This document shows, piece by piece, positions 1 through 16,369 of a DNA stretch of 16,369 nucleotides. The position numbers and the translations under genes are program-made. Each line of letters starts with the position of its first letter. Position 1 is the first letter of the stretch. The notes below the pieces were generated by a model. That model searched no databases. It was given only the letters and a program-made list of their open reading frames with translations, and was not told the origin of the DNA. This stretch comes from Candidatus Nitrosoabyssus spongiisocia (GTDB taxonomy: Archaea; Thermoproteota; Nitrososphaeria; Nitrososphaerales; Nitrosopumilaceae). The stretch covers positions 1,220,217-1,236,585 of the forward strand of contig CP136752.1 of assembly GCA_033471095.1 (NCBI GenBank), in the 5' to 3' direction.

Positions 1-1311
1 AAAGATCAGCAACGATATACATACTTGAGATTAACTAGTGAAAAATACCCTCGTCTATTGGTTACTCGACGTACTAGGGATGGGAAATTTCTAGGTAATG
101 GGAAGGTATTCGGTCCATTTACCCATGGCAGCTCTAAACTATTATCCATCGGTACACTACGAAAATCATTTCAAATTCGAATTTGTAAAACATTGCCAAA
201 AAAAGCATGTTTAGAGTATCATTTGGGAAATTGTGAAGCCCCCTGTGAATTTAAAAATGCACAAAAAAACTATTCTCACCACATAGATGGTCTGAGCAGA
301 GTTCTCACAAATCCACAACATCTAGTCACATTCAAAAGTGTGCTGCGCTCTAAAATGGAGGTTGCCTCCAAACATCAACAATACGAGTATGCAAAAAATA
401 TTCGTGATACAATATATCGATTAGATAACTTGACAGCAGAGCAAAAAATGGAGACAATATCTGGTTCTGATGAAGAGTATTTTGGGATTGACATTGTTGA
501 TGATATTGCCACCATTATGACTTTTCGTCAAATTAGAGGTGTAATACAAGACAGTGATAGATTTTCATTTGAAATACTCGGTGATAATATGTTTTCGAAT
601 TTTCTTTATCAATATTATACCACTCGTAAAATTCCAAATACGATAATTATCAATGTTCCAATAATTAATAAAAAACTTTTAGAGGTGTTGTTGTCTAGTA
701 AATCTGATCGTGCTGTTAAAATCAATCTTCCTAGTGGTAAACAGAAAAAATTAATGAGTTTACTTTTGAAAAATATTCAAGTTTTTCAAACTGCAGGTAC
801 AGAACCGGGTCTTGTAGAGCTAAAACAACTATTACATATCACTAAAATTCCTAAGATAATAGAGTGCTTTGATATATCAAATCATGGCTCTGATTTTGCT
901 GTCGGTTCTATGTCTAGATTCTCCCAGGGTATTCCTGATAAATCAGGATATAGAAAGTTTAAGATAAAAACCATACGCGGCAGAGATGATTTTGCAATGA
1001 TTGGAGAGATTGTAAAACGACGATATACTAGACTAAAAAACCAGTCTTTGCCTTTACCTGATCTTATACTTGTTGATGGTGGCAAAGGCCAATTAAACGC
1101 AGCCTATGCTGAATTGAAAAAACTGAATCTATCTATTCCTTGCATATCGATTGCAAAGGAGAATGAGGAGATTTACACGGTTGGCAAATCTGAGCCATTA
1201 ATAATATCTAGGGATAAAAAATCTCTTCAAATTTTACAATTTGCAAGAGATGAATCTCATAGATTTGGTGTATCTTATAATCGACATGTGCAAAAAATGA
1301 ATATAATCTAA
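1..1311 (+). CDS. uvrC: Excinuclease ABC subunit C (UvrC), 5'-truncated by the window edge
   Basis: The frame is open from nt 1 (KDQQRYTYLRLTSEKYPRLLVTRR...), so the TTG at 25 is not the true start. UvrC-like motifs: FGPF...TLRKSFQIRICK, then the C-terminal endonuclease region LILVDGGKGQLNAA...ISIAKENEEIY...ARDESHRFGVSYNRH. It ends about 10 aa after the xHRF motif, so no (HhH)2 tail is visible. Confidence 0.85.
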   Translation, partial: KDQQRYTYLRLTSEKYPRLLVTRRTRDGKFLGNGKVFGPFTHGSSKLLSIGTLRKSFQIRICKTLPKKACLEYHLGNCEAPCEFKNAQKNYSHHIDGLSRVLTNPQHLVTFKSVLRSKMEVASKHQQYEYAKNIRDTIYRLDNLTAEQKMETISGSDEEYFGIDIVDDIATIMTFRQIRGVIQDSDRFSFEILGDNMFSNFLYQYYTTRKIPNTIIINVPIINKKLLEVLLSSKSDRAVKINLPSGKQKKLMSLLLKNIQVFQTAGTEPGLVELKQLLHITKIPKIIECFDISNHGSDFAVGSMSRFSQGIPDKSGYRKFKIKTIRGRDDFAMIGEIVKRRYTRLKNQSLPLPDLILVDGGKGQLNAAYAELKKLNLSIPCISIAKENEEIYTVGKSEPLIISRDKKSLQILQFARDESHRFGVSYNRHVQKMNII

Positions 1312-1851
1312 TTAACTTACAGTGATACTTCCAACCATCCATGGATGGACTTGGCAATAATAGTCAAAAGTTCCAGTGTTTGTAAATAATTGTGAAAATG
1401 TAGTACCGCTAGCAAAGATTGAACTATCCCAACCATTTGGATATGCCTCACCTACTAGATTTGGATTTTCTTGAAGATTACCTGTAGTTACTGTGTGTAC
1501 TGCGATATCATCGTTAGTCCAAGTTACAGTATCTCCCACATTGATTTTTGCGTTAGATGGTGAGTAACATATATCGTTTTGTACACAATCCGGTGATCCA
1601 GCTCCATTAGGTATTGAAATAAGAACTCTTTTTGGAGCAGTATCTTTTTTTATCTTTTCTTCCATCATCATTTTCTCCATCATTTTCTCCTCTTCCATCA
1701 TTTTCTCCTCTTCCATCATCATTCTATCCGTGTTTTTATTATAATCTGCTGAACTGTCATCTGCCAAGCCAGACCATACAACTGCTACACCTACACCGAC
1801 AAATACAATAGCGATTGTCCACAACATGGCAGCTTTATCTACTGAAGTCAT
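1312..1851 (-). CDS. Membrane-anchored plastocyanin-like type-1 (blue) copper protein
   Basis: N-terminal hydrophobic anchor AAMLWTIAIVFVGVGVAVVW. C-terminal cupredoxin signature: VGDTVTWTNDDIAVHTV (His ligand) and FDYYCQVHPWMVGSITV (Cys-x2-His-x2-Met). Its stop abuts the uvrC stop (TAATTA, 1309-1314). Confidence 0.85.
   Translation of the reverse strand: MTSVDKAAMLWTIAIVFVGVGVAVVWSGLADDSSADYNKNTDRMMMEEEKMMEEEKMMEKMMMEEKIKKDTAPKRVLISIPNGAGSPDCVQNDICYSPSNAKINVGDTVTWTNDDIAVHTVTTGNLQENPNLVGEAYPNGWDSSIFASGTTFSQLFTNTGTFDYYCQVHPWMVGSITVS
1654..1722 (-). repeat. Met/Glu/Lys low-complexity linker (MMMEEEKMMEEEKMMEKMMMEEK) inside the cupredoxin gene
   Basis: Directly visible reiteration of catcattttctcctcttc-type units. 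It lies between the TM anchor and the cupredoxin domain. Confidence 0.8.
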
Positions 1852-1981
1852 TATAATTCAAACAAAATCCACTTACTTATAAATATATTTGATATCTCTG
1901 ATGAATGATTATTCTAATTAATGAATAAAATACTGTGTAGATTAGATGACTAAATTTATTAAATAAACAATTGAAAAATTA
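1852..1981. promoter_or_regulatory. Divergent intergenic region likely holding both promoters (cupredoxin gene leftward, LLM oxidoreductase rightward)
   Basis: TATA-like ttataaatat (1877-1886) is about 30 nt from the minus-strand ATG at 1851. TATA-like tttattaaat (1954-1963) is about 24 nt from the ATG at 1982. This spacing is typical of archaeal leaderless or short-leader transcripts. TATA-like strings are common in AT-rich DNA, so this call is weak. Confidence 0.4.
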
Positions 1982-3073
1982 ATGTTGAATAAATTAAAAT
2001 TTGGAATCCAAAATGGGTTAAATGTAGCCAGAGCTGGATATTCTATTGATCAAATACTTACTGCGTGTATGTTGGCAGACAAAACTGGTTATGATTCTAT
2101 TTTTTACATGGATCATACAAACGTACCACAATGGAAAAACGCAACTGTACTTGATCCCTGGGTTATGTTATCTGCAATTGCCGCAGTTACACAAAATGTT
2201 GAACTTGGAACATGTGTGACAGATGCCATTCGTCGTCACCCATCAAACATATCTCTTGCAGCAATTACCCTTGATCGTGTCTCCAAGGGACGAGCTATAC
2301 TTGGTATAGGTGCAGGAGAAGCACAAAACCTAAAAGAATTTTGCATACCTTTTGAAACACCTGTAAGTAAATGGGAAGAGCAAATTCAAGTTATTAAAAA
2401 ATTATACACATCAAACCCAGATAATGTGGTAGATTTTGATGGAAAATATTATCAACTAAAAGGAGCTTGTCTGCAAGCTGCCCCTATTCGTAAACCATAT
2501 CCACCAATATACATGGCAGCTGGAGGTTCGCGAACATTGAGATTAACTGGTAAATATGGTAATGGTTGGCTTCCAATTGGATATACCCCAGAGTTGTTTG
2601 AAGATCACGCAAATAAGATTAAAGAGTCAATGGATTCAAACAATCGATCTCAGGAGGAAAAGGATAATTTCCAATATGCTCTTGACATTGATGTTTATTT
2701 TTCCGAAGATGCCGAAGAGTCTTGGGCAAAGATGAAAGAGGCAATAAAAGTAAGCCTTTTCAAACCCGAAGTATTACGTGTACATAATCTTAAAGAAATT
2801 CAAGGTTTTGATTTCAAAAAATACTTTACAGAATACTCTATGTCAAATCAAGAGTGGATTGTAAAGATGCGAGAGGCTGCCACCACAATTCCAGATAATA
2901 TAGCACGTTCATCTATCGGAGTCGGTACGGTTGACGATATAATACCCGTATTTGAGAAATTCATGAACAAAGGCGTAAATCACTTTGTTATTAGATTTTG
3001 GGGCAAGAATTATTTTGGCAGTATTGATAAATTTGCCAGTAGCGTAATGCCACGTTTAAAAGAACTTGTCTAA
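1982..3073 (+). CDS. Luciferase-like monooxygenase (LLM) family, probable F420-dependent oxidoreductase
   Basis: 363 aa. It has an LLM-type TIM-barrel pattern: KFGIQ...GYDSIFYMDH, ...RAILGIGAGEAQNLKEFCIPFE...WEEQIQVIKKLY, ...PPIYMAAGGSRTLRLTGKYGNGWLP. Cofactor and substrate are not determinable from sequence. Confidence 0.8.
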   Translation: MLNKLKFGIQNGLNVARAGYSIDQILTACMLADKTGYDSIFYMDHTNVPQWKNATVLDPWVMLSAIAAVTQNVELGTCVTDAIRRHPSNISLAAITLDRVSKGRAILGIGAGEAQNLKEFCIPFETPVSKWEEQIQVIKKLYTSNPDNVVDFDGKYYQLKGACLQAAPIRKPYPPIYMAAGGSRTLRLTGKYGNGWLPIGYTPELFEDHANKIKESMDSNNRSQEEKDNFQYALDIDVYFSEDAEESWAKMKEAIKVSLFKPEVLRVHNLKEIQGFDFKKYFTEYSMSNQEWIVKMREAATTIPDNIARSSIGVGTVDDIIPVFEKFMNKGVNHFVIRFWGKNYFGSIDKFASSVMPRLKELV

Positions 3074-3103
3074 TTTTTAATTATTTTAATAATACTAAAG
3101 TTA

Positions 3104-3133
3104 GGTTCTGTTGCAACTTTGGGTGTTACTCAT
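3104..3133 (+). repeat. Copy 1 of a ~30-nt dispersed motif (subtype 1): ggttctgttgcaactttgggtgttactcat
   Basis: Matches copy 3 at 24/25 of the first 25 nt, and the reverse complement of copy 4 at 22/25. It lies 30 nt after the LLM gene stop. Its function is unknown. Confidence 0.75.
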
Positions 3134-3172
3134 AAATCAATGAATTATAATTGTTATTATAAAAACAGTAAA

Positions 3173-3367
3173 TTATACCACAAATGTGTTCACAAATTGT
3201 AACGAATCAATAATGTATTTCCTTGTTAATGGCAGTCCTGATACAATCTTAGAATTATATTTTTTGCTTTTCATAACACTGCAACAGTTAGGCACACTAG
3301 GGGACTCGCTCAGATGCCCATTTACGATTTTATACAAATCTCTTGCGTGTATTTCTATTTGTGACAC
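3173..3367 (-). CDS. Hypothetical small protein (64 aa, GTG start)
   Basis: ORF only. Its composition looks more protein-like than the overlapping plus-strand ORF 3186-3407. I recognised no family. Confidence 0.25.
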   Translation of the reverse strand: MSQIEIHARDLYKIVNGHLSESPSVPNCCSVMKSKKYNSKIVSGLPLTRKYIIDSLQFVNTFVV

Positions 3368-3408
3368 TCCGTTCTGCCTAGCGTCATTCGTTCATAATAT
3401 TCGATAAA

Positions 3409-3928
3409 TTGTCAAACTTTAAAATTATTGGTATATCAATTATGGCCATCATCATAAGTTTGGGATTTGTGGCTTTGACCACACTATCTATTTCAAATAT
3501 TCCCAGTATTAATGAATATGTTGGTCTTTATGACAAAAGTGTCGAATTATTAAACAAGATGAAAGAAGTACAGAAACTAAACAATGAATTGATACAGTTA
3601 GAATCTTACGCAAATGCTGCAACCTTAGAACGTGATAAACTTTGAGACAGTTCAATAAGATATATGCTGAAATCACCACAGAGTATAATGAAGAGTATAT
3701 AGTCTATTAAACACTCTTTTGACAAGATACTCTACAAATGATCAATGGGATCGTTATGATGAAATTTTACAGTATATGACCGTATTAGAAAATAATTATT
3801 TAAAAGATACCAATGCTCATAATGCTCATTTGAGTAATTATTTTGATGATCTTTTAACATAACGTTCAACATATAATAACAAATACGGTGATTTGGCAAA
3901 TAAGATATCTGATATTATTGACAAGTAG
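3409..3928 (+). pseudogene. Fragmented gene for an N-terminally anchored coiled-coil protein
   Basis: ORF 3409-3645 encodes a TM helix (IIGISIMAIIISLGFVALTTL) plus a coiled-coil-like segment. Coding-like sequence resumes in another frame (STNDQWDRYDEILQYMTVLENNYLKDTNAHNAHLSNYFDDLLT, from 3731). An in-frame TAA at 3860-3862 interrupts it, and it continues RSTYNNKYGDLANKISDIIDK to the TAG at 3926-3928. Confidence 0.35.
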
Positions 3929-3988
3929 TGAATAAAATGTATTTGAGATTCTTTTTTATACACTGGATAAAAACGGAGACAAAATAAC

Positions 3989-4180
3989 ATGGATGTTTTA
4001 TTGATTGTATATCTCACGATTAATATTTTGATTGCGTATATCAATCAAGCAGATCTATCTTTTACACATTATCTTGGCAGATATGGATTTTATATTCTTC
4101 TAGCAGGATTATTAATTTATGGTTCATATATGTTGATTACAAGAAATAGTGATAAATCCAAGAAGAATCAAAAGAAATAA
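3989..4180 (+). CDS. Hypothetical small membrane protein (63 aa)
   Basis: Two hydrophobic segments (VLLIVYLTINILIAYI and FYILLAGLLIYGSYMLI) and a Lys-rich tail. ORF evidence only. Confidence 0.4.
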   Translation: MDVLLIVYLTINILIAYINQADLSFTHYLGRYGFYILLAGLLIYGSYMLITRNSDKSKKNQKK

Positions 4181-4209
4181 AATTAAAATAGAGATTATAG
4201 TATCGCTCC

Positions 4210-4239
4210 ATGAATAGCACCCGAATTTGCAATAGAGCC
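4210..4239 (-). repeat. Copy 2 of the ~30-nt motif (subtype 2, inverted); reverse complement ggctctattgcaaattcgggtgctattcat
   Basis: Matches the reverse complement of copy 4 at 23/25 core positions. It lies 30 nt after the stop of ORF 3989-4180. Confidence 0.75.
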
Positions 4240-4462
4240 TTTACTATGATTATTAACAATTAACTCATTGCCACTAGTACCAAGTTTATTTGGTGTGGAT
4301 TTTACAGATATGTCACATAAATAGTCGGCAAATATCTCAGATTGAGTTTTTAAATTAATAGTATCAGATTCGTCATATTGCATATATCAAATATTTAATT
4401 TTTTTCCATCACATCATTGTGGTCAAAATTAGATTTGAGTGAAATGATTTTATGTAAAGAAT

Positions 4463-5383
4463 TTAAGATACGAGTTTGACAGATTTAATTTTTTTATGTA
4501 GATAAACAAATGCCAATGTTGGTAGACCAACATAAATTAGCAAGTTGATAGCAATTACAAGTAATCCCAAAGCCAACACACTATTCTCCGAGTCATCTAC
4601 CATCGTCATTATAGATACACTAGAGAGTAGAGGATATAGAATAGTCTGAATTATTTCACGCAGTAGAGGGTTTTCACGCTCAGCATCTGCAATTACAGGT
4701 GAAAAGGTGTAATAGATTTGGTTGAATGATGTTATGAAGGATATTCCAGGTAGACTAGTCATTAAAGTTGTATCACGTATCTCTCTGAGCATTTGTACTT
4801 GTTGTGAAAGCTCAGTTCCATATACTGCTGTTGCGATTAGACAACCACCTTTACCAGGAGAAGTGGTAGTAGAGTTATCATCCTTTATGGTTTTATCATC
4901 CTTTATGGTTTTATCATCCTTTATGGTTTTATCATCCTTTATGGTTTTATCGTCCATCATAATATCATCATCCTTTATGGTTTTATCGTCCATCATAATA
5001 TCATCATCCTTTATGGTTTTATCATCCTTTATGGTATTATCGTCCATTATGGTACCGGTAGATGTAACAGGTAATGTAGAATCAAAAGTGATGGAACCGG
5101 TGGGTTGAGAAATATCTACTAATTTTTGTTCACTTGTAAAGAAAGTATTAGAGTATACGCTAGCCTTTACAAATACAAAGCGTTCATCAGAAGACACTAG
5201 ACCCAAATAGACGACTCTATCAGAGTAGGGCTGTGTTAGGGAGAGTTGAGTTTTAATTACTCCTAGTTTGGAACTACTAATAGTAACAAAAGCATCATCA
5301 GATGATGGGCTAGCAATAATTTCAACTAGTTTTTTATCATCAGCTGACTTCCCAAGATACTTTGTGAATAATAGCCTCTGCAA
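4463..5383 (-). CDS. CFI-box-CTERM-type membrane-anchor protein with an acidic (DDKTIK)n linker
   Basis: C-terminal block GGCLIATAVYGTELSQQVQMLREIRDTTLM...FNQIYYTFSPVIADAERENPLLREII. It is followed by hydrophobic segments (VLALGLLVIAINLLIYVGLPTLAFVYL) and a basic tail. This matches my memory of the CFIATAAYGS...VQ.LR.FRD CFI-box C-terminal domain. There is no signal peptide. The called TTG start sits directly after a stop codon and overlaps the upstream ORF by 44 nt. Confidence 0.7.
   Translation of the reverse strand: MQRLLFTKYLGKSADDKKLVEIIASPSSDDAFVTISSSKLGVIKTQLSLTQPYSDRVVYLGLVSSDERFVFVKASVYSNTFFTSEQKLVDISQPTGSITFDSTLPVTSTGTIMDDNTIKDDKTIKDDDIMMDDKTIKDDDIMMDDKTIKDDKTIKDDKTIKDDKTIKDDNSTTTSPGKGGCLIATAVYGTELSQQVQMLREIRDTTLMTSLPGISFITSFNQIYYTFSPVIADAERENPLLREIIQTILYPLLSSVSIMTMVDDSENSVLALGLLVIAINLLIYVGLPTLAFVYLHKKIKSVKLVS
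4878..5057 (-). repeat. Ten tandem 18-nt units (tcatcctttatggtttta, variant tcgtccatcataatatca) encoding DDKTIK / DDDIMM
   Basis: Counted directly. Four perfect units run from 4878 to 4949. Interleaved variants follow to 5057. The array is in frame (6 aa per unit). Confidence 0.9.
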
Positions 5384-8300
5384 TTATTGGGGCTTGACCA
5401 CCAGTGAATATACGACCTGCGCCGCCGCCTCCTGAGCTACTGCCATCACCACTACTAGTAAATGGAATAGGTGCAGGTACTTGAGTACTAGTGGCACCGG
5501 TGGAAGATGTTAGAGCATAGGTGGATAGGTGAGTGGTGTAAATTGTTACATGAGTGTTGTCATCTACAAAACATTCGTTTGTGGAAGTAGTGGTTAAAAG
5601 AGTATTAATTTCTGCGATATTACTAGTACCACAGGATGACATCTGGGTTGGTGTAGAGCCAATAGTATTTACATAATATGCATTATAATTATTTCCACCT
5701 TGATTTTCAAATACAATAGATACAACTGTATCACCTAGGTTGAGATCAATTGTTACATCTCCCAAAGTTATAGCTGTAATCGTTACATGACTAGTAGTAG
5801 TCTGACCTGCAGTTGTAGATGGTACAGTAATAGTAGCAGTACGTGGTGCAAGGAATTGCGAATCCCAAGTACCATCATGAGTAATAATAGTACTAGTAGG
5901 TATCATGACTGTAATGTCATTAGTAGATACAAGTTTGGCAGTTAATCCTGCAGTGATATTAGTAGTGTTTAAAGTAGTAGCGATATAATTGATAGTAACA
6001 TTTTGATGTTCAGGTGTAACAATTAATGGTACGTCTATATGAAGAAGTGTAGGAGACACCATCTGATCGCTTGATGTAACGTTACTTTGGACGTTTAAGC
6101 TATTTTCTGTATTAAATATACCATTATTTACAGCGTCTAAAACAGAATCTGTAGGAAAATGTACATTAGCTCCAGAACTATGTTGTAGATTTGTGTTAAC
6201 CACATGTTCAGATATATTGTTACTAAAAGTAAAAACCAAAGTAGGATTGTTTGTAGAATCAACATTAGTAGTAGTGAATGCTCCTGAAGTTATACCCAAT
6301 CGTGATGAATTAGGTATGATTACATTTTCACTAAATGTAACAGTTAGAGTATGTGCTAAAGTGTCATATATTGGAGTATTAACGACTGTTGGTCGTATAG
6401 TGTCACGAACAACTATAATTCTATTTACTTGAACGGCATTATTTCCTGCCGAATCAACAGAGTTGTATGTGATGGTGTAATTGCCTACAGTATCTGTATC
6501 TACAGTGTCACCACCAATGACGATAGGAGAGTCATCATCAGTAGTGGCGTTTTGCTCATTATATGTGGAGTTTATGTTTAGTGTTATGGTACTACTGCCA
6601 TTCAGTGTGATTACTGGGGGAATAGTGTCACTAACAACTATAGTTCTATTCACTTGGGTGGCATTATTTCCTGCTGAATCAACAGAGTCATAGGTGACGG
6701 TATAATTTCCCACGAGAGATGAATTTACAGTGTCACCACCAATGACGATAGGAGAGTCATCATCAGTAGTGGCGTTTTGCTCATTATATGTAGAGTTTAT
6801 GTTTAGTGTTATGGTACTATTACCATTCAGTGTGATTACTGGGGGAATAGTGTCACTAACAATTACAAGCCTATTCACTTGGGTGGCATTATTTCCTGCT
6901 GAATCAACAGAGTCATAGGTGACGGTATAATTTCCCACGAGAGATGAATTTACAGTGTCACCACTAATTGTTACTGGAGAGTTATCATCAGTAGTGGCGT
7001 TTTGCTCATTATATGTAGCGCCAACAAATAGTGTTATGGTACTATTGCCATTCAGTGTGATTACTGGGGGAATAGTGTCACTAACAATTACAAGCCTATT
7101 CACTTGGGTGGCATTATTTCCTGCTGAATCAACAGAGTCATAGGTGACGGTATAATTTCCCACGAGAGATGAATTTACAGTGTCACCACCAATTGTTACT
7201 GGAGAGCCATCATCAGTAGTGGCGTTTTGCTCAGAGTAGGATGAGCCAAGTTCTACATAAACAGTAGCATTACCAATTAGTGTGATTACTGGGGGAGTAT
7301 CATCTGGTGCATCAGAAATTATTACAGTTCTATCAACTTGGGTGGCATTATTTCCTGCTGAATCAACAGAGTTGTATGTGACGGTATAATTTCCCTTGAG
7401 AGATGAATTTACAGTGTCACCACCAATTGTTACTGGAGAGTTATCATCAGTAGTGGCGTTTTGCTCATTATATGTAGAGCCAACAAATAGTGTTATGGTA
7501 CTATTGCCATTCAGTGTGATTACTGGGGGAATAGTGTCACTAACAATTACAAGCCTATTCACTTGGGTGGCATTATTTCCTGCTGAATCAACAGAGTCAT
7601 AGGTGACGGTATAATTTCCCACGAGAGATGAATTTACAGTGTCACCACCAATTGTTACTGGAGAGCCATCATCAGTAGTGGCGTTTTGCTCAGAGTAGGA
7701 TGAGCCAAGTTCTACATAAACGACATTATTACCATTCAGTGTGATTACTGGGGGAGTAGTATCTGAAATGTTGTTAATTACAGGTTGATTCACAAAGTTT
7801 TCTAGTGTTATGTCAGTATTTTGAGTAGAGTTTATTCCACCACTAGTTTTAGTATATGAGATAATTATGGTTTCATTTGCCAAGAGATTTCTGCTTAAAT
7901 TCAGAGTAATTGAAGAGGAGTTTGATGTTATACTATCTATTGTAGCAGATGTTCCATTAAGAGCAAAGTCGGTTATAGTGGCCGAGTAAGTAATGTTTTC
8001 ATTAAAAGTAATTATAATGTTATCACCTTGTGTATTGGTAATAGCAGAAGTTATCACTACACTTCTATCTTCAGGTGTAGATATAGTAAAGAAAGTAGAA
8101 GGAGAGTTTTGATTTGCATACTCTGTTGCAATCCAGTCTGCAGAGCGAGCAGTAGATGATAGTCGGAATTCATCTAATTTGCCATTAAAGAATTGATTAA
8201 ATACCCAATTGATTTTTCCAATATAGTTTGTTGTTCTATTCACATCATTAGATGTATGCACAGCACCACTAGTAATTGAGGTACCATTGTGATAAATAGT

Positions 8301-8582
8301 TGCTGTACCTGATGATTCATGTACAACTGTAAAGTATGCCCATTGACCTTTCTGCAAAACACCACTAATTGTGACATTCTGAGATACGTTACCTCTTAGC
8401 ATATCATATGTCAAATCCGTGTTAGCATAAGGGGAATAATCCAATATAGGGCTTTGAAATACAATATTGTCTTGTGCCAGACCATTGCCAAAATCAACGA
8501 ATCTAGCAAAACCTCTATTGCCACCAATATTTGCCCATACCGAGATGGTAAAGTCTGTATTGTAGAATAGACTACCTGCCAA
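5340..8582 (-). CDS. Large surface protein segment: LamG (concanavalin-like) domain + Ig-like repeat + 6x DUF5011/HYR-like Ig repeats + Thr/Ser/Asn-rich beta-rich C-terminal half
   Basis: LamG motifs: FTISVWAN, GQWAYFTVVHESSGTATIYHNG, FNGKLDEFRLSSTARSADWIATEYANQ. Six 75-78 aa repeats follow the pattern PPVITLNG..Y.EQNATTDD.SPVTIGGDTVNSS.VGNYTVTYDSVDSAGNNATQV. N-x-S/T sequons are very dense. The called TTG start is mid-domain, and the frame stays open upstream to 8759. No signal peptide or anchor is present. Confidence 0.8.
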   Translation of the reverse strand: MAGSLFYNTDFTISVWANIGGNRGFARFVDFGNGLAQDNIVFQSPILDYSPYANTDLTYDMLRGNVSQNVTISGVLQKGQWAYFTVVHESSGTATIYHNGTSITSGAVHTSNDVNRTTNYIGKINWVFNQFFNGKLDEFRLSSTARSADWIATEYANQNSPSTFFTISTPEDRSVVITSAITNTQGDNIIITFNENITYSATITDFALNGTSATIDSITSNSSSITLNLSRNLLANETIIISYTKTSGGINSTQNTDITLENFVNQPVINNISDTTPPVITLNGNNVVYVELGSSYSEQNATTDDGSPVTIGGDTVNSSLVGNYTVTYDSVDSAGNNATQVNRLVIVSDTIPPVITLNGNSTITLFVGSTYNEQNATTDDNSPVTIGGDTVNSSLKGNYTVTYNSVDSAGNNATQVDRTVIISDAPDDTPPVITLIGNATVYVELGSSYSEQNATTDDGSPVTIGGDTVNSSLVGNYTVTYDSVDSAGNNATQVNRLVIVSDTIPPVITLNGNSTITLFVGATYNEQNATTDDNSPVTISGDTVNSSLVGNYTVTYDSVDSAGNNATQVNRLVIVSDTIPPVITLNGNSTITLNINSTYNEQNATTDDDSPIVIGGDTVNSSLVGNYTVTYDSVDSAGNNATQVNRTIVVSDTIPPVITLNGSSTITLNINSTYNEQNATTDDDSPIVIGGDTVDTDTVGNYTITYNSVDSAGNNAVQVNRIIVVRDTIRPTVVNTPIYDTLAHTLTVTFSENVIIPNSSRLGITSGAFTTTNVDSTNNPTLVFTFSNNISEHVVNTNLQHSSGANVHFPTDSVLDAVNNGIFNTENSLNVQSNVTSSDQMVSPTLLHIDVPLIVTPEHQNVTINYIATTLNTTNITAGLTAKLVSTNDITVMIPTSTIITHDGTWDSQFLAPRTATITVPSTTAGQTTTSHVTITAITLGDVTIDLNLGDTVVSIVFENQGGNNYNAYYVNTIGSTPTQMSSCGTSNIAEINTLLTTTSTNECFVDDNTHVTIYTTHLSTYALTSSTGATSTQVPAPIPFTSSGDGSSSGGGGAGRIFTGGQAPIIAEAIIHKVSWEVS
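6408..7766 (-). repeat. Six tandem coding repeats, period 225 nt (one of 234), DUF5011-like Ig domains
   Basis: The copies fall into subtypes a,b,a,b,c,c. Subtype a reads VYVELGSSYSEQ..DDGSP. Subtype b reads ITLFVG.TYNEQ..DDNSP. Subtype c reads ITLNINSTYNEQ..DDDSPIVIGG. This indicates a higher-order duplication. Confidence 0.9.
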
Positions 8583-8759
8583 GTCTGGAAGATCAAGATA
8601 ATTTACGTAGTCTGGGTATAATCCATAAAAGTTTAATCCATTACCAATTTGTGCAGATACTGAATTATTAGGGCTAAAGGCAAAACGGTTTGGAGTCTGT
8701 GGTGTTGCATGACAATCATTCCCTGATGAGTCTAGGGTAGAGTTTGCAGTAAAAGTGGA
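8583..8759 (-). other. 177-nt nominally intergenic stretch that is stop-free, in frame with both neighbouring ORFs, and encodes the N-terminal strands of the downstream LamG domain
   Basis: My translation: STFTANSTLDSSGNDCHATPQTPNRFAFSPNNSVSAQIGNGLNFYGLYPDYVNYLDLPDL. It runs straight into (L)AGSLFYNTDFTISVW. There is no ATG, GTG or TTG within these 59 codons. Confidence 0.65.
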
Positions 8760-11162
8760 TTAATCCATGTGATAAATTATTTCATAGTCTGAATCCCAAA
8801 CATTATCATGTATAATAGTTGCCGCTAATGAGACATTATAATACATGTAGAGTATGGTATCACTGGTATTGCTCAAAGTAGGTAGACGAACCCAAGCTAC
8901 TAGAGTACCGGTAGTAGCATTATTAGTAAATGACTCAATTTCATGCTGTAATATAGTAAATCCATCACTGCTAGTGAAAATAATATCGGCTCCGTTAGGC
9001 AGAACAGCTGAATTGTTCAAAGCAGAATCAGAGATACTTACTAGAAGGGTAAAGTTTTGAAGAGTTGTAGTTATTTGGTTACTGTTAATAGTAATTTTCT
9101 GTCTAGTATCCCACAAGGAAGGTAAATCAAAAAATTGAACATTATTAGTGATTGGTTGATTTGTAAAGTTTGCAAGTGATAAATCATTCACGTTTGTAAT
9201 ATTACTAGTTGTTTGATTATATGATACTGTTAATGGCAATACAGGTGGAATGTTAGAGTCTAGTGTTAGATTGATGGCAGTGTCATTATGTCTAGTTATA
9301 CTAGTTGTAGCAATACCTGAAATACTTACTGCAAAGTCAGTTGGAGAAGTGGTATTGGTAAGAGTGACTACTTTATCAAAGTTGACAGTTATGTTGTCAC
9401 CTCGCTGGTTTGTGTAAGCGTTAACAAAGATTGGAGGTGGTAGAACATTATTAGTGATTGGTTGATTTGTAAAGTTTGCAAGTGATAAATTATTTACGTT
9501 TGTAATACTACTAGTTGTTTGATTATATGATACTGTTAATGGTAATACAGGTGGAATGTTAGAGTCTAGTGTTAGATTGATGGCAGTGTCATTATGTCTA
9601 GTTATACTAGTTGTAGCAATACCTGAAATACTTACTGCAAAGTCAGTTGGAGAAGTGGTATTGGTAAGAGTGACTACTTTATCAAAGTTGACAGTTATGT
9701 TGTCACCTCGCTGGTTTGTGTAAGCGTTAACAAAGATTGGGGGTGGTAGAACATTATTAGTGATTGGTTGATTTGTAAAGTTTGCAAGTGATAAATTATT
9801 TACGTTTGTAATACTACTAGTTGTTTGATTATATGATACTGTTAATGGTAATACAGGTGGAATGTTAGAGTCTAGTGTTAGATTGATGGCAGTGTCATTA
9901 TGTCTAGTTATACTAGTTGTAGCAATACCTGAAATATTTACTGCAAAGTCAGTTAGAGAAGTGGTATTGGTAAGAGTGACTACTTTATCAAAGTTGACAG
10001 TTATGTTGTCACCTCGCTGGTTTGTGTAAGCGTTAACAAAGATTGGAGGTGGTAGAACATTATTAGTGATTGGTTGATTTGTAAAGTTTGCAAGTGATAA
10101 ATTATTTACGTTTGTAATACTACTAGTTGTTTGATTATATGATACTGTTAATGGTAATACAGGTGGAATGTTAGAGTCTAGTGTTAGATTGATGGCAGTG
10201 TCATTATGTCTAGTTATACTAGTTGTAGCAATACCTAAAATATTTACTGCAAAGTCAGTTGGAGAAGCGGTATTGGTAAGAGTGACTACTTTATCAAAGT
10301 TGACAGTAATATTGTCACCTTGCTGGTTTGTATAAGCACTAACAAAAATTGGAGGTGGTAGAACATTATTAGTGATTGGTTGATTCACAAAGTTTTCTAG
10401 TGTTATGTCTGTATTTTGAGTAGAGTTTATTCCACCACTAGTTTTAGTATATGAGATAGTGATGATTTCATTTGCCAAGAGATTTCCTCTTAAATTCAGA
10501 GTAATTGAAGAGGAGTTTGATGTTATACTATCTATTGTAGCAGATGTACCAGTAAGAGTAAAGTCAGTAGTAGGAATAACCGAATAGATAATGTTTTCAC
10601 TAAAAGTAATTATAATGTTATCACCTTGTGTGTTGGTAATAGCAAAAGTTATCGCTACACTTCTATCTTCAGGTGCAGATATAGTAAAGAAAGTAGAAGG
10701 AGAGTTTTGATTTGCATACTCTGTTGCAATCCAGTCTGCAGAGCGAGCAGTAGATGATAGTCGGAATTCATCGAATTTGCCATCAAAGTAGGAATCAGTT
10801 CCCCAATTGGATCTTCCGATATAGTTTGATGCTCTATTCACATCAAGAGATGTATGTACGGTATCACTAGTAATTGAGGCGCCATTTTTGTAGATAGTTG
10901 CTGTACCTGATGATTCATGTACAACTGTAAAGTGTGCCCATTGACCTGTCTGCAAAACGCCTCTAACTGCGATACCCAGAGAGTAGGCACCCTGTAGCAT
11001 ATTATATCTTAAACCATGGATAAGTTCATAGTAAGCAAATAGAATATTGTCTTGTCTCTCACCATTGCCAAAATCAACGATTCTAGCCTGACTTTTAATG
11101 GCATCAATATTTGCCCATGCCGAGATGGTAAAGTCTGTATTGTGGAATAGACTACCTTCCAA
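8760..11162 (-). CDS. Large surface protein segment: LamG domain + Ig-like repeat + 4x 102-aa Ig-like (SwmB/Big_5-like) repeats + C-terminal DUF2341 domain
   Basis: The LamG region is similar to that of the downstream ORF. DUF2341-like block: LWDTRQKITINSNQITTTLQNFTLLVSISD...NGADIIFTSSDGFTILQHEIESF...LVAWVRLPTLSNTSDTILYMYYN...VWDSDYEIIYHMD-stop. The called TTG start is mid-LamG, and the frame is open upstream to 11339. No signal peptide is present. Confidence 0.8.
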   Translation of the reverse strand: MEGSLFHNTDFTISAWANIDAIKSQARIVDFGNGERQDNILFAYYELIHGLRYNMLQGAYSLGIAVRGVLQTGQWAHFTVVHESSGTATIYKNGASITSDTVHTSLDVNRASNYIGRSNWGTDSYFDGKFDEFRLSSTARSADWIATEYANQNSPSTFFTISAPEDRSVAITFAITNTQGDNIIITFSENIIYSVIPTTDFTLTGTSATIDSITSNSSSITLNLRGNLLANEIITISYTKTSGGINSTQNTDITLENFVNQPITNNVLPPPIFVSAYTNQQGDNITVNFDKVVTLTNTASPTDFAVNILGIATTSITRHNDTAINLTLDSNIPPVLPLTVSYNQTTSSITNVNNLSLANFTNQPITNNVLPPPIFVNAYTNQRGDNITVNFDKVVTLTNTTSLTDFAVNISGIATTSITRHNDTAINLTLDSNIPPVLPLTVSYNQTTSSITNVNNLSLANFTNQPITNNVLPPPIFVNAYTNQRGDNITVNFDKVVTLTNTTSPTDFAVSISGIATTSITRHNDTAINLTLDSNIPPVLPLTVSYNQTTSSITNVNNLSLANFTNQPITNNVLPPPIFVNAYTNQRGDNITVNFDKVVTLTNTTSPTDFAVSISGIATTSITRHNDTAINLTLDSNIPPVLPLTVSYNQTTSNITNVNDLSLANFTNQPITNNVQFFDLPSLWDTRQKITINSNQITTTLQNFTLLVSISDSALNNSAVLPNGADIIFTSSDGFTILQHEIESFTNNATTGTLVAWVRLPTLSNTSDTILYMYYNVSLAATIIHDNVWDSDYEIIYHMD
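9137..10360 (-). repeat. Four tandem near-identical coding repeats, period 306 nt (102 aa)
   Basis: The landmark gaacattattagtgattggttgat recurs at 9137, 9443, 9749, 10055 and 10361. Unit: NQPITNNVLPPPIFVNAYTNQRGDNITVNFDKVVTLTNTTSPTDFAVSISGIATTSITRHNDTAINLTLDSNIPPVLPLTVSYNQTTSSITNVNNLSLANFT. Confidence 0.9.
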
Positions 11163-11339
11163 GTCTGGAAGATCAAGATAATCTCCGTTGTTGTTGTCTA
11201 CTCCATCAAAGTTTAGTCCATTACCAATTTGTGCAGATACTAAATCATTAGATTCAAAGGGAGTAGAGCCTGTAGATAGTGGTGTTGCATGACAATCATT
11301 CCCTGATGAGTCTAGGGTAGAGTTTGCAGTAAAAGTGGA
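11163..11339 (-). other. Second 177-nt stop-free in-frame stretch encoding LamG N-terminal strands
   Basis: My translation: STFTANSTLDSSGNDCHATPLSTGSTPFESNDLVSAQIGNGLNFDGVDNNNGDYLDLPDL, then (L)EGSLFHNTDFTISAW. It has the same length and frame as 8583-8759. The ends are identical, and the centre is diverged but still open. Confidence 0.65.
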
Positions 11340-12748
11340 TTAATCCATGTGATAAATTATTTCATAGTCTGAATCCCAAACATTATCATGTATAATAGTT
11401 GCCGCTAATGAGACATTATAATACATGTAGAGTATGGTATCACTGGTATTGCTCAAAGTAGGTAGACGAACCCAAGCTACTAGAGTACCGGTAGTAGCAT
11501 TATTAGTAAATGACTCAATTTCATGCTGTAATATAGTAAATCCATCACTGCTAGTGAAAATAATATCATCTCCGTTAGGCAGAACAGACTGAATTGTTCA
11601 AAGCAGAATCAGAGATACTTACTAGAAGGGTAAAGTTTTGAAGAGTTGTAGTTATTTGGTTACTGTTAATAGTAATTTTCTGTCTAGTATCCCACAAGGA
11701 AGGTAAATCAAAAAATTGAACATTATTAGTGATTGGTTGATTTGTAAAGTTTGCAAGTGATAAATCATTCACGTTTGTAATATTACTAGTTGTTTGATTA
11801 TATGATAGTGTTAATGGTAATGCAGGTAGAATGTTAGAGTCTAGTGTTAGATTGATTGCAGTGTCATTATGTCTAGTAATACTAGTTGTGGCAATACCTA
11901 AAATATTTACTGCAAAGTCAGTTGGAGAAGTGGTATTGGTAAGAGTGATTTCTCTATCAAAGTTGACAATTATGCTGTCACCTCGCTGGTTTGTATAGGC
12001 GTTAACAAAGATTGGATATGATGGAACATTATTAGTGATTGGTTGATTTGTAAAGTTTGCAAGTGATAAAGTAGGATCTACACTATCAGTGATATTTGTG
12101 CCTGTATCGTTGTATGATAAAAGTGGAGAGTCGTCAAAAGATAGGGTAGAGTTTAGTGAAAGAATTATAGAAGTTGCATTATTACTAGTTATACTATTCA
12201 CAGAAGTGGATGAATTAATTATAGCAAAGTCGCTAAGGAATGTAGTACTACCTACTGTAATATTTTTAGAAAATACAACAATAATATTGCTACCAGTTGT
12301 ATCAGTATACACTCTACTAGGAGGATTCAGAGCTGACATTATTTGTTACACTAGAAATATTAATGGAACCAGAAGGGTGACCATCAATTCTTATCAGAGT
12401 CTGAATAGATGTATAAGATAGACTAAGACTAGTAGTAGGAGTTATGGGCGGAGATACAACTATGGCGATAGTATTAGCGTCAACATTATAAAAATCAGTT
12501 ATGTTATAGTTGGCAGGATTAAACACAAAAGATGAATTTAAATTAGTCCGAGTAGCTAAATCCGTGTATGTGATATTGGAACGAATCGGCACAGATATAG
12601 TTATCGTATCACCATCAGTATTAGTAGATGCATTTATAGGTGCATATTGTCCAAAAGCAGAATCTAGTGGAAAGAGCAAAGTGGCAGAGAGAACGATAAT
12701 AGCAGTTAAAGAGAGAGTCATCACATATGAATGATAGACATTATGCAA
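11340..12748 (-). pseudogene. First module of the surface-protein locus (signal peptide + Ig-like repeats + DUF2341), disrupted by two frameshifts
   Basis: Signal-peptide-like start MTLSLTAIIVLSATLLFPLDSAFGQ; the ATG at 12721 is likelier than the TTG at 12748. The frame changes near 12325-12345 (...ISSVTNNV | NPPSRVYTDTTGSNIIVVF). It changes again at an extra A at 11588: agaacagActgaattg versus agaacagctgaattg in the paralog at 9001-9015. After that, the DUF2341 sequence continues open in the locus frame to the TAA at 11340-11342. Confidence 0.65.
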
Positions 12749-12793
12749 TATTTATCAAAAATAATAAAATGATTTATAATTGTTTGTTTGATG

Positions 12794-12823
12794 GGTTCTG
12801 TTGCAGCTTTGGGTGTTATACAC
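12794..12823 (+). repeat. Copy 3 of the ~30-nt motif (subtype 1): ggttctgttgcagctttgggtgttatacac
   Basis: One mismatch to copy 1 in the 25-nt core. It lies 45-75 nt upstream (on the minus strand) of the surface-protein locus start. Confidence 0.75.
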
Positions 12824-12863
12824 ATAACTTCTTTTTTGAACTTTAATAAAAAATTTATAATTT

Positions 12864-13500
12864 CTAAAAATTAACTGCACTTTTACCAAGTGCTGGTTTA
12901 CGCAGTTCATCTCGTTTACGCATCTTTTCTATTTTCTCAGATTTACGTATTCGTTTTATTTCTCCTTGTTTAGAATCATCCACATATAGACTATTTATCA
13001 GTTTTTTAAAATTTTTTCTACTTTGGCTTTAGTAGGAAATTCAGCCTCCATTTGACATTATATACTCTGACTAGGTAAACATCCAAAATTATTCTCATTC
13101 AGAATTTTAATTAAAAAACTATACACTGTCGATTCAGGATATCTAATTCTAACCAAAGCGGTATAACCATTCTTGAAATTATCACCTATGATTTTTGTAC
13201 CACCATACACAAAAGAGGCGACATTATTTTCCTTGATGAAATTATTCGAATATATATTAAATTGTTTGTAGTAGTTGAAAAATAATCTCTTGAATATATC
13301 ACACCCTTTTTTGTAGAAAAAAATAGTCGTTCTGCATACACTACTACTCCTTTGTATCTGAATTTCAATACTGCCTCCAAGTTAGAATTCACAGCCCTAT
13401 ACATCAAAGAATAGAATTCATGAATCATCATTTTCCTGTTTACTTTTTGTATTAGATCTAGTTTCACTGTAATTTTCATATGTAAGTGGACCAATTCCAT
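12864..13500 (-). pseudogene. Decayed gene for a ~210-aa protein with a C-terminal HTH-like segment
   Basis: ORF 13186-13500 continues in another frame as CDIFKRLFFNYYKQFNIYSNNFIKENNVASFVYGGTKIIGDNFKNGYTALVRIRYPESTVYSFLIKILNENNFGCLPSQSI-stop. The frame switch is plausible at the T6/A7 homopolymers (13307-13323). GYTALVRIRYPESTVYSFL resembles resolvase/IS-type HTH motifs. Further fragments follow stops and a shift: QMEAEFPTKAKVEKILKN and NSLYVDDSKQGEIKRIRKSEKIEKMRKRDELRKPALGKSAVNF. Confidence 0.45.
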
Positions 13501-13602
13501 CTCCTCTCTATTCCATTATGTTCCATTCGATTTACCCTCAAAGTCTGTTTTGATTTATGATGAAAGCGTTTTTGATTATATCTAGTAATTCACCTAAGCA
13601 TT

Positions 13603-13824
13603 ATGCAAATAATCGAAAGTGTAAATATTAAATTATTCCAGGGAGGATATATTTCAAATATGAATAATGATGGAAGATGTGTAATAATTAATCATACTGA
13701 TATTGTAAGTGCTACTGTGATTAACCATTTGCAAGTTTTTGAATCTTATACAGGTAAAGGACTTGTGTATGTGTGTGTAAAAATCACACAATTCGAAGAG
13801 CAGATTGCAAGCATATACAATTAG
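13603..13824 (+). CDS. Hypothetical protein (73 aa)
   Basis: ORF only. I recognised no family. Confidence 0.25.
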   Translation: MQIIESVNIKLFQGGYISNMNNDGRCVIINHTDIVSATVINHLQVFESYTGKGLVYVCVKITQFEEQIASIYN

Positions 13825-13886
13825 TCAAATGTATAGTGATTACAAATAGAGGATATACGAATAATAATTTTAGAATAATGGAATAG

Positions 13887-14739
13887 ACTAGACTGAATCT
13901 GTGTAAATACTGTAATTCAGGTAATATCAAAAAGGATGGTATGAGGAACAGCAAACAAGGAAAAATACAACGATTCAAATGTTTAGATTATAATAAACGC
14001 TTTACATCAAATTTTGAATTTGAGGGTAAACAATCTGATTCAAAAATAATTACAGGTGCATTACAAATGTATTATTCAGGTATGTCAGTTGGAGATATTT
14101 CAACACATTATGAGTTTGATACTGATGTGAATCGTTCTACTATGAATCGCTGGATTGCCAAATACCCTGTAATGTTAACTAGATACCTAGATGAAATCAT
14201 ACCACGTGTTGGCAATTGGATTCGTGCTGATAAAGTATGAATAAAGATGTCAGGTAAACCAAAATATCTATTTGCACCTATGAATAATGACACTCGTTTT
14301 GGTTTAGTTAAAGACATGGCCGATACTAAATTTCAGCACAATGCAGATTATTTGTTGAAACTGACTAAATTGACTACTGGGAATAAAACACCCAAGCATT
14401 TTATCACAGATGGATTACCATCATAGGGTAAATCGTCAAGAAGAGTATTTGGCAGAGAAACACAATATGATAAAAATATACACTTGAAAGGTGAGATGAA
14501 TAACAATATGATGGAACGTCTAAATGGTGAGATTCGTGATTGTAGGAAAGTGTTTAGAGGATTGAAGAGAAGATAGTCTGATTATTAATGGTGTGACAGT
14601 GTATTACAATTGTGCCAAAAAGTATAGTGGTATTGACAATAAGAGACCATCTAAGAGAGCAAAGATAACTGTCAAGGGTCGTAACAAGTGGAATACTTTG
14701 ATACAGAGTGCAAGTTTGCATGATTATGATACTATCTAA
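13887..14739 (+). pseudogene. Degraded DDE transposase (IS remnant; archaeal zinc-ribbon + DDE type, IS6/IS240-like by motif; family uncertain)
   Basis: Open from 13887 with no start codon: CKYCNSGNIKKDG...GKIQRFKCLDYNKRF, where the second zinc pair reads C-x2-Y. WIRADKV-TGA-IKMSGKPKYLFA sits where ADE.W.K.kGk.yLfa is expected (stop at 14238-14240). ITDGLPS-TAG-GKSSRRVFG sits where DGL.sY is expected. NNNMMERLNGEIRDCRKVFRGLKRR is followed by a stop and frameshift near 14570. The tail reads IINGVTVYYNCAKKYSGIDNKRPSKRAKITVKGRNKWNTLIQSA to the TAA at 14737-14739. Confidence 0.7.
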
Positions 14740-15525
14740 TTTTTGGGGCAAAATTTTCAATTAAACCTTTCATTGCATTATGACATTTCTTCATATCCTT
14801 GTTAATAGAGTCAGACTCTAATTGCTCAATATTGCATTCACTACATTTATCAGCATTCATATGGATTTTGTCATGTTTGCCACATAATTTTCCATTTGAT
14901 TCTAACGTTGGATCTAATCTAACGAGTCATTCAACATTAAACATACTCAAATAATGAAACATTGTACTGTGATTTATAATAAGATCAGCAAGGTGCACTT
15001 TATCAGATATGTCCTAAAATTAATTCATCGCTCATTGGTCTTATCCCAATTAGGATAAAAACATAATAATTTCAATTTGTTAAAATTGTCAGTATAGACA
15101 TTTAATTGCTTGAATATATCCTCATACTGTGATGACACCTGTTCATTGTAGGTTATATCAGTATCTTTCAATCCCTCAGTTGCCTGCTCATATTTATCAC
15201 GAGATAAAGTTTACTATTTTATAATAATAGATTGGTAAAGTATCCTGCTTTCTTGTGATGATTAAGAAAATGTTTCATCCAGTAATCTTTTGTAATATCT
15301 TTTTTCTCAAAATGGAAATTACATAATGTGCACATTAGATGATTATTCATGGGATAAACATGTTAATGAAATTGCTGACTGATATTCAAATTTATCACAT
15401 AGTATGTCACTATGATTCATTAAAGATTTTGCATATTTTGCACTATATCTAACACTATTCCATATATTTTTATGAGAAATATGGATTTTAGAATCATCGG
15501 ACACGATTATTTTTAAATAATTCAT
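14732..15525 (-). pseudogene. Heavily decayed gene of unknown family (fragments in three frames)
   Basis: Fragments, in order:
- MNYLKIIVSDDSKIHISHKNIWNSVRYSAKYAKSLMNHSDILCDKFEYQSAISLTCLSHE-stop
- NNHLMCTLCNFHFEKKDITKDYWMKHFLNHHKKAGYFTNLLL-stop
- SRDKYEQATEGLKDTDITYNEQVSSQYEDIFKQLNVYTDNFNKLKLLCFYPNWDKTNER-stop
- DISDKVHLADLIINHSTMFHYLSMFNVE-stop-LVRLDPTLESNGKLCGKHDKIHMNADKCSECNIEQLESDSINKDMKKCHNAMKGLIENFAPKIR-stop
A HEPN/AbiV-like reading is only a faint impression. Confidence 0.4.
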
Positions 15526-15571
15526 ATATTTAGATCGGTAATGATGTTTTTAGTATTAAATTATTAGAACC

Positions 15572-15601
15572 ATTAATAACACCCGAATTTGCAATAGAAC
15601 C
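15572..15601 (-). repeat. Copy 4 of the ~30-nt motif (subtype 2, inverted); reverse complement ggttctattgcaaattcgggtgttattaat
   Basis: It differs from the copy 1 core only at the three subtype positions (7, 14, 17). It lies 43 nt upstream of the ATG at 15645 and is followed immediately by c + TAAAGT. Confidence 0.75.
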
Positions 15602-15644
15602 CTAAAGTAGAATATTTTTTAATGTGTATTTATAATGATAATTT

Positions 15645-16277
15645 ATGCAACATGTTGGAAAATTAAAAATTAAATCTATGGATAAAATTAGAGAGTTTCT
15701 AAATGAGGAACACGTCGGTAGAATTGCAAGTATTGATGATAAAGGATATCCACAGATAATACCTATGAATTTTGTTTATCTGCATGATTGTATCTATATG
15801 CATTCATATCATAGAGGTGAGAAATTAGAGAACATATTACAATGCTCAAAGGTGGGTTTTGAGGTAGATAGAGAATTAGAGTTTCTTCCATCATACTTTA
15901 AAAATCCACACGACGCGTCTCTTGCTGATACTCTATACATTAGTGTGGTGATTAAAGGTAATGGAGAATTGGTAGCGGATATGAAAGAAAAGACAGTTGC
16001 GTTAAACGGATTGATGGCAAAATATCAACCAGAAGGCAGGTATGATTTGGTGAATAGTGATGATAAAGTAGTTGATGCTGTAGCAGTGATAAAGATTATT
16101 CCTGATATAATTACTGGGAAATATAATATTGGACAAAATTTATCACAAAAAGATAGATTAATTCTTGCAGAGAATATACTTGAGCGTAACTCTACTACTG
16201 CAAAAAACACATTGCAAATAATGGGATTTGATGTAGTTGCCGATACATTGAAGATGAATAATATCTCTGAATGGTAA
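15645..16277 (+). CDS. Pyridoxamine 5'-phosphate oxidase-like (split-barrel) FMN-binding family protein
   Basis: The N-terminal pattern REFLNEEHVGRIASIDDKGYPQIIPMNFVYLHDCIYMHS...GEKLENI is typical of the PNPOx-like / Pyridox_ox_2 family. Met-12 (15678) is an alternative start. Confidence 0.75.
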   Translation: MQHVGKLKIKSMDKIREFLNEEHVGRIASIDDKGYPQIIPMNFVYLHDCIYMHSYHRGEKLENILQCSKVGFEVDRELEFLPSYFKNPHDASLADTLYISVVIKGNGELVADMKEKTVALNGLMAKYQPEGRYDLVNSDDKVVDAVAVIKIIPDIITGKYNIGQNLSQKDRLILAENILERNSTTAKNTLQIMGFDVVADTLKMNNISEW

Positions 16278-16369
16278 AAATATTATTTATGAATATGGGG
16301 ATTTATTAAAATAAAAAAATAAATTTAAAAATTCTAAATACCTAGTTCTGACTGAATTTCTGCACTCTC

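Follow-up and report, generated by a model that had tools for sequence, protein, structure and literature searches.

The window analysed here is a stretch of 16,369 nucleotides from the 1.45-Mb genome of Candidatus Nitrosoabyssus spongiisocia, an ammonia-oxidising archaeon and glass-sponge symbiont, and its features are collected in Table 1. Two intact host genes, encoding a luciferase-like monooxygenase (LLM) and a PNPOx-like flavoprotein, enclose a block formed by two directly oriented IS6-derived arms, A and B, which flank one giant adhesin gene and are both bordered by GG-tipped inverted repeats (IR; c1 to c4). The complete A-adhesin-B structure was identified in 13 of 13 same-species contigs. 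The LLM protein is identical on 16 contigs, and the AT-rich PNPOx promoter region (15610-15644) was left untouched by the insertion.

Table 1. Features identified in the window (position 1 is its first nucleotide).
Feature	Position	Strand	Remarks
LLM (luciferase-like monooxygenase), left host gene	1982..3073	+	Intact; PF00296, E 1.9e-51
Left duplication copy CTAAAGTTA	3095..3103	.	8 bp plus one extra T; abuts c1 GG tip; aligns to TCAAAGTA of L102
Arm A	3104..4239	+	1136-bp IR-bounded element without detectable transposase; right 240 bp homologous to right end of B
c1, outer end of arm A (GGTTCTGTTGCAACTTTGGGTGTTA...)	3104..3137	+	Exact pattern match; 14/16 against IS257/IS431 IR
c2, inner end of arm A	4206..4239	-	Right-end type
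Giant adhesin-like surface protein gene	4463..12721	-	Sole cargo gene; LamG, Ig-like/DUF5011 and tandem repeat domains
Arm B	12794..15601	+	2808-bp IR-bounded IS6-family element; extra genes on both sides of transposase
c3, IRL of arm B	12794..12827	+	Pattern match; 72 bp upstream of adhesin start codon
Broken ORF inside B	12870..13500	-	104-aa ORF (13186-13500) plus continuation; conserved in strains
IS6-family DDE transposase pseudogene	13603..14740	+	3 in-frame stops, at least 1 frameshift
AbiV-like (HEPN) abortive-infection pseudogene, passenger of B	14741..15525	-	PF18728 HEPN_AbiV; multiple stops
c4, IRR of arm B, outer right end of insertion	15568..15601	-	Pattern match
Right duplication copy CTAAAGTA	15602..15609	.	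Abuts c4 tip; aligned to L102 empty site
PNPOx-like flavoprotein, right host gene	15645..16277	+	Intact; PF12900 and PF01243

The cargo segment (4240-12793) holds exactly one gene, the giant adhesin, in agreement with the sequence-only reading, which had described an adhesin carried as cargo between two arms. Its Pfam matches are Laminin_G_3, Bact_surface_Ig-like and SWM_repeat. In the window the gene is split into five ORFs, with all the breaks at GATC or AGCT sites, and these breaks are probably nanopore artefacts; in 13 same-species HiFi contigs it is intact, with an ORF of 2027-2823 aa and a repeat number that differs among strains. The earlier claim that everything inside the block is decayed stands for the transposase and the AbiV-like gene, which are pseudogenes in every strain, and fails for the adhesin.

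The ends of both arms share a 22-nt pattern, GGYTCTRTTGCARMTTYGGGTG, with exact matches at 3104 (+), 4239 (-), 12794 (+) and 15601 (-). Allowing as many as 3 mismatches reveals no further match in the window, and 200 shuffles gave no match at all, with 0 expected. The four motif copies (GGYTCTRTTGCA...) are IS6-family terminal inverted repeats, and the consensus of all four ends is GG(Y)TCT(R)TTGCA(R). They are identical to the IR of IS257/IS431 at 13-14 of 16 positions and to that of IS6100 at 11-13 of 14 (an IS431-like IR sequence is printed in PMC10581047). The IRs are short and their GG tips, with CTGTT and GCAA motifs, agree with the IS6 consensus of a GG tip and cTGTt / caaa motifs described in PMC7986276. 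The copies pair in direct orientation, c1 being identical to c3 at 28/34 positions and c2 to c4 at 29/34. Strains L001 and L010 carry a mutated c2 tip, GA, and c3 also shows strain variants. No other copy of the IR was identified in JGI metagenomes or IMG/VR, and such an IR is absent at five loci with intact transposase homologues of ~60% identity.

Only the ends of the two arms can be aligned, ~34 bp on the left and ~240 bp on the right, and in the right-hand part blastn aligned A 901-1034 with B 2606-2742 (63%, E 2e-7) and A 1091-1136 with B 2762-2808 (81%). These right 240 bp are collinear, as in the directly oriented flanking copies of a pseudo-compound transposon. No transposase remnant was identified in A with a profile HMM based on 108 homologues of the enzyme. 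In arm B the transposase is flanked by other genes, which occupy ~830 bp on one side and ~860 bp on the other. IS6 elements typically measure 0.7-0.9 kb, rarely up to 1.76 kb, and have one transposase gene (PMC7986276), a compact one-gene size from which both arms depart, B by its length and A by having no transposase. The broken ORF inside B has no match in Pfam or PADLOC.

The transposase of B is of the DDE type found in IS6/IS240 elements. The reconstructed pseudogene scores 29.5 bits against PF13610 (cut-off 27), and its best family is NF033587 (transpos_IS6), with 76.8 bits over 201 of 202 profile positions. Decay of the gene keeps this score under the equivalog cut-off of 125, which an intact homologue of 59% identity (P0006) passes with 126.8. 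The pseudogene is 59% identical to a Nitrosopumilus 'IS6 family transposase' of ~370 aa (E 1e-105), and its stops are identical in the HiFi strains and in the related contig L105. The AbiV-like gene, queried with its stops masked, reaches 27.3 bits against PF18728 (cut-off 27.1) and 23.5 against TIGR04498 (cut-off 27), with no match in PADLOC. As all the passengers of B are pseudogenes, their passenger status is read from position only.

The outer junctions read CTAAAGTTA/GG (left) and CC/CTAAAGTA (right) and share CTAAAGT at 3095-3101 and 15602-15608. The sequence-only reading had reported a direct TAAAGT repeat at 3096-3101 and 15603-15608, and these coordinates hold, the left copy lying 2 nt (TA) before the c1 GG tip at 3104 and the right one following AGAACC+C of c4, whose tip is at 15601. 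The repeat is longer than the 6 nt proposed, being really of 7-8 nt: the duplicated sequence is CTAAAGTA, not TAAAGT, with a 1-nt indel that puts the two copies one base out of register. CTAAAGTTA and CTAAAGTA are the 8-bp direct target duplication expected for IS6, the left copy with an extra T, and this left copy, extra T included, is unchanged in all HiFi strains. The inner junctions (TTTACTAT after c2 and GTTTGATG before c3) present no duplication, as had been noted before. TAAAGT occurs 32 times in the window where 18.9 copies are expected, a count reached in 2 of 200 shuffles; taken by itself the hexamer is weak evidence, as the sequence-only reading had cautioned. Among random junction pairs drawn from the window, 0.17% have a 7-mer in common within 2 nt of the two junctions, a figure that rises to 1.5% when an extreme AT-rich composition is modelled, which makes the sequence alone suggestive and not decisive.

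The corresponding locus of a sister species is found in contig L102 (ERZ25072740), whose gene order matches that of the window (UvrBAC-plastocyanin-LLM-PNPOx-Cu-oxidase) and whose flanks are 84-90% identical to it, the PNPOx-like protein being 90% identical to the orthologue adjoining LLM. The LLM-PNPOx spacer of L102 measures 67 bp and holds one copy of the repeated octamer, the left and right flanks of the window overlap on this single TCAAAGTA, and homology breaks exactly at the outer GG tips. This spacer is an empty site, and L102 is the one empty-site genome found. Notional excision from the window leaves the LLM stop, 21 nt, one 8-bp repeat, 35 nt and the PNPOx ATG, ~64 bp in total, close to the real empty site and in line with the compact intergenic spacer that had been anticipated. 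Adjacency is also usual in ~60 more distant Nitrosopumilaceae: of 80 species representatives, 60 have the two genes separated by 6-1805 bp, and the motif is absent from the gap in all 60. The sequence-only reading, which had proposed an insertion and pointed to synteny in close relatives and to composition as checks, was essentially right, since the sister genome retains the empty site with LLM beside PNPOx and a single octamer. Composition gave no such support, with a GC content of 0.337 in the island and 0.344 in the flanks; the island is not marked as foreign, a result that no longer matters once the empty site is known.

A now-dead IS6-family transposon placed the 12.5-kb block, with its one giant surface-adhesin gene, between two housekeeping genes; as a mobile element it is a clear case of an ordinary type. 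The segment 3104-15601 is very probably a fossil IS6-family pseudo-compound transposon of IS26 type that landed in the ~65-bp LLM-PNPOx spacer. The composite-transposon-like structure suspected earlier is borne out by the IS6 terminal inverted repeats, the transposase pseudogene in B, the direct orientation of the arms and the 8-bp duplication.

The insertion itself, the IS6-type ends, the 8-bp duplication, the direct orientation and the dead transposase are all observed here. The steps of the insertion are reconstructed from what is known of the IS6 family, and from them we infer both movement en bloc and a cointegrate route. The IS6 transposase would have used c1 and c4, the outermost ends, as its substrates, and its staggered 8-bp cut would have given the CTAAAGTA duplication. 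The likely route would be a cointegrate, resolved via recombination between the directly repeated copies; alternatively, a translocatable unit of IS plus adhesin may have been captured beside an already resident IS. The element has since died: in all strains its transposase is interrupted by three stops and a frameshift, and the AbiV-like passenger is broken. Arm A has probably lost its transposase, and the left duplication copy has gained one T. The adhesin gene, varying in repeat number between strains, appears to have stayed functional. Several observations count against this explanation: the duplication copies are a 1-nt indel apart and the 6-mer is common in this DNA; A and B are dissimilar, with no transposase remnant in A; B, at 2.8 kb, is far above the typical IS6 length; no other copy of the IR turned up in JGI metagenomes or IMG/VR; the B copies share nonsense mutations; and there is one empty-site genome.

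The related contig L105 contains an IS-adhesin-IS-adhesin array in the order adhesin-[full B]-adhesin-[B], with adhesin/IS junctions as in the window. The place of A at the same cargo junction is taken by a full B-type copy with ~97% identity to B, and there the c2-side cargo flank is 98.6% identical to the window; the c3-side flank is also conserved, and both full IS copies share one orientation. The B copies, those of L105 included, share nonsense mutations, so at least some of the duplication went through host recombination and not through this transposase.

Stepwise assembly at the site is possible, although we consider it rather unlikely. A lone IS6 element would have inserted first, with its 8-bp duplication, and the adhesin would have come later with a second IS copy, either as a translocatable unit added by IS26-like targeted conservative joining or by homologous recombination at the resident IS, and the first duplication would still enclose the whole structure. 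Such a history yields the same end structure, where a duplication surrounds the whole and the inner junctions lack one, and IS26 is known to join units in this way (PMC7986276; PMC7885326). The L105 array also favours it, as IS-adhesin units can evidently be stacked and the IS at the adhesin 3' junction exchanged, the cargo side being conserved between L105 and the window and the IS side different. However, no intermediate with a single IS in the spacer was found, the 13 same-species contigs being all full and the sister empty.

The remaining explanations are far less probable than either insertion en bloc or stepwise assembly. An island ancestral to the genus, lost from L102 by deletion between the 8-bp direct repeats, would have left exactly one octamer as a scar, as L102 has; this is very improbable given the 60 outgroup species with LLM beside PNPOx and neither IS motif nor adhesin in the gap, the duplicated octamer abutting GG-tipped IS6 ends, which is a signature of insertion, and the rarity of deletions via 8-bp homology across 12.5 kb. 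Slightly less credible still is a chance repeat at a hypervariable surface-protein locus that received two unrelated IS remnants in separate events, with TAAAGT a recurrent hexamer of AT-rich DNA. The 32 copies of the 6-mer, the shift of one base between the two repeats and the great difference between A and B would agree with it, but neither arm has a duplication of its own, the L102 breakpoints fall exactly at the outer tips with both flanks overlapping on one octamer, and the odds of meeting one 7-mer at the two junctions by chance are 0.2-1.5%. Integration by a site-specific recombinase, with the motif copies as attachment sites, would account for repeated motifs at the island borders and is given almost no weight, as no integrase, tRNA or Rfam match was detected in the window and the copies are paired in inverted orientation and end in IS6 consensus tips, unlike att sites, which are direct repeats.

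The insertion resembles the IS26/IS6 pseudo-compound transposons (Tn6, Tn4352 and IS257/IS431- or IS6100-flanked units; PMC7986276) in its directly repeated IS arms around a passenger gene, its IR tips of GG followed by CTGTTGCAA-type motifs, its 8-bp duplication around the whole unit with none at the inner junctions and its DDE_Tnp_IS240/IS6-type transposase. It differs in its archaeal host (sponge-symbiotic Nitrosopumilaceae), in having an 8-kb adhesin gene and not a resistance gene as cargo, in its dead and unequal arms (1.1 kb without transposase and 2.8 kb with extra genes), in a longer conserved part of the IR (~26-32 nt) and in a transposase class of ~370 aa with an N-terminal Cys/His-rich (zinc-finger-like) region. 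Arm B, with an AbiV-like gene and a broken ORF inside its IRs, is also comparable to a tIS (an IS with passenger genes), of which ISDsp3 is the sole IS6-family example cited in PMC7986276, and A retains a remnant of the same right-end region; unlike ISDsp3, B carries passengers in two regions that enclose the transposase, one of these passengers being a defence-type gene and all of them pseudogenes. DDE-type IS elements of 1-2 genes were surveyed in Thaumarchaeota, the same host phylum, by Krupovic et al. 2019 (PMC6563490), whose text contains neither the term composite transposon nor compound transposon; here, in contrast, an IS pair mobilised a large host-interaction gene.

Variable surface-protein islands are well known in marine archaeal populations and mechanistically vague, and IS26-style pseudo-compound transposons are best known from bacterial antibiotic resistance. 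One such island is now tied to IS6-type transposition, and the pseudo-compound pattern is extended to Nitrosopumilaceae, with no new kind of mechanism revealed. The locus is a clean sequence-level case of a streamlined symbiont genome gaining a large accessory surface-protein gene, and for it the family of the mobile element, its precise target, the duplication and the empty site could each be established.

The L105 array is like IS26 tandem arrays and translocatable units in that its IS copies all point the same way and its IS/cargo junctions are conserved. A circular form of the IS-adhesin module was not observed and, unlike in IS26 arrays, all copies share the inactivating stops, so the array probably arose by host homologous recombination or with a transposase supplied in trans. 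Tentatively, and with more doubt than confidence, [IS + giant adhesin] may be regarded as a translocatable unit responsible for moving host-interaction adhesin genes, and for multiplying them, in sponge-symbiotic ammonia-oxidising archaea. If true, this would be IS26-style gene shuffling in Archaea acting on symbiosis surface proteins, with an unusually long IS6 element carrying a defence gene as its vehicle. The unit occupies the LLM-PNPOx site in one species and forms an IS-adhesin-IS-adhesin array in a related genome. The IS copies are ~97% identical across genomes whose core genes are 84-90% identical, which hints at recent exchange between lineages.

The island at 3104-15601, proposed in the sequence-only reading to be a composite-transposon-like insertion, is well supported as an IS6-family pseudo-compound transposon of an archaeal sponge symbiont, a known kind of element with an adhesin as cargo: an insertion with IS6-type ends, direct arms, one cargo gene, a dead transposase and an 8-bp target duplication around the whole unit only. 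The four motif copies on which that reading was based are solid. A 22-nt pattern, GGYTCTRTTGCARMTTYGGGTG, was matched exactly in the window scan at 3104(+), 4239(-), 12794(+) and 15601(-) (copies c1 to c4), with no further match in the window at up to 3 mismatches and none in 200 shuffles. The motif is the terminal inverted repeat (IR) of an IS6-family insertion sequence. In this family the IRs measure 15-20 bp, their tip is GG and the motifs cTGTt and caaa are conserved, its target duplications are of 8 bp, and the copies flanking its pseudo-compound transposons are always direct repeats (PMC7986276). The window ends are identical to the IS257/IS431 repeat GGTTCTGTTGCAAAGT in 13-14 of 16 positions (the IS431-type sequence is printed in PMC10581047) and to the IS6100 repeat in 11-13 of 14. 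Scans of JGI metagenome contigs and IMG/VR for GGYTCTRTTGCARMTTYGGGTG-type IRs gave only 5 single matches, in unrelated contexts of 41-67% GC, and no second copy of the window's IS.

Coordinates of the host genes, arms, cargo and assembly differences in the window
Feature	Position	Strand	Length	Remark
UvrC	25-1311			host gene
Plastocyanin-like protein	1312-1851	minus		host gene
Luciferase-like monooxygenase (LLM)	1982-3073			host gene
Arm A	3104-4239		1136 bp	delimited by c1 and c2
Adhesin-like gene	4463-12721	minus		cargo
Arm B	12794-15601		2808 bp	delimited by c3 and c4
Transposase pseudogene	about 13603-14740			between c3 and c4
PNPOx-like flavoprotein	15645-16277			host gene
Window/HiFi difference sites	5346, 8760-8762, 11340-11342, 11588, 12335, 16364			and other GATC/AGCT sites

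Arm B comprises a broken minus-strand ORF of unknown function, the transposase pseudogene and a decayed minus-strand AbiV-like HEPN gene. With its stops masked, the transposase scored 29.5 bits against DDE_Tnp_IS240 (Pfam cut-off 27), its best NCBIfam match was transpos_IS6 (201 of 202 positions covered), and Nitrosopumilus proteins of ~370 aa annotated as 'IS6 family transposase' match it at 59% identity (E about 1e-105). Its three in-frame stops and a frameshift are real, since they are common to the same-species HiFi contigs. The AbiV-like gene scored just above the cut-off of PF18728 (27.3 against 27.1 bits) and under the threshold of TIGR04498; PADLOC gave no match for this gene or for the unknown ORF. 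No transposase remnant was identified in arm A when its six-frame translation was searched with a profile HMM built from 108 homologues. The right 240 bp of arm A are collinear with the right end of arm B (63% over 139 bp, 81% over 47 bp) and the end types pair as c1-c3 (28/34) and c2-c4 (29/34), so the arms are directly oriented. Arm B departs from typical IS6 members in being long and gene-carrying, and the arms are unequal. A weak IRR-like sequence lies at 14746-14767, 6-27 nt past the transposase stop, where a compact IS6 would be expected to end. Arm B may enclose a shorter core IS of greater age, although the level of match to the end pattern (15/22) also arises by chance.

The direct TAAAGT repeat reported for the outer motif copies is present at both of its places and is longer than the hexamer. 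The string common to both outer junctions is CTAAAGT (3095-3101 and 15602-15608), the left junction reading CTAAAGTTA/GG and the right one CC/CTAAAGTA. The full repeat is an octamer whose left copy has one extra T, so that the two copies are one base out of register. The inner junctions, TTTACTAT and GTTTGATG, lack a duplication, as had been noticed.

The claim of an insertion, and the search for an empty site in relatives by synteny, were borne out by one close relative, the sister-species locus L102, identified by a PNPOx protein search (90% identity) on a 460-kb contig from a different sample. Gene order is that of the window (UvrB-UvrA-UvrC-plastocyanin-LLM-PNPOx-Cu-oxidase-tubulin-like) and the flanking DNA is 84-89.5% identical, with LLM and PNPOx adjoining at a spacing of only 67 bp. 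The left flank of the window aligns up to ...AAAGT and the right flank from AAAGTA... on, the overlap being one TCAAAGTA, a single octamer copy; homology ends precisely where the GG tips of c1 and c4 begin. No motif copy was found in 20 kb of L102. Among 80 Nitrosopumilaceae species representatives, PNPOx lies 6-1805 bp downstream of LLM in 60, of which 7 have spacers of 6-76 bp and most others three small ORFs in the gap; none of the 60 gaps contains the motif. From the empty site and the motif-free outgroup gaps it follows that absence of the island is the ancestral state and that 3104-15601 was inserted, duplicating 8 bp of the target. The three small ORFs (~1-1.2 kb) were considered as island relatives and rejected, being unrelated to any island content.

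Three other explanations are poorly supported. One is that the repeat is pure coincidence. The TAAAGT hexamer alone is little evidence, since the window has 32 copies where 18.9 are expected; the frequency of a common 7-mer this near two random junctions was 0.17% when trials used window sequence and 1.5% when they used an extremely AT-rich model. Another is loss of the island from L102 by recombination between the octamers, to be set beside the motif-free gaps of the 60 representatives. A recombinase-type island was rejected, there being no tRNA, Rfam or integrase match in the window. The proposed comparison of composition did not flag the island and was uninformative: in GC and tetranucleotide usage the arms are not separable from the flanks (r = 0.94-0.95 for arm B against 0.96 between flanks), and the adhesin differs in tetranucleotide usage (r ~0.8) because it is repeat-rich.

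How the unit reached its site is read from known family behaviour. In an en-bloc insertion, an IS6 transposase would have acted on the outer ends by replicative transposition to form a cointegrate, which would later have been resolved between direct copies. Alternatively, by the same family behaviour, a resident IS may have captured an IS-plus-adhesin translocatable unit, the island being assembled stepwise. Both routes give the same product, and en-bloc insertion is somewhat more likely.

The segment between the arms (4240-12793) contains exactly one gene, for a giant adhesin-like surface protein, starting 72 bp from c3 and ending 223 bp from c2. Everything inside the island had been described as accessory or decayed; this holds for the broken transposase and AbiV-like genes and not for the adhesin, which is an intact ORF in the HiFi contigs. 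Across strains with identical flanking genes (L001-L010, L091-L093) it encodes 2027-2823 aa, depending on how many copies of the 225-nt, 306-nt and 18-nt tandem repeats are present. The window's version is interrupted five times, by 1-nt insertions (three) and nonsense changes (two), and every interruption falls on an AGCT or GATC site. The window differs from the HiFi contigs at 11 of 30 GATC sites (reading AATC or GATT) and at 6 of 24 AGCT sites (substitution or 1-nt indel), against 0-7% of sites for eight other 4-nt palindromes tested. The source organism, Candidatus Nitrosoabyssus spongiisocia, is the archaeon living in symbiosis with the glass sponge Aphrocallistes beatrix, and its MAG was assembled from nanopore R10.4 reads (PMC11525543). 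Since this is a nanopore/Guppy/Flye assembly, these site differences, the adhesin disruptions among them, are most likely modified-base (methylation-linked) basecalling errors; they are also a hint that this archaeon methylates GATC and AGCT. TGA as a sense codon was rejected as an explanation of the decay; under the standard code, the flanking genes and the long adhesin ORFs translate normally. A 62-aa minus-strand ORF (4195-4383) was called in all strains, running from the cargo into c2, which codes for its last 14 residues; the junction has probably created it as a spurious or hybrid reading frame. The window's contig (1.455 Mb) encodes, at other loci, further fragments resembling the adhesin (P0242, P0244 and P0245), with 76-82% identity to the cargo protein.

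The identical LLM protein occurs on 16 contigs, and the island was present in all ten listed, all from one HiFi metagenome (ERZ20067936); the three contigs spanning the whole island have identical outer junctions. Relative to the window, same-species contigs are 99.7-100% identical in the flanks and 95.5-99.6% in the arms, and IR tips are mutating among strains (e.g. GG to GA at c2). This pattern is consistent with neutral drift of an element that is fixed and dead.

L105, a contig of 24 kb from the sample that also gave L102 (ena:ERZ25072740:ctg109156_2x_l, array in 1-17944; the analysis covered the contig past its first 6.2 kb), was identified by searching with the C-terminal region of the adhesin. 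Along it, adhesin genes alternate with B-type elements in a single orientation, the order being adhesin, full B-type element (from IRR to IRL), adhesin, B-type element. On the cargo side, the sequence next to c2 (98.6% identical over 630 bp) and next to c3 is conserved, and the place of arm A is taken by an entire B-type copy of 2.8 kb with about 97% identity to the window's arm B. All B copies have the same three nonsense codons; therefore at least the L105 array was built after the transposase died, via host recombination or a transposase in trans. B copies are about 97% alike across contigs, against 84-90% for core genes of the window and L102; either the organism behind L105 is more closely related to the window's than that of L102 is, or there was transfer of the island between lineages. 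The second L105 B copy diverges from the window's exactly past the transposase stop (window 14733), the point of the IRR-like sequence, the AbiV-like gene being replaced there by an ORF of 168 aa and an IR tip that has degenerated (L105 308). Beside it lies a 211-bp piece of arm A interior (window 3172-3382) in opposite orientation.

Intact IS6-like transposase genes of ~370 aa, 57-61% identical to the window's, were identified at five Nitrosopumilaceae loci (L094-L096, L103 and L104). The IR was absent at up to 4 mismatches, no clear flanking inverted repeats or canonical IS6 ends (within 3-4 kb of the transposase) were found, and L094-L096, the three that were compared, are homologous to one another no further than the ORF; these loci were thus no help as a guide to element ends. 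Their transposases may use different ends or be domesticated. A small ORF of ~60 aa lies upstream on the opposite strand in all five, and restriction-modification, Mrr/HNH or ApeA-type defence genes adjoin the transposase in three (L095, L096 and L104).

In a distant Nitrosopumilus species (L062, OZ250170.1), a C-terminal IS6-like transposase fragment lies at 12127-12336 within the LLM-PNPOx gap, suggesting that this spacer has been hit more than once. It is 38% identical over 70 aa to the window's pseudogene, resembles by eye the C-terminus of P0006 (an intact, 59%-identical homologue) and has no recognisable IR. The host of the window is an ammonia-oxidising archaeon of the Nitrosopumilaceae. 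The UvrB-UvrA-UvrC-plastocyanin block is upstream of LLM in the window (1-3073) and L102, and downstream of PNPOx in more than 40 other Nitrosopumilaceae (among L011-L090), a clade-specific rearrangement adjoining the insertion site. A weak rve-type transposase fragment is located directly upstream of UvrB in L102.

Follow-up and report, generated by a model that had tools for sequence, protein, structure and literature searches.

The IS6 family of insertion sequences (IS) includes IS26, IS257/IS431, IS1216 and IS6100, and its pseudo-compound transposons include Tn4352, Tn610 and Tn4003. Members of the family have ends tipped with GG that carry cTGTt and caaa motifs, duplicate 8 bp of target and form pseudo-compound transposons in which the IS copies are direct repeats (PMC7986276). 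The terminal inverted repeat (TIR) of IS26 is GGCACTGTTGCAAA, and the G at its position 7 is fully conserved in the IS26 family (PMC8477213); the TIR of IS257 is GGTTCTGTTGCAAAGTT (PMC4856351). Intact thaumarchaeal relatives span 2.4-5.2 kb. The element of Nitrosopumilus ureiphilus (CP026995, L014) is 2361 bp long, has a 30-nt TIR that begins with GGTTCTG and is flanked by a perfect duplication of 8 bp, ACACAATG, and a 5.2-kb element (5217 bp) found in L015 and L016 has a perfect 25-nt TIR, GGTTCTGTTGCGTTACCGTGTGGTA, which matches the motif described below at 17 of 25 positions.

The window, meaning the whole stretch of 16,369 nt that was analysed, belongs to Candidatus Nitrosoabyssus spongiisocia, a sponge-symbiotic ammonia-oxidising archaeon. 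A pattern search with GGYTCTRTTGCARMTTYGGGTGYTA, allowing up to 3 mismatches, gave exactly four matches in the window and none in 200 shuffles. These are copy 1 (3104-3128, plus strand, GGTTCTGTTGCAACTTTGGGTGTTA), copy 2 (4215-4239, minus strand, GGCTCTATTGCAAATTCGGGTGCTA), copy 3 (12794-12818, plus strand, GGTTCTGTTGCAGCTTTGGGTGTTA) and copy 4 (15577-15601, minus strand, GGTTCTATTGCAAATTCGGGTGTTA), and a search relaxed to the first 12-13 nt revealed no fifth copy in the window. The plus-type copies (1 and 3) agree at 24 of 25 positions and the minus-type copies (2 and 4) at 23 of 25, and between the two types 20-22 positions are alike, the subtype differences being at positions 7, 14 and 17. 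The number of copies, their alternating orientation, the two subtypes and the lack of further copies in the window are all as described in an initial annotation made from the window sequence alone. The outer edge of the motif is sharp at GG, and a few extra bases are similar on the inner side. The sequence of copy 2 is polymorphic across strain contigs, and the junction at copy 4 is identical in two HiFi strain contigs.

Copy 1 matches the IS257 TIR at 15 of 17 positions, with the first 13 nt identical, and the IS26 TIR at 11 of 14 positions. The plus-type ends (GGTTCTGTTGCAAC / GGTTCTGTTGCAGC) have the GG tip, cTGTt, a G at position 7 flanked by T and a G at position 10, and caaa except for its last base. 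The minus-type ends (GGYTCTATTGCAAA) have an A at position 7 and so deviate from the conserved G, which is a point against the assignment. Judged by its sequence, the motif is the TIR of a branch of the IS6 (IS26/IS257) family found in thaumarchaea. Ends of a mobile-element family had been the first choice of the initial annotation, and the TIR match, the transposase pseudogene and the 8-bp duplication with its empty site, both described below, bear this out. A coding remnant was also considered: translated in frame, the copies give GS(V/I)A..G(V/A).H, copy 2 lies in a 62-aa open reading frame (ORF) called in all strains, and a fragment of a LamG N-terminal strand was suspected. This was rejected, as the real DSSGN... 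strand is elsewhere, the strain differences in copy 2 are all non-synonymous and copy 1 starts at a homology breakpoint.

Copies 1 and 2 bound element A (3104-4239, plus strand), a non-autonomous IS6-family derivative of 1136 bp with only short decayed ORFs, in which tblastn gave no match to IS6 transposases and no transposase remnant was found. Copies 3 and 4 bound element B (12794-15601, plus strand), a decayed IS6-family element of 2808 bp that holds a pseudogene of an IS6-family DDE transposase (13603-14727, plus strand), identified with NF033587, PF13610 and tblastn with P0007. The motif had initially been described as unexplained by any gene, and the pseudogene between copies 3 and 4 overturns this; it agrees with the claim that pairs 1-2 and 3-4 bracket two elements. 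The pseudogene has three in-frame stops, ending at 13886, 14240 and 14426, and its reading frame shifts near 14570 and probably also near 13770. Pfam searches on the separate short ORFs gave nothing useful, and matches were obtained after the ORFs were stitched. The stitched sequence scored 27.9 bits against Pfam PF13610 (cutoff 27 bits) and 75 bits (E=4.9e-21) against NCBIfam NF033587 (IS6), below the 125-bit cutoff as expected because the gene is decayed; the intact homologues P0007 and P0001 scored 126.8 and 128.4 bits against the IS6 model, above the cutoff. The pseudogene is 59% identical to aa 48-366 of the intact N. ureiphilus IS6 transposase (tblastn, P0007). No extra TIRs were found near it, and the reading of element B as a normal IS of 0.8-1.3 kb was rejected. 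Neither A and B nor the two intact relatives, which have extra ORFs, show the compact IS6 size (approximately 700-900 bp with one ORF), and only a few family members reach up to 1.76 kb (PMC7986276); this length also speaks against the assignment.

Only the outermost ends, copies 1 and 4, carry a target-site duplication, and none was found around A alone or B alone. The outer flanks read CTAAAGT(T)A and CTAAAGTA. The right duplication copy (15602-15609, 8 bp) is CTAAAGTA, and the left copy (3095-3103), CTAAAGTTA, abuts the GG tip of copy 1 and is imperfect, being CTAAAGTA with one extra T, which is a point against it; the chance probability of such a duplication-like match is about 0.002. In a relative, L023, the luciferase-like and PNPOx genes are 67 nt apart, the duplicated sequence is present once (CAAAGTA), and the giant gene, element A and element B are all absent from the site. 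The window flanks joined with one duplication copy align with L023 from end to end at approximately 90% identity, equal to that of the flanking genes. The segment, with its one duplication, is thus either wholly there or wholly missing, and because only the outer ends are duplicated and L023 has a single-copy empty site, positions 3104-15601 appear to have entered as one unit. The initial annotation had asked whether paired copies delimit presence/absence polymorphisms; they do, with the difference that the inserted unit is not each pair but all of 3104-15601, including the surface-protein gene. This gene is the cargo, in segment 4240-12793, where it runs on the minus strand from about 12721 down to 4463. 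It has Pfam Laminin_G_3, DUF2341, SWM_repeat and Ig-like domains, and is broken into five ORFs in the window; 10 strain contigs carry it as one ORF of 2027-2823 aa.

Positions 3104-15601 are very probably a 12.5-kb insertion resembling an IS6-type compound transposon that carries the giant LamG/DUF2341 surface-protein gene. The unit would consist of element A without a transposase, the giant-gene cargo and element B with its decayed IS6 transposase, A and B having the same orientation by end subtype and homology. An IS6 DDE transposase, presumably B's own before its decay or a related one acting in trans, would have used the outermost tips, copies 1 and 4, to place the entire unit in the spacer of 67 nt that separates the luciferase-like gene from PNPOx, with duplication of 8 bp of target. 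The ends run plus/minus and then plus/minus, and A and B are homologous at their ends, collinearly and in the same orientation, over 34 nt at the left (88% identity) and approximately 240 nt at the right (63-81%). The 8-10 nt of inward similarity first described is therefore right for a few inner bases and too short for the right ends. Homology is confined to these ends; the interiors are unrelated, and the two elements are not the near-identical copies of one element that would be expected from a replicative IS6 cointegrate, a point against the compound-transposon reading. We infer that the unit, when it moved, already had two different elements in A and B.

It is unlikely, though the best of the alternatives, that the locus formed as an IS6 cointegrate or translocatable unit, in which a circular donor with one IS and the giant gene fused with the chromosome, the IS was duplicated, and A and B then diverged. 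The canonical IS6/IS26 mechanism leaves IS copies in direct repeat and a single 8-bp duplication that encloses the entire product (PMC7986276), and the window has both the direct orientation and the outside duplication. Against this, like ends differ at 1-2 of 25 positions and the duplication by one indel, yet no alignment of the interiors is possible and A retains nothing of a transposase gene. Neutral decay from identical copies cannot explain this contrast between the ends and the interiors; large replacements would have to be assumed.

A homologous composite was found at a different locus, adjoining rpS15, in the related contig L053. The GG tip of copy 1 is the exact point where homology with the window begins, and copy 3 is conserved in the same position beside the start of the giant gene. 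A near-identical stretch of 154 nt is shared, with 85-94% identity elsewhere. The transposase-bearing element of L053 has two plus-type ends, so ends must have changed partners at least once, and the suggestion that left and right ends differ by type is only one reading of subtypes that are themselves real. A simple inversion between the window and L053, giving one element with two plus-type ends and the other with two minus-type ends, is doubtful, since the 600-nt L053 segment that it requires to match the middle of A is unrelated to A or B. The recurrence of the A-end, transposase and giant-gene assembly in another context also argues against A and B being independent IS6 insertions that flank a pre-existing surface-protein gene and never formed a composite. 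The unrelated interiors would suit such independent insertions, as would the frequent lack of own duplications in IS6 elements after secondary events (PMC7986276), but L023 lacks the giant gene together with A and B and yet keeps one copy of the 8 bp, and the duplication is common to the outer tips only, which makes independent origins improbable.

Searches with relaxed patterns gave three hits in 185,579 GTDB species genomes, judged to be chance, and none in other Nitrosopumilaceae, and 18 + 8 singleton hits in JGI metagenome and viral contigs, none near an IS6 transposase. The exact TIR subtype of the window was found nowhere else in these three collections, and no intact autonomous copy with its exact ends is known. 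The initial annotation had offered a regulator site or RNA element as an alternative, and a site for a transcription factor, a promoter element or a small structured RNA approximately 45 nt upstream of start codons is very improbable. Copies 3 and 4 do precede the giant gene and PNPOx by 44-73 nt and adjoin AT-rich TATA-like sequence, but the region upstream of PNPOx in L023, including the promoter, is conserved although it lacks the motif, copies 1 and 2 point towards the 3' ends of genes, the motif is all but missing from the species genomes and matches a known transposon end, and Rfam gave no match. ARAGORN was also negative, and an RNA element or tRNA fragment was rejected. Site-specific invertase sites that flip the surface-protein locus as a phase-variation switch are scarcely to be expected either: copies 2 and 3 are mutually inverted around the gene and the ends are arranged differently in the window and in L053, but the window has no tyrosine or serine recombinase gene, the sole candidate enzyme being a DDE transposase, and all 10 HiFi strain contigs keep the order and orientation of copies 1-3, with copy 4 unchanged in the two that were re-read (L051/L052), so that the earlier term recombinase target sites is apt only if the recombinase is taken to be a DDE transposase.

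Under the compound-transposon reading, the ends are probably without function now. It is conceivable, if doubtful, that the 12.5-kb unit is still a mobilisable vehicle for the hypervariable giant surface gene, its well-kept ends being recognised in trans by intact 370-aa IS6 transposases of the same sponge-symbiont population. This adhesin-like gene would in that case move between Nitrosoabyssus loci and lineages, and the 154-nt stretch would be a trace of recent exchange. A repeat that was unexplained can now be annotated as four IS6-family ends with one dead transposase and a 12.5-kb insertion of known boundaries. The giant, repeat-rich surface protein that this archaeal symbiont of a glass sponge encodes appears to ride on transposon-borne DNA, at a site that is empty in a close relative and with the composite elsewhere in another contig, which fits the view that mobile DNA drives variation of the cell surface among streamlined symbionts. 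The data also document an IS6 branch in thaumarchaea whose elements are long and carry passenger genes and whose transposases are extended; the mechanism is a textbook one.

The kind of element is known, and the host and cargo are unusual. The closest systems are the intact thaumarchaeal IS6 elements (L014; L015/L016), which share the transposase lineage (53-62% identity), TIRs starting GGTTCTG, the 8-bp duplication and a long form in which additional ORFs separate the left end from the transposase gene. They differ in having perfect or nearly perfect TIR pairs, which diverge from those of the window from position 8 or 12, and intact transposases, and in being single elements rather than composites. 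Element A resembles MITE-like non-autonomous IS derivatives in keeping both family ends without a transposase, but is long (1136 bp) and has decayed ORFs unrelated to a transposase. The IS6 family and its pseudo-compound transposons share with the window a GG-tipped TIR with CTGTTGCAA, a DDE transposase matching IS6 models, the 8-bp target duplication and cargo between two IS-derived elements in direct orientation. In contrast to these, the TIR of the window is approximately 25 nt rather than 14-20 nt, its elements are 1.1-2.8 kb (2.4-5.2 kb with passenger genes in the relatives) rather than approximately 0.8 kb (typically 0.7-0.9 kb), and the intact thaumarchaeal transposase is approximately 370 aa long, extended at the N terminus by roughly 130 aa. 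Elements A and B are not copies of each other and the transposase is dead, and the host is a thaumarchaeon in which the cargo is a giant surface protein and not a resistance gene.

Genes for UvrC, a blue-copper protein and a luciferase-like oxidoreductase (1982-3073) lie in the window together with a very large minus-strand surface-protein locus, whose domains are Laminin_G_3, DUF2341, SWM_repeat and Ig-like, and a gene for a PNPOx-family protein (15645-16277) that is 100% identical to one in a Candidatus Nitrosoabyssus spongiisocia MAG. That archaeon lives as a symbiont in the glass sponge Aphrocallistes beatrix and has a 1.45-Mb genome with 34% GC (PMC11525543). Searches of the window with Rfam and ARAGORN gave no match. 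In the blue-copper protein (1312-1851, minus strand), a repeat linker rich in Met, Glu and Lys (MMMEEEKMMEEEKMMEKMMMEEK) separates the signal anchor from the cupredoxin domain.

A degenerate 25-mer matched the window at exactly four places, 3104-3128 (+, copy 1), 4215-4239 (-, copy 2), 12794-12818 (+, copy 3) and 15577-15601 (-, copy 4), and matched none of 200 shuffles, which bears out the four copies in alternating orientation described in the initial annotation. Its two subtypes, distinguished at positions 7, 14 and 17, were recovered as well, the plus copies being identical to each other at 24/25 positions, the minus copies at 23/25, and plus and minus copies at 20-22/25 with the differences at those three positions. 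In an alignment with flanks the outer edge is sharp at GG, and a few further similar bases follow on the inner side, where weak similarity had been described. The opening bases of the motif, GGTTCTGTTGCAA, are those of IS6-family ends. The terminal inverted repeat (TIR) of IS26 is GGCACTGTTGCAAA (PMC8477213), that of IS257 is GGTTCTGTTGCAAAGTT (PMC4856351), and enterococcal plasmids have an IS6-family repeat reading ggttctgttgcaaagtttt... (PMC2920175); copy 1 equals the IS257 TIR at 15/17 positions and the IS26 TIR at 11/14. Family members are recognised by GG at the tips, by the motifs cTGTt and caaa, and by target repeats of 8 bp (PMC7986276).

Searched one by one, the short ORFs of element B (12794-15601, bounded by copies 3 and 4) returned nothing. 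Stitched in one frame, they match NCBIfam NF033587 'IS6 family transposase' (E=4.9e-21, model positions 1-193 of 202) and Pfam DDE_Tnp_IS240 (27.9 bits, cutoff 27). A database search gave 974 homologues, mostly of ~370 aa, from Nitrosopumilus, Nitrosarchaeum and metagenomes, one of them annotated 'IS6 family transposase [Nitrosopumilus ureiphilus]', and the intact homologues P0007 (from N. ureiphilus) and P0001 score above the NCBIfam IS6 cutoff. In tblastn, residues 48-366 of the N. ureiphilus protein align to 13767-14721 with 59% identity, and the alignment is interrupted by three in-frame stops and, near 14570, by a frameshift; the N-terminal part of the pseudogene probably starts near 13603 in another frame. 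This pseudogene contradicts the earlier statement that no gene explains the motif.

Intact thaumarchaeal relatives have a similar anatomy. The N. ureiphilus transposase gene lies inside a 2361-bp element (positions 2814-5174 of L014, from CP026995) with 30-nt TIRs (GGTTCTGCTAACTTGTCGAGACCTGAATTA, 29/30 matched) and a perfect 8-bp duplication, ACACAATG. A 5.2-kb element in two HiFi contigs (L015/L016, 123-5339) carries a DNA methyltransferase gene and a transposase gene and is bounded by a perfect 25-nt TIR (GGTTCTGTTGCGTTACCGTGTGGTA) that shares 17/25 positions with the window motif. From these two anatomies, the archaeal IS6 branch has long elements (2.4-5.2 kb) with passenger genes, ~25-30-nt TIRs starting GGTTCTG and 8-bp duplications; the 2808 bp of element B fall within this size range. 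The passenger methyltransferase is an N6_N4 DNA methyltransferase. The intact transposases (~370 aa) have an N-terminal extension of ~130 aa with Cys/His motifs and weak matches to IS1 and IS256 zinc-binding domains. Another intact IS6 copy (L017-L021), which encodes P0001, is flanked on one side by a 561-aa gene that weakly matches phage integrase and on the other by a 184-aa ORF that weakly matches Monooxygenase_B (AmoB-like).

Element A (3104-4239, copies 1 and 2) contains no transposase remnant. Elements A and B have 34 nt in common at their left ends (88% identity) and ~240 nt at their right ends (63-81% identity), collinear and in the same orientation, with unrelated middles, which makes A a non-autonomous, directly oriented relative of B. 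In IS6 pseudo-compound transposons the IS is present 'invariably as flanking direct repeats' (PMC7986276).

No matching 8-bp flanks were found around A alone or B alone. The outer flanks match, CTAAAGTTA adjoining copy 1 and CTAAAGTA adjoining copy 4; when simulated on the sequence of the window itself, flanks matching as well as these arose at ~0.002 and an exact 8-mer match at 1.4e-4. A relative from another metagenome (L023), whose flanking genes are 89-90% identical to those of the window, has the order UvrB, UvrA, UvrC, copper protein, luciferase-like gene and PNPOx, the spacer between the last two being only 67 nt. When the window's flanks are joined through a single copy of the duplication, they align end to end with this spacer, which contains ...GTGTCAAAGTAAAATATTTTTTAAT... 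a single time. In N. zosterae the luciferase-like gene also lies upstream of PNPOx, at ~1 kb. With the two genes adjacent in both, their pairing is the ancestral state and the 12.5 kb were inserted. A, the giant surface-protein gene and B went in together, mobilised via the tips of copies 1 and 4, on which a transposase would have acted. The initial reading of the copies as mobile-element TIRs thus stands as regards the IS6-family ends and pseudogene, the duplication and the empty site, but the moved unit is the whole of 3104-15601 and not each pair.

The only other homologue found of the giant protein's N-terminus is on L053 (ERZ25072740 contig ctg109156_2x_l), from the same metagenome sample as L023. 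It lies in a composite homologous to that of the window (85-94% nt identity) that adjoins rpS15, DHH and SerRS genes. Along L053, a copy-1-like TIR (6201, +), with CGAAAAAT as the 8 bp to its left, leads into 280 nt from the left end of A. Next come a 600-nt unrelated segment that includes a 168-aa ORF, the reverse-oriented transposase pseudogene (7092-8038) and the left part of B. Beyond these lie a copy-3-like TIR (8963-8987, -), the giant gene and, where the stretch read stops (19713), 14 nt from the outer end of a copy-2-like TIR. The GG of copy 1 is exactly where homology with the window begins, and leftward of it the sequences are unrelated; this break and the location beside rpS15 show that the tips are mobile-element boundaries and that the assembly is present in two genomic contexts or more. 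The two remain homologous on the cargo side of copy 3; relative to window 12793/12794, L053 has 12 extra nt there (GGTCAATAGACA, 8988-8999) abutting the tip. The transposase-bearing element of L053 ends in two plus-type ends, so that, while the window has the two end types previously described, plus as IRL and minus as IRR is not the only reading, and the partners of the ends differ between lineages. A simple inversion model linking the two arrangements was tested and not supported (L053 read to 19713). Window 4226-4379 and L053 19560-19713, which span the region flanking the giant gene on its 3' side and the outer portion of copy 2, are identical at 153/154 positions, against 85-94% in the rest of the composite; this patchiness hints at recent recombination or exchange.

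In-frame TAA codons (8760-8762 and 11340-11342, minus strand) interrupt the cargo gene, whose first ORF is R1F52_07070, at two junctions of repeated modules (...YHMD*STFTANSTLDSSGN...). At the equivalent sites all ten strain contigs of one HiFi metagenome (L004-L013, ERZ20067936) have CAA, and their gene (~12482 onward) is a single uninterrupted ORF; that both repeats carry the same nonsense change is suggestive of gene conversion between modules or of an artefact of consensus assembly. Its length, 2027-2823 aa across these contigs, marks the gene as a hotspot of repeat-number variation in a single symbiont population. The C-terminal region of the protein (4463-5383, minus strand, especially 4841-5086) contains 18-nt tandem repeats encoding (KTIKDD)n, behind which a conserved stretch (GGCLIATAVYGTELSQQVQMLREIRD...) leads to a hydrophobic tail; this region had no match in Pfam and may be an uncharacterised anchoring domain.

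The ten strain contigs encode an identical luciferase-like protein and have copies 1, 2 and 3 in the same places and orientation (10/10); the right junction at copy 4 is the same in the two followed that far (L051, L052). Their transposase genes are the same pseudogene, and element B is 96-99.5% identical across them. Copy 2 (4215-4239; ~12234-12260 in L004-L013) has four polymorphic positions in 25 nt among strains, unlike element A overall (98-99% identical), and copy 1 is invariant in 11/11 sequences. Copy 2 reads GSIANSGAIHG in a 62-aa ORF (4195-4383, minus strand), called in every strain contig, that begins in the cargo, ends within element A's TIR and is probably a spurious chimeric ORF. 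L009 and L010 both derive from ptg000012l (2,152,149 bp), on which the locus is present twice; the published genome is 1.45 Mb, and this contig is probably the assembler's concatenation of two strain haplotypes.

It is established that ends and pseudogene belong to the IS6 family, that the outer flanks carry an 8-bp duplication, that L023 has the empty site, that A and B lie in direct orientation and that a second context exists. A DDE transposase of the archaeal IS6 branch would have bound the tips of copies 1 and 4 and inserted the whole unit; the transposase gene has decayed since then, and the motif ends are now most likely fossils. The moved unit would be a composite of two different elements, which is favoured because like ends differ at 1-2/25 positions while the interiors are unalignable. 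A replicative cointegrate that doubled one IS, followed by divergence of A and B, is possible, but large replacements would be required. Independent IS6 insertions on both sides of a resident surface-protein gene are argued against by the empty site in L023. The alternative in the initial annotation of a regulator site or RNA is argued against by conservation of the PNPOx upstream region without the motif, by copies 1 and 2 facing gene 3' ends, and by the motif's lack of a wider distribution. An invertase switch flipping the surface-protein locus, for which inversion of 4240-12793 had been proposed as a check, finds no recombinase gene in the window, and neither inversion nor presence/absence polymorphism was seen in this population (10 contigs, two read through copy 4).

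IS6 elements, their TIRs, duplications and compound structures are textbook matter, and NCBI already names the homologous transposases as IS6. What is new is a sponge-symbiotic thaumarchaeon as host, a giant, length-variable surface protein as cargo, and flanking elements that are not identical.

Follow-up and report, generated by a model that had tools for sequence, protein, structure and literature searches.

Do five co-oriented open reading frames in a row encode five proteins, the remains of one gene, or a single giant protein? The question is raised by the window, by which we mean the whole analysed stretch of 16,369 nucleotides of "Ca. Nitrosoabyssus spongiisocia". The organism is a sponge-symbiotic ammonia-oxidising archaeon. 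The initial annotation remarked that the five ORFs together carry one signal peptide and one membrane anchor and read like one protein of ~2,700 aa, and it left the choice between a decaying giant gene and a modular locus using recoding or reinitiation. Our analysis indicates that the ORFs are probably a single intact gene, which encodes a giant cell-surface protein (~2,750 aa) and has been falsely fragmented by consensus errors.

The reading frame and its five breaks

The five ORFs have the orientation and the shared frame described for them. On the minus strand the interval from 12721 to 4463 reads as one protein with five breaks: +1 bases at 12335, 11588 and 5346, and TAA codons at 11342-11340 and 8762-8760. 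Between 11597 and 5340, the minus-strand frame whose coordinates equal 2 mod 3 has no stops other than these two TAA codons. It contains open stretches of 859 and 1,139 codons, which cannot be due to chance at a random stop rate of ~7% per codon. The positions of the breaks were fixed by alignment with the intact alleles of relatives, and the gene was repaired by deleting three bases and reading both TAA codons as CAA. The repaired gene (4463..12721, minus strand) starts with the ATG at 12721, stops at 4465-4463 and specifies 2,751 aa; the full-length product would have ~290 kDa before glycosylation and include the junction peptides ...SSVTNNVALNPPSR..., ...YHMDQSTFTANSTLD... and ...VSWEVADDKK...

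The first break is an extra base (G on the plus strand) at 12335, inside the interval 12325-12345 where a frameshift had been suspected. It changes AGCT^AC to AGCTGAC, shifts the frame between the ORF 12748-12317 and the ORF 12339-11575, and is found in none of 20 related loci. The second, a plus-strand A at 11588 within an AGCT site (CAG^CTG to CAGACTG), had been located exactly; neither the paralogous copy at ~9007 nor any related locus has it. The frame change that had been assigned to the overlap 5340-5383 comes from an extra plus-strand G at 5346, which repeats the change at 12335 in an identical hexamer context (AGCT^AC to AGCTGAC); GT^AGCT>GTCAGCT is thus seen twice. The remaining breaks are CAA>TAA changes against the relatives. 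At 11340..11342 (minus strand) all relatives have CAA (Gln), and the C>T change affects the C of a GATC. The codon lies in the linker between DUF2341 and LamG, ...IIYHMD(Q)STFTANSTLDSSGND..., where a stop is anomalous because the two domains often share one polypeptide. The same change at the same GATC site is found at 8760..8762 (minus strand), and the 178-nt gap which follows each TAA is in-frame LamG coding sequence.

The two stops were initially counted as two breaks, and both are present, but they are not independent evidence since they occupy the equivalent position of an internal duplication with a period of ~2,580 nt (7771..12017, minus strand; 102-aa repeat, DUF2341, LamG, SWM unit), within a near-identical tract. 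The stretches 11790-11278 and 9210-8698 differ only by the additional base at 11588 and by two neighbouring substitutions ~20 nt downstream, and three GATC>AATC changes within the duplication each occur in both paralogous copies.

Architecture of the repaired protein

All features below are on the minus strand. The repaired protein is hydrophobic solely at aa 1-24 and aa 2689-2741, so that the signal peptide is indeed restricted to the 12748 end and the anchor to the 4463 end. The putative signal peptide (12647..12721; MTLSLTAIIVLSATLLFPLDSAFG with Q as the next residue) has recognizable n-, h- and c-regions with A at -3 and G at -1, is the sole N-terminal hydrophobic segment (Kyte-Doolittle 2.05) and is conserved in all alleles. 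The proposed domains were borne out by Pfam and NCBIfam matches. DUF2341 (PF10102, cut-off 23.4 bits) is found at 11400..11576 (31.5 bits, E = 2.5e-7) and 8820..8996 (27.0 bits), and Laminin_G_3 (PF13385, a ConA-like lectin/LamG domain) at 10725..11192 (88.4 bits, E = 7e-25) and 8127..8603 (66.6 bits). The first LamG copy is followed by an Ig-like SWM_repeat unit at 10437..10649 (PF13753, 58.3 bits), the second by an equivalent unit at ~7771-8080 which was recognized in the duplication alignment. Four tandem repeats of 102 aa (306 nt x 4.1 copies in TRF) occupy 9137..10385 with a mutual identity of 95-98%, and a fifth unit lies at 11718-12017. These repeats gave no significant Pfam match of their own, though they are homologues of the SWM_repeat segment (BLASTP, 36% identity, E = 2e-10).

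Six tandem DUF5011/Bact_surface_Ig-like repeats follow at 6397..7760 (PF16403, 230 bits in 6 stretches; TRF, 225 nt x 6). The Thr/Asn-rich region with its Gly-rich end (SSGGGGAG) at 5400..6396 matches no Pfam or NCBIfam family and is conserved in all alleles. Next come an acidic (DDKTIK)n spacer at 4875..5053 (18 nt x 9.9 copies in TRF), of which one 18-nt stretch is missing from the four closest alleles, and a CFI-box-CTERM domain (GGCLIATAVYGTE...) at 4628..4843 (NF041770; 71.2 bits, cut-off 40; E = 4.7e-20). According to the hydropathy scan, 4496..4654 encodes two hydrophobic segments near the C-terminus (aa 2689-2707 and ~2713-2741), after which comes the basic tail HKKIKSVKLVS. The density of N-x-S/T sequons claimed for the locus is real, 109 in the repaired protein against 71.6 +/- 6.9 in shuffled sequences, and suggests heavy N-glycosylation.

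Judged from its sequence, the protein would thus be exported by a Sec-type signal peptide and expose, outside the cell, a long array of Ig-like repeats (SWM and DUF5011) that bears two DUF2341-LamG modules of predicted concanavalin-A-like lectin fold. The acidic (DDKTIK)n stalk would lead to the CFI-box-CTERM domain, and the two helices with the basic tail would hold the protein in the membrane. Such an architecture suggests an adhesin-like role in binding a ligand or the host matrix.

Alleles in related strains

If the ORFs were separate genes, homologs in relatives should be separate too and share the boundaries. The opposite was found. At 14 syntenic loci (13 contigs) of closely related strains, with flanks 99.1-99.7% identical to the window, there is one uninterrupted ORF, 2,021-2,823 aa long, that closes with the same stop; this strongly supports the single protein. 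All these alleles are without the three extra bases and have CAA at both TAA sites; the difference at each break is one base against all relatives. The repaired ORF is 98% identical to them over aa 1-2037. The hifiasm-style names of the reference contigs suggest PacBio HiFi data.

The window's flanking proteins match WOV92848.1 and WOV92860.1 of MAG AB1(1), which according to the methods passage of PMC11525543 was obtained from native-DNA Nanopore reads only (PromethION R10.4) and processed with Guppy 6.1.5 HAC, Flye --nano-raw --meta and Medaka; that passage mentions no short-read sequencing or polishing.

Private variants and methylation motifs

A 21-mer scan of the window against 20 related loci called 25 window-private point variants: 11 at the G or C of GATC, 5 at AGCT, 1 at GTCGAC and 8 outside these motifs. 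The GATC variants alter an outer base, G to A or C to T; besides the two stops they are GATC>GATT/AATC changes at 3467, 4006, 8438, 8714, 9125, 11294, 11706, 14541 and 15903. All three insertions are among the AGCT variants, together with substitutions at 8988 and 14308, and the GTCGAC>GTTGAC change is at 2932. In an earlier count 10 of 22 variants fell on the G or C of GATC, which make up 0.44% of positions (binomial p = 1.5e-18). Outside the giant gene all 6 private variants are C>T/G>A changes at GATC, AGCT or GTCGAC palindromes. The eight non-motif variants are all inside the gene, and given these the window allele differs somewhat from the sampled alleles.

The sites affected are 11 of 35 GATC and 5 of ~25 AGCT. 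Local context does not predict which: acatgGATCa is intact at 2111 and altered at 8762. The left flank has three conserved genes without any altered site (0/10 GATC, 0/9 AGCT), and with the PNPOx site not yet counted these genes differ from the rest with a Fisher p of 0.0008. Purifying selection on real mutations would also be expected to leave these genes unchanged. The PNPOx change (GATC>AATC at 15903) turns GAT into AAT, D>N, in the neighbouring gene; this version of the protein is found on one contig, an alternative 210-aa version on 18.

AGCT (m4C) and GATC (m6A) are methylated in Nitrosoarchaeum BD3, Ca. Nitrosomarinus catalina and Thaumarchaeota MY3 (PMC11033074). Modified sites in native R10.4.1 data suffer strand-specific C2T/G2A errors; these are enriched at GATC, whose G and C bases are read less accurately (PMC11610603), and Medaka-polished ONT-only assemblies retain thousands of such errors per genome (PMC10687267). 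The studies describing Hammerhead (PMC11610603) and Modpolish (PMC10687267) resemble our case in that an ONT-only native-DNA assembly has errors confined to short conserved motifs, with C2T/G2A changes at the G and C of GATC that survive Medaka. The logic of Modpolish, a site 100% conserved in close relatives and discordant in the ONT genome, is the one applied here. These papers deal with modification-induced mismatches, whereas the window has three single-base insertions at an m4C-type motif, for which we infer the same cause; their chemistry and basecaller are also later than the R10.4, kit 112 and Guppy 6.1.5 HAC of this genome.

Origin of the breaks

The five breaks are most likely nanopore consensus errors at methylation motifs, rather than recoding or decay. 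Methylated sites of the organism (AGCT m4C and GATC m6A, as in Nitrosopumilaceae) would cause systematic basecaller and consensus errors: in GATC, C>T/G>A changes of the outer bases would give both TAA codons and, extrapolating to m4C sites, single-base insertions at AGCT the three frameshifts.

The decay envisaged in the initial annotation, a gene truly inactivated in AB1(1) by a nonsense mutation (CAA>TAA), which gene conversion copied to the second module, together with three +1 insertions, as can befall surface proteins of a host-restricted symbiont, appears unlikely, although the breaks are truly in the deposited sequence. Conversion does operate here, as is shown by 513 nt over which the two modules are nearly identical, and constraint on the protein is weak to judge by the unique C-terminal block, where allele classes differ with a high dN/dS of 0.7-1.0 on small counts. 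The eight ordinary variants lie solely within the gene, and motif-linked changes occur at 0 of 19 sites in conserved genes against 14 of 34 in the giant gene plus intergenic DNA, as if selection filtered real mutations. However, the signature also alters the neighbouring conserved PNPOx gene non-synonymously. Decay would require C>T hypermutation at GATC more than 100-fold over background, whereas the methylated base of GATC in Nitrosopumilaceae is adenine, which offers no deamination rationale, and it would require that insertions hit AGCT in 3 of 3 cases, twice with identical GTCAGCT. In the left flank, no private variant of a related locus is at GATC, and the C>T/G>A GATC signature is known from exactly this assembly method. 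Because the assembly is ONT-only and every break coincides with a GATC or AGCT motif, basecalling error is favoured over decay.

That Flye and Medaka merged reads of co-occurring strains with different repeat numbers, the breaks arising from misaligned pile-ups in a hypervariable gene with internal repeats, is very improbable as the sole cause. One related sample contains at least 13 strain-level contigs, among which the gene has 10 different lengths, the repeat architecture of the window (2 modules, 6 DUF5011 repeats) is matched exactly by none of the co-occurring strains' alleles, nine motif-linked variants are inside the 2.58-kb duplication, and errors are enriched in variable regions. Strain mixture leaves unexplained the GATC/AGCT placement and the near-exclusive C>T/G>A changes, and sites in unique sequence are affected too (12335, 5346, 3467, 4006, 14308, 14541 and 15903). 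It is best seen as contributing to methylation-linked error by accounting for the enrichment in the gene, not as an alternative.

A functional multi-part locus, with programmed +1 frameshifting at GUC-A-GCU, TAA read-through, TTG reinitiation or five separately made subunits that assemble, can draw on the heptamer GTCAGCT common to 2 of the 3 shifts and on co-oriented ORFs with a single signal peptide and a single anchor, but is highly implausible: such signals would be conserved and the shifts and stops are missing from all 14 orthologous loci, whose sequence around each site is ~99% identical, internal ORFs without signal peptides could not be exported alone, the "intergenic" gaps are coding, and a known +1 slippery motif is not present.

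Relation to known proteins and strain variation

Like other CFI-box-CTERM proteins (NF041770) of Nitrosopumilaceae, the giant protein has a C-terminal 72-aa block; here hydrophobic helices follow at the extreme C-terminus. Relatives of the block (41-48% identity) are found in five other Nitrosopumilaceae MAGs, and it is at the ORF C-terminus in the three with ORFs listed (L011, L013, L015). Their ORFs are far smaller, 268-796 aa, whereas here the anchor bears a repeat array of ~2,750 aa. We know of no experiment on how the CFI box acts, be it in sorting, cleavage or lipid attachment.

Giant proteins with DUF2341 and a LamG/ConA-like domain in one polypeptide are known, such as a 4,328-aa "DUF2341 domain-containing protein" of a Heimdallarchaeota MAG (P0022) and RHS/YD-repeat proteins (P0021, P0027), and PF10102 and PF13385 occur together in more than half of 30 matches. 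They differ from the window protein in being only 28-36% identical over 11-16% of the query; other matches combine DUF2341 and LamG with RHS toxin or other modules, and no CFI-box anchor was observed among them. The logic of a tandem-repeat stalk is shared with bacterial DUF5011/Bact_surface_Ig-like and LapB-repeat adhesins (PF16403, NF033932), the six ~75-aa units scoring 230 bits and 77.7 bits with the profiles, while the host here is an archaeon. The anchoring systems described for large bacterial adhesins differ from the C-terminal transmembrane/CFI-box module found here.

Across the related strains the gene has one or two DUF2341-LamG modules of the internally duplicated type and 5-15 DUF5011 repeats. 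Comparison of the alleles shows module number changing between co-occurring strains, by what their sequences identify as repeat-mediated recombination. The actual biology of the locus is this strain-level variation in repeat number.

Five ORFs in the window and one gene in related strains

The ORF listing and the three-frame translation of the minus strand gave five co-oriented ORFs at 12748-12317, 12339-11575, 11162-8760, 8582-5340 and 5383-4463, as the initial annotation had it, and the reading frame which it took to be shared (mod 3 = 2) runs from 11597 to 5340 with TAA at 11342-11340 and 8762-8760 as its only stops. The window contains tandem arrays of 306 nt (4.1 copies), 225 nt (6 copies) and 18 nt (9.9 copies) and an internal duplication of 2,580 nt, of which the unit is 102-aa repeat - DUF2341 - LamG - SWM unit. 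In this duplication the tracts 11790-11278 and 9210-8698 differ by the extra base at 11588 and, some 20 nt downstream of it, by two neighbouring substitutions; otherwise they are identical. Both TAA codons occupy the same position of the duplicated tract and are thus not independent events.

An exact-product look-up with the luciferase-like gene (1982-3073) led to ten syntenic loci in the ENA metagenome assembly ERZ20067936, whose contigs bear hifiasm-style names. The same look-up with the PNPOx (pyridoxamine-5'-phosphate-oxidase-family) gene gave ten more and added three further contigs, which makes 20 related loci in all. Their flanks are 99.1-99.7% identical to those of the window, and the loci therefore belong to strains of one species. 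In 14 of 14 loci (13 contigs) the place of the five ORFs is taken by one unbroken gene of 2,021-2,823 aa, and the stop, the signal peptide and the CFI-box tail are shared by all 14 intact alleles. The proposal that the five ORFs make up one giant protein had been set against the possibility of separate genes in relatives; these were looked for, and since the relatives hold one gene the proposal was right.

At each break the window differs from every relative by exactly one base. When the three extra bases are deleted and the two TAA are read as CAA, a repaired ORF of 2,751 aa is obtained which is 98% identical to the alleles L002, L006 and L007 over aa 1-2037; compared in 300-nt windows, nearly all of the repaired gene has 99-100% identity to one or more of the alleles. 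No exact product of the broken ORFs (306, 254, 134 and 800 aa) was found in any other assembly. A homologue search with the full repaired protein gave distant and repeat-driven matches only, one with a 273-aa unique segment across the 5346 junction returned one 155-aa fragment, and neither search recovered a short-read (Logan) contig across any break. One scan of the CFI-box ORF against genome contigs found relatives of 41-48% identity only and no species-level genome.

Private variants at GATC and AGCT

Private differences were listed by alignment to the closest alleles and then by comparing 21-mers with the full set of 20 related loci. This gave 25 private point variants, 17 of which lie on GATC, AGCT or GTCGAC, and all five disrupting changes are on GATC or AGCT. 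Compared to the relatives, the first break is an extra base at 12335 which turns AGCT^AC on the plus strand into AGCTGAC, the second is an extra base at 11588 (CAG^CTG to CAGACTG), and the last is an extra base at 5346, again AGCT^AC to AGCTGAC; two of these three insertions made an identical GTCAGCT from GTAGCT. The remaining two breaks, at 11342-11340 and 8762-8760, are CAA>TAA on the minus strand in both linker copies. G>A or C>T changes of the first or last base are found in 11 of 35 GATC sites (3467, 4006, 8438, 8714, 8762, 9125, 11294, 11342, 11706, 14541 and 15903). Five AGCT sites are affected, by the three insertions and by variants at 8988 and 14308, and one GTCGAC, by C>T at 2932. 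All changed GATC and AGCT sites are invariant in the 20 related loci. The remaining eight private variants are all inside the giant gene, and the six outside it are all C>T/G>A at GATC, AGCT or GTCGAC palindromes.

In an earlier count of 22 variants, 10 fell on the G or C of GATC, which account for 0.44% of the positions (binomial p = 1.5e-18). The chance that an insertion touches AGCT is about 1% each, and three of three did so. The related loci's own private variants in the left flank include none at GATC.

Origin of the breaks

The proteins flanking the window match exactly WOV92848.1 and WOV92860.1 of the AB1(1) MAG, a contig of 1,455,463 bp. According to the methods passage in PMC11525543 this MAG was made from native-barcoding ligation libraries on PromethION R10.4 flow cells with the Guppy 6.1.5 high-accuracy model (HAC), assembled by Flye --nano-raw --meta and polished with Medaka. 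The MAG is thus a nanopore assembly of native DNA like the published cases of methylation error, and that passage mentions neither short-read sequencing, short-read polishing nor WGA. The methylated motifs of the family are AGCT (m4C) and GATC (m6A), as reported for Nitrosoarchaeum sp. BD3, Ca. Nitrosomarinus catalina and Thaumarchaeota MY3; in N. catalina over 99% of the sites carry the modification (PMC11033074). In native R10.4.1 data strand-specific C-to-T and G-to-A errors occur at modified sites and are enriched at GATC, where the G and C bases are less accurate, and the errors pass into assemblies (PMC11610603). Medaka-polished genomes based on ONT reads only may contain thousands of modification-mediated mismatches per genome (PMC10687267). 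The private variants of the window match the signature described in PMC11610603; they are dominated by C>T/G>A at motifs methylated in the family, and the relatives are invariant at these sites. We consider it most likely that the split of the giant gene is a sequencing artefact. A mixture of strains in this hypervariable and internally repeated gene would probably raise the local consensus error rate, and it may account for the enrichment of variants in the giant gene.

That the gene is truly decaying in the AB1(1) strain seems unlikely to us. Only about one third of the GATC sites are changed, and a search for local sequence context predicting which GATC or AGCT sites change found none; the three conserved left-flank genes are spared (0/19 motif sites changed vs 14/34 elsewhere, p = 0.0008, a contrast which becomes weaker once the PNPOx site is counted); and, as the cases in PMC11610603 and PMC10687267 are mismatches, insertions at m4C sites are an extrapolation from these papers. 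These points speak for a real pseudogene. However, a real origin would require that the cytosine in a motif known to be modified on adenine mutates more than 100 times above background, that insertions are targeted to AGCT, and that both are restricted to the one genome made by an error-prone method; nor are the variants spread over site types as in neutral decay, 17 of the 25 being on three motifs.

It is still less probable that the breaks are real and motif-targeted, with a process linked to the AGCT/GATC modification or restriction machinery mutating these palindromes more than 100 times above background (C>T at GATC, +1 at AGCT) and thereby silencing or phase-varying the giant protein, while co-resident strains keep the gene intact. 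A deamination hot spot due to cytosine methylation at GATC was discarded as the main cause, since the GATC modification in Nitrosopumilaceae is m6A and the left flank of the relatives is without GATC decay. Gene conversion is possible as the sole source of both TAA codons, but it is unnecessary if identical context leads to identical error; the linker copies are already identical, with CAA, in alleles L006 and L009. The relatives contradict the recoding, reinitiation or modular-locus mechanisms suggested by the initial annotation, since none of the three extra bases and neither TAA is present in any of 14 orthologous loci; the same holds for split subunits. The sites AAT GTC AGC TCT, TTC AGT CTG TTC and GAA GTC AGC TGA have no known slippery motif, and we give recoding or other explanations hardly any credence.

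Domains and anchor of the giant protein

Profile searches of the giant gene found two copies each of Laminin_G_3 (PF13385; 88.4 and 66.6 bits, cut-off 27.6) and DUF2341 (PF10102; 31.5 and 27.0 bits, cut-off 23.4), one SWM_repeat (58.3 bits) and six Bact_surface_Ig-like/DUF5011 units (230 bits). PF10102 and PF13385 are adjacent in one reading frame and above the gathering score, and the linker between them (..YHMDQSTFTANSTLDSSGND..) is unbroken in every intact allele; giant proteins in many lineages likewise combine DUF2341 and LamG in a single polypeptide. No Pfam family matched the 102-aa repeat by itself; it is, however, a homologue of the SWM_repeat segment, with 36% identity (E = 2e-10). 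The last ORF has CFI_box_CTERM (NF041770) at 71.2 bits against an NCBI curated cut-off of 40 (E = 4.7e-20), the match covering profile positions 1-68 of 69; the domain is found at the extreme C-terminus, residues 181-252 within the last 306 aa. Of the five other Nitrosopumilaceae MAG relatives, ORFs were listed for three (loci L011, L013 and L015), and in each of these the CFI-box block is C-terminal as well.

Hydrophobic segments of the repaired protein are confined to aa 1-24 and aa 2689-2741, the latter followed by the basic tail HKKIKSVKLVS. The first is the predicted signal peptide MTLSLTAIIVLSATLLFPLDSAFG, with cleavage between AFG and Q, and it is on the same polypeptide as the anchor only if the gene is repaired or intact. 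N-x-S/T sequons number 109 vs 71.6 +/- 6.9 in shuffled sequences, and Asn, Thr and Ser make up 36% of the composition. The domain order, the single signal peptide and anchor, and the dense sequons proposed from the sequence are thereby borne out. The peptides NNVALNPPSR, YHMDQSTFTANSTLDSSGNDR and VSWEVADDKK span the junctions of the repaired protein.

The product of the giant gene joins known kinds; it is a protein with a CFI-box-CTERM anchor which carries an array of DUF2341-LamG/DUF5011 repeats. It would be exported by the Sec route and probably N-glycosylated, the CFI-box and transmembrane tail would retain it in the membrane, the acidic (DDKTIK)n would serve as a stalk, and the two ConA-like lectin modules would be displayed outward on Ig-like spacers. 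Taken together, these sequence-based features point to a surface protein which may act as an adhesin or bind a ligand. A TATA-like, A/T-rich element (GATAAATATT) is located on the minus strand at 12722-12790, about 30-40 nt upstream of the ATG at 12721; judged from the sequence it is the sole obvious promoter-like element for the 8.3-kb gene.

Neighbouring genes and consequences for the MAG

The variant at 15903 (GATC>AATC) changes GAT to AAT, D>N, in the conserved PNPOx gene (15645-16277). The window version of this protein was seen from NCBI only, in one MAG contig, and an exact-product look-up gave no further record; an alternative version of 210 aa is found on 18 related contigs. The D>N change explains why the window version is confined to the MAG contig, and it probably arose by the same kind of error as the breaks. 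In the luciferase-like/LLM oxidoreductase gene the private C>T at 2932 is synonymous (GTC>GTT); the archaeon may thus have a third modified motif.

The AT-rich flanks of the giant gene (3100-4460 and 12760-15640, 27-31% GC) have only ORFs of 46-147 aa, which gave no Pfam matches, and no Rfam family or tRNA was found in the window. A paralogue of the 104-aa ORF at 13186-13500 lies elsewhere in the MAG (WOV92815.1 and WOV92855.1). A non-coding 31-nt indel at 14472-14504 is present in the window and some related contigs, and not in L001, L004 and L010. The DUF7482 gene beside uvrB (about 1,250-2,844 in loci L001-L010) has products of 470-528 aa in the different strains and is a second length-polymorphic gene nearby, about 5-6.5 kb upstream of the window start.

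The MAG should be annotated with caution: its sequence shows the 8.3-kb gene as five ORFs, and the same error signature alters at least one neighbouring conserved protein. If the 17 motif-linked errors in 16 kb are extrapolated to the 1.46-Mb MAG, roughly a thousand or more sites are expected. Such errors could inflate pseudogene counts and mislead inference of genome reduction or strain divergence in the 'simplest sponge holobiont' model. In the expression table of the MAG (supplementary file 2 of PMC11525543, genes Nspongiisocia_00100-00170) there are runs of adjacent genes with DUF5011 or DUF2341 best matches and similar expression, a hint that the same fragmentation affects further giant genes for surface proteins in the MAG. 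The error pattern also points indirectly to methylation of AGCT and GATC, and possibly GTCGAC, in this uncultured archaeon, as in its free-living relatives. By-products of the analysis are hence an annotation warning for the MAG, an indirect read-out of the methylome and a surface locus which is hypervariable among strains.

Variation among strains

Ten different gene lengths occur among the 14 loci, although the flanks are about 99.5% identical. The population varies in the number of DUF2341-LamG modules (1-2) and of DUF5011 repeats (5-15) and in the linker. In the unique C-terminal block dN/dS between allele classes is about 0.7-1.0, calculated from small counts. The allele classes also differ in the signal peptide (MTLSLTAIIV vs MILSLTAIMV), and L001 and L004 have a 9-aa tandem duplication inside it (MILSLTAIMVLSLTAIMVLSATLL..., locus about 18,540-18,592). 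The contig ena:ERZ20067936:ptg000012l (2.15 Mb) has the whole locus twice, as L006 (2,129,313-2,150,404) and L007 (593,707-614,798), about 1.536 Mb apart and with slightly different alleles of 2,669 and 2,670 aa; as this spacing is close to the genome size of about 1.46 Mb, the contig probably covers the circular genome about 1.4 times and switches strains on the way.

The actual biology is a fixed chromosomal locus for a giant CFI-box-anchored lectin/Ig-repeat protein, with lengths of 2,021-2,823 aa in co-occurring strains. This length variation among strains which are otherwise about 99.5% identical makes the protein a candidate determinant of host or phage interaction.

Follow-up and report, generated by a model that had tools for sequence, protein, structure and literature searches.

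Along the minus strand of the window, by which we mean the whole 16,369-nt stretch of the Candidatus Nitrosoabyssus spongiisocia genome analysed here, ORF 8760-11162 terminates at ...VWDSDYEIIYHMD-TAA, with ...IIYHMD as the residues before the stop, and a second ORF (5340-8582) is called from a TTG at 8580-8582. Do these ORFs represent two genes, one gene decoded through a stop codon, or one gene whose in-frame TAA (8760-8762) exists only in the deposited sequence? As the first-pass annotation had described, the 59 codons from 8759 to 8583 continue the frame of the upstream ORF and its TAA, lack any stop as well as ATG, GTG and TTG codons, and read STFTANSTLDSSGNDCHATP...YLDLPDL until they join the TTG that is the called start of the next ORF. 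The probability of 59 open codons by chance was P = 0.0007 and P = 0.16 from the stop frequency in the gene's other two frames, which argues that the stretch is inherited coding sequence rather than a chance opening. That ORF 8760-11162 itself begins in the middle of a LamG domain had been overlooked.

Both ORFs are parts of one gene, in which the 177 nt described as intergenic (8583-8759, minus strand) supply the second LamG domain, a LamG/ConA-like fold, with its N-terminal strands. PF10102 (DUF2341) scored 26.7-27.2 bits, above its gathering cut-off of 23.4; the matches span residues 48-106 in the junction construct and 723-781 in ORF 8760-11162. PF13385 (Laminin_G_3) lies directly downstream of DUF2341 with 62-82 bits, a contiguity that is broken by the TAA in the window as deposited. 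The earlier claim that the 177 nt hold the start of the LamG fold stood by homology and by a fold model, but the Pfam Laminin_G_3 model covers only about 6 residues before the TTG; the extra N-terminal strands thus lie outside the Pfam HMM and are covered by the other two lines of evidence. Indeed, the conserved family motifs D-S-T-S-N..G-T and G.IG...FDG fall inside the 8583-8759 codons in the homologue alignment. Given the exact post-TAA translation (window 8043-8759, minus strand), AlphaFold2 returned a model with a pLDDT of 83 and a pTM of 0.82, which has four beta-strands in its first 59 residues and aligns structurally with ConA-like jelly rolls across 200-234 columns. Moreover, DUF2341 and LamG were contiguous in all 53 homologues and 10 syntenic intact ORFs examined, which bears out the suggestion that the two domains form one polypeptide elsewhere. 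The domain order, DUF2341 then LamG, is shared among secreted surface proteins of this family (PF10102 + PF13385) in archaea and bacteria, as is the junction motif W/Y-H-L/M-x-x...D-S-T/S-S/G-N..G-T.

Close relatives were available as ten syntenic loci of an independent ENA assembly, ERZ20067936, 96-99% identical to the window (1.2-4% difference), which may come from another host individual; solely from its hifiasm-style contig names, we infer that this assembly is PacBio HiFi. Comparison of orthologs, proposed earlier as a way to detect a true gene boundary at this junction, gave the opposite result, with all ten haplotypes carrying the gene intact as a single ORF of 2027-2823 aa that reads straight through a CAA (Gln) codon. 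CAA occupies 15 of 15 junctions in these haplotypes and 3 of 3 in the related contig L060 (18/18), against TAA at 2 of 2 junctions in the window; plus-strand position 8762 is A here and G in all related haplotypes, and the CAA form of codon 8760-8762 creates a GATC (ggaTCaa). The guess that the ancestral codon was GAA (Glu) was off, because the nearest relatives carry CAA; the junction column across the 53 homologues is D17, N12, E12 and Q8. A scan of a genome collection returned only distant DUF2341-LamG loci of 30-49% identity, with no close relatives in that collection, and a search of JGI metagenomes for this junction, with the variable base set to Y, gave 0 matches.

A second junction and three frameshifts (5346, 11588 and 12335), also overlooked in the first-pass annotation, were found in the same gene. 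At the DUF2341-LamG junction of the upstream module (11340-11342, minus strand), HMD-TAA-STFTANSTLDSSGNDCHATP is repeated with GATC>GATT at plus-strand 11342, and this TAA is followed by 59 open codons without a stop or start codon (11163-11339, minus strand), which encode the N-terminal strands of the first LamG, and then by a TTG at 11160-11162. The approximately 360 nt surrounding both TAAs are identical between the two modules. The frameshifts are 1-nt insertions with respect to the minus-strand gene: that at 11588 lies inside an AGCT (plus strand CAGCTG -> CAGACTG), after which ORF 11575-12339 ends ...NNSVCSA*; that at 12335 adjoins an AGCT (AGCTAC -> AGCTGAC) and puts the signal-peptide ORF 12317-12748 out of frame with ORF 11575-12339; and that at 5346 adjoins another (AGCTAC -> AGCTGAC), producing a false stop at 5340 and detaching the C-terminal ORF 4463-5383. 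The extra base is absent in 10 of 10 haplotypes at 5346 and 12335, and in 4 of the 4 that align at 11588. An IS-like gene at 13941-14426 that is truly broken served as an internal control: it is called as pieces of 99 and 59 aa in the window and likewise in both haplotype loci that extend to it.

After five single-base edits, the real unit is one stop-free frame of 2761 codons on the minus strand (4463-12748), a giant secreted surface-protein gene whose product is 97.9% identical to the protein of the related locus L051 over 2037 aa. It encodes, in order, a signal peptide, ~100-aa SWM-like repeats, DUF2341, LamG, further repeats, a second DUF2341 and LamG, six repeats of the Ig-like type (PF16403), a tract of DDKTIKDD repeats and, at the C-terminus, a hydrophobic segment; Pfam matched no family in the C-terminal ORF as called or in the small ORFs of the N-terminal part. 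In contrast to the family at large, the true protein is far larger, at about 2,000-2,800 aa, and its one or two DUF2341-LamG units are set among SWM-like repeats of ~100 aa and Ig-like repeats; the numbers of modules and repeats differ between co-existing strains.

The differences from L051 are strongly biased by motif. GATC sites hold 9 of the 165 substitutions, where 1.5 were expected (Poisson P = 2e-5), and all nine are C>T (GATC>GATT) on either strand (P about 2e-12), so that 9 of 29 aligned GATC sites are changed, against 0 of 20 for the opposite change. The nine lie at 3467, 4006, 8438, 8714, 8762, 9125, 11294, 11342 and 11706. One of these changes, at 8714, turns CGT (Arg) into TGT and accounts for the Cys in DSSGNDCHATP within the 59 codons; two others, at 3467 (plus strand, private to the window) and at 4006, lie outside the gene, indicating that the effect tracks the motif and not the gene. 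Among the ten haplotypes themselves, used as a control, only 34 of 5968 substitutions fall in GATC and just 4 are of the C>T type, and no GATC>GATT was found among the private differences of these ten. Natural GATC hypermutability was rejected because the bias is absent among them. Once repeat-register shifts and a single intergenic deletion of 2 nt (at 3228) are set aside, the only indels relative to L051 are three 1-nt insertions, each at AGCT (chance about 1.6e-6). A short motif, one type of change and one direction, together with a negative control, constitute the signature of nanopore motif errors. Counting against an error, 0 of 10 GATC sites are affected in the housekeeping part (window 1-3100). 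The intact site at 2111 (ACATGGATCA) has 10 nt of context in common with the affected junction, and no extended context separating affected from unaffected sites was found among the 29 aligned; the choice of sites that fail must depend on more than context, and strain heterogeneity and repeat mis-mapping in this hypervariable gene may contribute.

The proteins of the window match exactly WOV92853.1, WOV92848.1 and WOV92860.1 of Ca. Nitrosoabyssus spongiisocia MAG AB1(1), a contig of 1,455,463 bp. The passages of the source publication on this MAG, which comes from the Aphrocallistes beatrix metagenome, describe ONT R10.4 reads, basecalling with Guppy 6.1.5 HAC, assembly with Flye and polishing with Medaka, and in those passages short-read polishing is not mentioned (PMC11525543), in keeping with a native nanopore assembly without accurate-read polishing. 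Observed directly are the one-way, motif-specific departures from the ten intact haplotypes, the nanopore-only provenance of the window and the single ORF after five edits. Taken together, they suggest, with a probability that we put at roughly 90%, that the TAA is a systematic nanopore consensus error at a methylated GATC, that the true codon is CAA (Gln) and that one gene has been falsely split. A true GAT-CAA (Asp-Gln) would have been written into the consensus as GAT-TAA, with the identical miscall at the paralogous junction 2.58 kb upstream and at seven other GATC sites in the window, and a related error mode would have added single bases at three AGCT sites. On this reading, the six apparent ORFs would be fragments of a single gene about 2,750 codons long, broken up by the five lesions, whose product is a giant secreted surface protein. 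The error probably arose in basecalling or Medaka polishing.

Methylation of GATC and AGCT in Ca. Nitrosoabyssus spongiisocia is likely from members of its family, since GATC (m6A) and AGCT (m4C) are the two methylated motifs reported in Nitrosopumilaceae (PMC11033074). The target motifs of M.Nca01I (AGCT, m4C) and M.Nca01II (GATC, m6A) from Ca. Nitrosomarinus catalina SPOT01 and of M.NspBD3I/II (REBASE table, PMC11033074) are the motifs of every gene-breaking difference here, this methylation evidence being from other Nitrosopumilaceae and thus at the family level. With ONT R10.4, methylation-induced errors chiefly confuse C with T and A with G, their minimal motif being RA/TY, and just some of the ambiguous methylated sites turn into assembly errors (PMC11610573); GATC>GATT is consistent with this RA/TY pattern (PMC11610573; PMC10687267). 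As in the reported cases (Lohde et al. 2024, Genome Res, PMC11610573; Chiou et al. 2023, Commun Biol, PMC10687267), the changes are C/T (G/A) substitutions beside the putatively methylated base, recur by motif at a subset of sites, survive Medaka polishing and stem from R10.4-era data with models untrained on the organism's modifications. Unlike those cases, the window involves the archaeal pair GATC (m6A)/AGCT (m4C), with AGCT giving 1-nt insertions and not substitutions, and the changes cluster in a repetitive, strain-variable gene within a metagenome and are deduced from haplotypes, not reads.

The first-pass annotation had offered a very recent nonsense mutation, readthrough or recoding, and an unconventional two-polypeptide design; none of these is the best explanation, and the evidence, from comparison and not from reads, favours a consensus error. 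A real pseudogene would have acquired two CAA>TAA nonsense mutations, spread by gene conversion, and three frameshifts, decaying as genes sometimes do in host-restricted symbionts. Five disruptions in one gene as deposited fit such decay, as do the many fragmentary family members in the same genome and, in the passages of the source on the organism, a sponge symbiont with a small genome (PMC11525543); the location of both TAAs within the tract identical between modules is compatible with gene conversion. However, each of the five lesions falls on one of two 4-nt motifs, which together account for about 1.6% of the sequence, the nine GATC changes are all C>T with none reversed, and two of these same changes occur in non-coding DNA outside the gene. 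C>T is not known to be driven by m6A at GATC, no natural process is known to insert single bases at AGCT, and the ten co-occurring haplotypes are intact and free of all these lesions. Nor do the 2761 codons of this 33% GC gene contain a further stop or any lesion off the two motifs, and the extra random stops and indels of relaxed constraint are absent from them, which makes decay very unlikely. With haplotypes that differ from the window by 1.2-4%, a real strain-specific change is formally conceivable. That the lesions are real in strain AB1(1), produced by a mutational process targeting methylated GATC/AGCT, seems very improbable; the giant adhesin-like protein would then be made in fragments or by TAA readthrough, or would just be inactivated.

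Programmed recoding, in which a real TAA is read through or decoded as Gln to give the full-length protein, could account for the same TAA at two junctions and for the intact downstream sequence, where the 59 codons and the following 1080-codon ORF encode conserved fold elements. We consider it extremely unlikely, because the TAA is not conserved (the related contigs have CAA at all 18 junctions), because TAA is the terminator of this gene's two ORFs with directly read stops and also truncates frameshifted pieces, and because readthrough could not rescue three frameshifts and a recoding signal is needless. An alternative genetic code with TAA as a sense codon was rejected, as TAA terminates the gene's own ORFs and relatives have CAA; to our knowledge, TAA has not been reassigned in any archaeon. 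Equally hard to credit are separate genes, the downstream one starting at the TTG (8580-8582). This start was given by the ORF finder, and PGAP annotated similar TTG-started LamG fragments in this genome, such as P0008 beginning MASSLFYNTDFT. But its product would, as had been argued earlier, be a truncated LamG without four predicted jelly-roll beta-strands and without a signal peptide, and a gene boundary here occurs in no homologue examined, the intact haplotypes being continuous.

Paralogues in the same genome bear on the consensus error in both directions. P0010 terminates at ...YHMD, and P0001 and P0008 terminate at ...NSVCST, the same two break points as in the window gene. Paralogues reading HMN-Q keep Gln; their Asn codon is AAT or AAC, so that GATC cannot form at these junctions. 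An error is harder to reconcile with three paralogues of this assembly that have HMD-Q, where the GATC may be intact. If the TAA is indeed a consensus error, there is no recoding or split-protein biology at this locus.

The closed genome published for Ca. Nitrosoabyssus spongiisocia appears to carry GATC>GATT and +1-nt AGCT errors, which introduce false stops and frameshifts; this gene has at least five of them, and P0010, P0001 and P0008 show the same signatures. Such motif-specific errors call for caution when genes are counted, pseudogenes called or surface-protein families described as "fragmented" in this genome, and likewise in other nanopore-only archaeal MAGs from lineages methylating GATC and AGCT. 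Before in-frame stops are scanned for, GATY and AGCT contexts should be filtered out. The gene itself would be an ordinary, continuous DUF2341-LamG giant surface-protein gene, with nothing suggestive of recoding.

The deposited sequence bears out the first-pass annotation of the DUF2341/LamG junction: ORF 8760-11162 (-) ends in ...VWDSDYEIIYHMD followed by a TAA (8760-8762), and the next 59 codons (8759 down to 8583, minus strand) remain in the same frame without a stop and without ATG, GTG or TTG, running into the TTG at 8580-8582 that is the first codon of ORF 5340-8582 (-). A second identical junction, ...IIYHMD-TAA-STFTANSTLDSSGNDCHATP, which that annotation did not mention, lies at 11340-11342 (-), where 59 codons with neither stop nor start again lead to a TTG (11160-11162, minus strand). 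Because the junction is duplicated upstream, ORF 8760-11162 likewise begins midway through a LamG domain. Both copies are parts of a tandem module of ~2.58 kb, and the sequence flanking the TAA is identical in the two over ~360 nt. Two more breaks, both frameshifts, lie farther upstream and split off ORF 11575-12339 and the signal-peptide ORF 12317-12748 (-), and a third frameshift, at 5346, cuts off the C-terminal ORF 4463-5383 (-), giving two TAAs and three frameshifts in a coding region of ~8.3 kb.

In the Pfam search, DUF2341 precedes and Laminin_G_3 follows each TAA, and SWM-like repeats plus six Ig-like repeats of PF16403 lie elsewhere in the giant gene. The Laminin_G_3 HMM starts only ~6 residues ahead of the TTG, so the 59 codons are not covered by Pfam alone. 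When 53 homologues are aligned, the N-terminal LamG positions with the strongest conservation (D136, S/T138, G162, I164, F170 and G172, numbered in the junction construct) fall within these codons. Modelled with AlphaFold2, the unaltered translation after the TAA (8043-8759 (-), 239 aa; pLDDT 83, pTM 0.82) shows four β-strands in residues 19-57, and the model aligns with ConA-like/LamG jelly rolls of the PDB across 200-234 columns. With the conserved positions and the predicted strands in the 59 codons, the earlier claim that they encode the missing part of the LamG fold is upheld.

Ten syntenic haplotype loci (L050-L059; 96-99% identity to the window) were retrieved via the flanking luciferase-like protein from ENA ERZ20067936, whose contig names are hifiasm-style. 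They have in common the gene order UvrA, UvrB, UvrC, copper-binding (plastocyanin-like), luciferase-like and giant minus-strand gene, and the last is a single ORF in all ten (2027, 2036, 2328, 2669, 2670, 2670, 2712, 2787, 2787 and 2823 aa). Reading the junction codon in relatives, a check proposed from the sequence, gave GAT-CAA-TCC at 15/15 junctions in these loci and at three in L060, a 24-kb contig of ENA ERZ25072740, and both window junctions read GAT-TAA-TCC. Gln also occupies this position in paralogues of Ca. Nitrosoabyssus spongiisocia that continue through the junction (HMD-Q-STF or HMN-Q-STF). The DUF2341/LamG/Ig region of L060 is itself broken into many small ORFs; either a second error-prone assembly or true degradation of a paralogous locus could account for this. 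One contig of ERZ20067936, ptg000012l, carries the single-copy locus twice (L055 and L056, at ~0.6 and ~2.1 Mb) in slightly different versions; given this doubling and its length of 2.15 Mb against a genome of ~1.45 Mb, it probably concatenates two strain haplotypes.

The CAA version of the junction contains GATC. Relative to haplotype L051, the window has 165 substitutions. GATC sites account for nine, with 1.5 expected (P = 2e-5), and each of the nine turns the C of GATC into T on one or other strand (P about 2e-12 for that type), affecting 9/29 aligned GATC sites. In the reverse direction, 0/20 GATC sites of the window are altered in L051, and any other haplotype has at most three such changes, none of them C>T. 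Among the ten haplotypes themselves, 34/5968 substitutions are at GATC, equal to the motif's sequence share, and four are of the C>T type; apart from an alignment-edge artefact, none of their private differences is at a GATC or AGCT motif. Only about a third of the GATC sites are affected, all of them within 3464-11706, which comprises the repetitive, hypervariable gene and an AT-rich spacer; two (3467 and 4006) are in non-coding DNA outside the giant gene, and one unaffected site has 10 nt of context in common with the junction. The Cys of DSSGNDCHATP, quoted in the first-pass annotation as part of a canonical motif, turns out to be such a change (GATC>GATT at 8714 and 11294 (+), CGT Arg to TGT Cys): L051 has CGT at both positions, and the homologous proteins P0002, P0006 and P0007 read DSSGNDRHATP. 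Others among the nine affect codons with or without changing the residue. A private C>T at 2937 (+) in the luciferase-like gene (GGTCGAC>GGTTGAC) is outside both motifs, and may be real or another error type.

Leaving aside shifts of repeat register and a 2-nt deletion between genes at 3228, the only indels relative to L051 are three 1-nt insertions in the giant gene (-), all on AGCT (chance about 1.6e-6). Two are AGCTAC>AGCTGAC (5346 and 12335), with the extra base absent in 10/10 haplotypes, and the third is CAGCTG>CAGACTG (11588), with the extra base absent in all four haplotypes aligning there. AGCT (m4C) and GATC (m6A) are REBASE-derived methylated motifs of Nitrosopumilaceae, reported in Nitrosoarchaeum sp. 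BD3, Ca. Nitrosomarinus catalina SPOT01 (>99% of sites) and Thaumarchaeota archaeon MY3 (PMC11033074). Lohde et al. found that, in ONT assemblies of the R10.4 generation, the great majority of methylation-induced errors confuse C with T or A with G in a minimal RA/TY context, and that ambiguous positions become consensus errors only in part and survive Medaka (PMC11610573); Chiou et al. likewise reported modification-mediated systematic errors persisting after Medaka (PMC10687267). GATC>GATT is a TY error (complement RA) and fits the context of Lohde et al. The closest proteins are from Ca. Nitrosoabyssus spongiisocia, and exact identities (254-aa ORF, WOV92853.1; flanking luciferase-like, WOV92848.1; PNPOx, WOV92860.1) place the window in MAG AB1(1) (1,455,463 bp), which, according to its description, was assembled with Flye from ONT R10.4 reads (Guppy 6.1.5 HAC) and polished with Medaka (PMC11525543). 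Paralogous gene fragments annotated outside the window in the same MAG end at two recurrent places, P0010 at ...YHMD and both P0001 and P0008 at ...NSVCST, a frameshift product equal to ORF 11575-12339, which suggests that motif errors falsely split several DUF2341/LamG family members across this genome.

These data make a consensus error the best explanation of the TAA (probability about 0.9), one that arose in a nanopore-only assembly where a GATC site is presumably methylated; judged from the sequence comparisons, it is most likely not a real genomic feature. Restoring G for A on the plus strand at 8762 and 11342 and deleting the three inserted bases yields one stop-free frame of 2761 codons (12748 down to 4463). 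It runs colinear with the L051 protein (2670 aa), to which it is 97.9% identical over 2037 aa. A real pseudogene is improbable: the repaired frame holds no further stop in a gene of 33% GC, which counts against real decay. Readthrough or recoding of the TAA, and independent initiation at the TTG, whose product would have an incomplete jelly roll and no signal peptide, are each more improbable still. All three are opposed by the motif-specific, one-directional pattern, the unconserved stop and the intact haplotypes. The IS-like (IS/transposase-like) remnant at 13941-14426 (+), which had no match in the Pfam search, offers an internal control: its split into 99- and 59-aa ORFs recurs in both haplotype loci reaching that far (L050 19786-20271 and L053 19785-20270), so real disruptions are shared, whereas the giant-gene lesions are not. 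By this comparison, the remnant is a real fragment, in contrast to the apparently artefactual breaks of the giant gene.

Among the ten co-occurring haplotypes the length of the repaired gene ranges widely (2027-2823 aa), DUF2341-LamG modules number one or two, and the 306-nt and 225-nt repeats differ in copy number. A DDKTIKDD/DDDIMMDD repeat tract in the C-terminal part (4722-5108, within ORF 4463-5383 (-)) and its L051 counterpart differ by a single 18-nt unit. The tract is followed by a GGCLIATAVYGTELSQQVQMLREIRD motif and, at the C-terminus, a hydrophobic segment; this region, with no matches in the Pfam search, may serve in sorting or anchoring. Though of very large size and variable between strains, the gene beneath the breaks is ordinary for the DUF2341-LamG surface-protein class; in repaired form it resembles an adhesin-like protein on the surface of a sponge symbiont that varies from strain to strain.

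Follow-up and report, generated by a model that had tools for sequence, protein, structure and literature searches.

The stretch of DNA analysed here, hereafter the window, comprises 16,369 nucleotides of the genome of Candidatus Nitrosoabyssus spongiisocia (contig CP136752.1, positions 1,220,217 to 1,236,585). A giant surface-protein gene, delimited by the ORF list, by Pfam and NCBIfam matches and by the single ORF of relatives, extends over positions 4463 to 12748 on the minus strand, where the window presents it as five separate ORFs. The encoded protein combines a signal peptide and 102-aa repeats with two DUF2341+LamG modules, and it also has six 75-aa Bact_surface_Ig-like repeats, a DDKTIK repeat and, as its membrane anchor, a CFI-box-CTERM domain. 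The LamG domain is recognized as Laminin_G_3 with 68.8 bits (Pfam cut-off 27.6) and DUF2341 with 26.2 bits (cut-off 23.4), with further Pfam matches to SWM_repeat-like and Bact_surface_Ig-like. The anchor, NF041770 of NCBIfam, scores 71.1 bits (cut-off 40) on the ORF at 4463-5383, and homologs of the protein carry DUF2341 or LamG annotation. Two of the window ORFs correspond residue for residue to the NCBI proteins P0002 (822 aa) and P0013 (1102 aa) of the metagenome-assembled genome (MAG) from which the window derives. Exact-protein look-ups with P0002 and with the 800-aa, 254-aa, 67-aa and 59-aa ORFs of the window returned no record.

Two of the interruptions of this gene are in-frame TAA codons, one in the upstream module (11340-11342, minus strand) and one in the downstream module (8760-8762, minus strand). 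They lie in one frame, 2580 nt apart, in the shared context EIIYHMD-stop-STFTANSTLDSSGNDCHATP, and the reading frame continues open across both. Pairwise comparison places each of them in a near-identical block of ~526 bp (upstream copy 11282-11808, downstream copy 8702-9227, both minus strand) that comprises the final portion of a 102-aa repeat, DUF2341 and the initial strand of LamG. The two copies differ only by a pair of neighbouring substitutions at 8988/8989, where GCC contrasts with GAT, and by a single additional base at 11588. On the coding strand, the sequences directly 3' of the block (8701-8582 and 11281-11162) show patchy divergence without an indel, and the frame stays open. An earlier note on this DNA had described this arrangement correctly in all its sequence statements, as judged by a check on the minus strand, and had explained it by a nonsense mutation spread between modules by gene conversion, together with a private frameshift in the upstream copy. 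We find in addition that the gene is frameshifted at 12335 and 5346 and that close relatives have CAA at both TAA places.

For comparison we used ten strain-level contigs of ENA assembly ERZ20067936, whose flanks are 99.1-99.7% identical to those of the window; they bear hifiasm-style names (ptg...l), and their technology is judged from these names only. All ten contigs contain one uninterrupted ORF of 2027 to 2823 aa over the span of the adhesin gene, and each of their 14 modules has CAA (Gln) at the position of the TAA. Other sources were of little help at this resolution: an exact scan of GTDB species genomes and JGI metagenomes for the junction DNA pattern found neither its TAA nor its CAA form, and the nearest species genomes, found via the F420 oxidoreductase, reach at best 87% protein identity and are therefore unusable for base-level comparison.

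The repetitiveness of the gene, and the fact that the assembly comes from a strain-mixture metagenome, raise the concern that ~0.5-kb repeats were collapsed or mis-joined into a false second module. The contigs make this very unlikely. Four of them (L002, L006, L007 and L009) share the two-module layout, with junction codons 2577-2580 nt apart, and over 8.4 kb only 29-61 substitutions separate each of them from the window; variants with one module exist as separate alleles. Moreover, in L006 and L009 the near-identical block recurs, ends at the same 3' boundary (offset +73) and keeps the 2577-2580 nt spacing, and because these contigs are independent, a collapse during assembly is excluded. 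The two-module layout that the earlier note had described is thus real.

The same contigs bear on the idea that the TAA codons are functional, either as sites of programmed readthrough or recoding or as the true ends of three tandem genes. The open frame through both stops and the coding-like flanks are what such a reading would predict, but the stop is not conserved: besides the 14 modules of the same species, 8 of 12 modules within the MAG itself have CAA at this position. The ORFs downstream of the stops would also begin within the LamG jelly roll, lacking a signal peptide, and are annotated only by way of ATT starts, and in-frame TAA codons are absent from the other genes of the window. 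This reading, tandem genes included, appears already refuted by the relatives, and we give it practically no chance. An alternative code in which TAA is reassigned was likewise rejected, the other ORFs of the window being normal and the relatives having CAA.

The gene can be restored by undoing motif-linked differences only, as defined below. Reversion of seven GATT sites and removal of three inserted bases yield a single ORF of 2760 aa that is 98% identical to the products of L006 and L002, and in which, as in all ten relatives, the anchor ORF (4463-5383) is joined to the main ORF. The two 177-nt segments that run from each TAA to the next start codon (11163-11339 and 8583-8759, both minus strand) lie inside one continuous ORF in relatives and are coding sequence for the N-terminal part of LamG, with diversified loops, as the earlier note had supposed in regarding them as coding. 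The predicted model of the paralog P0005, continuous and confident over residues 70-415, spans the junction and agrees with lectin-like jelly rolls. Judged from its sequence, the locus is almost certainly a single uninterrupted gene whose product, a lectin-like surface protein of ~2760 aa, is secreted and anchored in the membrane. The protein shares its Pfam and NCBIfam domains and its predicted lectin-like fold with known DUF2341-LamG and CFI-box-CTERM surface proteins, but differs from typical DUF2341-LamG proteins in its very large size and in having one or two modules depending on the strain.

The differences that are private to the window are not scattered at random. Fifteen of the 26 fall on or beside GATC or AGCT, which account for 2.1% of positions (binomial p = 5e-19); none of these 15 is present in the ten contigs, and they include all five ORF-breaking lesions, namely the two TAA codons and three frameshifting insertions. 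At each stop, GAT-CAA of the relatives has become GAT-TAA by a change in the C of GATC. The insertions are all of a single, non-duplicated base. That at 11588 (minus strand) falls within AGCT and converts CAG-CTG to CAGTCTG, the AGCT of its twin site at 9005-9008 being intact, and those at 12335 and 5346 (both minus strand) fall directly 5' of AGCT; although these two places are unrelated, GTAGCT has become GTCAGCT in both. The frameshift at 12335 splits the signal-peptide ORF from the remainder, and that at 5346 severs the ORF of the CFI-box-CTERM anchor.

The motif-linked substitutions are C/T transitions in 12 of 12 cases. Within the adhesin gene (minus strand), GATC has become GATT at 11294 and at its twin 8714 (Arg CGT to Cys TGT, in the upstream and downstream modules, respectively), at 11706 and its twin 9125 (CTA to TTA, synonymous) and at 8438 (His to Tyr, within LamG of the downstream module). 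AGCT has become AGCC at 8988 (minus strand; GCT to GCC, synonymous), one of the two substitutions on which the earlier note had remarked; the adjacent difference at 8989 is a true paralog difference, present in relatives as well. Outside the adhesin gene, on the plus strand, GATC to GATT changes occur at 3467 (Ser to Phe in a 67-aa ORF), 4006 (synonymous in a 63-aa ORF) and 14541 (transposase remnant), and AGCT to AGTT at 14308 (transposase remnant). Only part of the motif sites is affected (10 of 34 GATC and 5 of 24 AGCT), and the outcome is not the same in the twin contexts at 9005 and 11585. Apart from a preceding G or T, we found no flanking-context rule that separates changed from unchanged GATC sites, similar contexts giving different results.

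Paralogs in the same MAG carry the same signature. Where a module contains GAT-CGT, Arg is replaced by Cys (SSGND-C-HATP) in all eight cases, whereas the two modules with AAT-CGT, in which GATC is lacking, retain Arg (SSGNN-R-HATP; Cys in 0 of 2). Sixteen other sequences also retain Arg, namely all 14 modules in the independent contigs together with P0010 and P0014; the Fisher p of 9e-7 for this contrast was computed with 17 non-MAG sequences, and the use of 16 changes it little. The Arg to Cys change thus recurs in unlinked paralogs only where the motif is present. In addition, the YHMD-stop terminates P0003 and P0011, and the NNSVCS frameshift product terminates P0005 and P0006.

The two tetranucleotides coincide with a known methylome. 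G6mATC and AG4mCT are reported at >99% of sites in Ca. Nitrosomarinus catalina SPOT01 (Ahlgren et al. 2017, via PMC11033074) and also in Nitrosoarchaeum BD3, strain MY3 and two marine Thaumarchaeota MAGs (PMC11033074, PMC8919816). These are the same motifs at which the private differences of the window cluster. The window contains no methyltransferase gene, and for N. spongiisocia we rely on its relatives, by analogy with which both GATC and AGCT are probably methylated.

The MAG itself is a 1.45-Mb closed genome sequenced on PromethION R10.4 with the native barcoding kit SQK-NBD112.96 and processed with Guppy 6.1.5 HAC, Flye --nano-raw and Medaka, with short-read polishing unmentioned (PMC11525543). 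The window accordingly represents native, unamplified DNA read by nanopore without orthogonal correction. Two studies describe nanopore errors at methylated sites as mainly C/T and A/G ambiguities that affect part of the sites and are enriched at GATC, with read accuracy falling at the G and C of this motif (PMC11610573, PMC11610603). The errors reported there by Lohde et al. 2024 (PMC11610573) and by Liu et al. 2024 under the name 'Hammerhead' (PMC11610603) resemble the changes in the window in being bound to motifs, in being mostly C/T or G/A confusions and in arising from native DNA. Both studies concern bacterial isolates, mostly with Kit 14 and R10.4.1, whereas the window comes from an archaeal MAG obtained with Kit 12, R10.4 and HAC calling. 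The insertions linked to AG4mCT (GTAGCT to GTCAGCT, CAGCTG to CAGTCTG) are not described in the passages of the two reports that were consulted. Furthermore, the phenomenon they report is defined by strand asymmetry at the level of reads, whereas the window is known as a consensus.

Taken together, these observations lead us to assign a probability of roughly 0.88 to the reading that the gene is intact and that both TAA codons and the frameshifts result from mistaken nanopore base calls where GATC and AGCT are methylated; we infer, in other words, that the changes arose in base calling and not in the cell. N6-methyladenine in GATC and N4-methylcytosine in AGCT, present at nearly every such site in Nitrosopumilaceae, would distort the pore signal, such that the base caller and the consensus might write T for C, or add a base, at a fraction of the motif sites. 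GAT-CAA would thereby become GAT-TAA twice, GAT-CGT would become GAT-TGT twice and GAT-CTA would become GAT-TTA twice, with three single-base insertions at AGCT supplying the frameshifts. Because the identical ~526-bp block provides the same context in both DUF2341-LamG modules, the same systematic error would strike both, and the recurrence can be accounted for without conversion of a stop. The recurrence of the TAA stems from its position in a repeated block and not from two independent coincidences. From one co-occurring strain to another the modules and repeats differ in number, and they probably exchange sequence with each other.

Two features of the data argue against base-calling errors. 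The motif-linked transitions are all on the coding strand of the local gene, and motif sites in the genes for UvrC, cupredoxin and F420 oxidoreductase are unchanged in 18 of 18 cases, compared with 15 of 41 changed elsewhere (p = 0.0025). Positions 25-3073 of the window are clean in this respect. A change at any of the nine GATC sites in these housekeeping genes would be non-synonymous, and the sole private change in one of them, at 2932, is synonymous. Such sparing is expected from real mutation combined with purifying selection, and a pure artefact needs an additional dependence on context or coverage to explain it. When 80 other Nitrosopumilaceae loci, long-read MAGs included, were surveyed for frameshifts or stops in the genes for UvrA, UvrB, UvrC and the oxidoreductase, these genes proved intact everywhere, flagged 'stops' in UvrB being taken as the natural stop at the UvrB/UvrA overlap; this is uninformative, as the genes are intact in the window too.

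The sparing of housekeeping genes is a reason to consider that the changes are real: a process directed at the motifs in the lineage of sponge S29 would have hit unconstrained DNA and pseudogenized the whole DUF2341-LamG adhesin family, with conversion homogenizing the copies and selection protecting essential genes. Pseudogenes commonly accumulate in the genomes of symbionts. We nonetheless consider this account improbable. GATC is methylated on A and not on C in Nitrosopumilaceae, so that deamination of methylcytosine does not explain GATC to GATT and 5-methylcytosine deamination at this motif is an unlikely candidate; APOBEC-like deamination targeted to TC was also rejected, the changes being restricted to GATC rather than affecting TC generally. 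A rate more than 100 times the background would be required in a lineage that has diverged by only ~0.06%. Within the species, natural polymorphism is not concentrated at the motifs: none of the 82 polymorphic columns among the ten contigs (9.6 kb) falls in a motif column. We know of no mutational mechanism by which AGCT would acquire single, non-duplicated bases. Conversion would have to act genome-wide to place identical changes in at least six unlinked paralogs, and the assembly method is exactly of the kind known for such errors. Quite improbable, too, is a lineage-specific hypermutation of the non-template strand, consisting of C-to-T changes at G6mATC and single-base insertions at AG4mCT, that inactivated the whole giant-adhesin family while purifying selection kept housekeeping genes clean. 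If it were true, it would constitute a previously undescribed process in archaea directed by methylation motifs, and a rapid route to the loss of surface proteins in a symbiont.

If base-calling errors are indeed responsible, the recurring in-frame stop is not biology but a recognizable trap. In archaeal MAGs assembled from nanopore reads alone, a methylation artefact should be suspected behind nonsense-type codons such as GAT-TAA or GAT-TGT and behind odd one-base insertions at AGCT. The affected genome is the nomenclatural type genome of Nitrosoabyssus spongiisocia, and in it a family of giant lectin-like surface proteins, which are plausible host-interaction factors, is annotated as at least a dozen fragments, some with ATT starts. 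Gene counts and inferences about pseudogenes or genome reduction are biased by this fragmentation.

The explanation given in the earlier note, in which conversion spread a stop and a private frameshift was added, is very probably incorrect. The insertion at 11588 is linked to AGCT and absent from the 14 modules of the ten contigs, and the TAA codons lie on GATC, are absent from the same modules and recur in unlinked paralogs. Near-identical blocks beside diverged patches in tandem modules are the classic conversion tracts expected of a nonsense mutation homogenized by conversion, and they are present here; unlike in such a case, however, the stop is found in the converted allele of no accurate assembly, and it follows methylation motif and sequencing technology rather than lineage. 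What stands of the conversion reading is the mosaic itself, for which intragenic recombination or conversion between the modules is plausible from the sequences. An analysis of synonymous and non-synonymous change, which the earlier note had proposed for the diverged patch, gives a pN/pS of ~3 (2.7 synonymous versus 25.3 non-synonymous differences) and indicates that the loop region is coding and has diversified rather than decayed neutrally.

The DUF2341-LamG surface protein is thus real, modular and strain-variable, its mosaic duplication included. Mildly interesting in their own right are the range of the gene among co-occurring strains, from 2027 to 2823 aa, and its one or two DUF2341-LamG modules, in which conversion-like blocks adjoin the diversified LamG loops with their elevated pN/pS.

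Besides the C-terminal 428 residues of UvrC, the window (GC ∼33%) encodes a plastocyanin-like cupredoxin, an F420-dependent LLM oxidoreductase and a PPOX-class protein, a neighborhood that is typical of Nitrosopumilaceae. A run of minus-strand ORFs from 12748 to 4463 consists entirely of parts of one protein: a signal peptide (MTLSLTAIIVLSATLLFPLDSAFGQ), 102-aa repeats, a first DUF2341 plus Laminin_G_3 module, four further 102-aa repeats, a second DUF2341 plus LamG module, six 75-aa Bact_surface_Ig-like repeats, a DDKTIK hexapeptide repeat, and a CFI-box-CTERM domain with a terminal membrane helix. Profile matches score 68.8 bits for Laminin_G_3, 26.2 for DUF2341, 92.2 for Bact_surface_Ig-like and 71.1 for CFI_box_CTERM. 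The intact product is a giant surface protein that probably binds glycans or a host. Five minus-strand lesions interrupt its gene, namely frameshifts near 12335, at 11588 and near 5346, and TAA codons at 11340-11342 and 8760-8762.

An exact-match look-up of the oxidoreductase located the same locus at ten places (L001-L010) in ENA assembly ERZ20067936, whose sequencing technology was taken from its contig names (ptg...l) alone. Because their flanks share 99.1-99.7% identity with the window, these contigs belong to the same species. The surface gene is uninterrupted in all ten, forming one ORF of 2027-2823 aa from signal peptide through CFI-box anchor. Six relatives carry one DUF2341-LamG module and four carry two, and the junction codons lie 2577-2580 nt apart in all four; thus, the window's two-module layout is genuine. 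At the position of each TAA, every relative module (14/14) has CAA, encoding YHMDQSTF, and where the window has Cys (NDCHATP) the relatives have Arg. The range in length reflects one versus two modules and the presence or absence of 225-nt Ig-like repeats and 18-nt DDKTIK units (window 6403-7836 and 4841-5086; L001-L010), such that the strong variation between strains in numbers of modules and repeats is real. One contig, ptg000012l, holds the locus twice, 1,535,606 bp apart and with different alleles (L006, 2129313-2150404; L007, 593707-614798). This contig spans 2.15 Mb versus a genome of only ∼1.45 Mb, and probably runs more than once around the circular chromosome and switches strain.

The sequence observations in the earlier note all hold. 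It described the two TAAs as lying in one frame, 2580 nt apart and in the same context, and we find exactly this arrangement (EIIYHMD*STFTANSTLDSSGNDCHATP). The near-identical block that it reported is also present: 8702-9227 and 11282-11808 differ only by two substitutions at neighboring positions and by the extra base at 11588. Immediately 3′ of the block on the coding strand, identity falls to 15/30 over the first 30 nt, with no indel. L006 and L009 contain the same block with the same end offset (+73), which shows that the gene truly is a mosaic of identical and diverged patches; this pattern fits recombination between modules. The proposal that the 177-nt segments evolved as coding sequence is borne out by the single ORF in the relatives and by the diverged patch, in which 2.7 synonymous and 25.3 non-synonymous differences give a pN/pS of ∼3 (on small numbers). 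This patch is a diversified coding region and not a decaying spacer.

We compiled private differences as positions at which the window departs from unanimous relatives. Fifteen of the 26 events are linked to GATC or AGCT, motifs that, with one flanking base per side, make up 2.1% of the window (p = 5×10−19). GATC is changed to GATT at 3467, 4006 and 14541 on the plus strand and at 11706, 11342, 11294, 9125, 8762, 8714 and 8438 on the minus strand. AGCT carries substitutions at 14308 (C to T) and 8988 (T to C) and insertions at 12335, 11588 and 5346, leaving 11 events off both motifs. When aligned pairwise with the four two-module contigs, the window proves to have a single inserted base at each of the three frameshifts (GTAGCT to GTCAGCT at both 12335 and 5346, CAGCTG to CAGTCTG at 11588), and none of these insertions duplicates a neighboring base. 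Most motif sites show no change (about 24 of the 34 for GATC and 19 of the 24 for AGCT). Polymorphism among the ten contigs amounts to 82 columns in 9.6 kb, of which 68 are transitions, in all contexts; none of the 82 is a motif column. The sole private change in a housekeeping gene, at 2932 (plus strand), is a synonymous C-to-T in GGTCGAC (SalI/TaqI-type), outside GATC and AGCT.

Both motifs are methylation targets in related archaea. REBASE-derived tables list M.Nca01I and M.Nca01II (AGCT m4C and GATC m6A) for Ca. Nitrosomarinus catalina and the same pair for Nitrosoarchaeum BD3 and strain MY3, with >99% of sites modified in SPOT01 (PMC11033074). Among marine Thaumarchaeota MAGs, 82-91% of AGCT sites carry the modification, and the archaeal MAGs of that study have modified GATC throughout (PMC8919816). 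The glass sponge Aphrocallistes beatrix yielded the N. spongiisocia genome, a closed 1.45-Mb MAG sequenced with native barcoding kit SQK-NBD112.96 on PromethION FLO-PRO112 (R10.4) and called with the Guppy 6.1.5 high-accuracy model; the assembly description names Flye (--nano-raw --meta) and Medaka, with short-read polishing unmentioned (PMC11525543). Studies of such data (PMC11610573, PMC11610603) describe methylation-induced nanopore errors as mostly C/T and A/G ambiguities, only a share of which turn into assembly errors; they also describe GATC as dominating error-prone sites in several species, and lower read accuracy at its G and C. We consider it highly probable (roughly 0.88) that 6mA in GATC and 4mC in AGCT caused errors during base calling or consensus building in a nanopore-only assembly, and that these errors account for both TAAs, the Arg-to-Cys changes and all three frameshifts. 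The TAA would then appear in both modules because the sequence context is identical, and the spread of a stop by gene conversion, as suggested in the earlier note, is not needed.

Real mutation filtered by selection might instead have produced the motif-linked changes. No motif site is changed within 25-3073 (0/18), versus 15/41 elsewhere (p = 0.0025), all nine GATC sites there would change non-synonymously, and every motif-linked transition lies on the coding strand of the local gene. These patterns are what selection acting on real mutations would give; an artefact would need context dependence or a regional imbalance of read strands to yield them. However, real mutation would require a rate >100-fold over background, and the methyl group of GATC is on the A, the wrong base, so that deamination of methylated cytosine does not account for GATC to GATT. 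Natural polymorphism shows no motif enrichment, the insertions are non-duplicative, and the same changes recur in unlinked paralogs. We regard real mutation as very unlikely.

Many paralogous fragments in the same MAG (proteins P0001-P0013) provide an internal control. The codon before CGT is GAT, creating GATC, in both window modules and P0003-P0008, and all eight have Cys; it is AAT, without GATC, in P0001 and P0009, and both have Arg. Outside the MAG, GAT precedes CGT in the 14 modules of the ten contigs and in P0010 and P0014, and all 16 retain Arg (Fisher test, p = 9×10−7, run with 17 non-MAG sequences instead of the correct 16, with little effect on the value). The YHMD-stop truncation also terminates P0003 and P0011. 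The insertion at 11588, which had been read as a private frameshift, falls in AGCT, and its product NNSVCS also terminates P0005 and P0006, while the twin site at 9005 is intact. Thus, within this single assembly these lesions appear repeatedly at unlinked loci, and precisely where the motif exists. Under methylation-induced error, the 11588 frameshift would be one stochastic outcome at an AGCT site, which the twin escaped and P0005 and P0006 did not.

Two database entries derive from the interrupted gene itself. P0002, an 822-aa DUF2341 domain-containing protein of the MAG, is 100% identical to the 800-aa ORF of the window in a protein search, and P0002 and P0013 match the window's two large ORFs residue for residue when these are extended to ATT starts. 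The starts lie at 11226-11228 and 8646-8648 (minus strand), 22 residues upstream of the first TTG, and are a sign of an annotator stretching ORFs in a broken gene. Sequence comparison suggests that conversion-like exchange between modules and paralogs is real, for example at 10798/10801 (minus strand), where the window has NWGTDSYF versus NWASDSYF in all four two-module relatives. The GT allele there matches P0001 and P0009, and reflects either paralog sequence exchange or polishing with paralog reads.

When the gene's seven GATT sites are reverted and its three inserted bases deleted, the result is one 2760-aa ORF free of internal stops, whose product is 98.2% identical to that of L006 over 2037 residues. 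P0005 retains the junction Gln, and its AlphaFold model is of high confidence and unbroken over residues 70-415, comprising DUF2341 and a LamG jelly roll, with junction Gln191 three residues past strand 183-188. The model's top PDB matches are lectin-like jelly rolls, namely the clostridial neurotoxin Hc domain, domain 4 of the GH43 arabinanase AbnA, and the trans-sialidase lectin domain. In such a fold, a gene boundary at the junction would be structurally senseless.

Elsewhere in the window, the cupredoxin gene (1312-1851, minus strand) encodes a Met/Glu/Lys-rich low-complexity linker (MMMEEEKMMEEEKMMEKMMMEEK), and its product is 181 aa long in L007 but 179 aa at the other nine places. A transposase-like gene remnant, assigned by sequence motif alone (…NNMMERLNGEIRD[R/C]RKVFRGLKRR), occupies 14247-14600 (plus strand); it contains two motif-linked changes (14308 and 14541) and a 31-bp insertion at 14474-14504 relative to other strains. 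Degenerate direct repeats at 4068-4254 and 15466-15616 (70-79% identity) flank 11.4 kb holding the surface gene and this remnant, and take in the 3′ end of a small ORF (…GSIANSGAIHGAIL). An old insertion or duplication may have left these repeats as a scar.
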